64,000 nt of DNA from a virus (Duplodnaviria > Heunggongvirae > Uroviricota > Caudoviricetes), in IMG/VR virus record IMGVR_UViG_3300033067_000504, positions 31,203 to 95,202 of that record. The stretch is one strand, 5' to 3'. How positions within the stretch are numbered: position 1 is the stretch's first letter; each line of letters starts with the position of its first letter. The notes under the pieces are model-generated. The model saw nothing but the letters and a program-made list of their open reading frames with translations. It was not told where the DNA came from and did no database searches. This document shows positions 1 through 64,000 of the stretch, in pieces. The position numbers were made by a program, and so were the translations under genes.

Positions 1-1
1 G

Positions 2-141
2 AAAATAAAGTATCTTGAGCAATCTGGATCACAAGAATTTGATGAGACAGAGTTTAAAGTGTGGAACACTCTTCAGCTTCTCAAGGGTAAAAAGAACGAC
101 CTTGAGAAGGCGAAAGCTATTGCCGCTTTGATTAATGCCTA
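2..141 (+). CDS. 3' end of an upstream plus-strand ORF (partial, ...KAIAALINA*)
   Basis: Open frame running in from the window edge to TAA at 139-141; no homology recognised. Confidence 0.3.
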
Positions 142-303
142 ATGGAAAATCAACAAGGCCTGGCTCTTATCTTTATTATTCTTGGTGTTATTCTAACTGA
201 GGCTATATTTCAGCCCAGATTAGAGTGGACAAGAAAAAAGCACCTCTTATTGTTTTTTAACGATAAGGGTGCTCCTAATAGAGTACACATTAGAATTTGG
301 TAA
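142..303 (+). CDS. small hydrophobic protein (53 aa, one predicted TM segment)
   Basis: ATG at 142 directly after the previous stop; hydrophobic core LALIFIILGVILTEAIF; followed by a strong terminator hairpin. Confidence 0.35.
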   Translation: MENQQGLALIFIILGVILTEAIFQPRLEWTRKKHLLLFFNDKGAPNRVHIRIW

Positions 304-306
304 TTA

Positions 307-344
307 ATAACCTACTTGCTTCGGCAGGTAGGTTATTTTTTTTA
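307..344. terminator. bidirectional rho-independent terminator (13-bp stem, TTCG loop, T8 run)
   Basis: AATAACCTACTTGC-TTCG-GCAGGTAGGTTATT followed by TTTTTTTT; it sits between convergent ORFs (plus ORF ends 303, minus ORF ends 342). Confidence 0.7.
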
Positions 345-725
345 CCAAGCACTATAAGGGTTGTAGTTAAATAGGATCAATAGAATAGAGAATACCATTA
401 GTAAAAACTTCCAGAAGAACCAAACATTTTCACCAAATGACTTCTTTTCCAGCTGGTCTATTTGAGCATTACCAAGATAAGTGAGTGGCTTCTTTCTTGC
501 CCAATTTAAACCATAATCAAACACAAACCAATAAATAGGTACATAGCTTATTACATTCCTAAGCCATAACCACACCTCTTGGTTGTAACCAATAATGGTT
601 CCTACCAAGGCTCTAATAGCCCAATTGAGGGGATGATCTGGTTTTACTTTCTTTTTCACGATCAGCCACCAATTGATAGCTATATCTATAGCAATTACGG
701 CACAAAGTAATAATAAAGTTTTCAT
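342..725 (-). CDS. membrane protein, 127 aa (N-terminal and C-terminal hydrophobic segments)
   Basis: ORF from the six-frame track; hydrophobic N-terminus LLLLCAVIAIDIAINWWLIV and C-terminal FFWKFLLMVFSILLILF; its stop overlaps the terminator. Confidence 0.5.
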   Translation of the reverse strand: MKTLLLLCAVIAIDIAINWWLIVKKKVKPDHPLNWAIRALVGTIIGYNQEVWLWLRNVISYVPIYWFVFDYGLNWARKKPLTYLGNAQIDQLEKKSFGENVWFFWKFLLMVFSILLILFNYNPYSAW

Positions 726-726
726 A

Positions 727-3700
727 TTATCTCCACCCTTTTGTTATTAATCTTACACTTGTATCTAATTCATCAAATTGGTCAAGTTGTCCAAGTGGGG
801 TTAAAGCTCTTGTCCTATACCACACTTCAGTCAGTCCTTTACCTTTTCCTTGTTCCATTACTTTTAACTCTTCCCCAGTTAATAATGCTCCTGCAGCATT
901 AACAGTAGAGTATAAAGCTTTATTCATAGCATCTATTGTGTTGATAGCTACTGAAGGAGATCTTAATACATCCCAAGCTGTAGAAGGAGATATGAATGTC
1001 ATCATCTCTCTTCTCATTCTGGCTAACATGTAAAGTGCATAGCTATCTTGGTCATCATCGTCAAAACCAGCAAACATAAGTACTGATAATCCAGCTATTA
1101 CGTAAAGCTCAAATATTGTCTTTCTTACATTAGCTTTACGCATATTGATAATCTGCTGTTTCTTCTCTTCAGGTAGTCCAAGTTCATTAGGAAGTAATAA
1201 TGACTCAGGGTCAGTTGCTTCCATCCATAACATTGTTTTAAGAGAATCCAGTGTCCCCTTAACAAAACCATTATCTGGGTGAAAGTAGTTATTAAACAGA
1301 ACTAAAGCTGATATATAATGACCTTCATTTTCCTGTTGTAATCTTTCATCAAAGTGTCTTAGTCTATATCTTGTAGCAATACCAGGAGCTAGCCAGTTTC
1401 TCATAAACATTATGAGAGATCCAGCTACTGTTTCTTTAATTGCAGAAGAGTCAAGCTTATTGTAAACACCATTCATGTTCTGATACAGACGTAATGCGTA
1501 GTCACGTACCTCATCTATATCTTTACCTTCTAGTGTAGATTTACTTTTGTACTTGTATCCCTTACTTAGACTAATCTTACCATCCATAGAAACTTCTATA
1601 GCATCATATAGTGATACTTCTTTACCTTCACTATTTGCAGCTTTAAATCTGTCAAATACAGCTCCTAAGGCTACAGAGGATAGATTGAATTCGGTGGATT
1701 CAGATAAACCTCTTGTTAAATGAGGAAGTACAGTTCTCATTTTAGTAGTATCAATACCAATATGATCTACTGGTCTTTGATTATCAGCCGGATTAAAGTA
1801 GGTATAAACTCTACCAAACTTAGTCTTCTTTTCTCTATTGCCAAGATCTAGTATTGCATCTTTAAGTACTTTACCATAAAACGCTTGTCCAGCTTTCCAG
1901 TTAGACATACTAATAAGATTACCACCAATAGCCTCTTTAGCCATTGTAAGATGTCCCATACCTAAGTTAGTCAAAGGTATAGCAAGGTTACCAAATAGTA
2001 TTCTAAGTCCTGTGAACTTCATAAATGAATCCACACTCTTACGTATATCTATATTCTGTCCAAATACTTTAGCTTGTCCAGCATCTTTCTTGAACTGTCC
2101 ATATATTAATCTCCTTATTCCAGTTTCAGCAGCTTTATAAGCATTAGATTCAGAACCTTTTATGGTCTGCATTAATCCTGACTCTGGGTCAGTTATGGCC
2201 TTTCTCTCTCTTGTTAGGAATCCAGTTAAGCCGTGACCTTCTACTCTATTACCTTCTTTAACAAGTTCTCTCTGTTCAAGAGCAGACTTTATCAATTCAG
2301 CATCAGCAACAATCTTTTCCAACTGTTTATAGGTATGCATCTCATTCATAAATATACCTACTGTTGTAGCTATATCTAATGATACCTCTCTAGTGCTTAA
2401 TCTACCATCCTTACCATCTTGTCTTGAGATAAATCTAATAGGAATGTAGTCTTGTGGTTTACCATTCTCATCAACAGCTCTAAAGTCAGTTTCATCGTAT
2501 CTTCTTCTAATTGTATCAATAGCTTCTTGCTTTAATACATCAAGCTTACCCAATCCCTTTTCAGCTAGTATACCTTCCATTAAGGATCTTTGAATAGTTG
2601 GTATTCTTAATCCAGGACGCATAGAAGGTAGGTGTATGGCTTCTTGTGACTTCAAGTAACCTAGCACAAAGTTCTCATAGAACTGTCTTAGGGGATAATC
2701 CTTACTACCCTCTTTTATAGCTAGTATCTCTTTGCCTCTAGGTGAAATAGGGCTGATAAAGGACACACCATTAGAGTTATTTTGTAAGGTTTCAGTATCA
2801 ATAATAGCTTTAAACTTATCTGCTATGGTATCTTTTTTACCTGTCCAAGCTTCAAAGTCCTGTAATGCTTTAAATAAACCTACAGCCTTATACTTAAATC
2901 CATCCTTACCAATCTTCTTATTCTTTTCGTTATAGTGCTTGTATTCTACTGTAACCTCTTTAGGCTCTTTAGTGTACAAGTCCTGGTTGGTTAATCTACT
3001 GCCTTCTGAGAAAGCGTGTTTAATTAACTTATCAAGTGTAGCAAGAGCCTCATCAGAACTATCAGCAAGAGGATCAAATAGTCTATTAGTCCAGGATATA
3101 TCTCTGTCCGCTACTTCTAGTCTATCCTTTATCTCAGCTATTTTCAAGTCTGGGTTATTGGACTTTTGTTTAATTACTGTGGCTACTCTATTAATAGTAA
3201 TGTTACGTATGTCCTCTTTTCTATCTTTAATAGTGTTAAACAATTCCTCAAATTGTTTTAGTAGTGCAGGAACAGCTTCTTTTACAGGAGCAAATGCTTC
3301 TGGGTTCTTTCTAAGTTCAAGACGTATCTGGTCAAGTACAGAGTAGGAATCAAGTTGTTCTTTTGCTGCAAGTAATACACCAGTGTTAACATTAGCAGGA
3401 TCTACTGCAGATAATCTCTCTACTGTCTTATTTAATGCATCTACTTCCTTACCAACAATAGCAAGGAACTTAACTATAAACTGGTTTCTCTTTACACCAG
3501 ATAATTGCTTAAGTACGTCTATATCCTTCTTTAACAGGTCAGCCTGTTCTTTTTGCCCAAACACTCTCAATCTTTCCTCCCTAGCTTTTAGTGAGGACAT
3601 AACTCTTTCTATTATATCAAGACGTTTTCTTTGCGAAGGAGTTTTCTTTTCATTTTCCATTAACAAGTCAAAATCAGAAGCACTTATTCTTTGTAACTGC

Positions 3701-6700
3701 TCTGTTTCATTGATAATAGAATACATTTCATCTAATGCCTGATCAAACTCTGAAGGTAAGCCTAACACTTTACGTACTAGTCTTAATAGTGTGGACCATA
3801 ATCCACCACTCTTTAGCCTATCTCTGAAGGCTGCATTAGAAGCTAATTCAGCTACAAACTCCTGTAAGTTATAGATTTGCTTGTTTTTAGGATCAAGCTT
3901 CTTAGCTTTCTCCCACAACCTCTCCATATTACGTTTGAAGTTTATTTCTCTCTCTGTTTGGGGATGAGCTATAACTCCAGATATAAATGCGTGGGTTAAT
4001 TCGTGAAGAATAACATAACGCTGTGCTGAATCTGATTTGATATTAGCCTCATTGTTAATTATGATCTTTGTATTTCCACTTTCAAACATTCTGTAAGTAC
4101 CTACTCTTCCATAACTCTTACCATCTACTATTCTTGGTTCAAGAGCTTCTGCAAATAGGTCACTATTTATCTTATCAGCATTATTGAGTAATACCGAAGC
4201 AAGTTGTTTACTCCTTACGTTAGTTTCTCTTTCCACTATTCTTTGCAGAGCTACCTCAGGTGTAGTCTTGTGTCCTGGAATATAGGTAGCTACATACTTA
4301 TTGGTACCAACACTACCACCATTTAGTGGCATGTCTATACTTTTACCTGTACCAAAAGGAGTAGGTTTACCACTATCTTTATTTCTATCCAGATAGGACT
4401 TATTATCACCATTAGGAGATACTTCAAAGAAATTACCAGCTTCTCCAAGCGGTTGTACTTCTTTATATAGTGTTTCCTGTCTTGAAGGTTTACTTGGTGA
4501 AGCTTCATACAATCTGTATCTTCTGGAATCATAATCCCATAGTTTTACAAATTGAGGCATAGTTTCTGTACTGTTCCTACCATTAAAGGTACGATCATCA
4601 TCACTAACCACAAAGCTGTCCAACTGTTGTCCAGTAGTAAATGTCTTTTTTACATTCTTTAAATTAGTCTTTGTATCTCCATCTTTACTTTCGTAATAGA
4701 ATACTTCTGGTATATCAAGATCTGCAAAGTTATGTCTAATGAAGGAACGAACTACACCTAAGCTATTTAGTTGTGTAGCACTCTGTCCTGATTCATCAGT
4801 GGTGTACATTCCTTCTAATACTACTCTGTGATTCTCAGCTATACCATTTTGTACCCAGAACTGTACTGGTACTAAGTCTATAAAGGATTTAGTATTGTAA
4901 CCAAATCCAGAAGTATAGATAGCAAACCTGATTAAGTCACCAGCAAGTATTCTTACAGCCTCATTTGGTGAGGTCATCATATCCCACCAGCCTTGTATCA
5001 TTTGTGTTTTATCCAAGTTAGAGTTAGTGTTAACTACTCCAATCATTGGTATTCCATCTCTTCTATTAGTAGGGATAGACTCTATACCTTTTATTAAAGC
5101 ATTGTCTTTTAATCCTGGGTATTTCTCTACTACAGATTGTAAGTGTCTCCAGATAGTCTTCTCATTGTCAAAGAATGACCACCTGCTGGTGTAGTTGGGG
5201 CTTACCTTATCCAAGGTAGGACGTAATAGGTTCTTTCCTTCTAATACGTAGAAGTCAGTAAACTGATTAAGTTTTATTAGTGTATCCTTATCTGTAAGGT
5301 TAGCTATACCTGCAGCATTAGCATAGGTATTCTTTATATCTCTGTAAGAATTAGAGAAATAAGGATAGAACTGTGATGTAAGACTTATAGCATCATTAAG
5401 TGAATATTTGTAGAACGCAGCTAATCTCTTTGCCTGAGGAGGAGCTGTGGCCAAATCAAATACTCTTTTGCTTATTGATACAGGACTATCCTGATTAGTT
5501 ACTTTAGCTACCTTAGCACTGAATGATTCAATAGCTTCTATACCAGTCATATCCTGGAATGTATCTATTGAAAGTACAGTGTTTAGATCACTCACCAGTT
5601 GTGCATGATTTAAGTAGTTAGTAAAGTCATCAAAGATCTTAGCTTGATTAACTACGTTTTGACTTATTGGAATAGTTAACCCTTCTTTTATCTCTGGTAT
5701 AGTGATGTACTTACCTTTCTTTTCTTCACCAGTTCTAAAATCATCAACTGCAGCTTTTATTTGAGGATACTCTTCCAGTAATTTAGCCGTGGCTGTGTAT
5801 ATGTTTGTACCACCACTAATACCATACATTCTTAACCACTCTCTAATAATAGGCTGGTTTAAGAAGTCCATAGTAAGTGATAAACTCATACCAACATCTA
5901 CCATGTAACCAGCTAGTGGTAACAATACAGGTGGTACATTAAGTTTAGCAAGTAATGGATCTTTAGCTCCATCCAATTCAGCATGTTGCAGCTGAGCATG
6001 GTTATTAGAGATTAAATTACCTTCATTATCTAATACTCCACCCACCTTATTAAACTTGTAGTTGGAGGTATTTATTCTAATACCAGGAACAGTAATGAAG
6101 TCTTTTAATGCTTGCATCATAGCGTGTCCAGTATTGAATCTGGAGGCTATACCAATACCAGACTTAGCCTGCTTATTCTGACGTTCCATACGAACATCAG
6201 TAACAGTAGACAATACGTATCCTTTATTAGTAGTATTAACAATATTACCAGAACCAAGAGGATCAGGTAGTTTGGAATATTCTTCCACCTTCTCTTCTAA
6301 TGTAGGAGCTGCTAATGGTGTTAGTAACTCCTCGGCGTGAGCTTTATTTGTAAGAATGCTCCAAGCTAGATCGAATAGTTTGGTATCAATACTCTCTTTA
6401 TCTATCTTACCTTCTTTGTCTAATACTCTTTTGATCAAGCTGGATTTATCAACATCAAAGTCAAAACCCATTTGAGTAGTACCTTCACCAGGAACCATAA
6501 CTACTGAACCCATTGCTTTAGGTAGTATCATAGCTACTCTAACAGGCATCATAGAAGACTTATTAGATGTAGGTATACGTACCATAATCATCTGTAAAGC
6601 TTCTTTCTGTTGTTGATTTAGCTTTTCCCACTTGATCTTATTTGTAATAGGATCAACATCCTCTATCCAGTTAAGTTTTATCTGACTAAAGAACTCTATG

Positions 6701-9700
6701 GGCATTCCTATTTCAGCTTCCTCTATTTCACCCTTATTGTTTCTAATAAAGCTTAAGTTAGAGTTCTGTTCTTTATTACTAATACCAAAGTCAGCAAGGT
6801 TAATCATGCTATAACCAGGCTCCTTCTGCTTAAGAATATTCTTCTTAAACAGGTTAGTAAGTACTGATAGGAACTTACGTCCAAGCATAGGGAAACCCAG
6901 CTGTAATGTAAATTCAGGTCTATCTATATTTCTAAGTATCAGCTGTAATGAGTCGTGATAGTTATCATTAAGATCTCTTGACATCAACTCACTTTGTAGT
7001 AATGTCTTTAATTTAAACAGTTGATCCTTACGCTTAGCTTTATCTTCACTTAATTTCCAAGTACTATCAAGTCCAAGCTTGTTCTGTAGTTCTTTAGAGC
7101 TTGTGGCTGTTCTCTCTGCCCACAACTCATTTAACTGCTCCATAACCTGTTCTCCAGTAAGTTCCTTATTACCTACTGAGTATTTGGTCTTAGGATCTAT
7201 ATTACCTGGTAATAGCTTCCAGAACTGAGTAAGCATTGTTACTTCAGTCTTAACTTTATCAGGTATAATCTGTGGGAATCTAATATCGTTAATAGATACT
7301 TCTCTACTTTGAATACTTGTAGGAGGTACACTAAAGTCAGTTATAACACCATAAGCACCTACTTTAACAGCATCATCAGAGGATATAATATCTATATTGT
7401 GCTGGGTCATGTAGGTTAACAAGCTACCATAGCCACCTTCTTGATTATTGTGTTTCTTAGCAAAGTCGGGAATTAGTGGGCTAATAGAGTCCTTAAATTG
7501 TTCTTTAAGTATCATTTTACCTGTAGGAGTATCAAGTACTCTATCACTAATTTGGAAAGGTTTAAATGGTTGTAGTACTACCTTAGCAGCTAAACCTCTC
7601 ATCTCTTTAGCTTGTTCTGGGTTGTAACCATTAGCTTTTATAGCTTCTGATATAGTTAAGTTCTTACCCCAAGCAAAATCATAAACTCTTTGGTGATCTT
7701 TAGTCCAAGCACCAAATCTCTCCATTATATTCTTCCAAGCGTGTACTGTACACAGTGATTGTGCATCAGTCTTATTTACCTTCTTATATTTAAGAGCTTG
7801 TTTAACTGCAGATTTGCCAGTCTCTTTTAAGCTCTTTACAGAAGGGTCAATAAGTTGTGCTAATGAAAGTAAATACTCATCACTATTTGTTTTAATTATT
7901 CTTTGGAAGATAGCCCTAATTAGTTTAAGAGGTTTCTCAGGATTATCCCAAGCCTTTAAACCAGGAGTAACTATCTGGTATCCTCTCTTGTAATAAGCAT
8001 CATCATCTTTATATAATGCCATGTCACCATGAAATACCTTGGACATCTCTGTTCTCCAAGCTATATCATTATAGAAGAATTCCTGTAATAATGTATTTAT
8101 TTCTTTACCCTGTAGTATTGCTGGTGATATTTCTACATTCTCAAGTTTACCTTCCTTATTTCTTTTAATAACTCCTTCATTAATTAAATCAGATACAAAT
8201 TGTGCATAATTAGTATCAATGAATTTAGTTATTACCTGATCTATTTCTTTATTAATTCTATCCAGATCTGCTGGTTTAACTTCCCCGTCAGATACAGAAT
8301 CAGTAATACCTTGTATATTATTAAGCTCAGGTAAGTACACAAACTTCTGTCCTCTGTCCTGATAAGTACTTAGATCTACAGGTAACCCAGCCTTTATCCT
8401 TTTTATTCTGGAAATCTCATTATCAACTGTATTCCTCATTACCTTCCTTAGGAATGATTCTGCATTTTTGCCAACATGTTTAGGTAGTGTCAAAAATACT
8501 TGTTTACTCTTGTCAGACAATGTACCCACAGAAACAAAGCCTTCATTAGCTCCACCATTGTGAAAACCAATAAGTCTCATTAGGTAGCTATCTGTAGTAG
8601 TTCTATCTCCAAACTCCTTAGCTTTACCCTCATCCTTACGCATTGCTGATGGTAAGTAGAAGTTAACTCTAGAGGCTGTCTTGTCATGCTTCCATAGATC
8701 TATAAAAGCATTACCCTGATAGAATTTATCTTGTAAATAAAATGCTGCTTTTTCAGCACCATTATTATGTAGGTCATTTATAAACTCTGCTATATAACTA
8801 GGAGTGTTAATAGAGTTAACTTGATTACCAGCTTCATTTAAAAATACATCAGCTCTTACATCATCAATGTAGGATTTCTCTACTGCAGCTAATCTGTTAA
8901 GTACAGATAGCTTAGACAAATTTTCAAATGGATCTTTCTCTCCTTTAACAGCTTCTTGTAAGAAGTCCAATAAGCTAGAACTCTTTTCAAGGAATAGCAT
9001 ATCCCTGATTGTCTTAGGTGCACCTCTTTTGTTGGACATTTCTATCCAGGTTTGAGGAGCAAGCTCTATTCCAATTTCTTTTAACACACCCTTAAACTGT
9101 TTTTCTACATCAGCATAAGGAGTAGTAGATGTAATTAAACTTTTAGCTTCAAGTAACTTCTTAAGTAAGTGCTCAGCCTTTGTAGTTACTACAGTACCAT
9201 CACTCTTAATAAAGTTTCTCTTTACTGCCCCTTCTCTCCACTTATTTACAATTGTTCTTTGTAAGTCAGCTCTATCTGCAGCTATAACTTTAGCTATAGG
9301 TGTACCTTGTTTATCCCTACCATACAAGAATGTAACATAAGGATGTCTTACTAGGTTTAGCTTGGTATTGAATTCAGCAAGTAGTCTTTGATTACCACTA
9401 GCTACCTCTTTAGACAAAGCATCATAAATAGCTTTACTAATAGGGTCTAATTTGCTTAATTCTTCCAATCTGGTCAACGGAGTACCATGATCAGCTATTT
9501 TACCAGTAAGGTTTCTGAATGCCTTTCTAAAGTCAATAATCTGTGGTGATCCAAGTACTGTAGTTTTTACTCTTTGTGTTCCATCCTCGTTATAAACTAT
9601 CTCTCCTTTATCACTAATTACTGGTTCAGGTATAGTACTCAGGAATGACTTGATTCTTTGTGTTAAAGACTTAGCTGGTGAAACAAGGGTATGGTCAAGA

Positions 9701-12700
9701 TCATAAATTCTTTCTCCTTCATCTTGAGCTTTTAATTCTTGTATTTCATCTGTAGAGCTGTCCTCACCATCCTCAGGTACACTATATTCAGTACCGTCTT
9801 TTAGTTTAACAGTGAATCCCCATTTAGCAAAGTTCTTAAGTACTTCCGTTTTAAAACCAGTTTCTACCTGTAAATCAGTACCAATATCTTCCCACTGTCC
9901 TATTAACTCCTTTTCATCTTCTTCAACTTTTGAAGGATCAATAATACCCATTGAGATGTATATCTGTCTACGATATTCATCCTCGTCTACTCTATCATCC
10001 TCAGGTATAGCTACTATCCTATCGTAATCCTTTAGGAACTTGTTCTTTACTTCAGCAAATAGTTTATCTATTACTCCTTGTTGGGTAAATAGATCTTCAA
10101 ATTCAAGGTTTGCCTTTACAGCCCATTCTCTGGCAATATTCACTACCTCTTGAGTAGTTGCTGCTATAATTTCGTTCTGTTGTTTTGAATTAACCTGCCC
10201 AGGTAATAACCTGAAACTAGGGTCTTGGTCCTTTATACTAGCAGCAATATTAGCTTTCTGTTCTGCAGTTAGCCTTGTTGTTGCTATTTCTTTAAACAAT
10301 CTTTCTATTGGACTTCTTAATCCAAGCAAGTTCTGTATAGCCTGCCATAGTCTGGCAAAAAAGTTCTTTACTTCAAGTTTCTTAGGTTTTACTTTGCCAC
10401 CACTTAACATGTAAGCTCTGAAGTCTTCAGCAAGCTGCTCTTCAGTACCATACTTAAGTACTCCTTGTTGTTGTCTTGGAGATAATAAGTTATCAAACAC
10501 AAAGTGGAATGCTTCGTGGTAAGCTGTACCAGTCTCAGCGTAATCAGCTATAGTAACTAAGGCATTATGATATACACCAAAAGCCTCTATTCCACCATTA
10601 GCTATAATACGATCTACACCTTTTGCTATAGATAAGAACTCTTCTCCAATAGTATCTTTAAACCACTGAAGTTCTCTTGGGGTAATTACTTTGAAGGCAT
10701 GTTTACCAAATTCTGTTAAATCATAAGTGGAATAATCCTCTTTATCTTTAGCTCTGCCTATATCAAGTTTAGTTTTAAATATATCATTGTGGCTAGAGAT
10801 AAGTAATGGTCTTGTTTTGCCACTATAATTATATTGATAGGATACTAGATCTCTTTCTTTTGGGTCTATAAAGATGTCTACTAGAATACCTCTTTCCCCT
10901 GTAAAGCTTTCTTTACTATCATTGAATTGATAAGTACCAACTATTGATGGTAGGGGTGAGGAAGTATCCTCTACTAAATTGTAGGATAGTATTCTACCTT
11001 TAGAAGATTTACGTATATCTGCTACCTTAGTTCCAGGAGCTGGTACTATAAAAGTTAAGGTCTTGTACCCATTTGAATCAAAGTCATAAACTTTAATAGC
11101 ATTAGGGTAAGTTTCTGACATTAACTTACTTGCATCAGTACTTGATAGTTGATTTGTAATAAAGTCCAGATCATGAACTCCATACTGAGCATCTCTATAA
11201 ATACTTCCTTGCACAGATAGTGCTAAACTACCAGTTAAAGCTATTCTATTATTTGAAAGCTTTTCTATTACATCTGCGGCTAATGGGTTACTATCCAGAA
11301 TTTGGTTAAAATTAACAAGCTTTTTGCCAAGGCTTACTTCTCTAGTTTTACCATATAGGTCACTTAAAGATCTTTTACCTTTAGTCTTCTTTTGATCAGT
11401 TGGTTTAGAAACCTCAGGAACATTCTTTATTACAAGCTCATTAGGTGCTACCTCGTCAACAACTATTTGACTAGGATTAGGATCTAATGATACTGTAGCG
11501 TTGTGTATGGAGAATCCAGACTCATTACCTACACCTTGGTTTTTAGCTCCAAGTAATTTAGTTTGTAAGCTATTAGTAGCTGTAGCATACTCAAAGTAGC
11601 TATTATATGTAGTACCAGTTACAGGATCAGTGTAAGGTAGTTCTGAGTTGATATTAGTCTTCTTTACGTTCTTAAAAGAATGATCAAGAATAGTATCTAT
11701 TGCAGAATATAATACTGTGGTTGTCTCTGGGGTTACATTATATCTGTCTTTAGGGTTTGTATCTTTAAATGGTACCCCTGTCTTGCTAAGTAAATTTAAA
11801 CCAGCTACTGGACGTTTATTCATTAAATCGTCGAGTTGCTTTATAGTTAGTCTAGCCCAACCATACTTATAAGGCATTAATACTTCATCAAGTTCTTTAC
11901 CTTTAAAATCAATAAAGTAAAACTTGTCTCTTTTCAACTTTTGTATTTCACCTTTTTTAAGTACTCCTACCCCTTTATTTGGAATGTTAAGTACTTCTCT
12001 AAGAGTTTCTATCTGTCCATTGGAAAGTAATTTTACTATATTACTTTTAACCCAACCTTTCTCATTAGCATCAAGTTGTCTATTATCTAGTGGTATTACC
12101 TTTAGATCTCCTTTGGAATTGGTACGTAATACTACTGTTTGTCCTGGTTGTGGTTCTTTAGCAAATAATGATGTATCAAGAGTTTTTAATCTCTCAAATT
12201 CATTCTTACTCATACCCTTCATAGATTCTACATTAGGTAGTTTTAAACCACCTACATAGATACCAAGGATAGGGTTATGTTCTAGTTTACCTAGTTTCCA
12301 GTTATTATTCTCATCTTGGTAATAGTCAAACTGTAATACCTCAAGTGAGTTACTTACATCTGATTTTCTTACATCACCAAAGCTTTTATCACTAATGGTA
12401 GTTTCAAGCTTACCTGCAGCTATAACTTTCTTTCTTAGTTGCTCTACAAGTTTAGCATTACCTTTCTTGTTGTCCTCAAGATGTTTATTATCAGCTGATG
12501 GTAATTGAAATACAGGTTTACTATGACCTTCTACATAAGCATTAATTACAAAGTTATCCTGACTTGTGGGTTTAAACCCTGGAGTTATAGTAAAGGGGAA
12601 ATCGTTTTCAACCTTTAAAGTAACCTTCATTCCAGGTTGAATCATTGGAGTGTTAATTAACAGGTTACCATGTTTATCACTTGCAAATACTTCTGTAGGA

Positions 12701-15126
12701 TTAACAAGTTTACCAGAGTTATTGTCATACCACTCCTGTATAACTGCAGCTCCAGTTGCATCTAACTTTGTTTCAAACTTATTACCATTCCAAGTACCAG
12801 CTAGTTCTTTAAGATATACTGAAGCTTGGTTTGCAGTCTTTAGTTCTGTATTAGCTATTTTGTCCTGTGTTTTCTTAGAATCAGGTATTGCTTTCTCTTC
12901 TTGATCTTGCTCTTTTTCTACTTTAGCAAATATTTGAGCAGCTACTTCAGGACCAAACATTCTGGCACTTTCTTCTCTGGTTAATCCATTAATTACTTCT
13001 GGATCAGTTTCTGGTAGGTTAGAATCCTCCAAGAATGTCTCATCAGGCATAGGAGGTCCATTCTCAATATAGTCAGGAGGCCTAGCAATCAGATCTTCAG
13101 AATCTAATGCAGGAGGCCCATCGTTTGTAGCCTCAAGTGTATCTTCAAGAGCTTGTTGTACACTTGTTTTAACTTGTTTCTTATTTTCATCTTGCTTAGC
13201 CTTCTTTATCTCATCAAATCTAGCTGCAATCTTAGCTTTAGTTTCTGGACTAGAAGCTTTCTTTTCCATTTCCATTAATTCAGGAACTGAAGCTTTAGGT
13301 AGTTTAGCTTCTATACCTTTATCAATAGCTTTTTGAGTATAAGCCTTTAACCCTTCAGGAGTAGTTAAACTAACTAAATCCTTTTTGATTGCTTGCATCT
13401 TCTCGTCTGTAGAAGCTAATTGAAAAGCTTTCTTAAACATATCAGCATCCTTACTGGTATGTAGTATTGTATTTACGTCCTGATCAGGGAATGCAATAGA
13501 AGCCTGCATCTGTAGTGCTGTAGTAAGTTCTGCTGCTTTAGCTACAAATTGAGGATTAGTTTCAGCTAGTTTAGCATAACCAGCAGCACTAATTTGAAGA
13601 TCCTTTATTGCAACAGCTTCAGAAGATAATTCCTTAGCTTTAATTGCTTCCTGTTTTAGATCATTTAACTCTCTAGTTAGATCATCATTTAATCTGGTTA
13701 AATGACGTTGTTCCAGTTTAGTAGCTAATACAGCTGTGTGTATTTCTCCAGGTAAATTAGAGTTCTTTAGTTTAGCTTGTTCATCTTGTAGGAATTGTGC
13801 GTCCTCTACGTATTTACGTATATTAGCCTTAGCTTCTGGTGAAGCTTTAGGATCTTTTTCTAATTGTTCTAGGTCTGCTTTGTATTGTGGTAACTTCCCT
13901 GTAGCTATTTTTTGAAAAGCTAATTCAGTAAATGTTAAGTCATCTAATTTCTTAGATGTACCTGTATCACTAGTATAATTAGCATTTTCTTTTTGAATAC
14001 CTCTTTTAGTTACTTTATCTGTTTGTTTCTTTAATACTTCAGAAATTTTAGGTTGAGTGGGTGACTCAGTGCTTTCTTTATCCTTTTCTTCTGCAGCTAT
14101 ACCAGCTCCAGCAAATACAGCCCCACCTACGCCGCCTAAGAAAGCTGATGCTTGAAACTCTGGATCTTGTACGTAGTCAGATAATCTTTTACCAAAACCT
14201 CTACCAAAGAATTCAGTCTCAGCTGTTGCTGAGGAGTAGGCCTCTTCTGCTGTTACAAACTGTCCAGCCTCTTCTAGTGATTCAGATCCTATAGTTTTAG
14301 CTATCTCTCCAATACTTCTACCCATTACACCTTTTGATGCAGTAGTAAACCCTTTTAGTAAAGAGTTGTACTGCATGAAATCCATAGCAGAGAATACCCA
14401 GTTAGTATTCCATGTTTTAGATGCTGCTTCTCCTGCTTTTTGTCTGGCTATTTCATCAGACATTGTAGGATCTTCTTTTAGCTTAGCATAAGTCTTCTCA
14501 AATACCTGATTAGCCTCCATTGTAGACTCAGCGTATCTTGAAGCAAATGTTGCAGCTACACTACCTGCAGTTTTAGTTGCAGTTGCTCCTAAGTTTGCAA
14601 GTTTAGCAAATTTACTTGCTACACCCGCAGCACCCATAGCTGGAACCATTAATGATAGTGCTGTACCAATTGTAGATGGAGCATTCTTAGCCCACCAAGT
14701 TGCATCACCAGGAGCAAATCCTTCCTGAGCATCATCTGTTTGATAAACCTTAGTAGCATCCTGTACTTTAGCTTTTGCCTCTTTCATAGCATCAGCTAAC
14801 CAGTTAGTATACTCTTGTTCATCACCTTGAAGCTTTTGTACAGCTTGTTCCCAGTCTAATAAATAAGAAGCTCCTTCTATTGTTCCTAAAGTAGCTTCAG
14901 AGATTGTTTGTACTGCAGCTTTACCAAGTAATCCCCATTTGGATTGATTTGTAGCAATGTAGTTTTCTACATTACTATCAAATGGTAACGCATAATCCTG
15001 AAGGCTGGTATCTTCTGATTTAGTCTCTGCTGGGTAAGCATCATCTTTTGTTACTTGCATTGCTGCAGGTGTAATCTTGTACTTACTCTCCCCAGGAGTT
15101 TCTATATATCCACCTAATTTGTACAT
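727..15126 (-). CDS. giant 4799-aa virion-associated multidomain protein, candidate crAss-like virion RNA polymerase fused to a zincin-like domain
   Basis: Uninterrupted 14.4-kb ORF at the distal end of the tail-gene block, which is where crAss-like phages place their giant RNAP/cargo ORFs. It contains GFDFDVDKSS (DNA ~6448-6462) resembling the Asp-triad loop of DPBB RNAPs, and YVILHELTHAF (DNA ~3987-4007), an HExxH zincin motif with a Glu ~19 aa downstream. The N-terminus is Gly/Ala-rich with coiled-coil segments. Confidence 0.6.
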   Translation of the reverse strand: MYKLGGYIETPGESKYKITPAAMQVTKDDAYPAETKSEDTSLQDYALPFDSNVENYIATNQSKWGLLGKAAVQTISEATLGTIEGASYLLDWEQAVQKLQGDEQEYTNWLADAMKEAKAKVQDATKVYQTDDAQEGFAPGDATWWAKNAPSTIGTALSLMVPAMGAAGVASKFAKLANLGATATKTAGSVAATFASRYAESTMEANQVFEKTYAKLKEDPTMSDEIARQKAGEAASKTWNTNWVFSAMDFMQYNSLLKGFTTASKGVMGRSIGEIAKTIGSESLEEAGQFVTAEEAYSSATAETEFFGRGFGKRLSDYVQDPEFQASAFLGGVGGAVFAGAGIAAEEKDKESTESPTQPKISEVLKKQTDKVTKRGIQKENANYTSDTGTSKKLDDLTFTELAFQKIATGKLPQYKADLEQLEKDPKASPEAKANIRKYVEDAQFLQDEQAKLKNSNLPGEIHTAVLATKLEQRHLTRLNDDLTRELNDLKQEAIKAKELSSEAVAIKDLQISAAGYAKLAETNPQFVAKAAELTTALQMQASIAFPDQDVNTILHTSKDADMFKKAFQLASTDEKMQAIKKDLVSLTTPEGLKAYTQKAIDKGIEAKLPKASVPELMEMEKKASSPETKAKIAARFDEIKKAKQDENKKQVKTSVQQALEDTLEATNDGPPALDSEDLIARPPDYIENGPPMPDETFLEDSNLPETDPEVINGLTREESARMFGPEVAAQIFAKVEKEQDQEEKAIPDSKKTQDKIANTELKTANQASVYLKELAGTWNGNKFETKLDATGAAVIQEWYDNNSGKLVNPTEVFASDKHGNLLINTPMIQPGMKVTLKVENDFPFTITPGFKPTSQDNFVINAYVEGHSKPVFQLPSADNKHLEDNKKGNAKLVEQLRKKVIAAGKLETTISDKSFGDVRKSDVSNSLEVLQFDYYQDENNNWKLGKLEHNPILGIYVGGLKLPNVESMKGMSKNEFERLKTLDTSLFAKEPQPGQTVVLRTNSKGDLKVIPLDNRQLDANEKGWVKSNIVKLLSNGQIETLREVLNIPNKGVGVLKKGEIQKLKRDKFYFIDFKGKELDEVLMPYKYGWARLTIKQLDDLMNKRPVAGLNLLSKTGVPFKDTNPKDRYNVTPETTTVLYSAIDTILDHSFKNVKKTNINSELPYTDPVTGTTYNSYFEYATATNSLQTKLLGAKNQGVGNESGFSIHNATVSLDPNPSQIVVDEVAPNELVIKNVPEVSKPTDQKKTKGKRSLSDLYGKTREVSLGKKLVNFNQILDSNPLAADVIEKLSNNRIALTGSLALSVQGSIYRDAQYGVHDLDFITNQLSSTDASKLMSETYPNAIKVYDFDSNGYKTLTFIVPAPGTKVADIRKSSKGRILSYNLVEDTSSPLPSIVGTYQFNDSKESFTGERGILVDIFIDPKERDLVSYQYNYSGKTRPLLISSHNDIFKTKLDIGRAKDKEDYSTYDLTEFGKHAFKVITPRELQWFKDTIGEEFLSIAKGVDRIIANGGIEAFGVYHNALVTIADYAETGTAYHEAFHFVFDNLLSPRQQQGVLKYGTEEQLAEDFRAYMLSGGKVKPKKLEVKNFFARLWQAIQNLLGLRSPIERLFKEIATTRLTAEQKANIAASIKDQDPSFRLLPGQVNSKQQNEIIAATTQEVVNIAREWAVKANLEFEDLFTQQGVIDKLFAEVKNKFLKDYDRIVAIPEDDRVDEDEYRRQIYISMGIIDPSKVEEDEKELIGQWEDIGTDLQVETGFKTEVLKNFAKWGFTVKLKDGTEYSVPEDGEDSSTDEIQELKAQDEGERIYDLDHTLVSPAKSLTQRIKSFLSTIPEPVISDKGEIVYNEDGTQRVKTTVLGSPQIIDFRKAFRNLTGKIADHGTPLTRLEELSKLDPISKAIYDALSKEVASGNQRLLAEFNTKLNLVRHPYVTFLYGRDKQGTPIAKVIAADRADLQRTIVNKWREGAVKRNFIKSDGTVVTTKAEHLLKKLLEAKSLITSTTPYADVEKQFKGVLKEIGIELAPQTWIEMSNKRGAPKTIRDMLFLEKSSSLLDFLQEAVKGEKDPFENLSKLSVLNRLAAVEKSYIDDVRADVFLNEAGNQVNSINTPSYIAEFINDLHNNGAEKAAFYLQDKFYQGNAFIDLWKHDKTASRVNFYLPSAMRKDEGKAKEFGDRTTTDSYLMRLIGFHNGGANEGFVSVGTLSDKSKQVFLTLPKHVGKNAESFLRKVMRNTVDNEISRIKRIKAGLPVDLSTYQDRGQKFVYLPELNNIQGITDSVSDGEVKPADLDRINKEIDQVITKFIDTNYAQFVSDLINEGVIKRNKEGKLENVEISPAILQGKEINTLLQEFFYNDIAWRTEMSKVFHGDMALYKDDDAYYKRGYQIVTPGLKAWDNPEKPLKLIRAIFQRIIKTNSDEYLLSLAQLIDPSVKSLKETGKSAVKQALKYKKVNKTDAQSLCTVHAWKNIMERFGAWTKDHQRVYDFAWGKNLTISEAIKANGYNPEQAKEMRGLAAKVVLQPFKPFQISDRVLDTPTGKMILKEQFKDSISPLIPDFAKKHNNQEGGYGSLLTYMTQHNIDIISSDDAVKVGAYGVITDFSVPPTSIQSREVSINDIRFPQIIPDKVKTEVTMLTQFWKLLPGNIDPKTKYSVGNKELTGEQVMEQLNELWAERTATSSKELQNKLGLDSTWKLSEDKAKRKDQLFKLKTLLQSELMSRDLNDNYHDSLQLILRNIDRPEFTLQLGFPMLGRKFLSVLTNLFKKNILKQKEPGYSMINLADFGISNKEQNSNLSFIRNNKGEIEEAEIGMPIEFFSQIKLNWIEDVDPITNKIKWEKLNQQQKEALQMIMVRIPTSNKSSMMPVRVAMILPKAMGSVVMVPGEGTTQMGFDFDVDKSSLIKRVLDKEGKIDKESIDTKLFDLAWSILTNKAHAEELLTPLAAPTLEEKVEEYSKLPDPLGSGNIVNTTNKGYVLSTVTDVRMERQNKQAKSGIGIASRFNTGHAMMQALKDFITVPGIRINTSNYKFNKVGGVLDNEGNLISNNHAQLQHAELDGAKDPLLAKLNVPPVLLPLAGYMVDVGMSLSLTMDFLNQPIIREWLRMYGISGGTNIYTATAKLLEEYPQIKAAVDDFRTGEEKKGKYITIPEIKEGLTIPISQNVVNQAKIFDDFTNYLNHAQLVSDLNTVLSIDTFQDMTGIEAIESFSAKVAKVTNQDSPVSISKRVFDLATAPPQAKRLAAFYKYSLNDAISLTSQFYPYFSNSYRDIKNTYANAAGIANLTDKDTLIKLNQFTDFYVLEGKNLLRPTLDKVSPNYTSRWSFFDNEKTIWRHLQSVVEKYPGLKDNALIKGIESIPTNRRDGIPMIGVVNTNSNLDKTQMIQGWWDMMTSPNEAVRILAGDLIRFAIYTSGFGYNTKSFIDLVPVQFWVQNGIAENHRVVLEGMYTTDESGQSATQLNSLGVVRSFIRHNFADLDIPEVFYYESKDGDTKTNLKNVKKTFTTGQQLDSFVVSDDDRTFNGRNSTETMPQFVKLWDYDSRRYRLYEASPSKPSRQETLYKEVQPLGEAGNFFEVSPNGDNKSYLDRNKDSGKPTPFGTGKSIDMPLNGGSVGTNKYVATYIPGHKTTPEVALQRIVERETNVRSKQLASVLLNNADKINSDLFAEALEPRIVDGKSYGRVGTYRMFESGNTKIIINNEANIKSDSAQRYVILHELTHAFISGVIAHPQTEREINFKRNMERLWEKAKKLDPKNKQIYNLQEFVAELASNAAFRDRLKSGGLWSTLLRLVRKVLGLPSEFDQALDEMYSIINETEQLQRISASDFDLLMENEKKTPSQRKRLDIIERVMSSLKAREERLRVFGQKEQADLLKKDIDVLKQLSGVKRNQFIVKFLAIVGKEVDALNKTVERLSAVDPANVNTGVLLAAKEQLDSYSVLDQIRLELRKNPEAFAPVKEAVPALLKQFEELFNTIKDRKEDIRNITINRVATVIKQKSNNPDLKIAEIKDRLEVADRDISWTNRLFDPLADSSDEALATLDKLIKHAFSEGSRLTNQDLYTKEPKEVTVEYKHYNEKNKKIGKDGFKYKAVGLFKALQDFEAWTGKKDTIADKFKAIIDTETLQNNSNGVSFISPISPRGKEILAIKEGSKDYPLRQFYENFVLGYLKSQEAIHLPSMRPGLRIPTIQRSLMEGILAEKGLGKLDVLKQEAIDTIRRRYDETDFRAVDENGKPQDYIPIRFISRQDGKDGRLSTREVSLDIATTVGIFMNEMHTYKQLEKIVADAELIKSALEQRELVKEGNRVEGHGLTGFLTRERKAITDPESGLMQTIKGSESNAYKAAETGIRRLIYGQFKKDAGQAKVFGQNIDIRKSVDSFMKFTGLRILFGNLAIPLTNLGMGHLTMAKEAIGGNLISMSNWKAGQAFYGKVLKDAILDLGNREKKTKFGRVYTYFNPADNQRPVDHIGIDTTKMRTVLPHLTRGLSESTEFNLSSVALGAVFDRFKAANSEGKEVSLYDAIEVSMDGKISLSKGYKYKSKSTLEGKDIDEVRDYALRLYQNMNGVYNKLDSSAIKETVAGSLIMFMRNWLAPGIATRYRLRHFDERLQQENEGHYISALVLFNNYFHPDNGFVKGTLDSLKTMLWMEATDPESLLLPNELGLPEEKKQQIINMRKANVRKTIFELYVIAGLSVLMFAGFDDDDQDSYALYMLARMRREMMTFISPSTAWDVLRSPSVAINTIDAMNKALYSTVNAAGALLTGEELKVMEQGKGKGLTEVWYRTRALTPLGQLDQFDELDTSVRLITKGWR

Positions 15127-15127
15127 A

Positions 15128-17086
15128 TTAATCTTGTATAAAATCGTTAGCCACTTGATTCACACTGAAGTATATTCTCTCTTCTTTTTCACCAGGAACT
15201 TTAACAGTAAAGATTTTATCGTACTGTCTGGCAAGCTCTTTCTGAGTTATTACTGAGCCATTTGGTAACGTTATTGGTGTATCTGGTAACTTATTAATTA
15301 ATTCTTCCCTTTGTCTTCCAACGTGTTCTTGAGCCTCTAACTCAAAAGCTTTTTCTCTACCTGCACCATTATATAGTGTAATAGGTACTGATACCTTATA
15401 TCCAGGTTTAGAACTTACTGCTCCATAAAACTGATTAGCAAATTCTGCACGTAAGTGTGGTTTAGCCTTAAGTTCTCCATCTGATTTTGTTACAACGTAC
15501 TGTTTAGCTTTACCATCCTTATTTACATGTTGTACAACGTAACCATCTACGAACTCTGGTCCTGCAGCTCTTGCTATTGGTCCTAGAGGATTTAGGTTAC
15601 CTGTTATCTTTACATCTTCAGGTTTGGCAGCTAAAAATTCATTGTAATCATCTCTTGTCTGTTGATCGCTATCCTGTGTAGTATTTCCTTCCTGATCTGG
15701 TATACTATAAATCTTTCTTCTTGTAATATTATTCATTACCTCCTTAGTTGTTTGTTCTACCAAAGAAGGATCAAACGTAAACATAGACTGATTTTGCATT
15801 CTGGCATTAACCCAATCTCTGTACTTTTGGGCATTTGCTATTGCAGCTTTTTTATTAGTTTTAGCATCTGCTCTTTCTAGTCCTAATGCATCACTAGCAA
15901 CATCAGATTCTGTTTGTAGTTTGGATAAGTAATCCTGATAAGCTTTGTAATCCTCGTTATAACGTTCTTGCTGCTTTGCGAAGGTATTATCATTATTAGT
16001 GAATCCATTAAAGGTTTGTTTAGAACCTCCAGATCCTGGACCAGCAACACCTAGTCCATACTGCACTTTATTTACTTGTTCAGGCGGTCTTGGTTCAGAT
16101 TGATCAAGATCAAAATCAAATTTAACGTCACCTACTTTTTGTGCTCCAATAGCTTCCTCACCAATAAAGTTATCAGCAGTTGGTTTACCTGGCTTGTTTA
16201 GTCCGCCAAGTCTTGGTATAGCTTTAGTATCCACATCAGTTTGTAGGTAAGTATACAACTTAGCGTACTTCATCAGTTCTTCCTTGATCTGCTCATCACT
16301 TTTACCAAATCCATCACCAAGGTTCTTGTTCTTTTGTTGACTATATGAGTCCATATTTCTATAAGAACTCATTAGTTCATCTTCTAAACTTTTCAATTTT
16401 TGTTTAGTAACTCCTTGTGCTTGTATTTGTGTTAAGAATAAAGGCATATCAATGTCTCCATTTCTATAAGCTTGTAGTAATGTCTTAACACTATTAGCTT
16501 TATCTGGAGCTAGTCCTTGAGCTAACCACTTATCAGGTTTAATCTTTTCAAGCAACTGTTCCCAATCTTTAGTAGGATCTTTATAGGGTTGTACTTCTGC
16601 TGCGTATGGAGTATTATAAATTGGATCATCTACAGAAGCATTTTCTAAATAAGTTCTTCTTTCCTGATCATAGACTGGTGTGTGACCCTGAGCCATTAAA
16701 GCATCTCTAAGTTCAGTTTGTTTTCTATGCTCTTTAGCTCTTAACCCAGCATTGAGGATACCTTGGTCTCCTTTTAATGCGTTAGCTAAAGCCATTATTC
16801 TAGCAGTAGAATTTTCTCCACCAGATTTAGCCATTTCGTCAATAGCTTCACCCAGAGCACCTATGTGTTTGTCCACATGGGATTTTGCTCCAGGTAAAAG
16901 CTCAGACTTTAATTGGTTTGCTAGTATTTCTAGCTGACTTGCGTTGGCTAGATTGCCATAATGTCTTGTGGATAAGACATCCGCAGTTTCTTGTAGTTCC
17001 TTTAATGGAGCACCAGCGTATTGTGGTATGTACTGTCCATTATTTAATTGTAGGTCAGAATATAGTCCCATAGGGTGTAAAACCAA
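15128..17086 (-). CDS. structural (tail/ejection) protein, 652 aa
   Basis: Tightly coupled upstream of the giant ORF (stop/start abut); no recognisable catalytic motif. Confidence 0.5.
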   Translation of the reverse strand: MVLHPMGLYSDLQLNNGQYIPQYAGAPLKELQETADVLSTRHYGNLANASQLEILANQLKSELLPGAKSHVDKHIGALGEAIDEMAKSGGENSTARIMALANALKGDQGILNAGLRAKEHRKQTELRDALMAQGHTPVYDQERRTYLENASVDDPIYNTPYAAEVQPYKDPTKDWEQLLEKIKPDKWLAQGLAPDKANSVKTLLQAYRNGDIDMPLFLTQIQAQGVTKQKLKSLEDELMSSYRNMDSYSQQKNKNLGDGFGKSDEQIKEELMKYAKLYTYLQTDVDTKAIPRLGGLNKPGKPTADNFIGEEAIGAQKVGDVKFDFDLDQSEPRPPEQVNKVQYGLGVAGPGSGGSKQTFNGFTNNDNTFAKQQERYNEDYKAYQDYLSKLQTESDVASDALGLERADAKTNKKAAIANAQKYRDWVNARMQNQSMFTFDPSLVEQTTKEVMNNITRRKIYSIPDQEGNTTQDSDQQTRDDYNEFLAAKPEDVKITGNLNPLGPIARAAGPEFVDGYVVQHVNKDGKAKQYVVTKSDGELKAKPHLRAEFANQFYGAVSSKPGYKVSVPITLYNGAGREKAFELEAQEHVGRQREELINKLPDTPITLPNGSVITQKELARQYDKIFTVKVPGEKEERIYFSVNQVANDFIQD

Positions 17087-17139
17087 TTTTATGTTTCACA
17101 CCAAAATTAGAAAATTCCTAGCTACAAAGCAAGAATTAC

Positions 17140-19554
17140 TTACAGTATCTTAGTAGTACGCTTCTTTATTTTGCCCCCAAACCTATTAGGAGCCTTTATA
17201 ACACCTGCATTTACAGCGTCGAACACTGTGGGGTACTTAGCCCTCATCTCTGCTGGTAGGTCACCGTATTGCTTAGAAATGATGTCGTAACGTGACTTGT
17301 CCAGCTTCATTAGGTTTCTTTCTCTTCCTTGTGTTAGAAGCTTGGTTGATAGGTTGGCTACATTGTCAGAAGTAAGTCTGGTTTTAGCATTAGAAAGTCC
17401 TACAAGTTCGTTATTGTATTCAGTTCTACGTCCAGCATTTCTAGCATTAACCCCTTGGTTCATGTAAGCTTCCTCGTTATTAACCTGATTATTTAGGTTA
17501 TTTACCTGTCCAAATACCTGATTATTTGCACCTAGTTTTCTGGATAATAAACTACCTACAGCTGAGGTGTAGTTTGCTCCTTGTGCTGTATTTCTTCTGG
17601 TTGTTTCTAAAGCACCTCTAAAATCACTAGCATTCTCAGCTAATTGAGCATTAGGGCTAAATCTCTTTAGTCTTGTAGCTGTTTCCATAGCTGGAGCATT
17701 AGGGGCTTGTAACCCGCTAGTTAAAGCCTGATTAACCATATTAGGTACAAAGGTAGATAAAGAAGTAGCTACATCATCAGGATTAACATTAAAACCAAGC
17801 TTACCACCTTTCTTCATCTTTTTAGCTGGTGTAAACTTAATATCTCTTCTTGGCCCACCTTCTGTTGTAGGTAGTTGGTGTCTACGTACAACAGAGATCT
17901 CATGACTATCTGGTGTTCCAGGAGTTACAGGTACATTGTATTCATCCAACTCCTGTAAGTTCTTACCAGGATAGTTCTTTAGCAATAATTGATCTATAGA
18001 TTCTCTTGTAACTATGTTAGCTTTACTTAAATCACTTTCAAATAATTTTGTTTCTATTGATTGTTCATTAGGTGCACTAACTAAAGTAGTATTATCTTTC
18101 TTCTCATCACCAACCTCTTCACCACCAAAAGCAAATCTCTTTTTATATGGAGTATACATCAAGGCAGGAGCTTTACTTCCTATTCTTCCACCTTTTTCCC
18201 AGTTCATCTTTTCATAACCAGTAGCACGAAGTCTAGCTATTTCTCTTTGTGTTAAAGCTTGTTCAATACCTGTTTGAGGATCTAATCTACCTCCTAATAG
18301 GTGATGCCATTTAGCTGCATTTCTTGCAAAATTAGCCATCTTACGTACGTGTGGATCTGAAGAATGTAAGGCTTCCTCTGTAGTTTTACCAGTACGTTTT
18401 TTATAAGCTGTAAACTTACCTCTATTTTCAGGTTTGATATGTATTTTACCTCCTTTAGCTAATGTGTCCTCATTGTTTAATGCTGACCAGGTGGGCAAGT
18501 CTGTGGGTGTATTTATCTTACCTCCTTTTGCAAAGGTGAATAATAACTTTTGCTTTTTAAGTCTTTTAGCTTCTTCAGCTGTTCCAACAGGTACAACATC
18601 ACTAGTAACATCAGGTAATATTACTGAGTTATTATAATTAGCGGTTCTTGGTAATTTTGATAGTCCACCACCAATACGTCCACCAAATTTCAAAGAAGCT
18701 AATCTTCCTCTGGTTGATCTTTTACCATTACTTACAACAGCAGGATTAGCAACTGTAGATGGTTGTCTATAGTTATCAAACATTGCTGGCTCATGTAATA
18801 CAGAATTATGAAAAGGACTGGTTATACCAGTTATGATACCGCCTCTTGCTTTCTTTGGTTTACCCATTGCTTGTTCTTCATTTTTAGAAGATTCCTGATA
18901 TGCAAACAACTCATCCAGCTTTTGATCTATTCTTTGATTGGCTGATTTGAATCTTGTTTCGTAATCTTCTGCTTTTTGTTTCTCTAACCTTTTAGCCTCT
19001 TTAGCAACACTTTTACCATTAGGTAAGAATACTGAATCTGAGAATACTCTATTCTTTCTGTCTATAATCTCACTATCATCAACGTAAGCATCTTTTAGCT
19101 CTACTGAATCAGTTTGATTAGGATTGTTAGCATTAACCTCTACAGCATCATCAGAAATAGGTGTTAAACTACCTCCCTGTACTGCATCTAGTTGTTTAGC
19201 TAATAGTACTCCACCATGCTTAAATGCGTTACCTGCATTATTAAGTAAGTTCTTGTCAACACTATAAGTTATTGCTGCTTTTCTTTGCTCTTTAAGTTCT
19301 TGAGCTTTTTTAGCATTAAGTACACTAGCTGTTCCGCCTATTATAGCTCCTGCTGCTGCTCCCCAAGGCCCAAGTGCTGCACCTGCAGATGCTCCCTGTA
19401 ATGCGCCACCTACACCCTGTCCTACCTCACTTGTTTCTGGGGTTAAGGAGGACAATGTATTTCCAGCAAGATTACCTAATCTTGAGTATTGACTCAAATT
19501 GTCACCTAAAGCTAGTTTAGGCTTTCTTGATTTTGTTTTCTTACTTCGTTGCAT
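17140..19554 (-). CDS. structural protein, 804 aa, with a Gly/Ala-rich segment
   Basis: ORF with the GQGVGGALQGASAGAALGPWGAAAGAIIGG segment near its N-terminus; sits in the tail module. Confidence 0.5.
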   Translation of the reverse strand: MQRSKKTKSRKPKLALGDNLSQYSRLGNLAGNTLSSLTPETSEVGQGVGGALQGASAGAALGPWGAAAGAIIGGTASVLNAKKAQELKEQRKAAITYSVDKNLLNNAGNAFKHGGVLLAKQLDAVQGGSLTPISDDAVEVNANNPNQTDSVELKDAYVDDSEIIDRKNRVFSDSVFLPNGKSVAKEAKRLEKQKAEDYETRFKSANQRIDQKLDELFAYQESSKNEEQAMGKPKKARGGIITGITSPFHNSVLHEPAMFDNYRQPSTVANPAVVSNGKRSTRGRLASLKFGGRIGGGLSKLPRTANYNNSVILPDVTSDVVPVGTAEEAKRLKKQKLLFTFAKGGKINTPTDLPTWSALNNEDTLAKGGKIHIKPENRGKFTAYKKRTGKTTEEALHSSDPHVRKMANFARNAAKWHHLLGGRLDPQTGIEQALTQREIARLRATGYEKMNWEKGGRIGSKAPALMYTPYKKRFAFGGEEVGDEKKDNTTLVSAPNEQSIETKLFESDLSKANIVTRESIDQLLLKNYPGKNLQELDEYNVPVTPGTPDSHEISVVRRHQLPTTEGGPRRDIKFTPAKKMKKGGKLGFNVNPDDVATSLSTFVPNMVNQALTSGLQAPNAPAMETATRLKRFSPNAQLAENASDFRGALETTRRNTAQGANYTSAVGSLLSRKLGANNQVFGQVNNLNNQVNNEEAYMNQGVNARNAGRRTEYNNELVGLSNAKTRLTSDNVANLSTKLLTQGRERNLMKLDKSRYDIISKQYGDLPAEMRAKYPTVFDAVNAGVIKAPNRFGGKIKKRTTKIL

Positions 19555-22500
19555 CTCTATAGTCTATATTAGATTCCAGAAGCAGAAACCTGTTTCCAGA
19601 AGCATTACTGTACTCGTGACGGCAAATTACGAACTTATCAGTGAATTTCCTCTGGTCAAACCAGCTCATGTTTGTATTAAGCTTTGTAAGATCCAGATTG
19701 TAATTATTGTAGAAATCAAGGGTAAAACCTGGTTGTAGGGCTATATCTCTTATCTCATTAAAGTACCAAACACGATTTAGGTTACGTATGTTTGTGCTGT
19801 ATAACTGGTCTATCTGAGCAAAATTAGACAAATCAATTTTACCTGAACAGTGGTCTAAGGATCTAACTGTTAGGTTTGTTAATGTGTCTGTGTACTGCAG
19901 TTGACCAGAACCATTGTAGGATTCAGACAACCAACTCAAACCAGTAAATACTTTATCCTGATTAACATCTGGATTGTGAACTACATCTACTATGAATGGG
20001 TATACTGTTCCTGAGTAGAAGGTGCTATAATTACCTATATTGTGTTGATACAGTGCTCCACTTTTTAAAGAGTATATTTGGTTATTAACTAAACTAAACA
20101 TATAATCTGGAGTGTAATCGTGGAAGCTAACCCATGAATTTGTAATCGGGTTATAGCTTACTGTCCATGATGTAGCACCTTGTTTTTTAGTTATTAATAG
20201 TCTATTATAATACTCATCATAAACCAGTGTATAGCCATTTGCAGTAAATGGATTATCACTTGTTATCTTCATATTGTCTCTAAAGAATATCCTTAAACCG
20301 CTGCTTGATATTTCATTAGCTCTACTTTCTCCATTATACAAGAATACTTTACCTTGTGAATCATCTACAAAGAAGTACCCTACCTTAGTAAGTAAGCAGC
20401 CAAACTTATTTTGTGTACCAGCATAACTTGTATTAGCTGATACTATTTCCTCAGGACGTATTGCAAATAAGTCATTAGACTTAAGATAGATGTTAACTCC
20501 ATCTCCTTGTACTCCAGCATCTGTCCTGGTTCTAAACAAGCTATATGTATGATGTATTAGTAAGTCTCTATTATTGATACCAGCAATATTAATAATGTCT
20601 CCTTTGTTTCTAGGCATTACATATCTATTACCTGCTGGAAAGGTTCTCCATGACATCTCCTTAGCCTCCTCACCTTGAACAATAGACCAAGCTATTGTAG
20701 TAGGAAACTTAGTCTGGTTAGTGCTATTAGGATCATACGTAACTCCTACCTGTACGTTATTTAGATAGCTATAGTCATTATTGTAAGATAACTTATTAAC
20801 TGGTTGTAGAAGATCTAGTAAACAGTTTGTATTTAGTGGTTGACTAACAGCTGGAGGACTAAACAAGTTCCTTACATCAGTTTTACCATAGTAGTAAGTA
20901 CCTACATCACCAGCATCTTGTTGTCTGTAGTTCCAGTTATTTCTTGAGTATCCTACATAACTTCTCCACACTCTTACTCCTTCTACTGAAGGATGACCTA
21001 ATGATGTGTCTGGTGTGGAGGATAGTGGTGCTCCTGTAAAGTAACTCATGTAGCACAAGAAGGTATCTCCACCATTAAAGGCTATGCTAGTAGTTACAAG
21101 GTTAGTTTGATCTGGTGTTCCAAATCCTTCCATAGGTACTGTGTCCTGTGTAAGGAATGAGCTATGTACATCACTTAGTACTCTTCTGTACTCCATATGC
21201 ACTGTCTCTTCAAATCCTGTGGTCCAAGGACTATCTATAGTTCCTGAGTTAGTACCAGAACCTAATGCAGATAGTGTATCTGTGTTTATTGAAGTAATAG
21301 CACTAACATCAGCTACAAAACACCCCTCGTTGTATAAGTTTTTATACCTATTAACTGAAGAGTTTTGTGGCATGTATGTGAAGTTACTCAGCTTCTTAAG
21401 TGTGTTATAAGAGCTTCTTGTTACTTGAGCATTAGTTGTGTAATCTATTACAGTTCCTATACTTGTACCACGGTTTAAACCTGATACAGTCATTTTAGCT
21501 CCTGCAGAACCAAAACCAGTATAGAACGTATTTAAGCTGTTTCTCCTTAGTTTATAGTTCATCCAAGTGTAGGTAGGAGTAACTTGTCCTATATCCTTAA
21601 GTAGGTCTAAGGCATGTATTCTTATACCATCAGTCTTTATAAAACCAAAGCCTGGGAATGGTGTAGAAGCCATAATCCAGTTACCACCTGTTGACCAGTA
21701 TGTAGTTGTACCACTAAAATCAGTGGCTGGTAAGTGTAGTAAGTCATTACCTACAATAAGTGAATTACTTGTATCTTTTTTAGCAAACGCTATACCCCAT
21801 CTTCTAATCTTACTTTGTATAGCTAATGGTATATTTACATTGCTTACAGTTAATCCTATTCTTGGTAATTTAGATACGCCAACAGTAGTATCACCTGAGT
21901 AAGTTGTATTAACTAAATAAGAGGTTGTAGGCATTCTATGGTGCCTAACTTTTTGTCCAGCTAAACTACCATAAACAGCGTTGTTAGGATAAGTTTCATT
22001 GGCGTTTTCCCAGAAACCTAAGTTATTGCTAGCACCACCATAATTACTTGTATCTTCTACCTGGAATCTAGTGTACGTTAATCCATCTTGAGTTACTATG
22101 TCTCTTTCGTTTGACACAGCAGCTCTTCCTGGAATATGATAGTATACTCTATTACCATTGTTCAGCTCTACTTCAAGATATAATGCATAAACATCACCAG
22201 GCATTAAGGATAATGCTAAGGAGTCTTTATGGTTATTAAAGTTAGTCATTACATCAACTAAACTTACGTTGTAGTTGACAGTAATATTCATTGCTGTACT
22301 TTGTAGTTCAGGAAGATCGTCAGAAGTGAGATTAGCTAGTACTAGCTGTCCATTTACTTGTGTTATAGCTTTAGCATTGTTATAACTAGCATTAGCTGTT
22401 AATACTTCAGCAAGAGCTAATTTAGTAGAAGTCTCAGAACCAGTTACTGCAGCTGTTACTGTAGTTCCAGGTAAGCTCTTAGTTAATGCTTGATAAGGTG

Positions 22501-23230
22501 TTAATACTTGATCTTTAGATTGTATGTAGCCTATTACAATGTTGTCAAATGCTGTATCACAAGAGCTGAAAGTAAGGCTAATTGATTTGGAGCTGATTGT
22601 GCCTGCATCACAACCATCATTATTATTGAATGCATCAGATTTACTGTCATCATTTATGTAGAATACTTTATCGTGTACAAACCAGTTTGTCTCAGTTCCA
22701 TCATTACTTGTGTATTTTGTAATGATGACGTATGCACCAGTAGGTAATGATCCACCAGTATCATTTATTGCGTAAGAAGATAGTACAGGATTAGTTACAG
22801 CTTGGAAGATTTCTGTATCTTCTAAACTGTTTATAGCTGGGTTATCAAGGTTTATAATCCTTGGTTTACCATTATCAGAAATAAAGGCTACTACCCTTTC
22901 ACCATTAACATTCTGTCTAAACTCACCTTTAATTGGGTAAGATGTGGAGAATCCTAGTGATGGGTTGTTGTATACTGCAGTATAAACTCCATTACTCCAT
23001 GAGCCTATTTCACAGTTAGTATTATCTGTAGAGAATACAGCAAAGCTTGTTCCTGTAGGGACTATTCCTATTATTGTATATGGAGCAATTATACCAAGGT
23101 TAGAGAACCCCTTCTCGTTTTCAAGAGTTCCTAATATATTAGTAGATACCACATTTTTAGCAAATCGGTATGTTCCTTCTGGCTGATCAGTTTCAGCACA
23201 ATCAGTATATAGTCCTTTTATTGGTTTCAT
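19541..23230 (-). CDS. large tail protein, 1229 aa (Ser/Thr/Asn/Gly-rich, beta-rich character)
   Basis: Long ORF overlapping the next gene by 14 nt; composition typical of tail spike or tail tube proteins. Confidence 0.5.
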   Translation of the reverse strand: MKPIKGLYTDCAETDQPEGTYRFAKNVVSTNILGTLENEKGFSNLGIIAPYTIIGIVPTGTSFAVFSTDNTNCEIGSWSNGVYTAVYNNPSLGFSTSYPIKGEFRQNVNGERVVAFISDNGKPRIINLDNPAINSLEDTEIFQAVTNPVLSSYAINDTGGSLPTGAYVIITKYTSNDGTETNWFVHDKVFYINDDSKSDAFNNNDGCDAGTISSKSISLTFSSCDTAFDNIVIGYIQSKDQVLTPYQALTKSLPGTTVTAAVTGSETSTKLALAEVLTANASYNNAKAITQVNGQLVLANLTSDDLPELQSTAMNITVNYNVSLVDVMTNFNNHKDSLALSLMPGDVYALYLEVELNNGNRVYYHIPGRAAVSNERDIVTQDGLTYTRFQVEDTSNYGGASNNLGFWENANETYPNNAVYGSLAGQKVRHHRMPTTSYLVNTTYSGDTTVGVSKLPRIGLTVSNVNIPLAIQSKIRRWGIAFAKKDTSNSLIVGNDLLHLPATDFSGTTTYWSTGGNWIMASTPFPGFGFIKTDGIRIHALDLLKDIGQVTPTYTWMNYKLRRNSLNTFYTGFGSAGAKMTVSGLNRGTSIGTVIDYTTNAQVTRSSYNTLKKLSNFTYMPQNSSVNRYKNLYNEGCFVADVSAITSINTDTLSALGSGTNSGTIDSPWTTGFEETVHMEYRRVLSDVHSSFLTQDTVPMEGFGTPDQTNLVTTSIAFNGGDTFLCYMSYFTGAPLSSTPDTSLGHPSVEGVRVWRSYVGYSRNNWNYRQQDAGDVGTYYYGKTDVRNLFSPPAVSQPLNTNCLLDLLQPVNKLSYNNDYSYLNNVQVGVTYDPNSTNQTKFPTTIAWSIVQGEEAKEMSWRTFPAGNRYVMPRNKGDIINIAGINNRDLLIHHTYSLFRTRTDAGVQGDGVNIYLKSNDLFAIRPEEIVSANTSYAGTQNKFGCLLTKVGYFFVDDSQGKVFLYNGESRANEISSSGLRIFFRDNMKITSDNPFTANGYTLVYDEYYNRLLITKKQGATSWTVSYNPITNSWVSFHDYTPDYMFSLVNNQIYSLKSGALYQHNIGNYSTFYSGTVYPFIVDVVHNPDVNQDKVFTGLSWLSESYNGSGQLQYTDTLTNLTVRSLDHCSGKIDLSNFAQIDQLYSTNIRNLNRVWYFNEIRDIALQPGFTLDFYNNYNLDLTKLNTNMSWFDQRKFTDKFVICRHEYSNASGNRFLLLESNIDYRDATK

Positions 23231-23622
23231 TACTTTGTTATATAAGCCCAGCTAAGAACTACAATACTAATTCCTTCCAGGATCATTATTTTAACTGCTT
23301 TCCACTTGCTTTTACGTAGTGCTTTTTTATTGTCAGCTATTTGAGCTTCTCTTATTCTTACTACCTCTTCAAGATCTTTTATGATCTTATTGTAGGTTTC
23401 ATCTTTAGTTTTATAGATAGTTATCTCTCTATCTTTAGCATTCACCTCTTTTACCAGGAATGTTATAATAGAGTCCTGTCTGTTAACAGTAAACTGAAGA
23501 TGGTCTTTAACTATTAGTTCGTCTATAATCTTAGAAGCAGTAGAGTCAGGTATACACACATCTTGTGCACATAGCGTAAGGCTAATGCTTATAGCGATTA
23601 AGAAGGAAATCAACTTTCTCAT
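23230..23622 (-). CDS. secreted or membrane-anchored small protein, 130 aa (N-terminal signal peptide, C-terminal TM)
   Basis: N-terminus MRKLISFLIAISISLTLCAQD is signal-peptide-like; C-terminal hydrophobic ILEGISIVVLSWAYI. Confidence 0.4.
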   Translation of the reverse strand: MRKLISFLIAISISLTLCAQDVCIPDSTASKIIDELIVKDHLQFTVNRQDSIITFLVKEVNAKDREITIYKTKDETYNKIIKDLEEVVRIREAQIADNKKALRKSKWKAVKIMILEGISIVVLSWAYITK

Positions 23623-23932
23623 TGTGTGTAAATTTAGCTGCTTGTTTACGTCTTAAATCTGTCTCAACACCATCTTTTTTAATACTGTATTGTAAGTTAG
23701 ATATTTTAGCTGAATCGAATTTAACTTGTAATTCCAGTTCCTGTATTTTTAGATCTAGTGTGTGTATTTTTTGTTTATACCCAGAAACCTCCTCTTTCAA
23801 CTCTTTTGCGTGTTGTTCAGTTAGTTTCTTTATTTCCTTATCAGAATTGTTACTGGATAGTAAATATCCAGCAACTGTACCAATAAGTATTGCTATAACT
23901 AGTGCTATTATTTGATACTTATATTTGTCCAT
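23582..23932 (-). CDS. small TM plus coiled-coil protein, 116 aa
   Basis: N-terminal TM segment IIALVIAILIGTVAGYLL followed by a coiled-coil region; overlaps its neighbours at both ends. Confidence 0.35.
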   Translation of the reverse strand: MDKYKYQIIALVIAILIGTVAGYLLSSNNSDKEIKKLTEQHAKELKEEVSGYKQKIHTLDLKIQELELQVKFDSAKISNLQYSIKKDGVETDLRRKQAAKFTHNEKVDFLLNRYKH

Positions 23933-24161
23933 CTTTAGGCTTCTGTTTAACTGTATAATTACTAATTATATAGGACAGTGCAGCACAACTCCAGATTGTA
24001 TATCTAACCCATGAAGGAATCATTAGATCGGCAGGTATTGCTCCTAACATGTTAGTAAGTTCCCCTACAACCCCGATTATAGTTATTAGTTTAAAGCCCC
24101 AAGTGTGAAGTAATTCACCAATGTCTGATCTATCAGCTGCCCAACGTTCTTTTAATGTCAT
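23919..24161 (-). CDS. two-TM small membrane protein, 80 aa (holin-like topology)
   Basis: Two hydrophobic segments (LITIIGVVGELTNMLGAI and YTIWSCAALSYIISNY). Confidence 0.35.
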   Translation of the reverse strand: MTLKERWAADRSDIGELLHTWGFKLITIIGVVGELTNMLGAIPADLMIPSWVRYTIWSCAALSYIISNYTVKQKPKDGQI

Positions 24162-24165
24162 TTTA

Positions 24166-25026
24166 TTATTTGTTTAATCGTTCTGGTTGTTCACTGTTAG
24201 TGAAAAAGTCTTCATAGTAGTTGTAAGGAGGTATTAATCTAATAAAGCTCCTATTTAGTTTAGCTGCTCCCTCAGGTGAGTAGTAGGATACCTCTCCCAT
24301 TCCTCTTCCTGCATATATCTCATATTGTTCGTTAGCGAATTGATAGTTGAATACAGGGTGTTGGTATCCAGACCCAATAAGCCTACGAATAACATGCCAT
24401 TCCAAACCCTGTTTAAAATTTTCATTATCTGGTATTAAAGGATAACCGTCTTTATCTGTAGGTACTGCATAATAGTGAATTTTAACATACCCAGACTCAA
24501 AACTGGTTTGTATGTAGTTACCAACTATCTTGTAGTAGTTCTTTACTCTTGTACTGTCGTTTACTTTACTTTGTACTATATCTGTACCATCTGTGTAATA
24601 AGGAGGTCTTACCCCAGCTGTACCACTAGGTAAACCAGTGCTTGTCTGGTGCTGAAATGGGTCAACCTGAAATGAGGATACTCTATTTTGAGTGACTACA
24701 TTAACCCCTCTTGCAGAACTTTCTGACCTCAGGTCTGTTTGATCTCCACCTTCAGGTAGTCTGTTACCGTTCTCGTCTTCAACAGCTATAATGCTTACAA
24801 AACCACAAGGCAATTGTGCACAGTGATTACTGGTTAATATTTCTCCAGGACAATCTTGATCTCCTGTAGATTCTATTATTAAGCTATTAGTTACTTGCAT
24901 CATGCCTAAACCTTCAGCTATCCACTCTAACACATCATCATGATATGTAGAAGGTAACTTGTAGCCTAAAGCTCTGATAACTCTAGCTAATATTTCTTTT
25001 CCAGATGTAAGCTTATACTTTGACAT
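24166..25026 (-). CDS. structural protein, 286 aa
   Basis: ORF in the tail module; no motif recognised. Confidence 0.45.
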   Translation of the reverse strand: MSKYKLTSGKEILARVIRALGYKLPSTYHDDVLEWIAEGLGMMQVTNSLIIESTGDQDCPGEILTSNHCAQLPCGFVSIIAVEDENGNRLPEGGDQTDLRSESSARGVNVVTQNRVSSFQVDPFQHQTSTGLPSGTAGVRPPYYTDGTDIVQSKVNDSTRVKNYYKIVGNYIQTSFESGYVKIHYYAVPTDKDGYPLIPDNENFKQGLEWHVIRRLIGSGYQHPVFNYQFANEQYEIYAGRGMGEVSYYSPEGAAKLNRSFIRLIPPYNYYEDFFTNSEQPERLNK

Positions 25027-25027
25027 G

Positions 25028-25597
25028 TTAAACTGGTTGTGGTACCTGGTTAGAGTATAGTAAGTGTAGTGTTGGATTAATCCTATTAGCTAATACAAGT
25101 TTACCTTTGTTTCCTAGTTTATTAGGATTGTTATCTCCACCTTTCTTACTTCTATTACTTGTTGGTATGAACTTATAAACTGTTTGATTTTTAACTCTAC
25201 AAATATTCTTTTTTACCCATCCCCAACGTAAATACCAAGGATCAGAGAAGTAAACTAACCACGCTTCTCCTTGTTCAGAACCAGCTTCTCTTGGTGTTTC
25301 TCCTCTTGCAATTATTTCAGCTTTTAACTGTTTACTTGCCCCCCAGTCTACTTTTGGGTTTTCGTAATTACGTCTTATTTTCTTTATTAATAAATTTCCT
25401 AAGTTACTTCCAAAGTTAAGTACTTGACCAAAGATTACAGCATCAGCCGCTTTTCTATTGAATCTTGAAATAACTTCTTTATACATCCAATAAGGCTCTT
25501 TACTTTTAGGATACTTAGCTTTGTAATGAGCATACATTTCCTTTGTTGAATGAGTTACTGGAGGTCTTATTACTTTTCCTGTTCTTACTTGCTCCAT
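25028..25597 (-). CDS. hypothetical protein, 189 aa
   Basis: ORF; start abuts the neighbouring gene. Confidence 0.45.
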   Translation of the reverse strand: MEQVRTGKVIRPPVTHSTKEMYAHYKAKYPKSKEPYWMYKEVISRFNRKAADAVIFGQVLNFGSNLGNLLIKKIRRNYENPKVDWGASKQLKAEIIARGETPREAGSEQGEAWLVYFSDPWYLRWGWVKKNICRVKNQTVYKFIPTSNRSKKGGDNNPNKLGNKGKLVLANRINPTLHLLYSNQVPQPV

Positions 25598-25617
25598 AGT
25601 TTAGTTAGTTTGTTAGA

Positions 25618-26274
25618 TTAGTAAGTTGATGCTTCTGTCCAGTCTACAGTTACTGTTAGCTGCCAAGTTCCTGTACCAGGTACTGCAGGTAGTGTTAGCA
25701 CAAAACCCTCTTTTGCTGCTAATACTAAAGGATACTCTCCAGCTTGAACCTCAAGTAGGTTTGTTGGAGCTAGTATTTGTGGTTGTAGAGAACCTGTTAT
25801 TGGACAACCAGCCACTATTGTTGTAATAGGGTTGGCTTCTATTGTTTTAGTTCCTGCAACTAATGCTGTAGTATTTATAATCTGTGCAAAACCTAATAAA
25901 GAGTTAGCCATTGTAGTTTTCTTCTTTAGTATTGCTGCTGGAGTTAACGTAGTACCACCAGAACCGTTTGCTGACCAACCAGTAGCTTTAAACAAGCTTA
26001 TTTGCATTGGTACACCAGCTGCAAAGAACGTAGTTGATACTGCTGCACTAATAGTTATTGTGTTAATTATTGCTAGCCTTGTGGCATCTGTCCATCTAAA
26101 TTGGAATAATTCAGAGTTAGCAGCTAATCCTGCAGCTATAACACCACTACTCATACCAGCTTCAAAAGAACCATTATTGCCTGGATCTACTGGCTTTATG
26201 TTTACGTTTAGTGCACTGTGTAATGTTCCACCAATTTCTGCAGCTAAACCTGTTGTTCTACTTGTTATATCCAT
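25618..26274 (-). CDS. structural protein, 218 aa (Ala/Thr/Gly-rich)
   Basis: ORF; the antisense ORFs 25626-26290 are rejected in favour of this frame. Confidence 0.45.
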   Translation of the reverse strand: MDITSRTTGLAAEIGGTLHSALNVNIKPVDPGNNGSFEAGMSSGVIAAGLAANSELFQFRWTDATRLAIINTITISAAVSTTFFAAGVPMQISLFKATGWSANGSGGTTLTPAAILKKKTTMANSLLGFAQIINTTALVAGTKTIEANPITTIVAGCPITGSLQPQILAPTNLLEVQAGEYPLVLAAKEGFVLTLPAVPGTGTWQLTVTVDWTEASTY

Positions 26275-26286
26275 TTCTTTAAACTT

Positions 26287-26724
26287 TTAATGTTGTGTCT
26301 TTCTAATTACTAACTCAAATGTATCAGGAAGCATATCATAAATCATCTGTAAAGCTACAGTAGATTTAGCTACATCCATCATTCCATCTTTATTTAAGTC
26401 AACTATATCCATACCAGGAGCTATACATCCAAGTAATTGACTTACATAATTACCCCTATGAATACAGATTCCTATACGTTTAGGTACATTTTGTAATCTA
26501 AAGTGTGGATAGGGAAAATGATCAGTTGGTAGTTCCTTCTTAACAATATAAGGTACCCCTACATCTTTTGTTTCTGGTATGCAGTTTTGATTTATGTGAT
26601 TACCACCATCAAGATAAGGTAACTCCATAGTATGACAAACTAATTTACCATCTATAAATAAGTTACCAAGTGTTTCAGTTGGTAAATAAGTTCTTTCTAA
26701 TATTACTTGTTTAAGCTTGTCCAT
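26287..26724 (-). CDS. hypothetical protein, 145 aa
   Basis: ORF. Confidence 0.4.
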   Translation of the reverse strand: MDKLKQVILERTYLPTETLGNLFIDGKLVCHTMELPYLDGGNHINQNCIPETKDVGVPYIVKKELPTDHFPYPHFRLQNVPKRIGICIHRGNYVSQLLGCIAPGMDIVDLNKDGMMDVAKSTVALQMIYDMLPDTFELVIRKTQH

Positions 26725-27370
26725 CTTGTTTATCTAATGCTACCTCACCTATTTCTTTAGTCATTAAGACTTTTAATTCATTCTTTAATACATCTTGCAT
26801 AATAGTATTAATGATGTCATCAGGTATTTCCCACTGATCATCATCAGTATAACAAGCGACTCCAGAGCACTTAAATGGAGATAGTTGTCTGGCGTCTGGC
26901 CATATTCCCCTTACTCCAAGATACTCAAGGTCATCCTCATTATATACGTAAATCCTTTTATTAACGTAGAAGTACTTTGGTCTATCTGGTGTCCACTTGG
27001 AACCAAACTTTATTATCCAATATAACTGTTCTGGTGTTGTGTAAGTGTAGCTATCCAGTTTATCAGGATCTCCTACATAATCAAACAATCCATAAGAAGT
27101 ACGAATCGGTAGAGGGATTTCCTCTACCGTTCTAAGTACTGTACAATCAACTTCTACAGGGCATTCAGCTTTATCCACCCTTTCTAGTGCTGCAGAGAAG
27201 TCTTTCAAGAAGTACTTTCTCTGTTCTGGGTGTTTATCTATTACCTTCTGTAGCCAGTCTGCTCTCTTATAGTTTAGAATAACCTTCAACTCCTCTTGCA
27301 GGGGTATATTAAAAGGCTGTCCTACCCGATCAGCTAATAAGTCTACAAGTTCGTTTAAGGATATTTTCAT
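26711..27370 (-). CDS. hypothetical protein, 219 aa
   Basis: ORF; 14-nt overlap with the downstream gene. Confidence 0.45.
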   Translation of the reverse strand: MKISLNELVDLLADRVGQPFNIPLQEELKVILNYKRADWLQKVIDKHPEQRKYFLKDFSAALERVDKAECPVEVDCTVLRTVEEIPLPIRTSYGLFDYVGDPDKLDSYTYTTPEQLYWIIKFGSKWTPDRPKYFYVNKRIYVYNEDDLEYLGVRGIWPDARQLSPFKCSGVACYTDDDQWEIPDDIINTIMQDVLKNELKVLMTKEIGEVALDKQDGQA

Positions 27371-27375
27371 ACTAA

Positions 27376-27624
27376 TTAAGCTTGAGCTACTTCTTTTTTA
27401 GCTTTTTTCTCTTTTTTGGCAACTGGAAGATCAAATACTAATGTACCATCTTCTTTCAGCTGTGCATTTTCTATTGGACCAGCAACATTGTTTTCCTCAA
27501 GAATCAACTCAAGGATTGTGTTTTGCTTGTCTTCTAGCTCTTTGTAAGCTGCCATCAATTGTTGCTTTTGAGCTTCAATCGTTTTGATAGCTGTTACAGC
27601 CTTTGCTCTTAATTTAATTTCCAT
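27376..27624 (-). CDS. small coiled-coil protein, 82 aa
   Basis: ORF; charged helical sequence. Confidence 0.4.
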   Translation of the reverse strand: MEIKLRAKAVTAIKTIEAQKQQLMAAYKELEDKQNTILELILEENNVAGPIENAQLKEDGTLVFDLPVAKKEKKAKKEVAQA

Positions 27625-27695
27625 ATTAGTTTTATTTAGTTTAGATACAAAGATATGATAATTCTAGGGTATAATCCAAATATTTAGTAAGCTTT

Positions 27696-28175
27696 TTACT
27701 GGTCATAGGCGTGGTAAATAGCATCTTCTGTTTGTAGAATTTGAAGAATTAGGGGGTATACTTTAACTGGGGAGTTCATTATAACCGCAAAGAAGTAGTC
27801 AAATTGTCCCATAGGAGTATCTACAGTAGCTCCTAATGAGTCAATATAATGACCAGTTTGGTATTGAGTTATATTTCCTGACTCATCTCTTACTTCAGGA
27901 AGATCTTGAACAAATGTAGCATGTAAACCACTAGCGGGGTTTACCAAGGTACTATTGGTTGCTGTAAGTATTCTTGAAAAAGGTCTAACTTCTTGATTTG
28001 ATAGTTCTTTTCCATAACCATCTTGTTCTTTTGAATCACTTTCAAAAAAATGGCATGAAGTGTTAATTGATACAGATCCCCCATCTTTATTGACAGAGAA
28101 ACTAGACCATGTAATTGCCCTTTTTATCTTGGAAAAGGGACTATTTGAAATCGGTATGTAATGCTGTGGTAACAT
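27696..28175 (-). CDS. hypothetical protein, 159 aa
   Basis: ORF immediately upstream of the fibre gene. Confidence 0.4.
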   Translation of the reverse strand: MLPQHYIPISNSPFSKIKRAITWSSFSVNKDGGSVSINTSCHFFESDSKEQDGYGKELSNQEVRPFSRILTATNSTLVNPASGLHATFVQDLPEVRDESGNITQYQTGHYIDSLGATVDTPMGQFDYFFAVIMNSPVKVYPLILQILQTEDAIYHAYDQ

Positions 28176-28179
28176 ATTA

Positions 28180-31100
28180 TTAGGTTAAAAGTCCAAGGTT
28201 TTGTAATGCCTGTACTATTTGTTTTATTGTGTATCCTCCAAATGTAGAGGCATCATTTACTGCTGTTCCTGCGTTCGCAACAAAGGCCGCAGCAGCTACG
28301 GCTGTGGTAGGCCTTGTTATCGCCGCTACGTTATAGAATCCCAACTTACCAGTTGACCTTGATTGTACGTTTACAGCACCTTCTGCCCCGGAGCCATTGG
28401 GGACGCCAGATGAAATGTTTATGTTTCCTGCGGCATTATTTCCAACTGTATACCCGTTACCAGATTTTAAGTTAAAATCACCGCCTGTAACAGAGGCAGC
28501 GTGTCCATTTGCGGATGTGATGCTAAAAGCAGCAACTGCACCTGCTGTGTAAATGTTTACTATGCCCGTTGATGAAAACTGAACGGATGTTGTGGGTACG
28601 GCTGGGTCGTACATTAAAATAGCGTTGGCCTGAAGCCGCATCACTGCCGTTCCTTTAGTGATTATATTAATGTCAACATTAGCTGCAGATCCAGACGCTG
28701 TAAGAGTTCTAACCGATCCCGCCAACCCAGTGTCACCAAATGTTAGGTCACCACTGCTGGGTACAAATAATTTACTACTCACGGCATTTGTGCCGTTAGA
28801 CATCATCAATTCAGTGTTGGCAGCAGAGTTCGTAATACCACCTCCAGCGACGCCCACAGTTACCCAAGAGGCCCCATTGTAGTACTTCAGGTTTCCGGCG
28901 TCACTCGTAAGCATGCCCGCAGAAGGTGACGCAATACTCGCAGACGCCGCTGTAGTGAGCTTAAGCGCCTGAGTTGCGCTCTGGAGATCAAGTATTGTCG
29001 ACGCGTTTGTTATCGCCGTTCCACCGATAAGGGCTTGCCCAGATGCCACAAAATTACCATTGAGCCCAAGCGCCCAGTTGTTTGTTATAGTTACACCGGC
29101 ACCAGCAGACGGAGCATCTATATATACAGAGTATGCACGGGTAAATGTGGCCGATGTAGTGGTCTTGTTGTAGGTTATACCGCGAACATAGATGTCCCGC
29201 TGAGTTACTACAGTGCCATCCGCCCATGTTTTAGATGCAGTACCAGCACTTAACGAAGCACCCGACGAGAAGCTGGCGTTTGCATTTGCGCTGTTAAGAA
29301 TAATATTAGATTGCTCGGAAGCAGCAGTTATTGCTGTGTGTGCTGCTGCATCAATCCTAGTTGCTGGAATCCATGAAGCAGAAAGATTAGATTGTAATAT
29401 GTAAAATTTAGCTAAATCAGCACTTGCAAGTGCATAACTACCTATTCTTACATTACCAGAAGTGTAAAAGGCAAATGGCTGATCTCCTAATATTGCTCCA
29501 GATACGTTTACACCTTGACCTCCAAATATAATTCCACGCCCTGTACCCGTTGTTCTAAGTGAAAAATAGTAAGGTGCTCCATAACCAGCAGACTCCAATA
29601 AAACAGTATCTGCTAAAATTGCTGTGTTTCCTAGTGATATATTGTAACCTCCACTGCCTGTAGCATTTGTACCAACAAAAGAAGCTATAGTTTTTGTTGT
29701 ATTATTTGCCAGAAAAGCTGAACCAACCCCCAAAGAAATTGCATTTGTAATTGTTGCATTAGTTCCCGCTATAGGATTATCAATATAAACTGTATAGGCG
29801 TTTGTGAACGTCTGGGCACTGGCACCTGCAAGAGTAATGCCCCTAAAATACGTGCTTCTCTGTGTAGCAACAGTTCCACCTCCAGCCCAAGTTTGGGTTG
29901 CGGTCTGAAAGTCTTGATTTATATTTTCAAGTGTATTAGTGATCGCAGTGTGTGCTCCCGGATCTATTCTAAGCGTCGGTATCCACCCAGTTGATAGGTT
30001 TGCTTGTCTTACGTATAACTTTGCGGCATCTGCAACAACTGCACCAAAACTTGCAGACCATATAGTATAGTTGCCAAGAGTTCCGCTAAGAAGCGTTGAA
30101 TTTACTTGAAAGTTTCCAATGTTTGAGTAATATACTTTTGGCGTTCCGTTTTGGGAAAATCCCCACCCAGTAGACCCTATTGCATTGAACCCAAAGTCGT
30201 TATTTCCACCAGATAGACTTCCTACTCCGGGTCCAATCTCCCAGTTTATTCCACCAGCAGTTAACCAAATTGGTTTTGTTACACCCAGTGCATAGTTGGC
30301 TGAAAAAGTGTTATTAAATGTGGGGTTAATGTAAACGGCATAGGCGGTTTGTGTAGCCGGATTCCCCACATTTCTAGTTAATGTGGGATCAAATACATAT
30401 CCAAATAAGGTATCGCTTGCTGTGTTGCGTGAGGTGAATGTTCCAGCAAATTCAACATGATTTTGATTATTTGCTGTGGCAGTCCATGTGCCGCTAAATA
30501 AGAGTTGGTTTGCTGTATTGGAGGTTATGGTATTTGTACCAGTAAGAGTACCACCGGAGGCCAGCAGCCAAGAACCTGCATTAGTAACAACCGTAGCATT
30601 ATTACCTGGATCATCAGTTACAGTAAGTCCAACAAATTTTAAGTTGGTTCTTTGAGTAAAGCTTGTAGGAACGCTATCCTGTATTACGTGTCCTGTAGTT
30701 AATAAAGAAGTCCAGGCAACATTACCACCACTTATAGATAATACTTGTCCGTTAGTTCCTGGTGCTAAAGGTAAAGCATTACCACCAATTGTTCCAACCC
30801 ATAGATAGTTAGCTGTTAAGCTTGGTGATCTTAATGTAATAGCGTTAAGTTGTGCTTGTACATCAGAACTTAAACCATTGAGAAATTGTAGTTTAGCTGT
30901 AGTTATACCAAAAGCAGCTAGACCAGTTAATAGATTTACATCAGCAGTGTTAGCTGTAACACCTGTTAAGGAAGAAACACTTAATGTTGACCATTGAGTG
31001 TTGTAATTAGTTCCATCTATTTTATTTAAATACTGACCTGCAGTACCACCAGTGGGTAATCCATTGGCGGTAGCAGCTCCCCAAGCTGGTACTCCACCAG

Positions 31101-31782
31101 TAACTGTTAGTACTTGTCCTGCAGTACCAATAGGTAATCTAGTCCATACACCACCAGTGTAAATAATTGTATCACCAGTTGCTGGAGTTAATGCAGAGCT
31201 AAAAGAAAGTTTGTTACTTAGTAAAGTTGTTAAAGAGGATGATATATCTAAAAAACCTAATGTTGTAGTTGTTGTAGTACTGTGTATTGGTAAACCATTA
31301 GCATCAGATATTAATACTCTATTAGCTGTTATTGCAGTGTTTTCAGTAAATATACCAGAAGCATCATTGATAAGGATTCTATTAACATTACCAGTTGCTA
31401 GTTTAGTTCTAGTGATTGCTGCAGCTACAGCTATGTCAGCATTCTTTATCTGTAAAGTTAGATTTAACTTTGAGTAGGCTATGGCAGCTGCACTATTGAT
31501 ATTATTATTAGTAATTACATCTGCAGCAATAGAAGATACACCAGTGTTGGAGAAGGTTATAGCTCCAGTTGGTAATACTGGAGTAGCTAAGTTTGAACCA
31601 TTACCAATAAGTATATATCCATTAGTTAATGCTGTGGTTAAGTAAGAAGATGGATCTATAGGGTTTATAGTTCCAACACTTTTATCTGCAGCATCTCTAG
31701 TTAATACAGGATCACCAATACCTGAGCTTAAATTCCCAAGTATTGTTAATCCTTTTCTTATTACTGTTTGTTTAGTCGCCAT
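28180..31782 (-). CDS. tail fibre / receptor-binding protein, 1200 aa, with an internal ~120-aa domain duplication and a GC-rich C-terminal third
   Basis: Thr/Gly/Asn/Ala-rich fibre-like composition. Two diverged copies of a domain (AKLYVRQANLSTGWIPTLRIDPGAHTAIT...YTVYIDNP at aa ~585-690 and AKFYILQSNLSASWIPATRIDAAAHTAIT...YSVYIDAP at aa ~790-910). DNA 28200-29400 is markedly GC-richer than its flanks. Confidence 0.6.
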   Translation of the reverse strand: MATKQTVIRKGLTILGNLSSGIGDPVLTRDAADKSVGTINPIDPSSYLTTALTNGYILIGNGSNLATPVLPTGAITFSNTGVSSIAADVITNNNINSAAAIAYSKLNLTLQIKNADIAVAAAITRTKLATGNVNRILINDASGIFTENTAITANRVLISDANGLPIHSTTTTTTLGFLDISSSLTTLLSNKLSFSSALTPATGDTIIYTGGVWTRLPIGTAGQVLTVTGGVPAWGAATANGLPTGGTAGQYLNKIDGTNYNTQWSTLSVSSLTGVTANTADVNLLTGLAAFGITTAKLQFLNGLSSDVQAQLNAITLRSPSLTANYLWVGTIGGNALPLAPGTNGQVLSISGGNVAWTSLLTTGHVIQDSVPTSFTQRTNLKFVGLTVTDDPGNNATVVTNAGSWLLASGGTLTGTNTITSNTANQLLFSGTWTATANNQNHVEFAGTFTSRNTASDTLFGYVFDPTLTRNVGNPATQTAYAVYINPTFNNTFSANYALGVTKPIWLTAGGINWEIGPGVGSLSGGNNDFGFNAIGSTGWGFSQNGTPKVYYSNIGNFQVNSTLLSGTLGNYTIWSASFGAVVADAAKLYVRQANLSTGWIPTLRIDPGAHTAITNTLENINQDFQTATQTWAGGGTVATQRSTYFRGITLAGASAQTFTNAYTVYIDNPIAGTNATITNAISLGVGSAFLANNTTKTIASFVGTNATGSGGYNISLGNTAILADTVLLESAGYGAPYYFSLRTTGTGRGIIFGGQGVNVSGAILGDQPFAFYTSGNVRIGSYALASADLAKFYILQSNLSASWIPATRIDAAAHTAITAASEQSNIILNSANANASFSSGASLSAGTASKTWADGTVVTQRDIYVRGITYNKTTTSATFTRAYSVYIDAPSAGAGVTITNNWALGLNGNFVASGQALIGGTAITNASTILDLQSATQALKLTTAASASIASPSAGMLTSDAGNLKYYNGASWVTVGVAGGGITNSAANTELMMSNGTNAVSSKLFVPSSGDLTFGDTGLAGSVRTLTASGSAANVDINIITKGTAVMRLQANAILMYDPAVPTTSVQFSSTGIVNIYTAGAVAAFSITSANGHAASVTGGDFNLKSGNGYTVGNNAAGNINISSGVPNGSGAEGAVNVQSRSTGKLGFYNVAAITRPTTAVAAAAFVANAGTAVNDASTFGGYTIKQIVQALQNLGLLT

Positions 31783-33377
31783 TATACTTCATAAGTTATA
31801 GTTACCCAACCACGGCTACTTGCTGTGGATTGATAGTTAGCATTAGCAAAATATCCACCAGGAGAAAGACTACTTACAACTACTGATCCAGCACTCCAGT
31901 ATACAGGTGAAACTGTGCCATTACTTGCTGTCATAGCATCTATAAAGATTGTTCCACTATCATCTACTATTGTTACAAAGACATTTCTTATTTTAGAGTC
32001 TGTAACTCCATGAGCTACTGAAGTAGATGTCGCAAATCCTGGGTTCATATTCCAGGTTGGTAAAGCAATTACCTTAGTTTTTAAGTAAGGACCAGCACCA
32101 CCATTGGTTCTAATTCCATTAGTTACATCCAATCCACCAGCAACAGTTACTATTGTACCACTATCAGTAATTATACTGTTTGTAAGTGTTGTAGAGGAAG
32201 ATGCTTTAGGTACTGTTCCTGTAGTTAATCCAGTTATACCTCCTGGTACGTTAGCCCAAGCAGGTACACCACCTACAACAGTTAATACCTGGTTAGTAGC
32301 TCCTATGGCTAGTCTTGTAGTTACATTAGAAGCATTTCTTATTACTATATCCCCAATGCTAGTCATTGGATCGGGCATTTTAGCAGCTAACAATGTTGTT
32401 AAGCTGCTACCTACATCCACATATCCTAACTTTGTAGTTAGTGTTGCTGTAGTTATACCACTAGAAGTTAAGAAACCACTAGCATCAGTACCAACTACCA
32501 CACTAGCTGTTAAAGCCTGTAGTTTGTTAACAAGTATACCTGCTCCTGCTGCTATTACAGCATTAGTGACTGGTGTTCCATTAAAAGAAGTTACACCAGT
32601 GTTAGTTATTGTAATTACACCACTTACTGTTTGTGAAGTAGCTTGATTACTTACGTTACCAATATATATTGTTCCATTAGGTAATACTGAACTTACTGGT
32701 CCAGAACCATTACCATTATTAGGGATAAAGTATCTACTACCAACTACTGTCCAAGTACCACTTGTAGGAGTAGCTAATAGTTGTATATTACCTGCTGAGA
32801 ATATTACATCAAACTCTATAAGACTAGTATCACCTACAATATCTGGTGTAGAGTTATCGAACATGTCAATAGCACTACCATCAGATTTCCAGGTTCCAAT
32901 TATAGACCCTGATCTCTGTTCACCAGTTCCTGACTTAGTTACTGTATAATCCCACCTTGCAGCCTTAGCACTAGCTATAATAAAGGTATCCACTACAGTT
33001 GGTATGGCAAATGTTGATTGGAAGTCTGTAGCTAGACCTGTGGCTCCAGTTGCTCCAGTGTCACCAGTAGCCCCCTTAGGACCAGGTAATCCAAAGAGAA
33101 TTGCTGGTGGAGAAGCTACGTTTACTGTTGGAGCTGCTGGGAACTGATTTAACTCACATAATTGAATTAAGCACTCAAGAATGTAGTTCATCTGAGTGAT
33201 GTCATCAAGCTTAAGTCTTTCTTCCCAAGCCTCTAAGTAACTAAGAATAAGGTCGGCCTTACTCCACTTTTTATTTAAAGCCTTGCCAAGTCTCTTATTT
33301 AGAATTAAAGAGTCCACAAGAGTAACTAAATACCCTTGAGATTGATAGATTATTGTATTTGCTCTTAAATCAAGCAT
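31782..33377 (-). CDS. tail fibre protein, 531 aa, with a short collagen-like Gly-X-Y run
   Basis: GLPGPKGATGDTGATGATG (seven Gly-X-Y triplets) after an N-terminal helical region; the rest is Thr/Gly/Ser-rich. Start codon overlaps the stop of the 1200-aa fibre gene. Confidence 0.55.
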   Translation of the reverse strand: MLDLRANTIIYQSQGYLVTLVDSLILNKRLGKALNKKWSKADLILSYLEAWEERLKLDDITQMNYILECLIQLCELNQFPAAPTVNVASPPAILFGLPGPKGATGDTGATGATGLATDFQSTFAIPTVVDTFIIASAKAARWDYTVTKSGTGEQRSGSIIGTWKSDGSAIDMFDNSTPDIVGDTSLIEFDVIFSAGNIQLLATPTSGTWTVVGSRYFIPNNGNGSGPVSSVLPNGTIYIGNVSNQATSQTVSGVITITNTGVTSFNGTPVTNAVIAAGAGILVNKLQALTASVVVGTDASGFLTSSGITTATLTTKLGYVDVGSSLTTLLAAKMPDPMTSIGDIVIRNASNVTTRLAIGATNQVLTVVGGVPAWANVPGGITGLTTGTVPKASSSTTLTNSIITDSGTIVTVAGGLDVTNGIRTNGGAGPYLKTKVIALPTWNMNPGFATSTSVAHGVTDSKIRNVFVTIVDDSGTIFIDAMTASNGTVSPVYWSAGSVVVSSLSPGGYFANANYQSTASSRGWVTITYEV

Positions 33378-33384
33378 TGTAGTA

Positions 33385-34089
33385 CTATTGAGTTAAACAA
33401 CCACAATCACTACAGTATTTTTCAGCTTCTCTAGCTGCTCTTTCTCCTTGTAAATACTGTTGTCTGGTGTCTGATATTCTCATTACAGATAACAGTGTTC
33501 TAATCCTATTTCTGGATTTACATAGTCCAGAGCTACAATCGCAATCATCTGCACAGCTATCCTTAGATGCTAAGATAGCAACATTAGCATAACATTTTGC
33601 AGTTTGATAGTCAATTATTTTTTCTAATACTTGATATACAACGTTATTAGATGCAGTAGAAGTTCCTACATTAGCTATTACTGTTGTAGGATCTGTTATT
33701 GGTTGCCAGTAAGTTGTATTACTTACCGCATTACCTGCTGATGGGGTTACGTTTATATACTGGTAAAAAGCATTACCTGTTGTATCCCAAGCTAAGTCAT
33801 ATCTATTAAAGGTAGTACCAACTAACCAGTTGGGTACAATAACAAACTTAAACCTATATCTACCATCTGTACCATTTGTCATGGTAAATGTGGTGGCAAG
33901 TTCAGGATCAAAACTAGCTAAAACCTGAGCAGTCTCAATTAAACTCTCATCTACTTTATAAGCTTTTAAATATACTGCTACAGCTGTTCTTAATGGATTA
34001 GCACCACCATAAACAGTTGAGTCAGTCAATATACTGGTAACACCATCTGCTGAAACAGAGGTGAATGTTAGTGCTGCTGTTAGTGCCAT
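33385..34089 (-). CDS. Cys-rich small tail-associated protein, 234 aa
   Basis: C-terminal CADDCDCSSGLC...CSDCGC cluster, a possible metal-binding knot. Confidence 0.45.
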   Translation of the reverse strand: MALTAALTFTSVSADGVTSILTDSTVYGGANPLRTAVAVYLKAYKVDESLIETAQVLASFDPELATTFTMTNGTDGRYRFKFVIVPNWLVGTTFNRYDLAWDTTGNAFYQYINVTPSAGNAVSNTTYWQPITDPTTVIANVGTSTASNNVVYQVLEKIIDYQTAKCYANVAILASKDSCADDCDCSSGLCKSRNRIRTLLSVMRISDTRQQYLQGERAAREAEKYCSDCGCLTQ

Positions 34090-34153
34090 ATTTTAAAAAT
34101 AAACCCTTGTAATAGTGTTTGCTACTACAAGGGCTATCAGATTTAGGTTATTA

Positions 34154-35425
34154 TTATAAACCGAATACTGTCTGTAGTGTAGATCCTGAAGTTGAACCAA
34201 CAACTGTACAGATGTGAATACGTTCGTATTGCGTTGTCTGGAAGTCAACTGGGTTAGCACCAGGGTTAATTGTGTTAGCAAACACCAGGAATATCTGGTC
34301 GTATGTTAATGCAGTAGAACCATATCTTGTAGGTTGACCATAATCAGCTGCAAATGCTGCGTTGATAGTAGATCCAACACCTTCAAAAATTGCTCCTTCT
34401 CTTGCTTCCAATTCTACAATAGACTGTCCGTAACCAGAACCAAGTAACCAGTTTTGAGTGGTAAGTACTGGAGCGTTAATCAGGTTAAAGGAACCTGCTA
34501 CGATAAAGGTAGGGTTGTTAGTAATACCACCAACAGTTGTTTTACCAGTAAATCTAACACCAAGTTTAGAAGTACCAGAAACATAACCGTTTACGTTAAG
34601 TACGTTAGCGATAGCCAGAGTTGCGTTAGTAGCACCTTGATAAATTCTATCAAGAGTGTAAGTTACGTTATCAGCAGCTATTGCTGTTACTTTATAAACC
34701 ACACCAGTGTTAGCAGTACCCCCGATTGCAATAAGACCACCAACTGCAGGAGCACCTGTAGGAGCAGCGTTAAATACAACTGTGTTAGTACCGTTAGTTA
34801 CTGATAATGTAGCAGCTACAGTGATAGCAGCGTTAGATGCGTTTGTTTGAATTTCTCCATAACAGAAGGCATCAGGAGCAGTTCTTCTTTCGTAGTCAAG
34901 ATCAAAGTTGATCTGAGAAACTATTTGAGAAAGTACTGTGTACTGATCTTGTGTAGAGGATGTAACTGTTGCATAACCTTCTTGTACAGGGAATGGTTGG
35001 TTTCCAGGAGTTGTTTCTCTCACAGCGATACCAAAGGTAACTGTGTTAGTAGGAGAAGCACTTGAAAAGTTGAAACCCATATCAGAAGTCGTGTTGGTGT
35101 TGTTATAACCAATGCTAACGATTTTTGGTACAGGGGCTGTGTAGGCTTGACGGTTGCTTCTATTTAAGCTACCATAGTTGATTGTTGGTGTTCTATGAAT
35201 AGCACCATCTCTTTTTTGTGCTATGAAGAAGTTCAAACCAGAGGTTAGTAACGTGGTTCTTACAGCACCAGTATCCAAGAATACACCAATTTCTCCATCA
35301 GCTACAGCTGCAGAGTTTACAAAGTTGGCGAAAGTTGTCTGAGCTGTGTAGGCAATATTAGGTACTACAAAGACTTTCTCTGAAATACCTGATAAGCTTT
35401 TGGCATAAGGTGTAATTGCTGGCAT
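34154..35425 (-). CDS. structural protein, 423 aa (Thr/Asn/Gly-rich beta-type)
   Basis: ORF. The nested 34093-34281 ORF is rejected. Confidence 0.5.
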   Translation of the reverse strand: MPAITPYAKSLSGISEKVFVVPNIAYTAQTTFANFVNSAAVADGEIGVFLDTGAVRTTLLTSGLNFFIAQKRDGAIHRTPTINYGSLNRSNRQAYTAPVPKIVSIGYNNTNTTSDMGFNFSSASPTNTVTFGIAVRETTPGNQPFPVQEGYATVTSSTQDQYTVLSQIVSQINFDLDYERRTAPDAFCYGEIQTNASNAAITVAATLSVTNGTNTVVFNAAPTGAPAVGGLIAIGGTANTGVVYKVTAIAADNVTYTLDRIYQGATNATLAIANVLNVNGYVSGTSKLGVRFTGKTTVGGITNNPTFIVAGSFNLINAPVLTTQNWLLGSGYGQSIVELEAREGAIFEGVGSTINAAFAADYGQPTRYGSTALTYDQIFLVFANTINPGANPVDFQTTQYERIHICTVVGSTSGSTLQTVFGL

Positions 35426-35442
35426 AATCTATTTTAAATTTT

Positions 35443-36561
35443 TTAATTTGTTCTTGTTTGTGTGTCTTGAACTGTTGCTGGATACGCTTTGTCCTTAGTA
35501 TCAAGTCTTAGTATTTCTACAGCTAAGTCTATGATCTTGGGGTGAGTAGGGTCAGCTAGTTCACAACCTTGGTTCAAAGCTAAGCTAATTGTTCTTGGCT
35601 TCCTAATGTAGTCAAAGTAGCTTCTAGTTATTAGAAAGCTTTTATCTAAATAATATACTAAATAATCCTGAGTTTGGTTCAAAACAGGCTGTGTACCCCT
35701 AGTATAATAGAAAGTATTATTCGTTAGTACGTCGTATAATACCCCTTGATTCTTATTGGTTGCAGAGGATAAAAATACCTTCTTATTTACAATATTGGCT
35801 ATTAGAGATCTATTGTAGATATTATAAGTATTTTGTACACTAGTTCCAGTAGTGCTATTATCTATTGTAACCCCGTCACTTCTATACAGTGTAACTGTTA
35901 CTGTACCAAGAGGAACGGCGGAAACAAAGATGAATTGTCCTGGATAGTAGGTATCTCGGTATCTCTCCCAATATACTTTATAGGTACGGTTTCTACTGAA
36001 ACTCTCAATTATGTTTTGTATTACTACGTAATTACTATTATAACTGTTAAATGATGCAGTTATAAATGTACTTGGTGAGTTGTAAAGAGTTCCTACTGTA
36101 CTGGAATTAATGTTAATTCTGGAGAAATAAGGTGGTACACCTACCCCGTTACTAGTGGGAAAAGCTACTGGAGTGACATACTCTACTTTAGTAGTTGTAG
36201 CTAAAGAAGGTGCTGTACCACAATTTACAGGATCTGTAATAATCTCTACTCTACTGTTTAATAACCAGTAAAAATCAGCTGGTAAAACAGCATAAACGCT
36301 TAATTGATTGTCTTCTAAAAGAGGATCACCTGCACCAGGGATAATAACTTCTTCAATGCTATTCTTTTGTATTAAAGCAGCAACATGGCCTAGATTTATT
36401 TGAGCATCCTCAAAGTTAGAATCTACACCTTGTTCCAAAAGTCTAAACATGGCCTTATTAAGGGCCATGTCTATCTCTTCTGGTTTAAACTTATCTCTTT
36501 TATAACTTGCAACTTCTTGTAAACGCTGGTTTACCTGAAGATGCATTTCAAAGACTCTCAT
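35443..36561 (-). CDS. structural protein, 372 aa
   Basis: ORF; start/stop coupled with the next gene. Confidence 0.5.
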   Translation of the reverse strand: MRVFEMHLQVNQRLQEVASYKRDKFKPEEIDMALNKAMFRLLEQGVDSNFEDAQINLGHVAALIQKNSIEEVIIPGAGDPLLEDNQLSVYAVLPADFYWLLNSRVEIITDPVNCGTAPSLATTTKVEYVTPVAFPTSNGVGVPPYFSRININSSTVGTLYNSPSTFITASFNSYNSNYVVIQNIIESFSRNRTYKVYWERYRDTYYPGQFIFVSAVPLGTVTVTLYRSDGVTIDNSTTGTSVQNTYNIYNRSLIANIVNKKVFLSSATNKNQGVLYDVLTNNTFYYTRGTQPVLNQTQDYLVYYLDKSFLITRSYFDYIRKPRTISLALNQGCELADPTHPKIIDLAVEILRLDTKDKAYPATVQDTQTRTN

Positions 36562-36908
36562 TAACTTTTAGTTTTCTTCTTAATTCTAAAGAACCCAATA
36601 ATTTGTTGTTCCATTACTTGACAAAACTCCATTCTTTTTGAGCTTATCTCCTCATCTGTTTCCACAGGTAAAGTACCATCATGCTCAAGTTCAAACTTCT
36701 CAACGATAATACCTTTCATTAGTTTTACAGCATCTCCAGGTCTTACTTCTGTACAGTCCTTTCCTACTTTAATTACAGTGTAAATCTTATCGTTGTTCTC
36801 AGTTATAAATTCGGTAGAGGGTAACAATATACCCCCCGCCGTTTTCGTTATCTTAACCTCACGTAATAGAACATTACGCGAAGTTGGTGAATAGTTTTCA
36901 AGTTTCAT
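36561..36908 (-). CDS. small structural protein, 115 aa
   Basis: ORF. Confidence 0.45.
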   Translation of the reverse strand: MKLENYSPTSRNVLLREVKITKTAGGILLPSTEFITENNDKIYTVIKVGKDCTEVRPGDAVKLMKGIIVEKFELEHDGTLPVETDEEISSKRMEFCQVMEQQIIGFFRIKKKTKS

Positions 36909-36934
36909 AGTTAGTTAGTTGGATTGGCTTGTTA

Positions 36935-37906
36935 CTATTCAGTTTTTGAGTCTGCTACTTTCAAATCATTAGCTTTTGGCTCTTTTGGAAGGTAGCTTTC
37001 ATTCTTTTTAACCTTGGTTAGGTACTGTGCTCTCAATAGGTTTAGTTCTCTTGAGTTTTTAGGGTTCTTGTAGTACATAACTGCCGCTTCCATGTCTTGT
37101 CCTATAACCTCACCAGATTCACTTAGGTGGATTGCTGTACCTACTTTCTTCAAGTATTGTGCACCAATCATTTCCTGAATCAAATACTTGTATTCCAAGT
37201 CTCTATCCTCCGCTATAGTGATAAATCTCTCAAAAGCACCTTTCTGCTCGAAATCATTATACTTAGGGTTAATTTTGGAGAACTCTTTGAAAGCAAGAAG
37301 TTTAGCCTCAGGTTTCATACCTTTAATGTTTATGCCAAGGATCGTAAGTATCTGATCAAGTTTAATTGCATCATCCTTGTATTTCATGTAAACAACTGTT
37401 GCTTTATCTTCCAAATCACTGATAGATACAGCTATTGTAGATACTCCATCTGGATCATGAATATAGAACTTCTTATTGTAAAGTCTTTGGGCTGACGCCT
37501 CGTCTGGGGCTACTTCTGGATGACCAAGTAGGTGCTTGTAAATAACATAATCCTTAATGTTTATAGGCATGTTATTAGTGCTAAGAGGCAGAGCATCATT
37601 TTCAAGTGAAATTTGAAGCTTAAGACCATCTTTAGGTACTCTTGTATTGATTTCGTGATAGAAGTTGGTAACTACTCGTCTAAAGTCTTTATCCTCAGCT
37701 TCTATACCTAATAGTGCAGGCATTAGAATCTTCTGCTCTTCAAAACTTAATCCAGTTCCTACGGTTCTTAGTCCAGCCTCATAGTAAGGTCCAATAGCCC
37801 TAAAAGACTGTCCATACCACTCTTTAACCTCTGGGTCGTTCTGAGCTAATGCCAACATGTTAAATTGGCGGTGGATTTCAATTGATTTTCCTTTGTAAAT
37901 GTTCAT
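36935..37906 (-). CDS. structural/head-associated protein, 323 aa
   Basis: ORF between the MCP gene and the tail genes. Confidence 0.45.
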   Translation of the reverse strand: MNIYKGKSIEIHRQFNMLALAQNDPEVKEWYGQSFRAIGPYYEAGLRTVGTGLSFEEQKILMPALLGIEAEDKDFRRVVTNFYHEINTRVPKDGLKLQISLENDALPLSTNNMPINIKDYVIYKHLLGHPEVAPDEASAQRLYNKKFYIHDPDGVSTIAVSISDLEDKATVVYMKYKDDAIKLDQILTILGINIKGMKPEAKLLAFKEFSKINPKYNDFEQKGAFERFITIAEDRDLEYKYLIQEMIGAQYLKKVGTAIHLSESGEVIGQDMEAAVMYYKNPKNSRELNLLRAQYLTKVKKNESYLPKEPKANDLKVADSKTE

Positions 37907-38076
37907 GTTTAATAGTTTAATTGTTTAGTACAAAGATATGCTTAATAATGTTTCACAAGCAACAAGACGTTTATATTAAGCTTATTTGGTATATAAAAAA
38001 GAAAGGCTTGATTTCTCAAGCCAATCCCAACTAAACTAAACTATGAAGTCTGTTTTATTGTACTACTAATTCAAGA

Positions 38077-39633
38077 TTAGTAGTTAACCACTGTAGGGCT
38101 GATTTCCAAGTGAAGTGAAGTATTACCTCTCCTCAAGTTGACACCACCTGTAGCAAGTCTATGATATGAAGCTGCATCTATGTCGCTAGACAATAGTGAC
38201 AGATCTCCACTAGACAGGTTCTGTATACCTTGGATGATCTTGTACTGTTTAGGCACAGGAGTCAAACCAGTTACAACACCGTGTAGCATTCTACGACCCT
38301 TCTCAGCAACGAATTGCAAGTTAGGTTCACCGTCGAACATACCATCATCAATAAACACCATTCTGTACGATTCCAGAGGGAACCCTGTTTCAGGGTGCAA
38401 AGGAGATTTAACTGCTCTACGTCCGTAATCGAAGATTGGATTATGTTTTACTTTAATGTAGTAACCATCTATGTGATACATTGCATTGAAGAAACCAGTA
38501 GAAACTAGGTCATAGTTACTGTCACCCTTCACGAATTTATCAGCGATATTACCACCACCTTGTGCAAGCAAGTTGGCAATTGTACCAGCTTCTTTCATTG
38601 CACGGTCAAACTCTCTCATTCCACCACGACCAGTGAAGAGCGTAATGCTCATACCATCTGTGTCAGACTGACCAAAGAATGCGTTAGCTACAACGTTTTG
38701 TAGGAAGGCATAGGTCAATCTTGTGTAAGTAGAGTAGTTGTTAATTTGCTCAAGCAAACCAGCACCAGTAGGGATTACCTTACCAGTAATATAGTCTTTC
38801 AACGGAATTGTACCGTTAGCAAGTCTATTGTATCTGGAATACCAGAACATGTGTTCTACTTCTTCCAACCAAGCACGCTCAAATTGATACTGCTCGAAAT
38901 CCATCCACAAACGCATAGGTTCTTTACCTTCTGCATCAATAGCGATAGACATTACTCTGTTGGCTGAGTTACCTGCCCACTGGTGTGACATACGAATAAC
39001 CGACATTTGGTTCTTGTGTTTACCAGGAGCAACACGCTTGAATTCAGTACCTCTAGATTCAGATTCAGCGTTGAAAGTGTTAAGATCACACCACAGAACA
39101 CCAGCTTGTACCTCAGATGCTGGGATAACAGTTTTATCTGATACAGCGTTTAACTGCAGCAAATACTGATAACCTTCATCCGTCTTGATAGGATCACCAA
39201 GAATATAAGCCTGAATTCCAAGGGGAGATTCAATCATGTAGTTTCTCTTGAACCAGTTGTCTTCAAACACAAGAGTGAAAGGGATTAAGCCAAGACCCAA
39301 ACCAGTTGCTGGAATGGTAGGAGTAGTCTTTACTCTTACTGCTCTGTTTAAACGGCTCATGACAGGCCAGGTAAACTGGAGATCGTCAAGTTCCTTTACT
39401 TTGTTATTGGTTTTCTTAAAACCACCATCAGCTGATACGATGTCTCCCATCGTAGCCATTGCTAGAGGGAATGATTTTGTAGAATCTCCCAATAGCCAAG
39501 TTAATTTCATTGTCAGCTCAGCTGGTTTCCCATGTCTGGCTGCGTAGAAATTGTTTTCGTCAAGCATAGCCTTGGCATCAAAGATGTCCTGCTGTACCTG
39601 GAACCGAAATTTATTACCGCGATTACCTGCCAT
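38077..39633 (-). CDS. major capsid protein candidate, 518 aa
   Basis: Size and position (downstream of portal and scaffold-like genes) match crAss-like MCP. Local GC and codon usage are shifted relative to neighbours, consistent with a highly expressed gene. No homology search was possible. Confidence 0.5.
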   Translation of the reverse strand: MAGNRGNKFRFQVQQDIFDAKAMLDENNFYAARHGKPAELTMKLTWLLGDSTKSFPLAMATMGDIVSADGGFKKTNNKVKELDDLQFTWPVMSRLNRAVRVKTTPTIPATGLGLGLIPFTLVFEDNWFKRNYMIESPLGIQAYILGDPIKTDEGYQYLLQLNAVSDKTVIPASEVQAGVLWCDLNTFNAESESRGTEFKRVAPGKHKNQMSVIRMSHQWAGNSANRVMSIAIDAEGKEPMRLWMDFEQYQFERAWLEEVEHMFWYSRYNRLANGTIPLKDYITGKVIPTGAGLLEQINNYSTYTRLTYAFLQNVVANAFFGQSDTDGMSITLFTGRGGMREFDRAMKEAGTIANLLAQGGGNIADKFVKGDSNYDLVSTGFFNAMYHIDGYYIKVKHNPIFDYGRRAVKSPLHPETGFPLESYRMVFIDDGMFDGEPNLQFVAEKGRRMLHGVVTGLTPVPKQYKIIQGIQNLSSGDLSLLSSDIDAASYHRLATGGVNLRRGNTSLHLEISPTVVNY

Positions 39634-39670
39634 TTTATTTTATTTATTATTTGTTTAACAATATTGTTTC

Positions 39671-40834
39671 TTAATCTACTTCATAAGACTTAAGAGTTTT
39701 AGCTTGTTCTGCTTTATCTTCCTGAATCCTATTCTTTTTAAATCCTTCTTGCTCCTTTTGAAGTCTGAGTTTCAATTTTGTTGCTACTACTGTTTCAGCT
39801 TTTTGCTGTATGATCTTTGAAAGATCTCCATTCTTAAACTGAAAGTACTGGAACTGTAATGCTTTAGCAATATTAGCAGAATCCAGAGGAGTAGCTAGTT
39901 CATATTTATCTCCTACTTTCCTAACATTCTTTAGAACATATTCTCTAAACTGAGAAGCTTCATTCCTGTCAGCTATTTTGAAGCTACCAAGTTGCCTTGT
40001 TTCTATTGCTTCATCTACAGCTCCTACAAGAATTTGATCCCTCTTTTTTGCTTCTTTAGCCTTTTCTTCCTGGCCTTTAAGAATAGAGTTTCTCTGTTCT
40101 TCCTGTTCAGCTTTTAATTCGTCTAGTGCGGCTTTAGCTTCTTTAACTATTCCGCCATCAGACTCCTCATCAGCTTCTATCATCTTAGCTATTCTAGCTT
40201 CATTCTTTACACCTTTAGACTTGTAGTACTCTTTAAGGATTTCCTTAGCTAGTACTTCATCTTCATCAGCAATAGTTACTTTTGAGTAATCTCTTGATAA
40301 TGTTTGTGCAAATAGTTCTGCTGGATCTCCACCATTGTTAGCATGTTTTAAAGCTTTAAACACCATAGGGTATTTGTCTTCTATTTCTGCCAACCAATCG
40401 TCGAGTACAGCTTCTTTTAAAGCTATTTCCCTAATTGCCACTCCTTGTGGAGACAATGGATCAGTATCACCATAGTCTATGTCAAGTTCATGACCTGTTA
40501 GTTTTTCAACCTCTGCAAAGAACGTTTCTGCATCTGCAGTTTCTTCTTGTTCCTCAGTTTCAACTTCTTTAACCTTTTCAGCAGCTTTGGTTTTATCCTC
40601 TGCTTCTTCCTCCTCTTCTTCTTTAGGTTCTTCAGTCTTAACTTTTTTCTCTTCTACCTTCTTTTCAGCTTTCTGCTTCTTTTCAGGTTTTACTTTCTTT
40701 TCTTCCTGCTCCTCCTCTTCTTCCTTTTCTACCTCGTCCTCTACTTCTTTTTCTGTTTCCTTTTCAGTGTCAACAGCAAGTAAATTTTCTTCGGTAAAAT
40801 CGTCAAAGCTAGCAGCTTTTTGACTTTTAGCCAT
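39671..40834 (-). CDS. acidic Glu/Lys-rich coiled-coil protein, 387 aa (scaffolding-like)
   Basis: Long EEEEKK / EEEEEEAEDK low-complexity N-terminal region immediately upstream of the MCP candidate. Confidence 0.45.
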   Translation of the reverse strand: MAKSQKAASFDDFTEENLLAVDTEKETEKEVEDEVEKEEEEEQEEKKVKPEKKQKAEKKVEEKKVKTEEPKEEEEEEAEDKTKAAEKVKEVETEEQEETADAETFFAEVEKLTGHELDIDYGDTDPLSPQGVAIREIALKEAVLDDWLAEIEDKYPMVFKALKHANNGGDPAELFAQTLSRDYSKVTIADEDEVLAKEILKEYYKSKGVKNEARIAKMIEADEESDGGIVKEAKAALDELKAEQEEQRNSILKGQEEKAKEAKKRDQILVGAVDEAIETRQLGSFKIADRNEASQFREYVLKNVRKVGDKYELATPLDSANIAKALQFQYFQFKNGDLSKIIQQKAETVVATKLKLRLQKEQEGFKKNRIQEDKAEQAKTLKSYEVD

Positions 40835-40918
40835 AGTTTAATTAGTTTAGTTGTTCAAATATACCCTAATGTTTAGTTACTTACCAAATTCGTTAAGCTT
40901 TTGAGCTGTTACCATAGT

Positions 40919-41122
40919 CTATTCAGCTTTTTGCTTATTTTTCTTTATGAATTTACGTTCCAACCACGGTTTTATTACCGCATTAAAGAACCAACCAGCA
41001 AAGGCACCAAGTATGCCAAGAAGGAATACACCCAATGCTTGGAATATAATTGAACCTATACTAGTTGCCGTAACTGTTCCAAGTATAACTGATAGTACTT
41101 CTGTTGATCTTGTCTGACTCAT
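40919..41122 (-). CDS. small two-TM membrane protein, 67 aa
   Basis: Two hydrophobic helices followed by a basic tail KKNKQKAE. Confidence 0.35.
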   Translation of the reverse strand: MSQTRSTEVLSVILGTVTATSIGSIIFQALGVFLLGILGAFAGWFFNAVIKPWLERKFIKKNKQKAE

Positions 41123-41127
41123 CTTGA

Positions 41128-43515
41128 TTATTTTTTAGATTTTGCTTTATTTCTTTCTCCTACTACTTTGTTTTTTAGTGCTGTTGCATTTGCTTTATCT
41201 GCTATACGTTCTCTAACTGTCAGCTCGTGCTGTTTCAGGTCTAGTTCTCTATCTTTCTGTCTGGCTTTTACTGCAGCTTCTCTTTCCTTAAGACCTATTT
41301 CTCTCTTCTTGTTTTGGTCGTCAAGAGATACTTTTTGAGCAGCTGAAGGATCAATAACAGGATCAGGATTTTGATCCATACCTGATTGTTTAAGGATTTC
41401 GAGATCCTCCTCCCTGTCATACTGTACATGTATTTGTCTTTCTTTTAGGTAGCCATCAAGTTCAGCAAAAGACTGTTTGATCATTTCTATTCTCTGTTCA
41501 TGTTCTTGCTCATTCTGAGTGGCAGCTTGTTGAGCCTCAATTGATCTTTGTTCAGCTTCTTTAAGTAATGATCTAAGTTTAGACAAGGATTGAGCTTGTA
41601 CTACATCTACTATGGTAGAGGGGCTTGAACCATTTTGTGCAAATGATTGCACCTGTTGTCTAACCATTTCCAGGTTCTGCAGATCTCTTGGTGATCTTGA
41701 TATATCCACTCCAAAATCTGTTTCAATGTACTGTGCTGGTTCTATCTGTAATAACGATGTTCTCATGTCATCACCTTGATGAACAGCTTGAAAGCCATCA
41801 ACCCAAGCTAACTTAGATACATCTAATAAACCCTGTAGTTCAGCTCTTACAAATTCTTCAAATCTTGAAAATACTTTTTCAGATATTACTGCAGATTGAG
41901 ATACAGCTGTCTGTGTTCCCCTAACAGTATCAGAGGATTTTACATCACCTTTACGTTGTCTGGTTATACCAAGTACTTCATCCCACTCTTTCTTAACATA
42001 CTCCATTAATTCAATAAGGCTGGTGATATGTTGGTATAATCCCATATCAAGAACTCCGTATTGATTAGTTACTGTTCTATCAGTACCTGGCTGATTAGTG
42101 TCTACCAGTGCAAAGCCGTTAGCTTCCGCCCAGTAGAAAAACTTCTCCTCATCCCAACCATCCTTCTTAGGGATAAGGTTTTTATTAAGGAGCATGATCT
42201 TACCTTTAGATTTGGCAATAGTCTTCTCAAGATTAAAGTGAAGTATTCTATGTAGTGTTTCATAAGGTAATCCCATTTCAACTATTGACACGTTTTGAGC
42301 ATGTCTGTCTGAAAACCTTTTACCGTTGTAAGGTAGTTTGCACTCAGACAAGTTATTTACTGTGTTTCTTTGGCTAGGAACTGGTCTAATACCAAAGTAT
42401 AAGTTGTTGGATACTCTATATCCTTCCCATACCTGGTTTACCCAATACCACTCTACTGATTCTCCTTTTGATTTATCTACCTTGTATTGTTCTGGTACTT
42501 CCATCTTTTCCATTTCTCCCATTTCATTAGGATAGGTTAGAATACCAACCTTTATAAGATACTTCCACACAACGTGGTAAACTATTACTTTTGATCTACG
42601 TAGATCCTTGTCGTCACGTATTGCTGATTGCATTCCAGTTCCAACAGCTCTTAGAGTTAAGTGACCATTCTCGTCTTCGATAAGGTCCATCTCATCTTCT
42701 TTAAGCTCAGAGTAGAATCTATCAAAAACATCTGCAGGTGTAAGGTACATCCTACGAGTAGCCCATTGACCATCCTCTATATATTCTGTATCTGGTGATT
42801 TATCATAGTCAATGTCTAGAGGTGATACTACCTCATAAATCATTTTATCACCAATAAGTCCTTTGTAGGTAAAGCATTCACCAGCTATCATCCAGTCGTG
42901 GAAAAGTCTTTTAAACTTTTCTTCTAGTCTTTGTCTATCTATGATGATGTCCAGAGCGGCCTCACCCATTATAGCTCTTTGGTCTCTGTAGTTTGACAGT
43001 GTTTTCTGTTTTACCTTTTCAGGAGTTTCAACAGGTTGGCTAGGTTGACCAGTATCTACACCCTTTTCATTAAGGGCATTAATTAGTTGTTGTTGTAGTG
43101 TCTGCAGCACTTCCTTATAAACAGCATCCTGCATGTGATTAGCAGCATCTGCGTTATGTACTTTAACTGCAAAAGCAAAAGGTCTTTTTTCATATTCTCC
43201 CTCCAATAGATCTATGTTGGGACGAATAATTGTGTAAGGTCTTAATCTTGCTGGCCAATTAGTGTAATCAGCATTAGAAGAGTTAAGAGGGTTTACTACA
43301 TATCTAAAGTAGGAATCTGGAAGTCTGTTGTTATAAGCTTCGTAGAATATCCTTACATCTCGTACTGTTGGGTTTACTATTTCATCTACAAAGGTACAAG
43401 CTGAGATGTAATGATCCATCACACTCTTTGTATGTTCAAAGTTATTAGCTCTCTTTATTGAATCAGAGACACGTAGCTTTGGTACTCTAGTTGTTTTACT
43501 TTTTACTTGTGCCAT
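41128..43515 (-). CDS. portal protein candidate, 795 aa
   Basis: Large ORF immediately downstream of, and translationally coupled to, the TerL candidate; its C-terminal region is charged coiled-coil, as in crAss-like portals. Confidence 0.5.
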   Translation of the reverse strand: MAQVKSKTTRVPKLRVSDSIKRANNFEHTKSVMDHYISACTFVDEIVNPTVRDVRIFYEAYNNRLPDSYFRYVVNPLNSSNADYTNWPARLRPYTIIRPNIDLLEGEYEKRPFAFAVKVHNADAANHMQDAVYKEVLQTLQQQLINALNEKGVDTGQPSQPVETPEKVKQKTLSNYRDQRAIMGEAALDIIIDRQRLEEKFKRLFHDWMIAGECFTYKGLIGDKMIYEVVSPLDIDYDKSPDTEYIEDGQWATRRMYLTPADVFDRFYSELKEDEMDLIEDENGHLTLRAVGTGMQSAIRDDKDLRRSKVIVYHVVWKYLIKVGILTYPNEMGEMEKMEVPEQYKVDKSKGESVEWYWVNQVWEGYRVSNNLYFGIRPVPSQRNTVNNLSECKLPYNGKRFSDRHAQNVSIVEMGLPYETLHRILHFNLEKTIAKSKGKIMLLNKNLIPKKDGWDEEKFFYWAEANGFALVDTNQPGTDRTVTNQYGVLDMGLYQHITSLIELMEYVKKEWDEVLGITRQRKGDVKSSDTVRGTQTAVSQSAVISEKVFSRFEEFVRAELQGLLDVSKLAWVDGFQAVHQGDDMRTSLLQIEPAQYIETDFGVDISRSPRDLQNLEMVRQQVQSFAQNGSSPSTIVDVVQAQSLSKLRSLLKEAEQRSIEAQQAATQNEQEHEQRIEMIKQSFAELDGYLKERQIHVQYDREEDLEILKQSGMDQNPDPVIDPSAAQKVSLDDQNKKREIGLKEREAAVKARQKDRELDLKQHELTVRERIADKANATALKNKVVGERNKAKSKK

Positions 43516-43516
43516 G

Positions 43517-45709
43517 TTACATTATTAAATCATTATTTGCACCATCTGGTATCATTTCTCTTCTGGATAACATATAGTTTCCTCTCGACTCCTCATCTGA
43601 ATACAGTGGTCTGTTAAATATATGATCTTTGTTTCGTTTAGTTTGTAGTTCTACCTGTTGTAATTCAGCTTCCTGTATTACCATCATTAATACTAGTAAG
43701 CATGAAATTCTGTCAAAGTTACCATCTGGACGGAACTTTATCAACTCCTGGAGTAGTGCTCTATCGTATATCCTGTCTAAGTTAAGAACATATTGAGTTT
43801 CATTACCAACTATTTTCATAGCTCTTTCTTTTAGGAGCCAGTCAGTAGCTTTTTGGAGTAATTCTGGTTTGTTGGATTCTTCTATCCTTACAAAAAACTG
43901 CCTTCCAGACATTTTCTTGAATTCCTTATCGTGGTTAAATACGGTAGGCCTTTCCCCACAATACTCTAAAAAGTTATGGTCTTTTGCGTAGTTTAGTAGT
44001 TCCTGTCCTCCACCCTTTATTTCAGTGTGCACTATGGCATTGTAGAACCTTGCAGCAAGGAATACGTTTCTATGGAAGTCCCTTACTCTAGGTGGTCTTC
44101 CTGCATACCAAGCCACAAGAATATCATCCTCTGTAGGGAACATGTTGTTTATCTTTTTGTAGACATAGTAGGTTCCTAATGAAACCCAGTCTGTGGCTTG
44201 ATCTGTATCAACAGCAAAACAGTCAGCAACAATGTAGTATAAGCTACTTGGAACTTTACCAAACTCATCCTTTAATGGTGCTTCAAACATTGTAAATGCA
44301 CCATTAAGTACTGTTTCTGTCTTGTGAGGATATTGATCTACAGGCTCTAGTTTGGGGTTAAGTTTAAACCTTACAGCCCCCTCGTCTATTTCTAATTCCC
44401 CAACCTTTAATACCCCCTTTACATCTGGTGTATTGTCTACGTACTGTAGTTGTTTTTGTAGTTGTCCTACAGGGAATGGGTTGTTGTTAAGACGCATTAA
44501 TGCTTCAGAGGGGGTAAATGGTTGTTCTGAAACACGTTTATCAAGTAAGGCTTGAGATCTCTTGGAAAGCTTTTCTCTTTCTTCTTCTCTGAATGCTTTA
44601 GCTTTAGCAAAGTCAGTATTACCCCACTTGTCCATGAACTTAGTCATGTTAGCCCAAGAAGGAAAAAAGAACCCATGATCCTTTGGTAGTGGAGCTTCTT
44701 CCCAACAGTTTTCAAATGGTAGGCACTCGTATGCTTCAGGATTAAGGAAGATCTCTTCAAGACCTGCTATACCTGGCCCTTGCTCTCCTCCAGTACCCCA
44801 CACACACATCATTGCAAACTTAACACCACCTTGTTCAGCCAAGTCTTTAGCTGTCATCCAAGCATCTACAAGGTTAGGAAAAGAACCACCCTCCTCAAAG
44901 TTTACATAACCACGAGCACCTCGAAGTTTACGTGGATGATCAACTACTGCTCCCTGTATCTCTCCACCAGTTTTCTTTTCAGAACCAGTCTCAGGATTAA
45001 AATAAGAAGCTCTCTTGTGTAGGTCTTGATCTTTATATTGACGTAAGTGTTTAAATGCTCTTTCAGTTTGTTCGTTATGAAAGTTAATCTGATCCCATGC
45101 TTTAGAAAGCACACCATCCTTGTTAAGGTATCTTTCAATAGCTACAAAGAAGAATACAGGATCTTCAGTTTGGAAGGTATATTCGTGTACTCCAAATGAA
45201 GATAGTAATTCAGAGAAACCAGTATCACGAGGTTTTAGTACTGATAGATTTAAGCCTTCTTCTTTTGCCAGTTGATAGTCTTTACTAAAGAAGTAGTGTA
45301 TAGGCCAGAACCTAGGGAACGTAGTAATACGTTTTGCCGACTTCTTTTTCTTATCCCCCTCAGCAATAACTTTCATTTGCTTATAGTTGAGGAAGTGGTA
45401 GTACTTACCAGGTATCCATAACTTGGTTATAGGATTTTCATATCCTTCTATACAACGTTCTTTCTCTCTTCCCCAGAATATGTTGTACTTTTTAGAATTA
45501 AATACCTCACCACAGTACTTACCTTCTTTCATGAACTTATTAGCTGCTGGACTAAATAGTTCAGTATGCTCAAAAAACGAATTAAGGAGTAAGTCCTTGT
45601 TGAACTTACCCCTTACTTTTTGAACTTCTTTTGCTATGTCTTGTATTTGAAATGTTTCAATCATCTTCGTCCTCTTCTGATATTTTACCTGGTGCCTTCT
45701 CAGCACCAT
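43517..45709 (-). CDS. terL: terminase large subunit candidate, 730 aa
   Basis: Size, position at the head of the packaging/structural block, and acidic-residue motifs in the C-terminal half (IVADCFAVDTDQATDW) resemble an RNase H-like nuclease domain. The N-terminal ATPase motif is divergent. Confidence 0.55.
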   Translation of the reverse strand: MVLRRHQVKYQKRTKMIETFQIQDIAKEVQKVRGKFNKDLLLNSFFEHTELFSPAANKFMKEGKYCGEVFNSKKYNIFWGREKERCIEGYENPITKLWIPGKYYHFLNYKQMKVIAEGDKKKKSAKRITTFPRFWPIHYFFSKDYQLAKEEGLNLSVLKPRDTGFSELLSSFGVHEYTFQTEDPVFFFVAIERYLNKDGVLSKAWDQINFHNEQTERAFKHLRQYKDQDLHKRASYFNPETGSEKKTGGEIQGAVVDHPRKLRGARGYVNFEEGGSFPNLVDAWMTAKDLAEQGGVKFAMMCVWGTGGEQGPGIAGLEEIFLNPEAYECLPFENCWEEAPLPKDHGFFFPSWANMTKFMDKWGNTDFAKAKAFREEEREKLSKRSQALLDKRVSEQPFTPSEALMRLNNNPFPVGQLQKQLQYVDNTPDVKGVLKVGELEIDEGAVRFKLNPKLEPVDQYPHKTETVLNGAFTMFEAPLKDEFGKVPSSLYYIVADCFAVDTDQATDWVSLGTYYVYKKINNMFPTEDDILVAWYAGRPPRVRDFHRNVFLAARFYNAIVHTEIKGGGQELLNYAKDHNFLEYCGERPTVFNHDKEFKKMSGRQFFVRIEESNKPELLQKATDWLLKERAMKIVGNETQYVLNLDRIYDRALLQELIKFRPDGNFDRISCLLVLMMVIQEAELQQVELQTKRNKDHIFNRPLYSDEESRGNYMLSRREMIPDGANNDLIM

Positions 45710-46274
45710 CCTTCATCCAACCTATTTCATGATCTCCTTTAGATCTTGGAGTACCAACTAATCCAAGGTTAACTTGTTGTTCAAGTTCTTGTATTGTTTG
45801 TGCCATTCCTGGTAGTTGTCTGAGTGTAGTCATTACTTTAGCTGGATCATGTACTACACCACCAGAGGAGTTACGCTCATTGAGATCTATACTATTCAGA
45901 TGAGCTTCAAACTTCTCTAAAAAGTTTTCAACAGTTGAAAGTAGTCTTCCAGTTTTAGACTTAGTTCCTTTAATAAACTTAGGTATTAGTAGTTTGAGTT
46001 GTGTAGACTCTTCCCAGTCTGCAGGAAACTTACAGTCCTTTCTAGCCTCCTCTAGTCTCTCCTTACTTGAGTAGTCTCTGTAAGGGGATTTAGTAGAATA
46101 TGCGAGACAAAGATATTTTATTTCCTCTTTTGCTCGTTTCTTAAATCTGCCTTGGGCATCTCCTTCTTTCTTGTTGTACTCTAAAGTAAGTAGAGCTTGT
46201 ACCTCAGGAACTAATTTTACCTCCTCAGTTACAAACTCTACCTCACCCTCGTCGTTTATTTTGAACCACTCCAT
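45657..46274 (-). CDS. hypothetical protein, 205 aa
   Basis: ORF overlapping the terL start by 53 nt. Confidence 0.4.
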   Translation of the reverse strand: MEWFKINDEGEVEFVTEEVKLVPEVQALLTLEYNKKEGDAQGRFKKRAKEEIKYLCLAYSTKSPYRDYSSKERLEEARKDCKFPADWEESTQLKLLIPKFIKGTKSKTGRLLSTVENFLEKFEAHLNSIDLNERNSSGGVVHDPAKVMTTLRQLPGMAQTIQELEQQVNLGLVGTPRSKGDHEIGWMKDGAEKAPGKISEEDEDD

Positions 46275-46277
46275 TAT

Positions 46278-46691
46278 TTACTCTTCTCCGTAAGGTTTAT
46301 ACAATGGGTATTTGTTTCTAAAGGCTGTCCACCGTTTAATCATTTCTTCAAAGTCCCCAAGTACTAATATCTCATTATTTTTACCTGCTAATAATATTGT
46401 ATGTTTTGGACCTTTAAAGGCAGTCCAATCATCAGGATAAGCATACTCACCTACTGCCCTGACATCCTCCCAACCAAAGGATAGTCTAAATCCATATTCT
46501 TTAGCTGATACTTGTACTTCTGGAGCACTTCTAAGCTCACCAGTTATTAGCTCACTGGAGTCAGGCTCCTGCTGTCTTTGTACAGCTTCCGCAACAGGTA
46601 CTCTAAATACTTCTGTAACTATTAATGGGTTGTTAAAGTTTTCTTCCTGTTCAAATTCTTCTTTCATAGTTTTTGTTTCTTGTCCTGCCAA
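46278..46691 (-). CDS. hypothetical protein, 137 aa
   Basis: ORF. Confidence 0.4.
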   Translation of the reverse strand: MAGQETKTMKEEFEQEENFNNPLIVTEVFRVPVAEAVQRQQEPDSSELITGELRSAPEVQVSAKEYGFRLSFGWEDVRAVGEYAYPDDWTAFKGPKHTILLAGKNNEILVLGDFEEMIKRWTAFRNKYPLYKPYGEE

Positions 46692-46969
46692 GAGTTTAGT
46701 TTTATTCTACCAGTTCTTACATCCTTCTTAAATCTTTCAGCTTGATCTGGAGTCATTCCCTCAAGATACTGTAACATTTGTATCTCTTTGGGTTTGGATT
46801 TGAATACTCCAAGATAAGGCCATCTTATGCAATCAAAGCTATTAGATTCAATAATGATTCTAGTATATTCTGATTGAGTAGTAATTATGTTTCTAACTAC
46901 TTCTACAGTAAGCCCAAGTTCATGAGCTACCTCCTTTATGATAAAATCGTTACAGAATATCCGTTCCAT
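46664..46969 (-). CDS. hypothetical protein, 101 aa
   Basis: ORF. Confidence 0.35.
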   Translation of the reverse strand: MERIFCNDFIIKEVAHELGLTVEVVRNIITTQSEYTRIIIESNSFDCIRWPYLGVFKSKPKEIQMLQYLEGMTPDQAERFKKDVRTGRIKLNSWQDKKQKL

Positions 46970-47238
46970 TATACTGTGAACTCATTTAAAGTTCTGTCTA
47001 TAAATTGTTTTTGTGTATTTAGTCTTGCTAGTATAACCTCTCTTACCTCAGGGGACAGCTCTTCAATTATTGTTTGTATTCTCCAGAGTAGCTCGCCACT
47101 ACTAAACTTTTCTTTTGTAGTATTACCCAATGTTAATTCTCTAAGAACTATATCCTTTGTGAATACACCCTCCCCTGTATTTTGTGTAACACAAGTAACA
47201 ATATTGTTATTTACTCTTTTAAACCAGATTTGTTCCAT
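46969..47238 (-). CDS. hypothetical protein, 89 aa
   Basis: ORF. Confidence 0.35.
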   Translation of the reverse strand: MEQIWFKRVNNNIVTCVTQNTGEGVFTKDIVLRELTLGNTTKEKFSSGELLWRIQTIIEELSPEVREVILARLNTQKQFIDRTLNEFTV

Positions 47239-47539
47239 CTATTGTTATTTTTTGTTTGAAGAATAAAGGATGAAGTTTGTCCTCTTTGGTTATTACTCCC
47301 TTGTTCTTAAACTTGTTTATGTAATTAGCTGTTACCTGCAAACTTTGGTTTAACTGATTAGATACCTCTATTCTTAATTCTTTAGTGATATAGTTATCTC
47401 CTGCAGTTGCCAAGATTACAGCAATAACAGTACACTCCTTAGGGCTTAGGCCATTAGGATTGTCCTTGGTGATAAAAAGCCCTGAGAGGGATCTTACGAA
47501 CCCTCCCAAGGATTTAGGTTTAATCAGTTGTTCAGTCAT
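47219..47539 (-). CDS. hypothetical protein, 106 aa
   Basis: ORF. Confidence 0.35.
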   Translation of the reverse strand: MTEQLIKPKSLGGFVRSLSGLFITKDNPNGLSPKECTVIAVILATAGDNYITKELRIEVSNQLNQSLQVTANYINKFKNKGVITKEDKLHPLFFKQKITIDGTNLV

Positions 47540-47784
47540 TAGCCTTCTACTACTGGTGTAGTGTCTTGAATTACTTCTTCTGTGAAATCAATGTAGTATG
47601 CTCTACCAGGGATAAACAGTGCTGCAGTATCCTTGTTAATCATACCTAGTTCTATTTTACCAGTTGGTGTCCATTTAAAGAAGTTCTTATTTTCTTCGCT
47701 ACCTGTCATTACTGGTTGTAGTGTTACAGCTGCACCCTCGGCATAGTTGATAACACTGTGTACAATGAATTTTGCTCTTACCAT
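47539..47784 (-). CDS. hypothetical protein, 81 aa
   Basis: ORF with ATGA-type coupling to the upstream gene. Confidence 0.35.
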   Translation of the reverse strand: MVRAKFIVHSVINYAEGAAVTLQPVMTGSEENKNFFKWTPTGKIELGMINKDTAALFIPGRAYYIDFTEEVIQDTTPVVEG

Positions 47785-47807
47785 TTTATTGTTTAGTTTA
47801 GTTTAGT

Positions 47808-48383
47808 TTATAATCCTTCTTTCTTACGTTCTTCAGCCAACCATTGTTTATAATCTTCATCTGCCTTGGTTAGTGGTGCTGGCATTTGACTTGTTATTTC
47901 TATGCTGGGCTTTTGCAGTTCCAATTGTTTTTCAGCGTCCTCTCGTTGCTTAAGTCTACGCAGCAATTCAGCATACTCCACTCCTGCAGCAGCTAATCTA
48001 GCTAGAGCATTAACGAATAATTGTTCTTTCCATCTAGCTCTTGGATTTACTCTTTCTTTAATGTTTTTGAAGATATAGTACTCCTGGTGGATGAGTGTTG
48101 ATGACCATCCATCTTCCTCCTTTTGTCCTTCTACCCTATCTCTTGAATGTCTATCCAGTCTTAGATAGGCCACATCTTTATTACCTTCTGGGGTAGCTAC
48201 CTTGTGAACAGTTATTGTAAGGATAAACTGTGACTCTGACTTATCATTGTCTTTGTTTATGTTATCCTGATAACCCTGTATGATTGATCTTAGAAGTTGT
48301 TCAGAGAATGAACTACCCTTAGGTATTTCAAATACTTCTCCTACTTCTATTTCTCCCACCTTATCTTTTTGATTTTCTTGCAT
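47808..48383 (-). CDS. hypothetical protein, 191 aa
   Basis: ORF. Confidence 0.4.
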   Translation of the reverse strand: MQENQKDKVGEIEVGEVFEIPKGSSFSEQLLRSIIQGYQDNINKDNDKSESQFILTITVHKVATPEGNKDVAYLRLDRHSRDRVEGQKEEDGWSSTLIHQEYYIFKNIKERVNPRARWKEQLFVNALARLAAAGVEYAELLRRLKQREDAEKQLELQKPSIEITSQMPAPLTKADEDYKQWLAEERKKEGL

Positions 48384-48714
48384 AGTTAGTTGGTCTTTTT
48401 CTCCTTCTGGAGTGTCTTAGTTGTTTAGCTTGACTTCTGTTACCCCCCTTGTGAGGATGCCACTGGAAAGTGGATGAGCTTAGTTTGTTTAATCTTAATA
48501 GTTTAATCTCACCTTCCATAGCTTGCCTTTCAGCTTTGCTTACTGCTATGGCATCCTTTAGGGCAGCTTTTTCTTCTTCAGTTTTAGCAGCTACTATCCT
48601 TTCTACCATATCCTCGTTAGACTTGGTTATGGCTAGTTTTAACTCACGAATTTTTTGTTTTCTAAGGTCTATACTTTTCATGCTTCTATTTTTACTGAAG
48701 TCCATGCACCACAA
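48361..48714 (-). CDS. basic coiled-coil protein, 117 aa
   Basis: ORF with a C-terminal Arg/Lys-rich tail. Confidence 0.35.
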   Translation of the reverse strand: MWCMDFSKNRSMKSIDLRKQKIRELKLAITKSNEDMVERIVAAKTEEEKAALKDAIAVSKAERQAMEGEIKLLRLNKLSSSTFQWHPHKGGNRSQAKQLRHSRRRKRPTNYARKSKR

Positions 48715-49403
48715 TCTTTACACTGACACTTTCTTTTCTTTACTCCTGCTGCTGTAATGCTGTAACCACGATTTATAAGGTTTATACTTCCACATTTGTT
48801 ACAACCATGTTTATCCATATCCATGTAATTTGTAATTACTGGGTGGTTTTTCATGTATGGTCTTAATCTTAGGTATACCTTTTCTAAGACTTCTACATCA
48901 CCTATGTTGTACTCCACCATTTTAGGTACAGAGGAAATATCTCCTTTAGCTATCTCTAGCCACATACCCTGATCATGACTTACCTTACCCTCACCAAATA
49001 GAAACTTACCAAGGTAGTCAAGTCTATTTGATGTAAATTGTGCAATCTTCTTTACCTCTTTTAGCGTGTCTACTGTGGCAATGTGAGGAAGAGGATCTAA
49101 ACCATGATAGATAAGTCTGGCATTAAGTTTCTTTAAATCAAACTTATCACCATTATGGTGTACTATAATGTCTGCGTCTATTAAAGCTTCTCTCAATGTT
49201 TTGCAAACCTGCTTGTCATCTTTATTCTTTGAAATTTGTACTGACTTTGTTTCCTTACCAAGTTCCTTCCATGCTCCACAGATTATAAACCAGTCCTGCA
49301 GTATTCCATCATGGGGTATTCTATCTGGGTAGAGACTAAATGTTGTTGTTATCATTAGGGAAGTCTCTATATCCCAGAGAATAATTTTTGGTTGTTTACT
49401 CAT
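48678..49403 (-). CDS. DEDD-type 3'-5' exonuclease-like protein with a C-terminal Cys4 finger, 241 aa
   Basis: ILWDIETS (an Exo I-like D-x-E motif) near the N-terminus; C-terminal CNKCG...CQCKDCG. Confidence 0.4.
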   Translation of the reverse strand: MSKQPKIILWDIETSLMITTTFSLYPDRIPHDGILQDWFIICGAWKELGKETKSVQISKNKDDKQVCKTLREALIDADIIVHHNGDKFDLKKLNARLIYHGLDPLPHIATVDTLKEVKKIAQFTSNRLDYLGKFLFGEGKVSHDQGMWLEIAKGDISSVPKMVEYNIGDVEVLEKVYLRLRPYMKNHPVITNYMDMDKHGCNKCGSINLINRGYSITAAGVKKRKCQCKDCGAWTSVKIEA

Positions 49404-49671
49404 TTTCTTTTATTAAGATTAAACTATTGAAGAAGTTCTTTTTGGGGATGACTATTTCATTAGGTTCAATTGAAATATGAGCCTGTTGTTTTATAAGGTC
49501 ATTGAGAATTTTTTTATACTCTTCCATTCCAGCTTGACCTGTGTGTAGCATATACATACCTGAACTTGTGCCCGAAGATGCAGTAGTAAAGGTTGCATCG
49601 TATATTGTATTGAATGCCGCTGCCGCTTGTGTCATAAGGTCTAATTGTGCTATTTGTTCCTCTTCTGTCAT
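49396..49671 (-). CDS. hypothetical protein, 91 aa
   Basis: ORF. Confidence 0.35.
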   Translation of the reverse strand: MTEEEQIAQLDLMTQAAAAFNTIYDATFTTASSGTSSGMYMLHTGQAGMEEYKKILNDLIKQQAHISIEPNEIVIPKKNFFNSLILIKENE

Positions 49672-50066
49672 TTTGTTTGTATGCTATTTATCATTTGTAG
49701 AAAGATTTCTTCTGGAGTATCTAGCTTCATTAAGTTAATTGCTGTACATACTAGCTGTACATTTTCTTTTGTATAACCTTTTTTTGAATCTTTTCTGTCA
49801 ATTGATAACGAGTAGTATTTATTATTACTGTTAAACTTTATGCCTGTATAAATACAGCGACTATCCTGCTTAACTAGTAGTTCTCTTAAGTAATCTAAGT
49901 CTATATCAAAATCTAGATGCTTTTTAACACTTCTTTTCTTTGCTGAGTTTAGTCTTAAGTCTAATATTTTACAAGTTCTACATTTAGTTTTTACTCCTGT
50001 ATCAAACTTGATTGGATCATCTTCACCACAAATACCACATTCTTGTTTGGCCTTTCTCCAATTCAT
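49668..50066 (-). CDS. HNH endonuclease, 132 aa
   Basis: N-terminal Cys cluster (CGICG...CRTC) and SIDRKDSKKGYTKENVQLVCTAINLMK, which matches the HNH core (His/Asp...N...N). Confidence 0.55.
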   Translation of the reverse strand: MNWRKAKQECGICGEDDPIKFDTGVKTKCRTCKILDLRLNSAKKRSVKKHLDFDIDLDYLRELLVKQDSRCIYTGIKFNSNNKYYSLSIDRKDSKKGYTKENVQLVCTAINLMKLDTPEEIFLQMINSIQTK

Positions 50067-50124
50067 GCTTCAAATATAAAACTAGTTTATTAGATCTCCA
50101 AATATTTTTTGTGTTTTATTTTAG

Positions 50125-50208
50125 TGCCTCTGGTAGGACTCGAACCTACTCACCCCTAAGGGAACAGATTTACAGTCTGTCGTAACTCTCCAACTTTACC
50201 GCATAGGC
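50125..50208 (-). tRNA. tRNA-Tyr (GTA), type II with long variable arm
   Basis: Hand-folded: anticodon stem-loop ACAGA-CTGTAAA-TCTGT; T-arm GTAGG-TTCGAGT-CCTAC; long variable arm. One mismatch in the acceptor stem; no encoded CCA. Confidence 0.7.
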
Positions 50209-50213
50209 TTAAG

Positions 50214-50299
50214 TACTCCTAACAGGAATCGAACCTGTACCCCTATTACTAGGGAAGGGATTTTAAGTCCCTCGCGTCTACCAGTTCCGCCATAGGAGC
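50214..50299 (-). tRNA. tRNA-Leu (TAA)
   Basis: Hand-folded: anticodon loop CTTAAAA; T-arm ACAGG-TTCGATT-CCTGT; long variable arm; G1-U72. Confidence 0.7.
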
Positions 50300-50304
50300 A
50301 ATTG

Positions 50305-50377
50305 AGGGGAAGGTAAGGATCGAACTTACGACCTAGACATTAACAGTGTCTTGCTACTTCCGCTGAGCTACTTCCCC
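50305..50377 (-). tRNA. tRNA-Asn (GTT)
   Basis: Acceptor GGGGAAG/CTTCCCC perfect; anticodon AGACA-CTGTTAA-TGTCT; T-arm GTAAG-TTCGATC-CTTAC. Confidence 0.75.
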
Positions 50378-50382
50378 TTTAG

Positions 50383-50464
50383 TACTTTAGGAGGGACTCG
50401 AACCCCCACGCCTTTCGGCACCAGATCCTAAGTCTGGCGTGTCTACCAGTTCCACCACTAGAGC
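50383..50464 (-). tRNA. tRNA-Leu (TAG)
   Basis: Anticodon CCAGA-CTTAGGA-TCTGG; variable-arm hairpin GCCGAAAGGC; T-loop TTCGAGT; acceptor has G1-U72 and one C-A mismatch. Confidence 0.6.
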
Positions 50465-50469
50465 GTAAG

Positions 50470-50541
50470 GTGTTAGATGAGATTTGAACTCACGATCAAG
50501 GTTCCACAAACCTATGCTTTAGGCCGCTAAGCTACTAACAC
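50470..50541 (-). tRNA. tRNA-His (GTG), no genomically encoded G-1
   Basis: Acceptor GTGTTAG/CTAACAC perfect; anticodon TAGGT-TTGTGGA-ACCTT; T-arm GTGAG-TTCAAAT-CTCAT; discriminator C; position -1 is U. Confidence 0.7.
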
Positions 50542-50543
50542 AG

Positions 50544-50620
50544 TAAGGTATCCAGGATTTGAACCTGGGAATCTCTTCCTTCCAAGGGAAGCGAGGACGA
50601 CCGGACTCCTCCAATACCTT
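50544..50620 (-). tRNA. tRNA-Pro (TGG)
   Basis: Acceptor AAGGTAT/ATACCTT; D-arm GAGG-AGTCCGGTCGT-CCTC; anticodon CTTCC-CTTGGAA-GGAAG; T-arm CCAGG-TTCAAAT-CCTGG. Confidence 0.75.
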
Positions 50621-50631
50621 ATAAACAATAA

Positions 50632-50660
50632 ACCCTCCACGTAGGAGGGTCTTATGTTTT
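50632..50660. terminator. hairpin with a U-rich flank, probably terminator/attenuator between the peptidase gene and the tRNA array
   Basis: ACCCTCC-ACGTA-GGAGGGT stem-loop with T-rich sequence on both strands. Confidence 0.35.
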
Positions 50661-50761
50661 GATAAACAATACTCTAGCCCTCCCTAAACTTTGGGTAGTA
50701 AATAATTGGGATTTAGGAGGTGGGTATTTCTCATGTGGTAAAGGTCGTTAGAGGATATGAA

Positions 50762-51301
50762 TTAAGCAAGTTTTTGTTGGATTATTTCTTCTAATTTTTT
50801 AGGATAAGCCACCATTATTTGCCTAATTACAAGGTTTTTAGGGTCTGCTGATATTAAAGGTTCTTTCCAATCAAACCAAACTCTTAGGAAATCTTCATGA
50901 GGTATTCCTCTCTTTTCCCCTATTTCTGGATCTAGTAAGTGTATCTTTTCCTTATCCAATTCAACTACTACACTAGAATGTCCATTAGGCATATCCTCCA
51001 AACCAGAGTTTAAACCTGGACTAAACCAATCTACTATTACTGGGATATTGTGGTCTAACCAGTACTTAATGTCGTCTAGTGTGCTGTCGTTTTGAATAAT
51101 ACATCCCAGTCCATACGACTCGATTGCTGCTTTCATGTCAGTATCGTAACAACCAAGTTTGTAGGTATGGTTACATCTTTTAGCTATTTCTTCCTCAGTA
51201 GTATCTATGTGGTAGTAATACAGTATCATTCGTATTGATGCTGGGCCACATAAGCTAGAATCACTCTGTTTGAATATTGGTATCTCTATCATAGGGTACA
51301 A
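50762..51301 (-). CDS. C39-like papain-fold cysteine peptidase, 179 aa
   Basis: QSDSSLCGPASIRMIL (Gln...Cys catalytic motif of C39/C39-like peptidases) with a downstream NGHSSVVV His and a later Asp. Confidence 0.5.
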   Translation of the reverse strand: MYPMIEIPIFKQSDSSLCGPASIRMILYYYHIDTTEEEIAKRCNHTYKLGCYDTDMKAAIESYGLGCIIQNDSTLDDIKYWLDHNIPVIVDWFSPGLNSGLEDMPNGHSSVVVELDKEKIHLLDPEIGEKRGIPHEDFLRVWFDWKEPLISADPKNLVIRQIMVAYPKKLEEIIQQKLA

Positions 51302-51426
51302 AGGTCTAAAAAGTAGGGGTAGGAGTCAAGGATATTAGTGGATATAACTTAGTCCCCTGGGTCTTAAGGGGTTAGAAAGTACCCCCCTACCCTAAATTAT
51401 TAAGCCTGTGAATTGAGTAAGGTACC

Positions 51427-51450
51427 CGATCACTCTAACTCCCCCTCATA
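51427..51450 (+). promoter_or_regulatory. repeated leader/promoter-like motif, copy 1 (CGATCACTCTAAC...CTCATA)
   Basis: Near-identical 13-mer plus downstream TCTCTCATA-like element; occurs three times in the ORF-poor region, each upstream of a small plus-strand ORF. Confidence 0.35.
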
Positions 51451-51502
51451 CTTGGAGTGAATCTTGTACCCCCTAACCTAACTGTTATGAAAACGAAAAG
51501 TT

Positions 51503-51652
51503 ATGGAATTTGAATATTATCTGCAATTGGCTATTGAGGAGTATTTAGTGAAGTTTGGTGATGATGGGTTGACAGTTCATCTCCTTCATAAGTTAATAAC
51601 AAGAGCTAATAAATTGCAAAAAGAGGCTGAAAATCGTCTTAATAAAGCTTAA
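51503..51652 (+). CDS. mini-ORF, 49 aa (MEFEYYLQLAIEEYLVKFGDDG...)
   Basis: ATG 60 nt downstream of motif copy 1; below the ORF-track cutoff; helical, charged sequence. Confidence 0.3.
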   Translation: MEFEYYLQLAIEEYLVKFGDDGLTVHLLHKLITRANKLQKEAENRLNKA

Positions 51653-52270
51653 ATATTTCCTCCTGTGGGTATGTAGCCAGCGCAGGGTAACATAGATTGG
51701 AGTCATTATGACTTAGCCAATGTTACAAGGAATACTGGCAGCGAATGCACCATAACTCATGTAGATATAAAGACTTCTTAGCAATATGTAAATATATCAA
51801 GACTATTGAGCATTAAGGACTGTAAACAGTAAATATAGGCTCTACAACTACTTGAATGACTAAGATGTGAAACTACCTGATTACAAAAACTAACCACATA
51901 CCAAGCGCAATATGAGTATAGGCTCTAATCCTATCAAGGTATAAGTATTGTGTGGCAGGTAATCAGCTCCCAAGGATGAGCAGTTGTAATAGGTAGCCCA
52001 GCGAGAATATCGTGGCAAGACACTCCTTCAATGGGAGATTACAGAACTATTACAACTGAGTTGCAGAGGGTTAAAATATTTTAATATTATCGACAAGTTG
52101 AATATAATTGGACAATAGTATTTGATCCTAAATTAATCTAAAATTGGTATCATTGTGGTTTTACTAGGTGTATTATTTACGTCTGCTGTCATTGCTTATG
52201 CAATCCAATCAGCACATGTAACTGGTTACTAGTATGTTGAGCCTGCAATATGGCTCAACCACCAAGGACA

Positions 52271-52294
52271 CGATCACTCTAACATTCTCTCAAT
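52271..52294 (+). promoter_or_regulatory. repeated leader/promoter-like motif, copy 2
   Basis: CGATCACTCTAACATTCTCTCAAT; ~60 nt upstream of the 52333 ORF; shares a CTAACC..TA.AC.GTTATG pre-start segment with copy 1. Confidence 0.35.
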
Positions 52295-52332
52295 TTGGGC
52301 AATATTGCCACATTATCTAACCCTATACGGTT

Positions 52333-52581
52333 ATGAAATTCTTGAAAACGTCCATCAATAAGAGTGGACAACAGTTCATCCAGTGTCGTGAAGAGTCAGT
52401 GGATGATGATGGTGTAGTTACTGCAACTCAGGGCTTCATCGAAGTTGCACCTGAAAAGGCAGATGGCTTGATTGCGAAACTCCAGAACGGAGAACGCAAG
52501 GCTGAATTCGGAGCCAAAAACCGCACAACTGGCCTTTATGAGGTCATTGTGTCGAAAGTTGAGGCTGAAACTGCAGCGTAA
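52333..52581 (+). CDS. small acidic protein, 82 aa
   Basis: ORF downstream of motif copy 2. Confidence 0.45.
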   Translation: MKFLKTSINKSGQQFIQCREESVDDDGVVTATQGFIEVAPEKADGLIAKLQNGERKAEFGAKNRTTGLYEVIVSKVEAETAA

Positions 52582-52700
52582 TGTAAGTTGTAGTTAATGG
52601 GTTAGTGCTCTCTGTAGAGGGAGCACTTTCCTATGACTTTACGTAACTAAAGTTGTATTGATAGTGAGTAGCTACTAATGTAGTTATTCACTAACCAACA

Positions 52701-52724
52701 CGATCACTGTAACTATCTCTCATA
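52701..52724 (+). promoter_or_regulatory. repeated leader/promoter-like motif, copy 3
   Basis: CGATCACTGTAACTATCTCTCATA. Confidence 0.3.
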
Positions 52725-53971
52725 CAGGGTTAGTTATTCAATAGTCTAATTAGTTGTTATTATTCTAATAGTCTGTAGTAATACTAGCTATTTAACTAGT
52801 AATCAATTAGTTATTCATATTCTCTATTCATTATGAACATGATAAATCATTATTCAATAGTCTTGCAAGCTATTGATAGTCAAATAATTGGTGTAACTTA
52901 TTTACACTTGCAATAGTTTTAATAGTTATTAGCGTGAGGATTGAATGTGATAGTTAGTCCTATACCCTATATTTCAACCTATTTTAACTATCAACCTGGA
53001 ATTGCCTTTAATTAAGCTATTAAGCTGGCTGGTATTTATACCTCTAATTTATAGCTATTCAACATACAATTAATTACTCAAAACATACAATCTAACCACC
53101 ACTTTATGGCACATTCAAGCAAAGAACAAGTATTTGAAGTACTATTTCAGGAACTTAAAGAAGGTGGAATGGCAAGTGAATAGACAAGAAAATATTATGA
53201 TTTTGAAATCATAATTAGTACATTCATATTATTCTCATCAAATAGTGTGAATAGAGAAATTACTAGTTGGTTGTGAGAATTGATCTTCTCATGTATCCAC
53301 GGAATAGCAGCATTCACGACTCTGTAAACAGGGAAGTAAAACATGCGACTAGTAATTTCTTACTTTATTTTACTTATAACACACCTTTTTCCCTCCTTAA
53401 AAGAAAGAAAACCTGTTAGTTTAATATGCCAGCTGTATCAAGTCTGTTAAACTGTGCACGAATTCTAACAAAGGATTCACAGTACTAATCAATTGGTCAT
53501 GAGATGGTTACAACCGACCTTTGCTACTAATTGTGGGATGTCAACGCAAGCAATTGATTATCAGGGATATTTGCGGGGCTTACTGTACCTGATCCAAGCT
53601 ATTCTCATAGCAAGTTAAAACTGGCCTAACCAGAGTAACACAAAGCTAGAGTGAGAAATTAGAATTTCCAAGTATAATGTTGTTTATTTACTAAACAGTA
53701 TTCAGTAACTAAACAGTGTTTACTTTATAGATACAGTCAGGTAGTGACATATTGTCACACAAATTGAGGAGTGATTTGAGACTGACAAAATGACACTCAC
53801 TCCAATGTATGATAGCCTATAATGGGATACGTTTGTATGTCTGAGTTAAAACATGGGTAAAATATTACAATTCGGGTTTTTGTAATATCTTGCTAAACAG
53901 CTTGCTGAACAACATGTATAGGACACCGTGGAAAAGCCCATTATTTTACTGAACTAACAAAATCTAACTAT

Positions 53972-54265
53972 ATGCCTATTAAACAAACAGAACATAGGAG
54001 AAAGAATGGTGGCCTTAAACCAAAATCTCCAAACAATCCAAATCCTGACCCTAACTCTAAACGTTCAAAAAAACGTAAGGCTCGTGGATTCAAATCACTT
54101 GAGTTATCTTCTCGCAAACACAAAAGAGCAGAGAGAAGATTGGCGATTAGCCAAACAATTGCTGGTAAACGTTATCCAGCAGGAACACCTGTAGATGGTG
54201 CATATAGCCAAGATGATTTTACTTATCATTCAGGTGGTGCACGTAAGTATCACGCAACAAAATAA
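53972..54265 (+). CDS. highly basic Lys/Arg/Pro-rich protein, 97 aa (nucleic-acid-binding-like)
   Basis: ~30% K+R; KRSKKRKARG / RKHKRAERR clusters. Confidence 0.45.
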   Translation: MPIKQTEHRRKNGGLKPKSPNNPNPDPNSKRSKKRKARGFKSLELSSRKHKRAERRLAISQTIAGKRYPAGTPVDGAYSQDDFTYHSGGARKYHATK

Positions 54266-54271
54266 CCAAGC

Positions 54272-54412
54272 ATGGCAAAGAAAACAGGATTTAACAAAGT
54301 TCTTGGAAGACAAGACTATGTTGTGAAAGGTCTAAGGATCTACAAAGGTAAAACCAAAGAAGGTAAAGCAATCACAGAAGAGCTTACCTACCTTGATTTT
54401 ACTGGTAAGTAA
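54272..54412 (+). CDS. mini-ORF, 46 aa (MAKKTGFNKVLGRQDYVVKGLRIYKGKTKEG...)
   Basis: Starts 7 nt after the previous stop (operon-like); below the ORF-track cutoff. Confidence 0.3.
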   Translation: MAKKTGFNKVLGRQDYVVKGLRIYKGKTKEGKAITEELTYLDFTGK

Positions 54413-55231
54413 CGATTTAACTCTTCTGCTTGAAGACAAACAACTACTCAAACCAGAGTTTACTGGGCTGTAGTAATACATTCGGTTAATCCGTAGAGAG
54501 TGCGCTGTTCTAGCAGTTAATGTTTGTTGTAGAGATGTGGGACTCTGGAGTAATGCACATTCCAACTAGAAAATTTGGACAGAAGAGTTATTAATACTAA
54601 AACTATTACTTTGTATTACCGAAAACTGGGGTGCAGTTGCTAGGGGTGTGCACACTGAGCAATCAAGACGAAAACCTAAATTCATACAGTTCGAGTAGTA
54701 GTTTTAACATAACCAGCACATACCAACAAACACTGGTTCATAGTGGTATAAGGTGATAAACCACTATTTTAAAACATTGCAATCACGGAAGACAATGACA
54801 AACTACACATATTGAAGGCTTCAGGGTATTAAGGTTCCCATTACGCGAATGGAGAAAGGTATTCACCGAACAGTAATGATAGTTATGAGTCTTGAGCCGT
54901 GTGGGTTAGTATTAGAGTTGCTTTTGTAACTTGATGACTAACCTAAAATAATAGGCTAAACATTGATCCTTATAACAAGAGAGTTAATACTCCCTGTAAT
55001 GAGGGGAAATTACATATCATTACTAACAATACATATCGCATATTGTTACTCTTGTTTAAAAAGTAATAACTACTTGAACGGAATACAGGAAGCATAATGG
55101 AATCCAATGCGTGTTAATTAAGCTGGAAAGGACTGAGGAGTAGTAGATGATAAATCGACTTAAAACTCTGAAACTCACAGAACTGTGTTATTACTTTTAA
55201 TTTGAATTCTCTAAACCATAAACTATACTTT

Positions 55232-55354
55232 ATGAAAAGATTCATTATTCTTATTGTTGCAGTAACTTTAATTGCTTTTATAGCAATGAGTTGCTCAACG
55301 TACACCTGCCCTACCTATGCTGGTAGTAAAGCAGATCATCATCGGGTGAATTAG
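55232..55354 (+). CDS. mini lipoprotein/secreted peptide, 40 aa
   Basis: MKRFIILIVAVTLIAFIAMSC: signal peptide with a lipobox-like AMSC, then a Cys-containing tail. Confidence 0.3.
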   Translation: MKRFIILIVAVTLIAFIAMSCSTYTCPTYAGSKADHHRVN

Positions 55355-55386
55355 TTAAGCACTAGAAATTAACATTAAATAATTAT

Positions 55387-56112
55387 ATGAAAATACAAAT
55401 AGTGAAAAAGGATAGCAGTAAGAAATTCAATTTTCTTGCTGGTATAAATCGTGCAATTCGTCCAGCGCAAGTAACTAGACTAGCAGAGTCTCTAAAGAAA
55501 ATGGGATGTCTTAGACCAGTTGTTATTGCCCACCTCTCTTTTAAAGAGCTAGTAGGTAACTACGTTATTGATGGTCAACACCTATTTCATGCACTCATTC
55601 GTAATAATATGGATATCCCATTTGTTATGATAGATGTAGCAGATGAGCAAGACTTAGTAGAAAAGTTAGCACTACTAAATAATAGCTCAAAAAGTTGGAC
55701 ACTTGCTGACTATCTACAGGTGTGGGCATGGAGAAGTGAGGAATATAAAAAGCTTCTCAAATATTACAATACCTATGATTTTGAAATAGGAATTCTTGCA
55801 TCTATTCTTTCTGGTAGGGTAGATGGGGGATCACTTACGCAAATGATTAAGCGTGGAAAGTTTAAGGTTGTAAATGAAGAACAAAATAAGAATCTGTTAG
55901 ATTATCTAACGGACGTACTTGCAATAGTTCCTAGAATGCGTAGATTTGAAAACAGATACCTCTGCAAAGAGTATGTGACGTTCTATCGTGCAATGGGTAG
56001 TAAGTATGACCATGCAAAGTTTCTTAAAAAGCTAAGCAAAAACAAGCTAGAATTTGTGCTTGCAACACAAGAACCAGGTAAGCTAGTGAATTTATTCACT
56101 CACTTGGTATAA
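55387..56112 (+). CDS. ParB/sulfiredoxin-fold (DGQH motif) nuclease-like protein, 241 aa
   Basis: YVIDGQHLFHAL resembles the ParB-N / DndB-type DGQHR catalytic-loop region. Confidence 0.4.
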   Translation: MKIQIVKKDSSKKFNFLAGINRAIRPAQVTRLAESLKKMGCLRPVVIAHLSFKELVGNYVIDGQHLFHALIRNNMDIPFVMIDVADEQDLVEKLALLNNSSKSWTLADYLQVWAWRSEEYKKLLKYYNTYDFEIGILASILSGRVDGGSLTQMIKRGKFKVVNEEQNKNLLDYLTDVLAIVPRMRRFENRYLCKEYVTFYRAMGSKYDHAKFLKKLSKNKLEFVLATQEPGKLVNLFTHLV

Positions 56113-56205
56113 TAAAGTACTAACATTAAATGTGAGGAGCACGGTTTTATAGACCTCTCGTATATAGGAATAGTACGCACAGTTAATGTTTAAACAAAAA
56201 CAAAC

Positions 56206-56394
56206 ATGATTTATTTAATTTATTTATTTTGTTACCTTTTAATAGGGATAATAGTAGTGGTTTTTGAAATCATTAAAGAACACTTAATTGCACCAATTAA
56301 ATTGCAGGATATAATTGATGCTGGTAAGCCAATGATTATAGTGCTACTATTTTGGCCAGCCTATTTAGGTTGGTTAGTATGGAAAAAATTTTAA
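56206..56394 (+). CDS. two-TM small membrane protein, 62 aa
   Basis: Hydrophobic segments LIYLFCYLLIGIIVVVF and MIIVLLFWPAYLGWLVW. Confidence 0.4.
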   Translation: MIYLIYLFCYLLIGIIVVVFEIIKEHLIAPIKLQDIIDAGKPMIIVLLFWPAYLGWLVWKKF

Positions 56395-56406
56395 AACAAA
56401 CACAAG

Positions 56407-58104
56407 ATGTTTAAGCAAAAACAAAAACAACTGATTGAGATTTCTCAATCAACATCTGGCACAACCACAATGGAATCACCATTTGTAGCAGCTGCAAACA
56501 AGAAATCAGCACGTACCTTAAGTGGTAATGGTGCACTCAAATACTCAACAACAGGTAATGACTTTGTTGATCAATTTGGTAAGCTAGGATCTTATAAAAC
56601 TCCTCGTACATATGAAGAGATAGCTAATGATATGGCAACACTGTGGGCAATAAACCCATTGCTAACTGTATGCTTTACTCTGTTCATTCGTATGATTACA
56701 AGAGTGGTAGTATCATTTGATGGTATCAAGACAGCATCACCTCAACGTGGAGCAGGATTGAAAAATGAAGGTATTATGAGAATGATGTGGATTAACATCA
56801 ATCATCGTGATACGTTCTGGAAGAACTTTGGTTTATTTGTTATGGTGGGTTCATGGAAAGATGTCTTTGTGATGTTGTCCTTAGATCTTCAGTATAATGG
56901 ATGGAAATCAAGAATGTTAGATTGGGATAAGTTTGGACAAGCAATACTTGTTGGACTTGAGAATCCTAATACTACCAACTTGGTTAAGAAATATCTACCC
57001 CAACTAAAATCAAACGCACAGTGTAAAACATTGGAATCACAAGCTAATAACATCATTGCAAAATGGTTGTGCAGCTTGTTGTTTGGTGGTAAAAATGGTG
57101 ATACACAGTTTCAGAATTATAAGAAGTATCGCCAGTTAAAAACCAGTGGTACAGCTCACACATGGCAACAACACATATCTCGTAAAGATCTAATTAAGCT
57201 TGACTTTAATACTGTACATGGTAGAGCTTTAGCTCAAATGGTGTCAGGTAAGTTCTTGGCTAATAACGGATTAGAGAAGAGGTATGAGGAATGGATAGCT
57301 AACAAACCAATAGCTAAGTTTACTGGTTATGTAACTGAGTTGTTCATCAAAACTCCAGAGAAGAAGTATCAAATTGATACATTGAATGCTCAGTTCAATG
57401 GATTAATAGAAACAGCAAAAAAGAGTGCAATTACTGCAACAAACTTTATTTCTGTTGTTGATACCAGTGGTTCAATGAGTACACCTAATAGTGGAATCAA
57501 GATGGAGAATGTGGATGTTGCTAAGTCATTAGCATTATTCTTCTCACAAATGTTAAACAAAGGTCCATTTGCTAACGCATGGTTTGAGTTTAACAGTTTT
57601 GCGGTTCTTCATACCATTAAAGGTTCAACACCTTGGGAGAAATGGTGTGACATGAAGAGATATAGTCATACTGGTAGTACAAACTTTATTTCAGTAGTAG
57701 AATATCTAATTGATATCAGGAAAAAGAATCCAAAGTTAGCAGAATCAGATTTCCCACAAGGATTTCTGGTAATGTCAGACATGGAGTTCAATCCTACTCA
57801 GTTTGGTACTAATACTGAAACTGTATTCAAGAGATTGCGTACAGTATTCTCTAAAGAGTTTGTAAACAACTTTAAACTTGTATTCTGGAACCTACAAAGC
57901 AATGCGTATGGTCGAGGAACAGGTGAAAAGTTTGAAACACATGGTAATGAGAAGAATGTATTCTATTTCTCAGGATACGATGGTAGCATAGTAGCATTCT
58001 TAACTGGTGTGGAGGGTAAAGCTGAAAAGCCTACACCCACTACTGCAGAAGAGTTGTTCAAAGCCGCTATGGACCAAGAGGTTCTTAAACTTGTAGAAAT
58101 TTAA
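56407..58104 (+). CDS. vWA-domain protein with an N-terminal helical domain, candidate Ro60/Rsr-like (TROVE+vWA) RNA-binding protein; alternative: DUF2828-type vWA protein
   Basis: Canonical MIDAS motif VVDTSGSMS at aa ~345 with downstream Thr and Asp candidates. The 565-aa length and vWA placement match Ro60 orthologues. The gene is immediately followed by an array of tRNA-mimic structured RNAs, as at rsr-yrlA loci. Confidence 0.5.
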   Translation: MFKQKQKQLIEISQSTSGTTTMESPFVAAANKKSARTLSGNGALKYSTTGNDFVDQFGKLGSYKTPRTYEEIANDMATLWAINPLLTVCFTLFIRMITRVVVSFDGIKTASPQRGAGLKNEGIMRMMWININHRDTFWKNFGLFVMVGSWKDVFVMLSLDLQYNGWKSRMLDWDKFGQAILVGLENPNTTNLVKKYLPQLKSNAQCKTLESQANNIIAKWLCSLLFGGKNGDTQFQNYKKYRQLKTSGTAHTWQQHISRKDLIKLDFNTVHGRALAQMVSGKFLANNGLEKRYEEWIANKPIAKFTGYVTELFIKTPEKKYQIDTLNAQFNGLIETAKKSAITATNFISVVDTSGSMSTPNSGIKMENVDVAKSLALFFSQMLNKGPFANAWFEFNSFAVLHTIKGSTPWEKWCDMKRYSHTGSTNFISVVEYLIDIRKKNPKLAESDFPQGFLVMSDMEFNPTQFGTNTETVFKRLRTVFSKEFVNNFKLVFWNLQSNAYGRGTGEKFETHGNEKNVFYFSGYDGSIVAFLTGVEGKAEKPTPTTAEELFKAAMDQEVLKLVEI

Positions 58105-58140
58105 AATCTTACTGTGACAAGTAAGTGGGGCGGCAAAAGT

Positions 58141-58168
58141 GATAGGTGTAACAGCCTATCACTTTTAT
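58141..58168 (+). terminator. hairpin GATAGG-TGTAACAGC-CCTATC plus T-run; also carries the AACAGC motif in its loop (element 0 of the RNA array)
   Basis: 6-bp stem with the loop sequence shared with the downstream repeat bulge, followed by ACTTTTAT. Confidence 0.4.
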
Positions 58169-58169
58169 A

Positions 58170-58232
58170 AGAGCAGAAACAGCAAATTTAAAAACAATCA
58201 AAGGTTAATTGATAAAGTTAAATCACTGCTCT
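58170..58232 (+). ncRNA. structured RNA unit A (outer helix AGAGCAG/CTGCTCT, AACAGCA bulge, inner ATTTAA/TTAAAT helix)
   Basis: Complementary 7-nt ends flank the conserved bulge motif. Confidence 0.45.
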
Positions 58233-58237
58233 GATAA

Positions 58238-58295
58238 GATTACCAACAGCAAATCAAAAAACTTCTAAATTTACTTGGAAAAACAGATGGTAATC
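58238..58295 (+). ncRNA. structured RNA unit B (outer helix GATTACC/GGTAATC, AACAGCA bulge)
   Basis: Same architecture with a different, compensatory outer helix. Confidence 0.45.
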
Positions 58296-58301
58296 TGATA
58301 A

Positions 58302-58423
58302 GTTCTGTAACAGCAATTTTAAAGCTAATTCCAACAGTGGGTCGCAAGTTCGAGTCTTGCATGGTTCGTAAGAGCCATTAGCTCAGGTGGTAGAGCAACC
58401 GTCAATGCAAAAAAATTCAGAAC
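58302..58423 (+). ncRNA. Y RNA (YrlA)-like unit C carrying a tRNA mimic
   Basis: Outer helix GTTCTG/CAGAAC; bulge TAACAGC; inner AATTTT/AAAATT. Apical module: T-arm GCAAG-TTCGAGT-CTTGC, ATGGTTC, GTAA loop, GAGCCAT (complementary, G-U at one position), U8, D-arm GCTC-AGGTGGTAG-AGC with G18G19. Confidence 0.55.
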
Positions 58424-58429
58424 TGATAA

Positions 58430-58544
58430 TGTGAGTAACAGCAATTTTAAATGAATTTGGTTCCGTAGACGTAGGTTCGATCCCTACACCCCTACCATAA
58501 GGTTTGGGTTCGTCTAGTGGCTAGGACAACGTAAAATTCTCACA
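58430..58544 (+). ncRNA. Y RNA (YrlA)-like unit D carrying a tRNA mimic
   Basis: Outer helix (A)TGTGAG/CTCACA(T); bulge TAACAGC; inner AATTTTA/TAAAATT. T-arm GTAGG-TTCGATC-CCTAC, ACCCCTACC-ATAA-GGTTTGGGT acceptor-like hairpin (7 of 9 bp), D-arm GTCT-AGTGGCTA-GGAC. Confidence 0.5.
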
Positions 58545-58550
58545 TGATAA

Positions 58551-58646
58551 AGTGTCACGCAGCAAAACAAAAACTATTCTTTTTGAAACAGAGACGAAGC
58601 TTGGAGGCTAGTAATAGTACGGGTTCGATTCCCCGAATTTGACACT
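58551..58646 (+). ncRNA. structured RNA unit E (outer helix AGTGTCA/TGACACT, variant CGCAGCA bulge, T-arm-like CGGG-TTCGATT-CCCG element)
   Basis: Same outer-helix/bulge architecture; the apical part holds a T-arm-like hairpin only. Confidence 0.4.
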
Positions 58647-58663
58647 TGTTAAACAAACAAACT

Positions 58664-59077
58664 ATGAAACATTTATTCCTTATTCTAATCCTATTTGCTA
58701 CAGCTTGTTCTAAACAGGATGTAGCACCCAAAGCACCAATAACTATTGAAGGCAATTGGAGCTTTGATTTCACTGATAAAACTGTTGGTGGCTCATTTAC
58801 TATTGAAACAGTAAATAATAAACTGGCAGTGACTAAAGGTTCTTATTATACTACCTGTTGTGGTGGTATTAAGAATACAGTAATCATTGGTAAAGTTACA
58901 CAACTACCTGATGATAAGACAGTTATTACATTACAAGGAGCTGATATTAGTAATGCACTGATACTGCATGTAAGCTCTATTAGTACAGATGGTAACACAA
59001 TAATCAGTGATAATACTACTGATTACCACACGTTACAGTTCTGGACACAAGTAGTAACAATTAAACGTACACTCTAA
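58664..59077 (+). CDS. lipoprotein, ~138 aa
   Basis: MKHLFLILILFATAC: signal peptide plus lipobox (FATAC) from the ATG at 58664. The track's 58646 start is a TTG inside RNA unit E and is unlikely. Confidence 0.5.
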   Translation: MKHLFLILILFATACSKQDVAPKAPITIEGNWSFDFTDKTVGGSFTIETVNNKLAVTKGSYYTTCCGGIKNTVIIGKVTQLPDDKTVITLQGADISNALILHVSSISTDGNTIISDNTTDYHTLQFWTQVVTIKRTL

Positions 59078-59090
59078 CCTTCTCTCATGT

Positions 59091-59315
59091 ATGGCTAGAC
59101 ATTTATTTAAAGTACCATTACCAACAAGTGATATGTTTATTTATAGTGTTAGCCTAAAAAAGAAAGAAATAGGTTATGAAGTAAGAGATCCTGAAGGTAA
59201 GTTGCTTGAAACACCAGGAGTAGCTAAGATCACAACAGATGCTACCAAAGCATATTTTGATTCTAGATTTATTCCTATTGATCTGATAAAACACATTGAA
59301 ACAGTATTATCATGA
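59091..59315 (+). CDS. hypothetical protein, 74 aa
   Basis: ORF. Confidence 0.35.
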   Translation: MARHLFKVPLPTSDMFIYSVSLKKKEIGYEVRDPEGKLLETPGVAKITTDATKAYFDSRFIPIDLIKHIETVLS

Positions 59316-59581
59316 AACAAAAGAAAACACCAAAACCACAGCAGATGTGGGATGTTTGTATAATGTTGAAACAAGGTGATGATAGAGAACCAAGACACTT
59401 ATCAACACCACATTATAATTTACCTTATAAGCTAGCCTCAACACTTGGCAAAGCTGAAGAAAGTAAACCTACTAACCAAAAAGGTACATTCTATAAGTTA
59501 GTAAAGAATGGAGAAAAACCTACAAAACAAATGAGTATACCATTTCAACATAGTATACCAAATGAGTTAGTAGTTATGTAA
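59312..59581 (+). CDS. hypothetical protein, 89 aa
   Basis: ORF with ATGA start/stop overlap with the previous ORF. Confidence 0.35.
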   Translation: MKQKKTPKPQQMWDVCIMLKQGDDREPRHLSTPHYNLPYKLASTLGKAEESKPTNQKGTFYKLVKNGEKPTKQMSIPFQHSIPNELVVM

Positions 59582-59940
59582 GTAAATTAAGCAGTCAGTT
59601 ATATTTAACCCCTTTCCAATGGATGATGATGAATTGCTTGTTGAGGATGAGAACGAAATATCGTTTCAAGTCCAAGAGTATGTTCAAGGAAGTAATGGTG
59701 CAATACCAGAACTTCCTGAAGACTACGAAATAGTCAAGGGTGGTTATCGCAGCAGAGAGTTTTAATAGCGTCATTTCGCCCAGTAACTGGGTTAGTTAGT
59801 GACTAAGAAATTAGTTAAGCAACAAATAGAGTTAATGCTTAGATTAGCGTTTAAGCACAACAAAGAACAATGAAATTGAGATGCCCCTCGCAAGGGCTAA
59901 TCATTCCTTGACTTTTTATTTTTAACCAAACAAAAATTGA

Positions 59941-60555
59941 ATGAGATGGATAATAACCATACTACTGATAATAAGTACAGGTCTGGTAAAAGGCCAAGAC
60001 TCGCTACAGTGTATTTTGGAGGAACGAAATATCGTAGAGTTCTCAGAGGAGAACTTAAAGGAGTATATATGCCTAAAGAAAATAAAGCATCCTGAGATAG
60101 TATATGCTCAGGCTTTAATTGAGACAGGAGGTTTTACTTCAACAATATATAAACAGAATAACAATCTGTTTGGAATGAAGTATGTTTATGATTGTAAGTC
60201 ATGCAAAATAGTAAAGCAGGCTCATCATAGACAAACAACAGCAGTAGGATCTAAATATGGACACGCAAAGTATAATCATTGGACACATTCTGTTGATGAT
60301 TATCTATTATGGCAGAAGATGTTTAGTGATACCTGGATAAATAAAGAGAAGAACTATCTGTATTTGTTAGGTAAATACTATGCTGAAGATAAGAAGTACA
60401 TAGAGAAAATAAGAATAGTGATAGCAAAAACAAGACAACAGTATTATGATGACAAGAGAAGAGCTATTGACTCTAAAATGGATGTCAATGCAGCAACTTA
60501 TATCAGCACTCGAAGCAAAAAAGATACTGTTTGCTTATATAGTATGCTCAGGTAA
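59941..60555 (+). CDS. secreted peptidoglycan hydrolase (FlgJ-type N-acetylglucosaminidase domain), endolysin candidate, 204 aa
   Basis: N-terminal signal/SAR-like segment MRWIITILLIISTGLVKGQ; AQALIETGGFTS...NNLFGMKY matches the glucosaminidase (PF01832-type) consensus. Confidence 0.55.
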   Translation: MRWIITILLIISTGLVKGQDSLQCILEERNIVEFSEENLKEYICLKKIKHPEIVYAQALIETGGFTSTIYKQNNNLFGMKYVYDCKSCKIVKQAHHRQTTAVGSKYGHAKYNHWTHSVDDYLLWQKMFSDTWINKEKNYLYLLGKYYAEDKKYIEKIRIVIAKTRQQYYDDKRRAIDSKMDVNAATYISTRSKKDTVCLYSMLR

Positions 60556-60680
60556 AGGAACACACTTTTGGGTAATAGATGTAGACATAGTACCTACAGC
60601 TAAATTTGAGCAAGCTGTTACTATAGCAACTAACTTCTTTTTAAACTTAGATATTGATAAATACCTAAACCATATAAAGA

Positions 60681-60845
60681 ATGAAAGATCCTAATGGTAG
60701 AAATCCAAGAGAAGAAGTTAAGAAGGCTCGTAAAGAGACTACTAATTATCTTGGTGACGTGCTTTATGTCGTCGATTCGTATAGATACTATGCAGATCAA
60801 AAACAAGCAAACATACACTTAACAGTAGGTAAACAAAGAATATGA
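60681..60845 (+). CDS. small basic protein, 54 aa
   Basis: ORF below the track cutoff; its stop overlaps the next start (ATGA). Confidence 0.3.
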   Translation: MKDPNGRNPREEVKKARKETTNYLGDVLYVVDSYRYYADQKQANIHLTVGKQRI

Positions 60846-60979
60846 TAAGATTGGCAGCAGCAGCAGCAATTTTGGCTGTAATAGTCATAGTTGCTTGGGC
60901 AGTGACAGTAGTTGTAGGAAATTACACACAGCCTAAAAAAGAAGAAGAAAAACCAAAAGAAGAAACAAAAACAAACTAA
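60842..60979 (+). CDS. single-TM small membrane protein, 45 aa (holin/spanin-like)
   Basis: MIRLAAAAAILAVIVIVAWAVTVVVG then a charged KKEEEKPKEETKTN tail; downstream of the endolysin candidate. Confidence 0.35.
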   Translation: MIRLAAAAAILAVIVIVAWAVTVVVGNYTQPKKEEEKPKEETKTN

Positions 60980-60982
60980 ACA

Positions 60983-62215
60983 ATGAAAACAAATCAAATA
61001 GTAGGATTGGTAGTGGGAGTAGTATTACTATTTCTAGGACTTATGATGAACCCATTTTCCTGGAATGATGCAGGAAATCGAACAGTGGTAGAACAGGCTG
61101 GAGGAACACAATTTGTGGAATTCACTCCTGGTATTTTCTATGCTGGATTCTTTGCAAAAGAAACAGAATGGCCCAATCAGATTTCAGTAACTTATATGAA
61201 AGATCAGGCAGACCTCGATCTTCGTGATAATGGTATTGAGATTGGTAAGATTCAGGTAATGTTTAATGATGGAACTACAGCAGATGTAAAGGGTATAGCA
61301 CAATTTGTGTTGCCTTCTGATGCTAAAGACATGATTTTGATTCACAATACACACAGAACCCCACAATCATTAGTTACTAAAAGATTAGCTACTTTCACTA
61401 AAGAATGTCTACAATCATCAGCTCAATCTATGAGTAGTGATAAGCATTATGGAGGAGGTAGAGCACAGATGTCACAAGACTTTATTGATCAGCTTCGTAA
61501 TGGTGTTTATATATCCTTTACAGAAGAGAAGGTAGTCTATGATTCTGTAGCTAAAGAGAATAAAAGATTGTACATAACATCTGTTAGGAAAGGGGAAGAT
61601 GGTCAGCCTACACGTAAAACTTCAGCAATTAAAGAATATCAAATTTCTGTTGCTGATGCTTCTATTGTAGACACTGATTATGCAGATGTAGTTGATCAAA
61701 AGTTGAAACAAGTAATTGATGCTGCAACCAAATCAGCAGTATCAAGACAAAACCTTATGACCGCACAGCAGGAAGCTTTAACAGCTAAAGCTCAAGGTGA
61801 AAAGGATCTTGTGGAGATAGAGTATCAACAAAAACAAGAGCAAACAAAACAAGTAGTAGAAGCTGAAACTAAAGTAAAGGTTGCACAACAAGACCTTGAA
61901 CAACAAAAGATTCAGTTTACAGCTGCAACATTTGAGGCTAAGAAAAAAGTAACGTTGGCTGATGCTAGTGCTTATGAGAAGAAGACTACAATTCAGGCGG
62001 ATGGAGCTTTGGAGCTTAAACTTAATGCTCTTGTAAATATTCAAAAGAGTTGGGCAGATGCTTTTAGTAAGTACCAAGGTAATATTGTTCCCATGTACCA
62101 GACGGGTAATGGTGGAACAGGTAATGGTGCTGTAAGCTTCATGGAACTTATGACAGCTAAAACGGCTAAAGATCTTGCTCTTGATTTGAATGTTCCAAAA
62201 GGAAAGAATCCTTAA
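60983..62215 (+). CDS. membrane-anchored SPFH/band-7-like protein with a C-terminal coiled coil, 410 aa
   Basis: N-terminal TM segment IVGLVVGVVLLFLGLMM, a beta-rich middle domain, then a long Gln/Glu/Lys coiled coil. Confidence 0.4.
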   Translation: MKTNQIVGLVVGVVLLFLGLMMNPFSWNDAGNRTVVEQAGGTQFVEFTPGIFYAGFFAKETEWPNQISVTYMKDQADLDLRDNGIEIGKIQVMFNDGTTADVKGIAQFVLPSDAKDMILIHNTHRTPQSLVTKRLATFTKECLQSSAQSMSSDKHYGGGRAQMSQDFIDQLRNGVYISFTEEKVVYDSVAKENKRLYITSVRKGEDGQPTRKTSAIKEYQISVADASIVDTDYADVVDQKLKQVIDAATKSAVSRQNLMTAQQEALTAKAQGEKDLVEIEYQQKQEQTKQVVEAETKVKVAQQDLEQQKIQFTAATFEAKKKVTLADASAYEKKTTIQADGALELKLNALVNIQKSWADAFSKYQGNIVPMYQTGNGGTGNGAVSFMELMTAKTAKDLALDLNVPKGKNP

Positions 62216-62446
62216 AGATAGTAGCTGGATTGTAATTACAGCTAAGGTTAAACGTAAGATGTAATCATAGAAGATATTCTACTGGTTAATAACCAATTGT
62301 TACAGATAAAAACGTTAAAGTGGGGTGAGAATCCCTGCGCTAATACCACTTATGAAATAGAGCTGTTCATAAACTGTCCAAAGTCAGTATAAAGGTAGAT
62401 GGGCGAAAATTGATACAATTGATACAAAAACTAACAAAAAAGTAAA

Positions 62447-62938
62447 ATGGAAACTCCTAGTATTAAATTTAAACGTGCAGCCCTTGCTGGCTACGCATTT
62501 ATCACACCCTCAATGAAGGGTCGTAAAATCGAGCTTGAAGTATCAAGCAATGTAACCGAAAAGAATCGGGTGATCAGTGAAACTGGTCGCGAAAGCTACA
62601 TTGTTGGATTGAAAGCTATTGCTCCTGACAAGGTGCTGGCTGTGAAACAACTGTTTGCAAGTCGTGAAGAGGTTGATATTGAAGAAACCAATGGCCTGTT
62701 TTTGACAGGTAACATCTGGATCAACAATGGTCAACCAAGCACAGCTCTCCCTATGAAAGGTGAGAAGATTGATGTTACTATTGATGAAGTTGCTGATCGT
62801 GAAGGTGAAGCAGTTCTTCGTGTAACTAACTTGAAGACTCGTGCAGCTGAACAAGCTAGCAAAGTTAACCTGGACAATTTCTTTGCTGGAGAAGGACAGG
62901 AACAACCAGCTTCAGGTGAGTTGGTAACCAAGAAGTAA
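62447..62938 (+). CDS. hypothetical protein, 163 aa (GC-richer codon usage)
   Basis: ORF followed by a strong terminator. Confidence 0.45.
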   Translation: METPSIKFKRAALAGYAFITPSMKGRKIELEVSSNVTEKNRVISETGRESYIVGLKAIAPDKVLAVKQLFASREEVDIEETNGLFLTGNIWINNGQPSTALPMKGEKIDVTIDEVADREGEAVLRVTNLKTRAAEQASKVNLDNFFAGEGQEQPASGELVTKK

Positions 62939-62944
62939 TAATTT

Positions 62945-62985
62945 AACCCTAACTAAAAAGCTCATTAGTTAGGGTTACTTTTTTG
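62945..62985 (+). terminator. rho-independent terminator (12-bp stem plus T-run)
   Basis: AACCCTAACTAA-AAAGCTCA-TTAGTTAGGGTT followed by ACTTTTTTG. Confidence 0.65.
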
Positions 62986-63031
62986 ACAACTAAAAGAAAT
63001 ATTTAAGGAACGAGATTAAACAAACAATGAT

Positions 63032-63256
63032 ATGAAGGATGATAACATTTATCGGGAGCAATACAAGCTACTGAAAAAGGCACTTAGAACGGCTGTCGCT
63101 GATTACATGAGATCAGAAGGATGCTCGTGCTGTGAAGGTCCAGACCATAAGGAACATAAGGAAGTTATCGCAAAACTTCTTTCAGTTCAAAAATACTCGG
63201 ATGGCTCAGGGTACGATTTTTCAAAGTATGAATCTAAGGTAACCCCAACACTATGA
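63032..63256 (+). CDS. small Cys-containing protein, 74 aa
   Basis: ORF with a CSCCEGPDHKEHKE motif. Confidence 0.4.
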   Translation: MKDDNIYREQYKLLKKALRTAVADYMRSEGCSCCEGPDHKEHKEVIAKLLSVQKYSDGSGYDFSKYESKVTPTL

Positions 63257-63930
63257 ACCCAACCGAAACCATGCAACGGCTTATTGAATTAGGAGCCTGT
63301 GAAGAAGCCCGCAAGTGGGCTAAAGATAAAACCGCCCAAGAATGTTGGGAACAATGCCATCGTGGAGATTGGCTCTTGTGGTGGGCAAAAAAAGAAGGTA
63401 TTGGATTACGCGAATTGACGTTGGCTAAAGGTAAGTGCGCTGAAACGGTTATTCACTTGATGAAAGACCAGCGCAGTAAAAAAGCGGTTCAGGCGGCTAT
63501 TGACTATGGTAATGGATTGATTACTGACGATCAATTACGGACTGCTTATGCTGCTGCTGCTTATGCTACTACTGATGCTGCTGCTGCTGCTTATGCTACT
63601 GCTGATGCTGATGCTGATGCTGATGCTGCTGATGCTGCTGCTTATGCTGCTGCTGCTGCTGCTGATGCTGCTGCTTATGCTACTGCTGCTGCTGATGCTG
63701 CTGCTTATGCTACTGCTGCTGCTGATGCTGCTGCTTATGCTGCTGCTGCTGCTGCTGCTGATGCTGCTGCTTATGCTACTACTGCTGCTGATGCTGCTGC
63801 TTATGCTTATGCTGCTGCTGATGCTGCTGCTGCTTATGCTGCTGCTGATGCTCGGAGAAAAGCAAGAGAAGAAAACCAACAAATGACAGCCGATATAGTC
63901 CGCGCCACAATTAACCCCACCTGGATATGA
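63253..63930 (+). CDS. protein with an Ala/Asp/Tyr low-complexity tandem-repeat tract (AAADAAAYA x~10), 225 aa
   Basis: Well-formed N-terminal domain (MNPTETMQRLIELGACEEARKWAKD...), then in-frame 27-nt tandem DNA repeats at 63538-63850; ATGA coupling on both sides. Confidence 0.5.
   Translation: MNPTETMQRLIELGACEEARKWAKDKTAQECWEQCHRGDWLLWWAKKEGIGLRELTLAKGKCAETVIHLMKDQRSKKAVQAAIDYGNGLITDDQLRTAYAAAAYATTDAAAAAYATADADADADAADAAAYAAAAAADAAAYATAAADAAAYATAAADAAAYAAAAAAADAAAYATTAADAAAYAYAAADAAAAYAAADARRKAREENQQMTADIVRATINPTWI
63538..63850 (+). repeat. imperfect tandem repeat, ~27-nt unit GCTGCTGCTGATGCTGCTGCTTATGCT(ACT), ~10 copies, in-frame within the CDS
   Basis: Directly visible periodicity of GCT/GAT/TAT codons. 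Confidence 0.8.
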
Positions 63931-64000
63931 ACCCAACAAAAGAAGAACTGGACGAGGCGATTGCATTTCTGAAAGATGGATTTCGTCAAGATGCCAGCAT
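63927..64000 (+). CDS. 5' end of an ORF (MNPTKEELDEAIAFLKDG...), partial
   Basis: Begins with the same MNPT as the preceding gene; runs off the window. Confidence 0.3.
   Translation, partial: MNPTKEELDEAIAFLKDGFRQDAS

What the first reader, a model, noticed from the sequence alone, without database searches (positions are those of the whole stretch)
28180..31782. Tail-fibre gene with an internal domain duplication and a compositionally foreign (GC-rich) C-terminal third
Within an otherwise ~33% GC genome, 28200-29400 (the C-terminal receptor-distal part of the 1200-aa fibre, minus strand) is ~50% GC (e.g. GCCGCAGCAGCTACGGCTGTGGTAGGCC, CGCCTGAGTTGCGCTCTGGAGATCAAG). The protein contains two diverged copies of a ~110-aa module: aa ~585-690 in AT-rich codons and aa ~790-910 in GC-rich codons. 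This is the signature of a horizontally acquired or recently swapped receptor-binding module grafted onto a resident fibre, i.e. a host-range determinant.
Basis: seen in the sequence. Interest (0 to 1): 0.5.

Follow-up and report, generated by a model that had tools for sequence, protein, structure and literature searches.

The report
Mosaic tail fibre of crAss-like phage
This 1200-residue gene is the probable host-recognition tail fibre of a crAss-like phage. It is a patchwork of exchangeable pieces, at least two of them imported from phages with a different base composition, which is a well-known way for phages to change host range.

Summary

- **Composition.** The window is 36.8% GC and 28200-29400 is 47.5% GC. 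About 45% of that excess comes from Ala/Gly/Thr-rich amino-acid composition.
- **Two foreign blocks, not one.** GC at four-fold degenerate sites (GC4) is 0.12 genome-wide. It is 0.31 in aa 405-662 and 0.37 in aa 830-1170. These blocks are separated by resident-like stretches: aa 1-404 (0.07) and aa 663-829 (0.09).
- **Block 1.** Window 29743-30571 is 89.9% nt-identical, ungapped, to a fibre in a 46%-GC phage that otherwise shares only the 159-aa ORF downstream (70% aa) and one weak hit.
- **Sister phage.** A 97%-identical phage diverges exactly across 27697-31074. It carries a homologous tip in resident AT-rich codons (GC4 0.07).
- **The two copies.** They have equal codon bias (GC3 0.28 vs 0.31). 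The module is an old shaft repeat, present 1-4 times in relatives.

Verdict: an ordinary but clean, multi-layered mosaic receptor-binding fibre. The donor of the GC-rich tip was not found. The fibre role is inferred.

The parts
28180..31782 (-). Whole fibre ORF, 1200 aa (putative receptor-binding tail fibre).
   Evidence: ORF. It lies in a crAss-like structural block containing Crass_capsid, CrAss_Ring_1, CrAss_Ring_2 and crAss_MUZ_C. The identical protein is found on 5 contigs, and two of them, from different samples, were read at the DNA level.
31075..31782 (-). aa 1-236: N-terminal anchor segment shared with the sister phage.
   Evidence: The 97% nt identity to L005 runs through this segment and stops at nt 708 of the gene. 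GC4 is about 0.07. aa 48-234 are paralogous to aa 228-374 of the upstream 531-aa ORF.
30572..31074 (-). aa 237-404: remainder of the family-conserved N-terminal domain. Resident composition; absent from the sister phage.
   Evidence: About 75 homologues align to aa 1-357/366/400. There is no counterpart in L005. GC3 is 0.14 and GC4 is 0.07.
29743..30571 (-). Foreign block 1 (aa 405-680): a recently exchanged shaft segment that includes most of repeat copy 1.
   Evidence: 829 nt, ungapped, 89.9% identical to L003 10277-11105, with synonymous sites mostly identical. GC4 is 0.31, z = 4.2, p = 5e-10. The GC3 change point at aa 404|405 coincides with the start of the homology.
29704..30051 (-). Repeat copy 1 (aa 578-693; HMM core aa 593-688).
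   Evidence: BLASTP between the copies gives 46% identity, E = 3e-21. The module HMM scores 3.5e-35. GC3 is 0.284.
29296..29742 (-). aa 681-829: block of resident-like composition, covering the spacer and the start of repeat copy 2.
   Evidence: GC3 is 0.13 and GC4 is 0.09. Identity to P0002 is only 33-57% aa.
29041..29439 (-). Repeat copy 2 (aa 782-914; HMM core aa 797-910).
   Evidence: HMM 5.1e-30. GC3 is 0.308. It is 73% identical to copy 2 of P0002 and 57% identical to its own partner.
28273..29295 (-). It spans the end of copy 2, a linker and the tip.
   Evidence: GC4 is 0.37, z = 5.3, p = 1e-20, peaking at 0.52 in aa 955-1001. Ala GCG makes up 16 of 57 Ala codons here, against 22 of 1175 genome-wide. 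No close relative was found.
28348..28836 (-). Tip module (aa 983-1145), beginning with the junction motif GGITNSAANTELMMSNGTNA.
   Evidence: Many homologues start aligning at aa 980-986. The sister phage joins this module directly to aa 234. The AF2 monomer model has moderate confidence and no fold match.
28183..28347 (-). Conserved C-terminal module of 55 aa (aa 1146-1200).
   Evidence: It is 70-80% identical to the C-termini of at least 60 protein clusters of 185-1900 aa. One of these proteins also carries a T7 tail-fibre N-terminal domain. There is no Pfam, PHROG or PDB match.
27696..28175 (-). 159-aa accessory ORF that travels with the distal fibre.
   Evidence: It is 70% aa identical to the ORF just downstream of P0002 in L003. 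It is absent from sister phage L005. The family has 42 cluster representatives, and in the four extra contexts read (three with DNA) it sat beside a large or fibre-like gene in at least two. There is no family annotation.
27697..31074 (-). Cassette that differs between this phage and its 97%-identical sister phage.
   Evidence: blastn of window 18180-41782 against L005 gives 97% identity on both outer sides. Inside the cassette the only match is 68% identity over the tip.

Best explanation
**What it is.** The gene encodes the long receptor-binding tail fibre of a crAss-like (Crassvirales) phage, and it is a multi-layered recombination mosaic.

**Architecture.**
- aa 1-404 is an N-terminal anchor conserved across the phage family. 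It is written in the phage's own AT-rich codons and presumably fixes the fibre to the tail or to the neighbouring 531-aa fibre protein.
- aa 405-982 is the shaft. It is built from exchangeable modules and includes two copies of a roughly 100-aa repeat that occurs 1-4 times in relatives.
- aa 983-1145 is the tip, which starts at a conserved junction motif.
- aa 1146-1200 is a highly conserved terminal module.
- A 159-aa accessory gene follows.

**History.**
- Everything from aa 405 to the end of the 159-aa gene is a cassette also found in an otherwise unrelated 46%-GC phage.
- Within that cassette, small-scale recombination at conserved motifs has produced blocks of very different age and composition.
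- aa 405-680 was exchanged recently (90% nt identity).
- aa 830-1170 was imported from an unidentified GC-richer source and is not yet ameliorated.
- aa 681-829 and the last 30 codons have resident-like composition.

**Consequence.** Swapping these blocks changes fibre length and tip, and hence probably host range.

**Shown:** the mosaic structure, the compositional blocks, the exchange with another phage, and the cassette polymorphism between sister phages.

**Inferred:** the fibre identity, receptor binding, trimeric state, the role of the 159-aa protein and the direction of transfer.
For: - **crAss-like context.** Crass_capsid scores 1.5e-62, Ring_1 1.3e-32, Ring_2 7e-15 and MUZ_C 7.6e-07.
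- **Modularity.** About 75 homologues share only aa 1-366/400. Their C-termini carry K1-lyase_C, C1q, SO2946-like_C, DUF5907 or PTL_trimer.
- **GC3 change points** fall at aa 404|405, 662|663, 829|830 and 1170|1171.
- **GC4 by block:** 0.07, 0.31, 0.09, 0.37 and 0.12, against a genome value of 0.116 (bins: sd 0.047, max 0.268).
- **Block 1.** Window 29743-30571 is 89.9% identical over 829 ungapped nt to L003. Its 5' edge coincides with the change point at aa 404|405, and its 3' edge (aa 680) lies 18 codons past the change point at aa 662|663.
- **L003 is otherwise unrelated.** It shares only the fibre, the 159-aa ORF (70% aa) and one 23% hit across 22.7 kb.
- **Reciprocal shift in L003.** Its distal fibre is AT-shifted relative to its own genome: GC3 z = -2 to -4, and GC4 0.25 against 0.50.
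- **Sister phage L005.** Identity is 97% to the window over the left flank and the first 708 nt of the fibre gene, then breaks. On the far side it is 87% over 26290-27697 and 97.7% beyond 25611. Its fibre joins aa 234 directly to a tip homologous to window aa 983-1200 (59% aa, 68% nt), with GC4 0.07.
- **Not an assembly chimera.** Contigs from two independent samples are 100% and 99.99% identical to the window across the whole locus.
- **Repeat family.** There are 2 copies here and 1-4 copies in 26 relatives. Each copy is closer to modules elsewhere than to its partner.
Against: - No experimental or annotated homologue exists. Pfam, NCBIfam and PDB give nothing for this protein, and PHROGs gives only one weak hit to a family of unknown function. 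'Tail fibre' and 'receptor binding' therefore rest on context and architecture.
- No donor was found for block 2; the best relative is 59% aa identical.
- By plain GC3, only aa 901-1000 lies outside the genome's range. The case for foreignness of the rest rests on four-fold sites.
- The structure models are of moderate to poor confidence (pLDDT 66 and 62) and gave no fold match.
- The 159-aa family is not always next to a fibre ending in the same C-terminal module.
- L005 looks like an indel-rich assembly, so the exact fibre length there is uncertain.
Confidence: 0.8

Rival explanations
1. The GC-rich tract is only a by-product of an Ala/Gly/Thr/Ser-rich fibre sequence, with no foreign origin.
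For: GC2 of the tract is 0.56, against 0.37 genome-wide. The GC expected from its residues under genomic codon usage is 0.416 against 0.368, which is about 45% of the observed excess. Another GC island, at 63253-63930, is purely compositional: GC2 0.59 and GC3 0.23.
Against: The N-terminal 400 aa have a similar GC2 (0.52) but only 35.9% GC. At four-fold degenerate sites, which do not depend on residue content, the tract has 0.37 GC against 0.116 (p = 1e-20). The homologous tip of the sister phage has 0.07.
Confidence: 0.05
2. The codon shift reflects selection on codon usage or mRNA properties in a highly expressed virion gene, not lateral transfer.
For: The major capsid gene has the highest whole-gene GC3 in the window (0.383).
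Against: The capsid gene's GC4 is only 0.16. The shift is intragenic, with sharp boundaries that coincide with homology boundaries. Expression level cannot differ between blocks of one ORF. G-ending rare codons are enriched as well as C-ending ones: Ala GCG is 28% of Ala codons here, against 1.9% genome-wide.
Confidence: 0.05
3. The two modules arose by a recent in-situ tandem duplication. One copy was later overwritten by foreign DNA, which is essentially the first reader's reading.
For: The copies are clearly homologous, and copy 2 extends into the GC-rich block.
Against: The two copies are only 55% nt identical and have equal GC3. Both copies are present in the same order in P0002 from a different phage. 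Copy 1 is 84% identical to P0002 copy 1 and copy 2 is 73% identical to P0002 copy 2, but the two window copies are only 57% identical to each other. Relatives carry 1-4 copies of the same module.
Confidence: 0.07
4. The distal fibre is diversified by a diversity-generating retroelement or another targeted hypermutation system, which would distort its composition.
For: Some matching proteins carry the Mtd_N domain of the Bordetella phage tropism determinant. Fibre tips are classic targets of such elements (my own knowledge).
Against: No second copy of any part of the gene, and therefore no template repeat, exists anywhere in the 64-kb window. No reverse transcriptase was seen among the proteins scanned, although not every ORF was scanned. 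The compositional blocks are 250-340 codons long, not about 40 codons.
Confidence: 0.02
5. The mosaic is a metagenomic assembly chimera, joined at motifs conserved between co-occurring phages.
For: The window comes from metagenome assemblies, and the block edges lie at conserved motifs.
Against: The identical 1200-aa protein occurs on 5 contigs. Contigs from two different runs (SRR32380194, SRR31616089) match the window at 100% and 99.99% over 23.6 kb and 10.4 kb that span every junction.
Confidence: 0.02

Closest known systems
Host-recognition modules (tail fibre plus cognate chaperone) shared by distantly related Alteromonas phages A5 and V22 (Gonzalez-Serrano et al. 2023, PMC10579305)
   Same: A fibre's distal part and the small gene just downstream occur together in phages that otherwise share almost nothing. 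A domain duplication within the fibre accompanies length variation.
   Different: The 159-aa protein here has no detectable similarity to any annotated chaperone family, and its model is too poor to compare folds. The shared cassette is itself a patchwork, with roughly 40-60% to 90% nt identity between blocks. The phages here are uncultured.
Domain shuffling in phage receptor-binding proteins (Smug et al. 2023, PMC10684548) and recombination between conserved motifs in the T-even distal fibre locus (Tetart et al. 1998, J Mol Biol; cited from my own knowledge)
   Same: There is a constant N-terminal anchor with interchangeable distal domains. The exchange junctions sit at short conserved motifs, here ...GGVPAW...AGSW|LLASGG and GGITNSAANTELM.
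   Different: This occurs in a crAss-like phage. The blocks are also distinguishable by base composition, because the exchanging phages differ by about 10% GC.
PhicrAss001 tail fibre system (gp22 and partner fibres; Bayfield et al. 2023, PMC10172136)
   Same: The virion gene set is the same (capsid, ring proteins 1 and 2, muzzle), with the fibre genes placed in that block. More than one fibre protein is encoded (the 531-aa and 1200-aa ORFs).
   Different: No similarity to crAss001 was seen: tblastn against the INPHARED phage collection found nothing. Which protein docks in the tail hub is unknown here.

Membership tests
Crassvirales (crAss-like phage) structural gene block | Genome encodes the crassvirus major capsid protein, paralogous tail ring proteins and the muzzle protein. 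| tested here: met
   PF23898 Crass_capsid 1.5e-62, PF24228 Ring_1 1.3e-32, PF25702 Ring_2 7.3e-15 and PF25729 MUZ_C 7.6e-07.
Modular phage receptor-binding tail fibre | N-terminal anchor conserved among related phages, joined to unrelated alternative C-terminal domains. | tested here: met
   About 75 of 110 homologues align only to aa 1-357/366/400. Their C-termini carry K1-lyase_C, C1q, SO2946-like_C, DUF5907 or PTL_trimer.
Modular phage receptor-binding tail fibre | Homotrimeric fibrous structure present in the virion and binding a host surface receptor. | not testable with these tools
   Only a monomer AF2 model was possible (pLDDT 66, extended chain without secondary structure for aa ~1020-1140). 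No solved homologue exists.
Horizontally exchanged gene segment | Synonymous-site composition deviates from the resident genome. | tested here: met
   GC4 is 0.31 (aa 405-662) and 0.37 (aa 830-1170), against 0.116 genome-wide; p = 5e-10 and 1e-20.
Horizontally exchanged gene segment | High identity to an otherwise unrelated genome, or discordance between close relatives. | tested here: met
   Block 1 is 89.9% identical over 829 nt to L003, which shares nothing else except the 159-aa ORF. The cassette 27697-31074 differs between 97%-identical sister phages.
Horizontally exchanged gene segment | An identifiable donor lineage for the GC-rich tip (block 2). | tested here: not met
   The best relative is 59% aa identical (P0112). 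Scans of viral, metagenome and genome collections found nothing closer.
Fibre plus cognate chaperone cassette | A small gene immediately downstream that co-occurs with the fibre's distal part in different phages. | tested here: met
   The 159-aa ORFs are 70% identical and both lie directly after the fibre stop codon in the window and in L003. The ORF is absent from sister phage L005, whose cassette differs.
Fibre plus cognate chaperone cassette | Sequence or fold similarity of the small protein to known tail-fibre chaperones or assembly proteins. | tested here: inconclusive
   There are no Pfam, PHROG or NCBIfam hits. The AF2 model has pLDDT 62.5, too low for a fold search.
Peptidase_S74 intramolecular-chaperone fibres | C-terminal S74 chaperone or auto-cleavage domain. 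| tested here: not met
   There is no PF13884 hit in the 1200-aa protein. The domain appears only in a neighbouring short fibre of an unrelated locus, L010.
Diversity-generating retroelement target | Template repeat matching the variable region, plus a reverse transcriptase nearby. | tested here: not met
   blastn of the gene against the whole window returns only the self match. Reverse transcriptase was not searched for exhaustively.

The most novel reading that the evidence does not exclude
The last 55 residues (aa 1146-1200, consensus LGFxGxTPIxxPTTxxAAATFVANAGTAVNDASTFDGYTIKQVVKALRNLGLL) form an unrecognised, very widespread fibre-terminal domain. It is kept at 70-80% identity on fibres of otherwise unrelated phages, including one with a T7-type anchor. 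Together with the junction motif GGITNSAANTELM, it may act as a universal assembly or capping element. It may also serve as the 3' homology arm that lets tip cassettes, and accessory genes such as the 159-aa ORF, move between crassviruses and unrelated phages of different GC content.
Probability: 0.25. Interest if true: 0.55.

Novelty: new member of a known kind. Interest (0 to 1): 0.33.

Why it matters
Mosaic receptor-binding proteins are the main route by which phages change host range. Here the principle shows up at sub-genic resolution in an uncultured crAss-like phage. Block boundaries defined by synonymous-site composition coincide with homology boundaries to another phage. A sister genome shows the same locus in an alternative state.

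This gives concrete module boundaries that could be used for fibre engineering or for host-range prediction in crassviruses. It also shows recent gene flow between a crassvirus and a phage with about 10% higher GC. Two uncharacterised families are flagged for follow-up: the 55-aa C-terminal module and the 159-aa accessory protein. It is not a new kind of system.

Tried and rejected
- **INPHARED phages.** DNA and protein searches of the fibre (blastn distant, megablast of 24 kb, tblastn) found no match.
- **Family and structure libraries.** Pfam, PHROGs, NCBIfam and PDB sequence searches of the fibre, the tip profile and the C-terminal profile gave nothing useful.
- **AF2 model of aa 782-1200.** pLDDT was 66, and Foldseek against PDB and BFVD gave no significant match.
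- **AF2 model of the 159-aa protein.** pLDDT was 62.5, so it was not taken to a fold search.
- **Scans with aa 830-1200.** Viral, metagenome and genome collections yielded only short or distant matches.
- **Third repeat copy.** aa 403-501 as a diverged third copy is not supported: HMM E = 0.96 and hhalign probability 5%.
- **3' junction with the sister phage.** I looked for a sharp recent junction inside the C-terminal module. Identity is only 73-93% there, so no clear junction exists.
- **Diversity-generating retroelement.** Rejected, because no repeat of the gene exists in the window.
- **Assembly chimera.** Rejected, because independent contigs are identical.
- **Strict pairing of the 159-aa family with the conserved C-terminal module.** Rejected. 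In L009 the upstream gene ends differently, and in L010 the family lies upstream of an S74 fibre.


Full report
**1. The observation**

The minus strand carries one uninterrupted ORF at 28180-31782 encoding 1200 aa.

- The window as a whole is 36.8% GC, not about 33%.
- The tract 28200-29400 is 47.5% GC. This is the highest of all 1200-nt stretches (mean 36.7%, sd 2.25), with 300-nt peaks of 53%.
- Two other GC islands in the window have trivial causes. One is a cluster of six tRNAs at 50124-50620. The other is an Ala/Asp/Tyr tandem-repeat ORF at 63253-63930.
- The internal duplication is real. aa 578-693 and aa 782-914 align at 46% identity, with E = 3e-21 and z = 31 against shuffles. At the DNA level the copies are only 55% identical.

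**2. How much of the GC excess is codon choice**

The tract has GC1 0.49, GC2 0.56 and GC3 0.38. The other genes of the window have 0.48, 0.37 and 0.26.

With genomic codon usage, its residues would give 41.6% GC. About 45% of the excess over 36.8% is therefore amino-acid composition, and about 55% is codon choice.

By plain GC3 in 100-codon bins, only aa 901-1000 (0.53) exceeds all 149 bins from other genes (mean 0.255, sd 0.07).

Four-fold degenerate sites give a cleaner measure. The genome value is 0.116 (91 bins: sd 0.047, max 0.268). The fibre blocks are listed below.

| Fibre block | GC4 | Statistics |
|---|---|---|
| aa 1-404 | 0.07 | resident-like |
| aa 405-662 | 0.31 | z = 4.2, p = 5e-10 |
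| aa 663-829 | 0.09 | resident-like |
| aa 830-1170 | 0.37 | z = 5.3, p = 1e-20; 0.52 in aa 955-1001 |
| aa 1171-1200 | 0.12 | resident-like |

- Likelihood segmentation of GC3 puts the change points at aa 404|405, 662|663, 829|830 and 1170|1171.
- Rare G-ending codons rise as well. Ala GCG makes up 16 of 57 Ala codons in block 2, against 22 of 1175 genome-wide.
- The major capsid gene has a GC4 of only 0.16, so expression-linked bias does not explain the pattern.

There are therefore two foreign-looking blocks, not one.

**3. The two copies do not differ in codon bias**

- GC3 is 0.284 in copy 1 and 0.308 in copy 2 (Fisher p = 0.78). At the 62 identical residues it is 0.306 in both.
- Copy 1 begins in foreign block 1 and ends in the resident-like block. 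Copy 2 begins in the resident-like block and ends in foreign block 2.
- An HMM of the roughly 98-aa module finds 2 copies here and 1-4 copies in 26 of the collected homologues.
- Copy 1 is 84% identical to copy 1 of P0002, and copy 2 is 73% identical to copy 2 of P0002. The two window copies are 57% identical to each other over the core.
- The module is therefore an old shaft repeat, not a recent duplication.
- A proposed third copy at aa 403-501 is not supported (hhalign probability 5%).

**4. What the gene is**

- The neighbourhood is a crassvirus virion block: Crass_capsid (1.5e-62), Ring_1, Ring_2 and MUZ_C.
- The protein has no Pfam, NCBIfam or PDB match, only one weak PHROGs hit to a family of unknown function, and no match in the INPHARED phage collection.
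- Among 110 homologues from metagenomes, about 75 align only to aa 1-357/366/400.
- Those homologues continue into different C-terminal parts, some carrying K1-lyase_C, C1q, SO2946-like_C, DUF5907 or PTL_trimer.
- That is the standard architecture of a phage receptor-binding fibre: a constant anchor and a variable distal part.
- aa 48-234 are paralogous to aa 228-374 of the upstream 531-aa ORF (38% identity, E = 1e-17). In phicrAss001 several fibre proteins assemble on a hub-bound fibre, gp22 (PMC10172136).
- The fibre role is inferred, not shown.

**5. Direct evidence of exchange: an otherwise unrelated phage**

P0002 lies on contig L003, which is 46% GC with GC4 0.50 in its other genes. It matches the window fibre from aa 405 onward, and its N-terminus is different.

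- At the DNA level, window 29743-30571 (aa 405-680) is 89.9% identical over 829 ungapped nt to L003 10277-11105, and most synonymous positions are the same.
- Two weaker pieces follow. Window 29057-29373 is 72% identical. Window 27693-28273, which covers the last 30 codons plus the whole 159-aa ORF, is 68% nt and 70% aa identical.
- Between these pieces, identity falls to 23-57% aa.
- The 5' edge of the 90% piece coincides with the compositional change point at aa 404|405, and its 3' edge (aa 680) lies 18 codons past the one at aa 662|663. The start of the third piece (28273) coincides with the change point at aa 1170.
- Outside the fibre and the 159-aa ORF, a tblastn of 26 window proteins against the 22.7 kb of L003 gave only one 23% hit.
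- In L003 the distal fibre is AT-shifted relative to its own genome (GC3 z = -2 to -4; GC4 0.25 against 0.50). This mirrors the situation in the window.
- The cassette pool thus has an intermediate composition and moves between phages of different GC content.

**6. Direct evidence of exchange: a sister phage**

Contig L005 (96.6 kb) is 97% identical to the window over the left flank, up to nt 708 of the fibre gene (aa 236; window 31075). On the far side, identity is 87% over 26290-27697 and returns to 97.7% beyond 25611.

- Window aa 237-986 has no counterpart in L005.
- The tip (aa 987-1200) matches at only 68% nt.
- The 159-aa ORF is replaced by about 2.5 kb of other DNA.
- The L005 fibre joins ...GGVPVW directly to GITNSAANTELM..., the motif that opens the tip at aa 983 in the window.
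- The L005 tip has GC3 of 0.04-0.16 and GC4 of 0.07.
- The same domain therefore sits in resident codons in one phage and in GC-shifted codons in its 97% sister. This is the strongest argument that the window's tip was imported.
- L005 appears indel-rich, so its exact ORF length is uncertain.
- The window is not a chimera. Contigs from two other runs match it at 100% and 99.99% across the whole locus.

**7. The donor of block 2 was not found**

A second protein search with aa 867-1200, and scans of the viral, metagenome and genome collections, gave nothing closer than 59% aa identity. 'Recent' acquisition of the GC-rich tip is therefore unproven. What is shown is that it has not been ameliorated to the resident composition.

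**8. Other parts**

- **C-terminal module.** The last 55 aa are 70-80% identical to the C-termini of at least 60 protein clusters of 185-1900 aa. One of these (P0167) also has a T7 tail-fibre N-terminal domain. The module has no Pfam, PHROG or PDB match. The AF2 model ends in a short hairpin and a helix. I infer a role in assembly, trimerisation or capping, but this is weakly supported.
- **159-aa protein.** It belongs to a small family of 42 cluster representatives. In the four extra contexts read (three with DNA), at least two placed it beside a large or fibre-like gene, though not always one with the same C-terminus. Its model is poor. By analogy with the fibre-chaperone modules shared among distant Alteromonas phages (PMC10579305), I propose an accessory or chaperone role. 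This is an inference.
- **Structure searches.** None gave a significant match.
- **Retroelement.** There is no template repeat for a diversity-generating retroelement.

**9. Verdict**

The specific model, a resident AT-rich copy plus an imported GC-rich copy with one foreign third, is wrong.

The locus is a multi-block mosaic receptor-binding fibre, together with an accessory gene. Mosaicism of this kind is well known (PMC10684548; Tetart et al. 1998, from my own knowledge). I rate it as a new member of a known kind and of modest interest.

Noticed in passing
window 28183-28347 (fibre aa 1146-1200): A 55-aa C-terminal module is 70-80% identical across at least 60 protein clusters from many metagenomes, including a fibre with a T7-type N-terminal anchor. 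It has no Pfam, PHROG or PDB match. It is much more conserved than the rest of these fibres, which is unusual for a fibre C-terminus.
   Followed up: partly
window 27696-28175: This 159-aa ORF belongs to a small unannotated family (42 cluster representatives). It sits directly after the fibre gene here and in L003, and beside a large or fibre-like gene in at least two of four further contexts. Its function is unknown and the AF2 model is poor.
   Followed up: partly
window 25618-26274: This 218-aa ORF lies between the ring-protein genes and is a second locus with no DNA match in the 97%-identical sister phage L005. There it is replaced by about 2.7 kb. A 152-aa antisense ORF (25832-26290) overlaps it and is probably spurious.
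   Followed up: no
window 31782-33377: The upstream 531-aa ORF shares a paralogous segment (aa 228-374) with fibre aa 48-234 and has a weak collagen-like G-x-y stretch at aa 98-114. It is probably a second fibre protein.
   Followed up: partly
window 28783-28839 (fibre aa 982-1000) and L010 5430-6230: The junction motif GGITNSAANTELMxSNGTNA opens the tip module in many unrelated fibres. It also occurs near the N-terminus of a stand-alone 266-aa fibre with a Peptidase_S74 domain. It looks like a recombination or docking joint.
   Followed up: partly
window 50124-50620: A cluster of six tRNA genes (Tyr, Leu-taa, Asn, Leu-tag, His, Pro) on the minus strand explains one of the other GC-rich islands.
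   Followed up: yes
window 63253-63930: This 225-aa ORF has a long Ala/Asp/Tyr tandem repeat (AADAAAYA...). It is 49% GC purely through GCN codons (GC2 0.59, GC3 0.23) and has no Pfam hit.
   Followed up: partly
window 51300-55387: About 4 kb at the switch between minus-strand and plus-strand genes has no ORF of 100 aa or more and no Rfam match. It may hold many small genes or regulatory DNA.
   Followed up: no
window 727-15126: A giant 4799-aa ORF has no Pfam hit. By position it is the counterpart of the very large virion proteins of crass-like phages. L003 has a 4073-aa protein with helicase-type hits in a similar position.
   Followed up: no
L005 12001-13000: The alternative cassette of the sister phage contains its own GC-rich island (41-47% GC in a 37% GC genome). 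This suggests that its replacement genes are also imported.
   Followed up: no

Follow-up and report, generated by a model that had tools for sequence, protein, structure and literature searches.

What does a crAss-like phage keep in some 4 kb of DNA that contains almost no genes of ordinary length? The question is raised by positions 51301-55386 of a 64,000-nucleotide stretch of phage DNA (the window), which also carries a giant ORF of 4799 aa and, on the minus strand, a cluster of tRNAs. At 51.3 kb the coding strand switches from a leftward structural/tRNA module to a rightward module (ParB-like, Ro60-like and other genes). The gene-poor 4 kb is the start of these rightward genes and contains tiny genes, promoter-like repeats and two or more conserved RNAs with a folded structure.

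Coding content and small genes

The region had been described as poor in ORFs, and this was confirmed. About 23% of 51301-55386 is coding, the plausible small ORFs adding up to ~960 nt, and no long ORF appeared there when TAG, TGA or TAA was read as sense. Only four ORFs of at least 60 aa were found in 51302-55386:

52333-52581, plus strand: 82-aa ORF
53972-54265, plus strand: 97-aa ORF
54006-54194, plus strand: 62-aa ATG ORF within the 97-aa gene, in a different frame
minus strand: 77-aa TTG ORF

The GC content, previously thought to be elevated, is 0.34-0.38 as compared to ~0.36 for the window, with a trough of 0.27-0.30 at 52700-53300. All small ORFs listed in the original prediction exist; the 49-aa ORF and the untranslated stretch assigned to it were found to form a 641-nt strain-variable insertion which splits a 34-aa membrane mini-gene. 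The small genes are arranged as follows:

51487-51502, plus strand: 5' part of the 34-aa membrane mini-gene (MKTKSFGIIVVLLGVLFTSAVIAYAIQSAHVTGY; first 5 codons + 1 nt), interrupted by the cassette
51503-51652, plus strand: 49-aa ORF in the cassette, coding status uncertain
52144-52232, plus strand: 3' part of the 34-aa membrane mini-gene
52333-52581, plus strand: orf82, probable small protein gene
53972-54265, plus strand: orf97, encoding a basic small protein
54272-54412, plus strand: orf46, small protein gene
55232-55354, plus strand: orf40, lipoprotein-like mini-gene (signal peptide, then Cys)

Homologs indicate that orf97, orf46 and orf82 are probably real genes. For orf97, 19 homologs with 49-66% identity were found on phage-sized contigs; a homolog of orf46 is located at L089 7263-7382 (65% identical), and orf82 has one distant homolog, P0141 (57% identity), at the equivalent position in L371. 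Matches of orf40 to PHROG families were weak and included a Cor-like exclusion protein (E ~1e-3 to 1e-2). Family searches gave no match for the 49-aa ORF; the 3'-terminal codons of this ORF extend into the 5' end of a 105-nt block that is 100% identical in the L001-type cassette.

Conserved RNAs and strain-variable cassettes

Non-coding RNAs had been mentioned as a possibility in a side remark, but they proved to be the principal content of the region. Of the untranslated stretches, 51650-52330 contains RNA-1 and 54420-55230 contains RNA-2. The following features were identified:

51503-52143, plus strand: RNA-1 cassette, 641 nt (49-aa ORF, RNA-1, 68-nt tail)
~51655-52075, plus strand: RNA-1, structured RNA
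51655-51745, plus strand: 5' domain of RNA-1 (block A), 100% identical to L001 9335-9439
51744-52075, plus strand: RNA-1 core, long form, with H1 UGCAC/GUGCA, H2 CUCAU/AUGAG, H3, H4 and H5 CAGUUGUAAU/AUUACAACUG
53254-53362, plus strand: branched stem of very high stability, with two hairpins enclosed by a 15-bp helix
54416-54594, plus strand: RNA-2, with P1 UAACUCUUCUG/CAGAAGAGUUA, blocks conserved in the middle and at the 3' end, and inserts that vary
54895-55010, plus strand: two stable hairpins, including the 54971/54972 cassette site of sister strains

RNA-1 is a member of a widespread family of structured phage RNAs, and its fold is supported by compensatory base changes. Four block HMMs, built with the window left out, matched in order at 51744-51781 (E=8e-12), 51860-51883 (1.5e-6), 51960-51991 (3.9e-11) and 52048-52071 (7.8e-5); the pruned covariance model R1 matched with E=6.8e-5 and 0.0024. 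The family was found on 31 contigs of IMG/VR and, among metagenomes, on at least 89 contigs (89 of the 120 matches there are real members). Cellular genomes, with only 4 true members among 120 matches, essentially lack RNA-1, and so do 50,697 deposited genomes of phages. Rfam 15 gave no match at E<=10, and no description of the family was found in the literature searched.

The predicted helices were paired in 95.6% of cells for the long form and 98.1% for the short form, as compared to 26-54% with the partners slid. Compensatory changes occurred at 8 pairs, a number equalled in none of 500 shuffles; because the core is so conserved, no more than these 8 pairs covary. The G-U pairs identify the plus strand as the RNA strand. 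Folding energies of single sequences were no better than those of shuffles (z=-0.4 and -0.7). The short form measures ~115-200 nt and the RNA in the window ~330-420 nt. Block A is also kept in L120 upstream of its RNA-1 copy, with the hairpin swapped.

The RNA-1 copies of other phages lie between genes and frequently in tandem, abutting head-to-tail with GCAGAGGGAU directly followed by AAUGCACC. Across ~90 loci the neighbouring genes are unrelated, although they are always co-oriented with the RNA. Its junction nucleotides are unpaired and invariant, the hairpin tips are free to vary, and H3 and H4 are optional. All these features would suit a new class of self-cleaving ribozyme, one that would release individual units from polycistronic early transcripts or from tandem RNA arrays. 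The small self-cleaving ribozymes known from phages (hatchet, twister-sister, pistol, HDV-like theta) likewise occur between co-oriented small phage genes; hatchet ribozymes are located 1-1.3 kb from RNA-1 in L095 and L101, and the RNA-1 core is compact and conserved. However, no known ribozyme family matches RNA-1 at E<=10, a cleavage site cannot be read from the sequence, and a protein- or ligand-binding RNA would also account for these features. Catalysis is putative, and we regard a processing ribozyme as the main alternative for RNA-1, possible if unlikely. Our best guess is that RNA-1 acts in trans and would bind a conserved host or phage factor, in takeover or anti-defence.

L003 also has the 641-nt cassette, whereas L001, L002 and L370 lack it, with exact junctions; imperfect 19-nt direct repeats are located at 51508 and 52078. 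In the sister strains the 34-aa membrane mini-gene is whole (L001 5901-6005). Sister strains without the 641-nt cassette carry instead an 840-nt cassette at 54971/54972, consisting of RNA-3, a 58-aa ORF, a truncated RNA-1 and tRNA-Met. A nucleotide-exact insertion inside a probable gene, with a highly structured conserved RNA, could be an intron or another self-removing element, and the 34-aa gene would then still be expressed in this strain. This appears highly improbable: the element begins with AUGGAAU and ends with CUAAAA, lacking both the terminal G of group I and the GUGYG...AY of group II, the junction is unambiguous, and no Rfam intron model matches. Furthermore, the conserved RNA fills just the middle of the insert, and the intergenic, tandem copies elsewhere do not fit an intron either.

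RNA-2 is, as judged from its conservation, a second conserved structured RNA. Its blocks are kept in four other phages (L089 3128-3408, L364, L365 and L366) with ~95-100% identity, while proteins of the same phages are only ~60-65% identical. Its consensus fold draws on four distinct sequences, between which there is hardly any covariation. Additionally, the segment 53220-53369 folds with -42.2 kcal/mol (z=-4.44; 0 of 200 shuffles equally stable); no relatives were found for its branched stem, which coincides with an inverted repeat (I6). For the segment 54895-55044 a z of -3.83 was obtained.

Dead early genes would offer another account, with most of the region decaying and only promoters and mini-genes of importance. 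About 1.9 kb (52730-53970 and 54600-55230) have no detectable relatives, 6 of the 10 SNPs relative to L001 cluster within 52807-53102, and in close relatives such as L009 the equivalent space is occupied by ordinary small genes. However, the RNA-1 and RNA-2 blocks are 90-100% identical between phages without other DNA similarity, and tblastn searches with the small ORFs found no frame-shifted remnants of the relatives' genes. Decay is a quite improbable explanation.

Repeated promoter-like element and AT-rich stretch

The original prediction had noted a 13-mer occurring three times. Exact copies of CGATCACTCTAAC lie at 51427 and 52271; the site at 52701 has one mismatch (CGATCACTGTAAC), hence the count was slightly overstated, and a fourth copy at about 59065-59066 (CGTACACTCTAAC), with the downstream CTCTCAT..GG element of the others, had been missed. 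The 13-mer is the core of a ~30-nt element on the plus strand only, with the consensus CG-N3-A-N4-AAC-N5-C-N-C-N6-GG (in the window ACGATCACTCTAAC...CTCTCA...GG):

51422-51455, plus strand: motif copy 1 (GTACCCGATCACTCTAACTCCCCCTCATACTTGG), membrane mini-gene ATG 60 nt past the 13-mer start
52266-52299, plus strand: motif copy 2, orf82 ATG 62 nt past the 13-mer start
52696-52729, plus strand: motif copy 3, without an ORF behind it, pointing into the AT-rich stretch
59061-59094, plus strand: motif copy 4, outside the reported region, overlapping the start codon of the small gene that follows
52680-53100, strand not applicable: AT-rich stretch, GC 0.27-0.30, with TAGTTATTCA and other short direct repeats

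A 34-nt weight matrix scored the four sites at 44-49 bits and the rest of the 64 kb below 14 bits throughout. With up to 2 mismatches, 0.92 matches are expected by chance, and 4 matches were reached in 1 of 100 shuffles. The leader said to be common to copies 1 and 2 was found, the respective ATGs (51487 and 52333) lying at nearly the same distance from the 13-mer. Overall, the spacing between motif and gene is inconsistent, since copy 3 is followed by no ORF and copy 4 reaches into a start codon.

The motif is also present in related phages, as genome-specific variants at equivalent positions. Homologs of the first copy are located in L089 (~683) and L371 (~8674), where ORFs for small membrane proteins come next (825-962 and 8797-8880, respectively), and a homolog of copy 2 precedes the orf82 homolog in L371 (~8950). 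Enrichment of sigma-70-type or Bacteroidetes-type promoters as a competitor of the motif was not seen. These observations fit phage-specific early promoters, as had been proposed, and the four copies most likely act as such for the units of the region; the polymerase we infer, presumably the virion RNA polymerase injected with the DNA or a phage-modified polymerase.

T7-type promoters and the PeSL elements of T4-type phages are phage-specific promoters and mobile regulatory cassettes. The motif resembles them in being a long, genome-specific repeat in one orientation, placed within a hyperplastic region before small early genes, with variants differing between relatives; it has no sequence similarity to them, and its promoter role is putative.

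The AT-rich stretch is a candidate origin or protein-binding array. Instead of being a promoter, the motif itself might be an array of binding sites, recognized by the ParB-like protein or by a replication initiator, with the origin at 52680-53300. A ParB-like gene adjoins the region (55387-56112), TAGTTATTCA, exact at 52681, 52731 and 52808 in the AT-rich trough, fits an origin, and the cumulative GC skew has its minimum near 50-51 kb. The skew signal is confounded, since its switch coincides with the gene-strand switch, and the window shows no enrichment of TAGTTATTCA at <=1 mismatch. Moreover, the motif copies are non-palindromic, share one orientation and are spaced 844, 430 and 6364 nt apart, and two of them precede start codons at a fixed 60-62 nt, all of which argues against a binding array. 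We consider this reading unlikely.

Comparison with known systems and organization of the region

A possible RNA-binding partner is encoded nearby:

56407-58104, plus strand: gene of a Ro60/TROVE+vWA-like RNA-binding protein (Pfam DUF7788, PHROG 850)

The AlphaFold2 model of this 565-aa protein (pLDDT 75) matches the Ro60 structures 2i91, 1yvr, 9nep and 2nvo. As in Ro60-Y RNA ribonucleoproteins (bacterial Rsr/YrlA; phage Ro60, PMC4201824, PMC12135203), a gene with a predicted Ro60 fold lies close to non-coding RNA genes, and the RNAs might be its partners in Y-RNA-like particles. In relatives the Ro60-like gene adjoins tRNA arrays and tmRNA, and in L051 RNA-1 is located 2 kb upstream of it. 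This contig is, however, the only one of 31 RNA-1 loci with the protein, and it alone has RNA-1 among 80 loci taken around the Ro60-like gene; Rfam gave no Y RNA or YrlA match, and Y-RNA features are missing. Such a partnership is very doubtful.

RNA-1 resembles the large ornate RNAs GOLLD and ROOL: these too are carried by phages and combine invariant junctions with hairpins that vary, are sometimes located by tRNAs and are of unknown function. RNA-1 differs in having no Rfam match, a much smaller size, another fold and often tandem units.

A parallel in layout is the crAss-like Cellulophaga phage phi14:2, which produces very abundant early long non-coding RNAs at the g004-g005 and g005-g006 junctions; its ORF-poor stretch is transcribed rightward at a very high level, with unknown function (Drobysheva et al., bioRxiv 10.1101/2020.03.07.982082). 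This stretch likewise opens the rightward early module at the same genome position, and its first, abundant early RNA has a homolog in RNA-3 of the sister strains' cassette. The second RNA of phi14:2 is a tmRNA, whereas the window has none, and neither RNA-1 nor RNA-2 could be detected in the first 12 kb of the phi14:2 genome. Its early transcripts have no common upstream motif (bioRxiv 10.1101/2020.03.07.982082), in contrast to the repeated motif found here; therefore, the promoter reading has no direct precedent.

Taken as a whole, the region is likely the leading end of the rightward module, combining mini-genes, structured RNAs, motif promoters and a mobile RNA-1. It would be built of small, independently exchangeable units instead of long genes: mini-genes (for the 34-aa membrane peptide, orf82, orf97, orf46 and the lipoprotein-like orf40), at least two structured non-coding RNAs presumably transcribed from the plus strand (RNA-1 and RNA-2), and other stable RNA or DNA structures. 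Layout, conservation, covariation, strain differences and the lack of long ORFs are shown, whereas promoter activity, early timing, transcription of the RNAs and their roles are inferred. The four ~30-nt elements would drive these units as phage-specific promoters, presumably early. RNA-1 would be an autonomous module: a three-way-junction RNA whose core is invariant and whose hairpin tips vary freely, with a probable loop-tail pseudoknot. It would move between unrelated phages; in this species it is carried by the 641-nt cassette that landed in the membrane mini-gene.

Gene content of the spacer between the divergent blocks

Between two divergent gene blocks of this crAss-like phage lies a gap, the reported region (51301-55386). 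Features of the surrounding blocks are:

727-15126, minus strand: giant ORF of 4799 aa
50124-50620: six tRNAs at the end of the long leftward block of large genes (Rfam gathering threshold/ARAGORN)
50762-51301: C39-type peptidase gene at the end of the leftward block, after the six tRNAs
55387-56112: ParB-like gene at the start of the rightward block

Strains differ in the tRNA cluster: tRNA-His(GTG), found in the window at 50469-50541 (minus strand), is missing in the L001-type sister strain (L001 4600-5040). Exact-protein look-ups located the same phage in 19 assemblies. No DNA match to the region was obtained in any of 50,697 deposited phage genomes, and an IMG/VR search anchored on the ParB-like protein returned no relatives. 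Proteins of the region gave access to the loci used for comparison, namely the relative L089 (through a 565-aa protein), the relative L371 (through the small ORF orf82) and sister strains (through the ParB-like protein). Locus L368, with a relative of orf97, and the L001-type strain L370 added nothing new comparatively.

The region had been described as poor in ORFs, and this was borne out: only two ORFs of ≥60 aa, of 82 aa and 97 aa on the plus strand, stood out as possible genes. Two others reach this size: one of 62 aa, which overlaps the 97-aa gene internally in a different reading frame, and one of 77 aa on the minus strand, starting with TTG. Reading TAG, TGA or TAA as sense gave no long ORFs, and the window holds no suppressor tRNA, so that an alternative genetic code was rejected. 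ARAGORN and Rfam detected no tRNA or tmRNA genes in 51301-55386. Contrary to what had been claimed, the GC content was not higher but with 0.34-0.38 resembled the rest of the window; an AT-rich trough (GC 0.27-0.30) is located at 52700-53300. For a replication origin, an AT-rich unwinding region with iterons would be expected at a skew switch. Three exact 10-mers accompany the trough, which may be a candidate origin; the switch in GC skew is confounded with the change of gene strand.

The scattered small ORFs proved plausible in part. Homologs were found for orf97 (19 homologs, 49-66% identity), for orf46 (one, in L089) and for orf82 (a single distant one, at the same position in L371); hence, all three probably represent real genes. 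No support was obtained for the cassette-borne 49-aa ORF, and orf40 looks like a lipoprotein. Additionally, long-range complementarity of a G-rich and a C-rich stretch (GTAGGGGTAGG ... CCCCCCTACCC) was observed at 51313-51395, in the divergent spacer just left of the first copy of the repeated motif, and C-rich runs occur at the equivalent place in L089 and L371. The complementarity could mark a bidirectional terminator or lie near a genome end.

A repeated motif ahead of the small genes

A 13-mer had been reported to occur three times. It is exact at 51427 and 52271, the copy at 52701 has one mismatch, and a fourth copy at 59066 had been missed. All four fit a longer element, ACG(AT/TA)CACT(C/G)TAAC-N3-CYCTCA-N4-GG, and scored 44-49 bits with a 34-nt weight matrix as compared to <14 bits for the rest of the 64 kb. 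The leader shared by copies 1 and 2 was also confirmed, with an ATG 60 and 62 nt after the motif. Copy 4 (59061-59094, plus strand) overlaps both the stop codon of a 143-aa gene and the start codon (ATG, 59087/59091) of the small gene that follows; an mRNA initiated within its CTCTCA would be leaderless.

The motif was also found in related phages. No DNA of L089 or L371 can be aligned with the region apart from the motif, of which each phage has a variant of its own in corresponding positions: one copy lies just past the strand switch, ahead of an ORF for a small membrane protein, and another precedes the next small gene. Eight aligned copies from the three phages have CG-N3-A-N4-AAC-N5-C-N-C-N6-GG in common, and the 13-mer itself is genome-specific (CGATCACTCTAAC in the window, CG(C/T)TTATTC(T)AAAC in L371, CGGCAACCAAAAC or CGCTCACTTAAAC in L089). 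Copies that are uniform in each genome but differ from one genome to the next are as expected for the signal of a co-evolving phage-encoded factor.

Sigma-70-type and Bacteroidetes-type promoters were not enriched on the plus strand, and terminators occurred at chance level. Matches to the Bacteroidetes-type promoter (TTTG-N17-23-TANNTTTG) were observed at 40856-40888, 50071-50102 and 27648-27680, all on the minus strand, intergenic and in the leftward module; none fell in the rightward early region, and their total was not above chance. What is found upstream of the early genes is a repeated element in sense orientation whose position is conserved in relatives. The position-conserved variants and the missing enrichment of host-type promoters thus support, short of proof, the idea of phage-specific promoters. 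The motif may act as a promoter of the virion RNA polymerase, with presumably early expression. Early 5' ends have been mapped for a single crAss-like phage, phi14:2, and no upstream motif common to its early transcripts was seen (bioRxiv 10.1101/2020.03.07.982082).

Structured RNAs and strain-variable cassettes

The long untranslated stretches had been suggested to hold non-coding RNAs, and two were identified: RNA-1 (~51655-52075), which is supported by covariation, and RNA-2 (54416-54594), which is conserved at the nucleotide level. RNA-1 was first noticed through 32 nt that match L051, a distant locus, and a conserved pattern was derived from this match. The query AATCAGCTCCCAAGGNTGANCAG matched 31 IMG/VR contigs. 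A shorter pattern, CCCAAGGRTGAGCAGTT, matched at least 120 metagenome contigs; among the matches listed, 89 of 120 contained at least two further blocks of the family. For bacterial and archaeal genomes this was the case for 4 of the 120 matches listed, all four being MAG contigs. Similarity searches recovered RNA-1 from none of the 50,697 deposited phage genomes.

The family was defined by AAUGCACC..CUCAY / (H3, H4 optional) / YUCCCAAGGRUGAGCAGUUGUAAU / AUUACAACUGAGUGCAGAGGG, with the helices H1, H2 and H5. Its common short form (~115-200 nt) reads UAAUGCACCAYWWCUCAC-UUCCCAAGG-GUGAG-CAGUUGUAAU-[variable hairpin]-AUUACAACUG-A-GUGCA-GAGGG. The window carries a long form, in which the H2 loop contains two extra hairpins (H3 and H4) and whose 5' domain, block A, is also present in L120. 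HMMs of four blocks, built from 13 IMG/VR members with the window left out, each matched the window once and in order (E=8e-12, 1.5e-6, 3.9e-11 and 7.8e-5) and nowhere else in it.

Pairing was analyzed for both forms. In the long form (21 sequences), pairing was observed for 95.6% of cells, as compared to 26-48% with partners slid, and eight compensatory pairs were counted where shuffles gave 1.4 (none of 500 reached eight). For 42 short-form sequences the values were 98.1% against 32-54%, and eight compensatory pairs against 2.7 (0 of 500); the counts for both forms were made with hairpin tips pruned by hand and on a highly conserved core. The short-form compensatory changes include C-G to U-A in H1 and in H2, in four sequences each. 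The window itself has the compensated H2 variant CUCAU/AUGAG, which is shared by L094, L258 and L302. Frequent U-G pairs identify the plus strand as the RNA strand. A possible pseudoknot between loop and tail would join UCCC with GGGR, both invariant in RNA-1. Single-sequence folding gave no significant z-scores for RNA-1, and the pruned covariance model R1 split the window copy into two matches owing to hairpin insertions of 58-80 nt.

Rfam 15 (4227 models) yielded no match for 51630-52090 at E≤10, no model over the RNA in 18 RNA-1 loci, two chance snoRNA matches only for 51200-55500 at E≤5, and only the six tRNAs for the whole window at the gathering threshold. The conserved strings of RNA-1 retrieved nothing from the searchable literature; it may be among the uncharacterised candidates of large screens, e.g. 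the 2023 phage RNA catalogue (PMC10690425). On the sequence data assembled here, RNA-1 is a widespread, covariation-supported and phage-restricted family not found in Rfam 15 or the searchable literature.

Three sister strains (L001, L002 and L370) are 99.3-99.6% identical to the window and lack window positions 51503-52143, a 641-nt insertion with exact junctions. Without it, the strains show a gene for a 34-aa membrane peptide (MKTKSFGIIVVLLGVLFTSAVIAYAIQSAHVTGY) 60 nt behind motif copy 1, which in the window is interrupted after codon 5; comparable small membrane ORFs occupy this position in L089 and L371. An intron was considered as an alternative. Group I introns have U ahead of the 5' splice site, end in G and possess a P3-P9 core that intron models recognise; the insert ends in CUAAAA without terminal G, its junction is unambiguous and no intron model matched. 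For group II (5' GUGYG, 3' AY, domain V), the insert starts with AUGGAAU, and again no model matched. Since its ends fit neither group, the insert is regarded as a cassette insertion.

The sister strains in turn carry an 840-nt cassette at window position 54971/54972 (L001 8745-9584). It contains a third RNA (RNA-3), a 58-aa ORF, a truncated RNA-1 (5' domain and last block) and tRNA-Met(CAT) at L001 9509-9582. Both cassettes have 105 nt and 24 nt in common at 100% identity.

RNA-2 is located just 3' of orf46. Three collinear blocks are 94-100% identical to L089, and three IMG/VR contigs also match. In the consensus fold, a helix of 11 bp (UAACUCUUCUG/CAGAAGAGUUA) closes the structure, which further comprises two hairpins and another long-range helix. 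Covariation was almost nil among the only four distinct sequences; the evidence for RNA-2 is therefore nucleotide-level conservation, not proven structure. In L366, from ~870 onward, an ORF follows RNA-2 directly, and its N-terminus (WRDIVGYEGNYQVSSFGNIRSL) resembles that of HNH/NUMOD4 homing endonucleases. Folding far better than that of shuffles was also observed for 53254-53362 (z=-4.4) and 54895-55010 (z=-3.8), the latter containing the sister-strain insertion site. No relatives were found for either segment or for most of 52730-53970.

Possible roles and relation to other crAss-like phages

RNA-1 always has the orientation of the neighbouring small ORFs and often occurs in head-to-tail tandem units. 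Across ~90 loci no conserved neighbour gene was detected, as upstream and downstream ORF clusters had at most 3-4 members. A cis-regulatory leader or riboswitch, which would be expected next to a consistent downstream gene family, was rejected; the missing neighbour speaks against such a role and in favour of an autonomous module. Hatchet ribozymes (Rfam, 82 bits) were found ~1-1.3 kb from RNA-1 in two uncultivated phage contigs (L095 191-325; L101 3088-3239). Tandem units, a nearby hatchet and the missing conserved neighbour gene form the context in which RNA-1 could be proposed as a self-cleaving ribozyme.

The rightward block also encodes the 565-aa protein (56407-58104, plus strand), which has a Ro60/TROVE ring and vWA fold (Pfam DUF7788; PHROG 850, 'RNA-binding protein'; best PDB matches 2i91, 1yvr, 9nep and 2nvo) and >1700 homologs. 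In relatives, the Ro60-like gene adjoins arrays of 16-27 tRNAs and tmRNAs, which usually fill the ORF-poor stretches beside it. RNA-1 was considered as a Y RNA, the partner of Ro60, in which a YrlA-like stem or tRNA-like module would be expected; RNA-1 and the Ro60 gene do not co-occur across loci, for which reason this partnership was given low weight, and there was no Rfam match.

In phi14:2, the intergenic stretches g004-g006 are transcribed rightward, early and above most genes, and their abundant non-coding RNAs are of unknown function according to that study (bioRxiv 10.1101/2020.03.07.982082). The first part (g004-g005) has its homolog in RNA-3, at the 5' side of the 840-nt cassette; RNA-3 is also present in L012, L036, L094 and other loci. 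The second part (L367, NC_021806, 4031-4500) is a tmRNA according to ARAGORN; it lies in one of the two regions described as 'long non-coding RNAs of unknown function'. The crAss-like relatives L012, L019, L036 and L095 encode tmRNAs as well. RNA-1 and RNA-2 were not found in the first 12 kb of phi14:2. Together, the RNAs of phi14:2, the window and the sister strains mark this genome position as a recurrent home of non-coding RNA genes, whose identity varies by lineage and even by strain. The early region of L089, the closest relative, also has a reverse-transcriptase (RVT_1) gene (5512-6468), which could belong to a diversity-generating or retron-like element.

Overall, the original prediction was largely right in its observations and right in spirit in its interpretation; the more important content of the region is modular non-coding RNA genes, with RNA-1 the most notable. 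A bolder reading, which we consider rather unlikely as a whole, is that RNA-1 founds a new functional class, either a ribozyme that cleaves itself and had so far gone unrecognised, or a mobile RNA that acts in trans to disable a conserved factor or a defence of the host, spread horizontally in cassettes among uncultivated phages, with the ~30-nt motif as the first defined promoter of a crAss-type virion RNA polymerase.

The crAss-like phages rank with the most abundant viruses known and, to our knowledge, no promoter has been defined for their virion polymerase. The motif provides a concrete, genome-specific promoter candidate with variants in relatives that is testable with the purified giant protein. 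RNA-1 and RNA-2 are compact, conserved and suited to work on structure and function; although well over 100 contigs of uncultivated phages carry RNA-1, it lies outside Rfam 15 and the deposited phage genomes. Furthermore, sister strains with and without each cassette offer a natural contrast for comparing competition and expression.

What the first reader, a model, noticed from the sequence alone, without database searches (positions are those of the whole stretch)
58141..58646. Tandem array of 5-6 structured RNAs with covarying outer helices and a conserved AACAGCA bulge, immediately downstream of a Ro60-like vWA protein gene
The ~500-nt ORF-free interval after the vWA gene is tiled by units that each begin and end with a 6-7-nt inverted pair. 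The pairs differ in sequence but stay complementary: AGAGCAG/CTGCTCT, GATTACC/GGTAATC, GTTCTG/CAGAAC, TGTGAG/CTCACA, AGTGTCA/TGACACT. This is textbook covariation and argues for a conserved RNA secondary structure, not a promoter or a DNA repeat. Just inside the 5' strand every unit carries the same unpaired (U/A)AACAGC(A) motif, then an AU-rich inner helix, then a variable apical domain. A helix with a conserved bulge on the 5' strand is what Ro60 recognises on Y RNAs. Ro60/Rsr genes are characteristically adjacent to their Y RNA genes in bacteria and in some mycobacteriophages. I am not aware of such a module, or a multi-copy array of it, having been described in a crAss-like phage.
Basis: partly seen in the sequence, partly recalled or inferred. 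Interest (0 to 1): 0.95.

Follow-up and report, generated by a model that had tools for sequence, protein, structure and literature searches.

The report
Phage small-RNA array beside Ro60-like gene
A phage gene for a ring-shaped, Ro60-like RNA-binding protein is followed by five small structured RNAs that share one docking motif and partly imitate tRNAs; the pair recurs in many phages, including E. coli phages, appears undescribed, and closely resembles an orphan RNA class of social amoebae.

Summary
Window 58170-58647 (+) holds five head-to-tail units (U1-U5) separated by GAUA. Each has a 7-bp terminal stem of different sequence and (N)ACAGCAA nine nt from its start; U5 has CGCAGCAA. Covariance models built only from other phages find all five and nothing else significant in the 64 kb, apart from weak false hits on the tRNA cluster. 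U3 and U4 carry a permuted tRNA-like core (T arm, acceptor-like hairpin, D arm), as in bacterial YrlA Y RNAs. U5 carries a tRNA-Leu-like body lacking the anticodon arm.

In many relatives the gene's own start region folds into a unit-like element with the AUG inside the stem. This suggests that the protein binds this module and regulates itself.

The canonical Ro60 motif (GNCGAA..G) is absent, so this is a new variant of the Ro60/Y-RNA kind.

The short units have nearly the same architecture as Dictyostelium Class I RNAs.

Binding, expression and function are untested.

The parts
56407..58104 (+). Gene for a 565-aa Ro60-fold protein (HEAT-like ring plus vWA domain with a MIDAS motif); Pfam DUF7788 with a weak DUF2828 match; PHROG 850 'RNA-binding protein'
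56405..56457 (+). Unit-like element over the gene's own translation start. The 7-bp stem AGAUGUU/AACAUCU encloses the AUG. The motif is degenerate (UAAGCAAAA) and there is an internal hairpin.
   Evidence: The sequence was read and the stem found. In relatives the same position carries AG-AUG-UU-N-[A/G]ACAGCAA...CAUCU and scores 34-46 bits with model R1. The window copy itself is not hit by R1. The encoded N-terminal 22 residues have pLDDT below 50.
58135..58166 (+). Hairpin U0 (AAAAGUGAUAGG / CCUAUCACUUUU, loop UGUAACAG) between the stop codon and the array. It may be a leaky terminator, a stabiliser, or a remnant of the 'UAGG...CCUG' leader unit seen in relatives.
   Evidence: The fold energy is -17.6 kcal/mol. 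R1 and R2 do not recognise it as a unit. Leader units of the form TAGGxxxx..ACAGCAA..xxxxCCTG occur in L004, L036 and L073.
58170..58232 (+). Unit U1 (63 nt, short type): stem AGAGCAG/CUGCUCU, AAACAGCAA, and an inner 5-bp hairpin with the 7-nt loop AGGUUAA
   Evidence: R1 scores 35.7 bits, E 8e-7. R2 scores 37.6 bits.
58237..58296 (+). Unit U2 (60 nt, short type): stem AGAUUAC(CA)/(UG)GUAAUCU, AACAGCAA
   Evidence: R1 scores 68.5 bits, E 7e-13. Rfam Dicty_Class_I_RNA scores 31.7 bits over the full model.
58301..58424 (+). Unit U3 (124 nt, long type): stem AGUUCUG/CAGAACU, UAACAGCAA, and a permuted tRNA-like core (T arm GCAAG-UUCGAGU-CUUGC, acceptor-like hairpin AUGGUUC-GUAA-GAGCCAU, D arm GCUC-AGGUGGUA-GAGC)
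   Evidence: R2 scores 97.0 bits, E 6e-16. Rfam YrlA scores 36.5 bits, E 3e-6, at 58337-58399.
58429..58545 (+). Unit U4 (117 nt, long type): stem AUGUGAG/CUCACAU, UAACAGCAA, and a permuted tRNA-like core with a tRNA-Glu/Asp-type D arm (GUCU-AGUGGCUA-GGAC)
   Evidence: R2 scores 56.2 bits, E 2.6e-10, with filters off. The sequence was read. Orthologous unit types occur in L002, L006, L011, L035 and L039.
58550..58647 (+). Unit U5 (98 nt): stem AAGUGUC/GACACUU, variant motif CGCAGCAA, and an insert resembling the D, variable and T arms of a class II tRNA in normal order, without an anticodon arm
   Evidence: R1 scores 32.1 and 21.3 bits. The insert aligns with the window's own tRNA-Leu(UAA), with a gap exactly over that tRNA's anticodon arm. 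Orthologous types occur in L003_5181, L034_5648, L051_5876, L017_5629 and L081_5795.
58170..58647 (+). The whole array: five units tiled head to tail with 4-nt GAUA spacers (58233-36, 58297-300, 58425-28, 58546-49), packed between the protein gene and the next gene (ATG at 58664)
   Evidence: One search shows the tiling. In relatives, 84 successive unit pairs are spaced by exactly 4 nt, and the spacer is GATA in 61 of them.

Best explanation
The interval encodes a polycistronic array of five small non-coding RNAs that are the cognate ligands ('Y-like RNAs') of the Ro60-fold protein encoded just upstream.

Each RNA has two modules.
- A constant docking module: a 7-bp terminal stem beginning AG and ending CU, followed on the 5' strand by single-stranded (N)ACAGCAA. 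I infer that the protein recognises this module.
- A variable effector module that imitates part of a tRNA. In the window these are the T/acceptor/D 'elbow' in U3 and U4 and a tRNA-Leu-like body in U5. In many relatives' short units it is an anticodon-stem-loop-like hairpin.

I infer that the precursor is cut in or next to the GAUA spacers. The resulting RNPs would present tRNA look-alikes to tRNA-binding host factors such as nucleases, modification enzymes and defence effectors. They would either tether those factors to the ring protein, as Y RNAs tether PNPase to Ro60, or act as decoys. The net effect would be protection of the phage's translation or counter-defence.

The protein probably also binds a copy of the docking module that overlaps its own start codon and so represses its own translation. 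That site is degenerate in this window.

Shown here: the RNA architecture, its conservation and covariation, its strandedness, the two-way gene-array linkage, the Ro60-like fold, and the start-site mimic.

Inferred: expression, processing, binding, and the biological role.
For: 1. Unit family. Models trained only on other phages recover all five window units.

2. RNA rather than DNA. All 150 hits in 80 loci are on the gene's strand. Terminal stems differ completely in sequence yet pair in exact register at 58% of ACAGCA sites, against 7% in controls. The T, acceptor-like and D stems are 95.6% paired, against 64% when shuffled and about 45% when slid.

3. Linkage. 64 of 80 loci found through the protein have units. 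Conversely, of 26 arrays found through a DNA pattern alone, 21 have the gene in the fetched stretch and 4 more lie on contigs known to carry it.

5. Operator-like mimic. The start region of the gene scores as a unit in at least 8 relatives at 34-46 bits. The AUG lies in the stem, ACAGCAA encodes N/D-S-K, and the encoded peptide is predicted to be disordered.

6. tRNA mimicry. Rfam YrlA matches the tRNA-like core. 39 of 75 short units have a 7-nt-loop hairpin of anticodon type, against 5.4 in shuffles, and CUUUUAA is the commonest loop. That hairpin covaries.

7. tRNA context. In Felixounavirus phages the homologous gene sits directly upstream of the tRNA array, and units lie between tRNA genes.

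8. Biology. Bas63 gp130 has a Ro60-like fold, lies upstream of the tRNAs, and counters the Ppl defence system (PMC11482910). I infer that it is the same family as the protein in this window.
Against: - There are no expression or binding data for any member.
- The protein has no detectable sequence similarity to Ro60/TROVE, so shared RNA-binding behaviour is an extrapolation from fold.
- The canonical Ro60 contact motif is absent.
- Adjacency could reflect co-function rather than direct binding.
- The anticodon-loop resemblance is weak in this window: the U1 loop is AGGUUAA and U2 has a 6-nt loop. Many related units are homologous, so the counts are not independent events.
- The window's own start-site mimic has lost ACAGCAA and is not scored by the model.
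- Terminal-stem pairing in alignment A2 is partly circular, because units were selected for a stem. The unbiased test addresses this.
Confidence: 0.65

Rival explanations
1. The units are genuine processed small RNAs, but their docking module is read by a different protein, from the host or another phage gene. Candidates are an RRM-type protein like Dictyostelium CIBP/Rnp1A, or a processing nuclease. On this view the Ro60-fold protein acts on other RNAs, such as phage tRNAs or misfolded or damaged RNAs. Gene and array would be neighbours only because both belong to a tRNA-centred module.
For: - In Felixounavirus and in the more distant jumbo-phage loci, the gene is followed mainly by ordinary tRNA genes.
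- The only protein shown to bind a Class I RNA directly in Dictyostelium is an RRM protein.
- Ro60 proteins also bind misfolded RNAs through the central hole (PDB titles).
Against: - The start codon of the protein's own gene is embedded in a unit-like element in many relatives. This is hard to explain unless this protein reads that module.
- The gene-array association is near-perfect in both directions.
Confidence: 0.17
2. The elements are cis-acting mRNA or operon punctuation (terminators, attenuators, stabilising hairpins or processing sites) rather than free-standing functional RNAs.
For: - The array lies between two co-oriented genes, with hairpins after the stop codon.
- A unit-like element also occurs within an mRNA, at the gene start.
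- Regular GAUA spacers look like processing sites.
Against: - Terminators and stabilisers do not need an invariant single-stranded heptamer at a fixed register.
- They also do not need 5-11 tandem copies or embedded tRNA-like cores with covarying T, acceptor-like and D stems.
- Distinct unit subtypes are conserved across phages whose proteins are only 45-65% identical.
Confidence: 0.06
3. The long units are permuted or fragmentary tRNA genes, either pseudogenes or genes matured by circularisation or trans-ligation into working tRNAs. The short units would be decayed remnants.
For: - The T, acceptor-like and D arms are of tRNA quality.
- The U5 insert aligns with the phage's own tRNA-Leu.
- Units are interspersed with tRNA genes in Felixounavirus.
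Against: - Neither ARAGORN nor Rfam tRNA calls anything in the array.
- The long units have no anticodon arm. Its place is taken by the docking module.
- The acceptor-like stem is closed by a loop and has no CCA-type end.
- Pseudogenes would not keep covarying stems and an invariant motif across distant phages.
Confidence: 0.04
4. The repeats act at the DNA level, for example as protein-binding iterons, a replication or packaging site, or a mobile-element remnant.
For: The array is tandem and regularly spaced, in an intergenic region.
Against: - The units share no sequence beyond the heptamer and the flanks.
- Complementarity is maintained through compensatory changes and G-U pairs.
- The strand bias is absolute, 150 of 150.
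- The unit lengths of 51-205 nt are irregular.
Confidence: 0.02

Closest known systems
Bacterial and phage Ro60 (Rsr/TROVE) with YrlA-type Y RNAs (Rfam RF02553; Chen et al. 2014, PMC4201824; Thermus phage phiLo Ro60-Yrl1/2, PMC12135203)
   Same: - A ring-plus-vWA protein is encoded next to one or more small RNAs.
- The RNA ends pair into a stem, with a conserved single-stranded motif on the 5' strand.
- The effector module is a tRNA-like core in the order T arm, acceptor-like hairpin, D arm.
- The system occurs in phages.
   Different: - The protein is not TROVE by sequence. It is Pfam DUF7788/DUF2828.
- The motif is ACAGCAA, not GNCGAAN0-1G/CGAA.
- The RNAs score 33-37 bits against a gathering score of 69.
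- There are 5-11 tandem units with fixed 4-nt spacers instead of 1-2 genes.
- There are additional unit types, namely anticodon-loop-like short units and a tRNA-Leu-body type.
- A unit-like element lies over the protein's own start codon.
Dictyostelium Class I RNAs (Rfam RF01414; Kjellin et al. 2021, PMC7919456)
   Same: - The architecture is almost the same as that of the short units: 42-65 nt, a terminal stem of about 6 bp with variable sequence joining the ends, conserved ends AAG...CUG(U), and the motif CCUUACAGCAA directly after the 5' strand. Its near-invariant residues U3, C6, C9, A10 and A11 are all matched by the phage UAACAGCAA. An A-rich tract precedes the 3' strand and the interior is variable.
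- RF01414 is the Rfam family that hits the short units. All hits cover the full model, at 16-39 bits: window U2 31.7; L081 39.3, 30.7, 26.2, 19.2; L073 34.1, 26.1, 20.5, 17.1, 16.5.
   Different: - All scores are below the gathering score of 41.5.
- The phage linker between stem and motif is one nt shorter.
- The Dictyostelium RNAs are dispersed, individually transcribed genes with a DUSE promoter, whereas the phage units form tandem arrays.
- The only confirmed direct binder in Dictyostelium is an RRM protein.
- Kjellin et al. found the class in no organism outside Dictyostelia.
- I could not test whether Dictyostelia encode a DUF2828/DUF7788 protein.
- A sequence-only profile of the phage units scores the Dictyostelium RNAs only modestly, at 10.5 bits or less, against 7.4 for the best decoy.
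Felixounavirus gp130 of phage Bas63 (PhageMaP preprint, PMC11482910)
   Same: It is probably the same protein family. The Escherichia phage dune 'vWFA protein' is 26% identical over aa 183-555 (E 9e-11) and occupies the same position directly upstream of the tRNA array. The preprint notes the Ro60-like fold and suggests an RNA partner.
   Different: The authors guessed that some annotated tRNA genes are the Y RNAs. The ACAGCAA units lying between the tRNA genes were not described; they are at L082 5355-5421 and 5998-6123, which I convert to about MN850636.1 78250-78316 and 77548-77673. The phenotype reported there, countering the Ppl defence, has not been tested for this window's phage.

Membership tests
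YrlA / bacterial Y RNA (RF02553) | tRNA-like domain with T arm, acceptor-like stem-loop and D arm in that order | tested here: met
   This holds for U3 and U4. Rfam YrlA aligns to 58337-58399 over model positions 24-84. R2 scores 97.0 and 56.2 bits. The three stems covary in 20 related units. It does not hold for U1, U2 or U5.
YrlA / bacterial Y RNA (RF02553) | Score at or above Rfam's gathering threshold (69 bits) | tested here: not met
   The score is 36.5 bits in the window and 33-37.5 bits in relatives.
YrlA / bacterial Y RNA (RF02553) | 5'-proximal Ro60-contact motif GNCGAAN0-1G (CGAA) | tested here: not met
   The motif is defined in Chen 2014 and PMC12135203. The units instead carry (N)ACAGCAA at a fixed register.
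YrlA / bacterial Y RNA (RF02553) | Encoded within about 4 kb of a TROVE-domain Ro60 orthologue | tested here: inconclusive
   The array starts 66 nt after a Ro60-fold gene, but that protein has no TROVE match.
YrlA / bacterial Y RNA (RF02553) | Bound by Ro60 in vivo | not testable with these tools
   This needs RIP/CLIP or EMSA.
Ro60 / TROVE protein family | Sequence membership (Pfam TROVE, or similarity to solved Ro60 proteins) | tested here: not met
   There is no TROVE hit at E up to 10. Neither phmmer nor profile hmmsearch against PDB sequences finds anything.
Ro60 / TROVE protein family | Helical-repeat ring plus C-terminal vWA domain (Ro60 fold) | tested here: met
Ro60 / TROVE protein family | MIDAS motif (DxSxS...T...D) in the vWA domain | tested here: met
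   D352, S354, S356, T425 and D458 are invariant among 26 homologues.
Pfam DUF7788 / DUF2828 | Score above the curated Pfam threshold | tested here: met
   PF25043 scores 72.9 bits against a cut-off of 27.1. PF11443 scores only 11.7 bits in the window protein but is recorded for many close homologues.
Dictyostelium Class I RNA (RF01414) | About 42-65 nt, with a short terminal stem of variable sequence joining the 5' and 3' ends | tested here: met
   U1 is 63 nt and U2 is 60 nt. Short units in relatives are 51-69 nt, with a 7-bp stem that covaries.
Dictyostelium Class I RNA (RF01414) | 11-nt motif CCUUACAGCAA next to the 5' stem strand (near-invariant U3, C6, C9, A10, A11), and conserved ends AAG...CUGU | tested here: met
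   U3 and U4 have UAACAGCAA. The family consensus is (U/A)(U/A)ACAGCAA. The ends are (A)AG...CUG(A). The phage linker is one nt shorter. U5 deviates.
Dictyostelium Class I RNA (RF01414) | Score at or above Rfam's gathering threshold (41.5 bits) | tested here: not met
   Window U2 scores 31.7 bits. The best relative scores 39.3 bits.
Dictyostelium Class I RNA (RF01414) | Individually transcribed genes with a DUSE promoter about 60 nt upstream; restricted to Dictyostelia | tested here: not met
   The phage units are tiled 4 nt apart in one array, so no unit can have its own upstream element.
tRNA | Cloverleaf with an anticodon arm, recognised by tRNA finders | tested here: not met
   ARAGORN and Rfam tRNA find only the six tRNAs at 50124-50620.

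The most novel reading that the evidence does not exclude
The phage ACAGCAA-box RNAs and the Dictyostelium Class I RNAs may be one RNA class, defined by a docking module (AG-stem-CU plus UACAGCAA) that is read by DUF2828/DUF7788 Ro60-fold proteins. If so, this would be a second, previously unrecognised Ro/Y-type RNP lineage shared by many phages and some eukaryotes, perhaps moved between them by horizontal transfer. It would give the orphan Class I RNAs a candidate protein partner and mechanism. It would also make the phage version a modular display system for tRNA parts, used against tRNA-directed host defences.
Probability: 0.25. Interest if true: 0.93.

Novelty: new variant of a known kind. 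Interest (0 to 1): 0.85.

Why it matters
- **A partner for an uncharacterised protein family.** DUF2828/DUF7788 had more than 1,800 hits in one search, including Felixounavirus, cyanophage, crAss-like and jumbo phages. This finding gives it a concrete RNA partner and a testable recognition element.
- **A wider Ro60/Y-RNA paradigm.** It would extend that paradigm to a sequence-unrelated protein lineage with a different RNA code.
- **A modular RNA design.** One docking module is fused to interchangeable tRNA-part mimics. This bears on how phages deal with tRNA-targeting defences and on the reported anti-Ppl activity of Bas63 gp130.
- **It is testable now.** Units occur in culturable E. coli phages and in a cultured cyanophage, so the predictions can be tested directly.
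- **A lead for the Class I RNAs.** The near-identity of the docking module with Dictyostelium Class I RNAs offers a specific hypothesis for an RNA class whose mechanism is still unknown.

Tried and rejected
- **Sequence searches against PDB.** The protein (phmmer) and a 26-member profile found nothing. Ro60 likeness therefore rests on predicted fold only.
- **DNA similarity.** blastn of gene plus array against 50,697 phage records gave one weak coding hit, so the array is not detectable by DNA similarity.
- **Promoters and terminators.** The sigma-70 promoter and terminator scan of 55000-59500 was at background and did not call the U0 hairpin. Bacteroidetes-type promoters are not covered.
There is no covariation beyond an eighth terminal pair, at columns 13/89. 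Only 6-13% of related units have 5 bp or more, against 3-5% with swapped partners. I reject it as a family feature.
- **tRNA genes or pseudogenes.** No tRNA finder calls any in the array. R2's weak hits at 50246-50568 are T-arm/D-arm pairs of adjacent real tRNAs, a false-positive type noted by Chen 2014.
- **Reciprocal test against Dictyostelium.** A sequence-only HMM of the phage units gave modest scores on Dictyostelium RNAs: 24 of 26 were hit, at 10.5 bits or less, against 7.4 for the best decoy. Infernal was not available for sequences outside the session.
- **Eukaryotic distribution of DUF2828.** The afdb50 library was unavailable. Avesson 2011 is not held. Literature searches for DUF2828, PF11443, DUF7788 and DDB_G0281243 returned nothing functional.
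- **Pattern scan of viral contigs.** 54 of the 80 listed stretches were single, chance-like matches without arrays. I used them as an internal negative set.
Full report
**Observation.** I read 57900-59100. After the stop codon of the 565-aa ORF 56407-58104 come two small hairpins and then five units tiled head to tail:
- U1 58170-58232
- U2 58237-58296
- U3 58301-58424
- U4 58429-58545
- U5 58550-58647

Neighbouring units are separated by exactly GATA. The next gene's ATG is at 58664. In U1-U4, ACAGCA begins exactly 9 nt after the unit start. U5 has CGCAGCAA.

AACAGCAA occurs 8 times in the 64-kb window against 4.1 expected, and four of these lie on the + strand within 267 nt. Only 4 of the 25 + strand ACAGCA sites in the window have a 7-bp partner in the exact register, and they are the four array sites. 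A loose stem search has a high background: about 17% of ACAGC sites find some stem of 7 bp or more within 220 nt. What is improbable is therefore the combination of fixed register, tiling and motif, not the stems alone.

**Is it a family?** The protein has more than 1,800 relatives in the protein collection. An alignment of 26 of them (A1) retrieved 80 viral loci.
- In most loci, ACAGCA clusters on the gene's strand lie just downstream of the gene. In L008, L010 and L013 they lie upstream.
- Units there have the same anatomy as in the window: (A)AG-N5, two nt, ACAGCAA, a variable interior, N5-CU, then GAUA.
- 84 successive unit pairs are spaced by exactly 4 nt, and the spacer is GATA in 61 of them.
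- Without any selection for pairing, 240 of 412 + strand ACAGCA sites (58%) have an exact-register 7-bp partner. The figure is 7% on the minus strand and 6-12% in registers shifted by 2 nt or more away from the helix.

A covariance model (R1) built from 70 short units of other phages (A2) finds U2 at 68.5 bits (E 7e-13), U1 at 35.7 bits and U5 at 21-32 bits. Its only other hit in the 64 kb is at noise level (E 1.1). A second model (R2), built from 20 long units of other phages (A3), finds U3 at 97.0 bits (E 6e-16) and U4 at 56.2 bits; its only other hits are weak ones on the real tRNA cluster. Over the 80 loci, R1 gives 150 hits at E of 0.01 or less, in 64 loci, all on the gene's strand.

The association also holds in reverse. 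I scanned viral contigs for CTGATAAG-N7-ACAGCAA alone. Of the 80 stretches listed, 26 hold real arrays.
- 21 of these have the protein gene inside the fetched stretch.
- 4 of the other 5 are on contigs already known to carry the gene.
- The 54 single matches without arrays have the gene in only 3 cases.

**Structure of the RNAs.** The terminal helix varies freely in sequence. That alignment was selected for a stem, so one search is the unbiased test.

The long units fold into a T arm, a 7-bp acceptor-like hairpin and a D arm (RNAalifold). These three stems are 95.6% paired, against 64% in shuffles and about 45% when slid, with 105 doubly changed cells. This is the topology of bacterial YrlA Y RNAs. 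Rfam's YrlA model aligns to that core in U3 at 36.5 bits (E 3e-6) and in L003, L006 and L016 at 33-37.5 bits. All are below the gathering score of 69.

U5 is a different type. Its insert aligns with the window's own tRNA-Leu(UAA), with a gap exactly over the anticodon arm. The same type recurs in other phages.

Among short units of relatives, 39 of 75 contain a hairpin with a stem of 4 bp or more and a 7-nt loop of the form N-U-NNN-R-N, against 5.4 in shuffles. The commonest loops are CUUUUAA, CUCGUAA and CUUGUAA. That helix is 74.8% paired, against 53.6% shuffled, and it covaries. In the window this feature is weak: the U1 loop is AGGUUAA and U2 has a 6-nt loop.

**The protein.** Pfam gives only DUF7788 (72.9 bits) and a sub-threshold DUF2828 match, with no TROVE. 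PHROG 850 is annotated 'RNA-binding protein'. Sequence searches against PDB find nothing. The AlphaFold model built on A1 has pLDDT 86.6, and residues 1-22 are disordered.

The phage itself is only distantly crAss-like. Its TerL is about 30% identical to those of crAss-like phages, and it has a 4,799-aa ORF.

**An unexpected link between protein and RNA.** R1 repeatedly hits the first 65 or so nt of the protein gene itself in relatives: L001, L009, L017, L021, L022, L028, L042 and L057, at 34-46 bits. The pattern is A-AG-AUG-UU-N-[A/G]ACAGCAA...(A/G)(A/C)CAUCU-G.
- The start codon lies in the 5' strand of the terminal stem.
- ACAGCAA encodes N/D-S-K of the conserved MFNSKQ or MFDSKK N-terminus.
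- The 3' strand encodes T-S.
- The peptide encoded there is the disordered tail. This fits selection acting at the RNA level.

The window keeps the 7-bp stem (56405-56411 with 56451-56457), but its motif has decayed to UAAGCAAAA. A ligand mimic over a protein's own ribosome-binding region is the classic layout of translational autoregulation by RNA-binding proteins (established knowledge). I take it as the best available evidence that this protein reads the stem-plus-ACAGCAA module.

**Context in cultured phages and the literature.**
- Leptolyngbya phage Lbo-JY46 has a 44%-identical homologue followed by five units, two of which R1 scores at 70.7 and 63.9 bits.
- In Escherichia phage dune (Felixounavirus) the homologue sits directly upstream of the tRNA array. 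Units lie between tRNA genes: a short one at L082 5355-5421 and a long one with a tRNA-like core at 5998-6123.
- A preprint reports that Bas63 gp130 has a Ro60-like fold, lies upstream of the tRNAs and counters the Ppl defence. Its authors guessed that some tRNA genes are Y RNAs. The units were not described there.
- Canonical phage Ro60/Y-RNA pairs use a CGAA motif.
- Searches for DUF2828, DUF7788, crAss with Ro60, and YrlA with phage found no description of this RNA family. Rfam 15 has no family for it.

**Resemblance to Dictyostelium Class I RNAs.** The Rfam family that hits the short units is Dicty_Class_I_RNA. It does so over the full model:

| Source | Bit scores |
|---|---|
| Window U2 | 31.7 |
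| L016 | 35.8 |
| L073 | 34.1, 26.1, 20.5, 17.1, 16.5 |
| L081 | 39.3, 30.7, 26.2, 19.2 |

The gathering score is 41.5.

Class I RNAs are 42-65 nt long. They begin AAG and end CUGU, have a variable 6-bp terminal stem, and carry CCUUACAGCAA next to the 5' strand. They were reported as found only in Dictyostelia. Actual sequences line up closely:
- DdR-56: GUUGACCUUACAGCAAAUCUAACAUUUCC...GAAAAACUUCGUCAACUG
- L081 unit: AGUUGGCUUACAGCAAAUUAACAAAC...GAAAAACAAAAGCCAACUG

A sequence-only HMM of the phage units scores the Dictyostelium RNAs only modestly. I could not test whether Dictyostelia encode a DUF2828/DUF7788 protein, or what DDB_G0281243 is; it is an uncharacterised protein pulled down with a Class I RNA. 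The resemblance is therefore a strong lead, not a membership claim.

**Mechanism.** The most likely account is as follows. The array is transcribed on the gene's strand and cut at the GAUA spacers. Each RNA docks on the Ro60-fold protein through the stem-plus-ACAGCAA module and exposes a tRNA-part mimic to tRNA-binding host factors, either tethering or decoying them. The protein also represses its own translation through the start-site mimic.

Architecture, conservation, strandedness, linkage, fold and the mimic are shown here. Expression, processing, binding and role are inferred. I put 0.65 on the RNP core of this account and less on the decoy or counter-defence role. The rivals are scored separately in the report: another protein reads the module, cis-acting punctuation, tRNA pseudogenes or permuted tRNA genes, and DNA-level repeats.

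**Verdict.** This is a real, widespread and apparently undescribed RNA family that forms a new variant of the Ro60/Y-RNA kind. Experiments in E. coli phages are immediately feasible, and there is a possible bridge to an orphan eukaryotic RNA class.

Noticed in passing
window 56405-56457 (+); L001, L009, L017, L021, L022, L028, L042, L057 at about 2994-3070: The first 50-70 nt of the Ro60-fold gene fold into a unit-like element. The AUG lies inside the terminal stem, ACAGCAA encodes N/D-S-K, and CAUCU forms the 3' strand. This is a likely autoregulatory operator. The window copy keeps the stem but has lost the motif.
   Followed up: yes
L073 5172-5583; L081 5661-6012; window 58237-58296: Rfam's Dictyostelium Class I RNA model hits phage short units over its full length at 16-39 bits. 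The ends (AAG...CUG), the motif (UACAGCAA) and the A-rich tract before the 3' strand match real Dictyostelium sequences.
   Followed up: partly
short units of L001-L073 (for example L081 5733-5790, L045 5610-5666, L017 5562-5624): About half of the short units carry an anticodon-stem-loop-like hairpin with a 7-nt loop having U at position 2 and a purine at position 6. Loops equal to tRNA-Lys (CUUUUAA) and tRNA-Thr (CUCGUAA, CUUGUAA) are the commonest. A second loop type (UUUUGGU, AUUGGAA) is unexplained.
   Followed up: partly
L082 (Escherichia phage dune, MN850636.1) 3602-8996: In Felixounavirus the homologous 'vWFA protein' gene directly precedes the array of about 24 tRNA genes. ACAGCAA units sit in gaps between tRNA genes (5355-5421, 5998-6123). 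Other long gaps between tRNAs were not examined.
   Followed up: partly
L004 5922-6281 and L011 5806-6208: In two related crAss-like contigs a phage-encoded tmRNA (72.3 and 52.8 bits) and tRNA genes follow the unit array directly. The array is thus part of a larger RNA-gene island there. The window has no tmRNA.
   Followed up: no
window 58550-58647 versus 50214-50299 (-): The insert of U5 aligns with the phage's own tRNA-Leu(UAA) (D arm, variable arm, T arm), with the anticodon arm precisely missing. This suggests that units arise by capturing parts of phage tRNA genes.
   Followed up: partly
window 58107-58124 and 58135-58166 (+); L004 4820-4915, L036 4674-4760, L073 5031-5127: Two hairpins lie between the stop codon and U1. 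The second has AACAGC in its loop and resembles a collapsed copy of the 'UAGGxxxx...ACAGCAA...xxxxCCUG' leader unit that opens the array in some relatives. Its role (terminator, stabiliser or remnant) is unknown.
   Followed up: no
window 50124-50620 (-): There is a cluster of six tRNA genes (Tyr-GTA, Leu-TAA, Asn-GTT, Leu-TAG, His-GTG, Pro-TGG) on the opposite strand, about 6 kb before the Ro60-fold gene. Model R2 gives weak false hits there from the T arm of one tRNA plus the D arm of the next.
   Followed up: partly
window 727-15126 (-): A single ORF of 4,799 aa is present. I did not examine it further. TerL (43517-45709) is only about 30% identical to those of known crAss-like phages, so this is a distant lineage.
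   Followed up: no
window 55387-56112 (+) and 58664-59077 (+): The module is flanked upstream by a ParB-like or nuclease-like gene (PHROG 12305, 2.6e-18). Downstream is a small protein of about 137 aa whose N-terminus (MKHLFLILILFATAC) looks like a lipoprotein signal peptide.
   Followed up: no
window 59222-59289 (+): Model R1 gives a weak hit (13.1 bits, E 0.11) with an AAGAUCA/UGAUCU stem followed by GAUAA but no ACAGCAA, inside ORF 59091-59315. It is probably chance.
   Followed up: no
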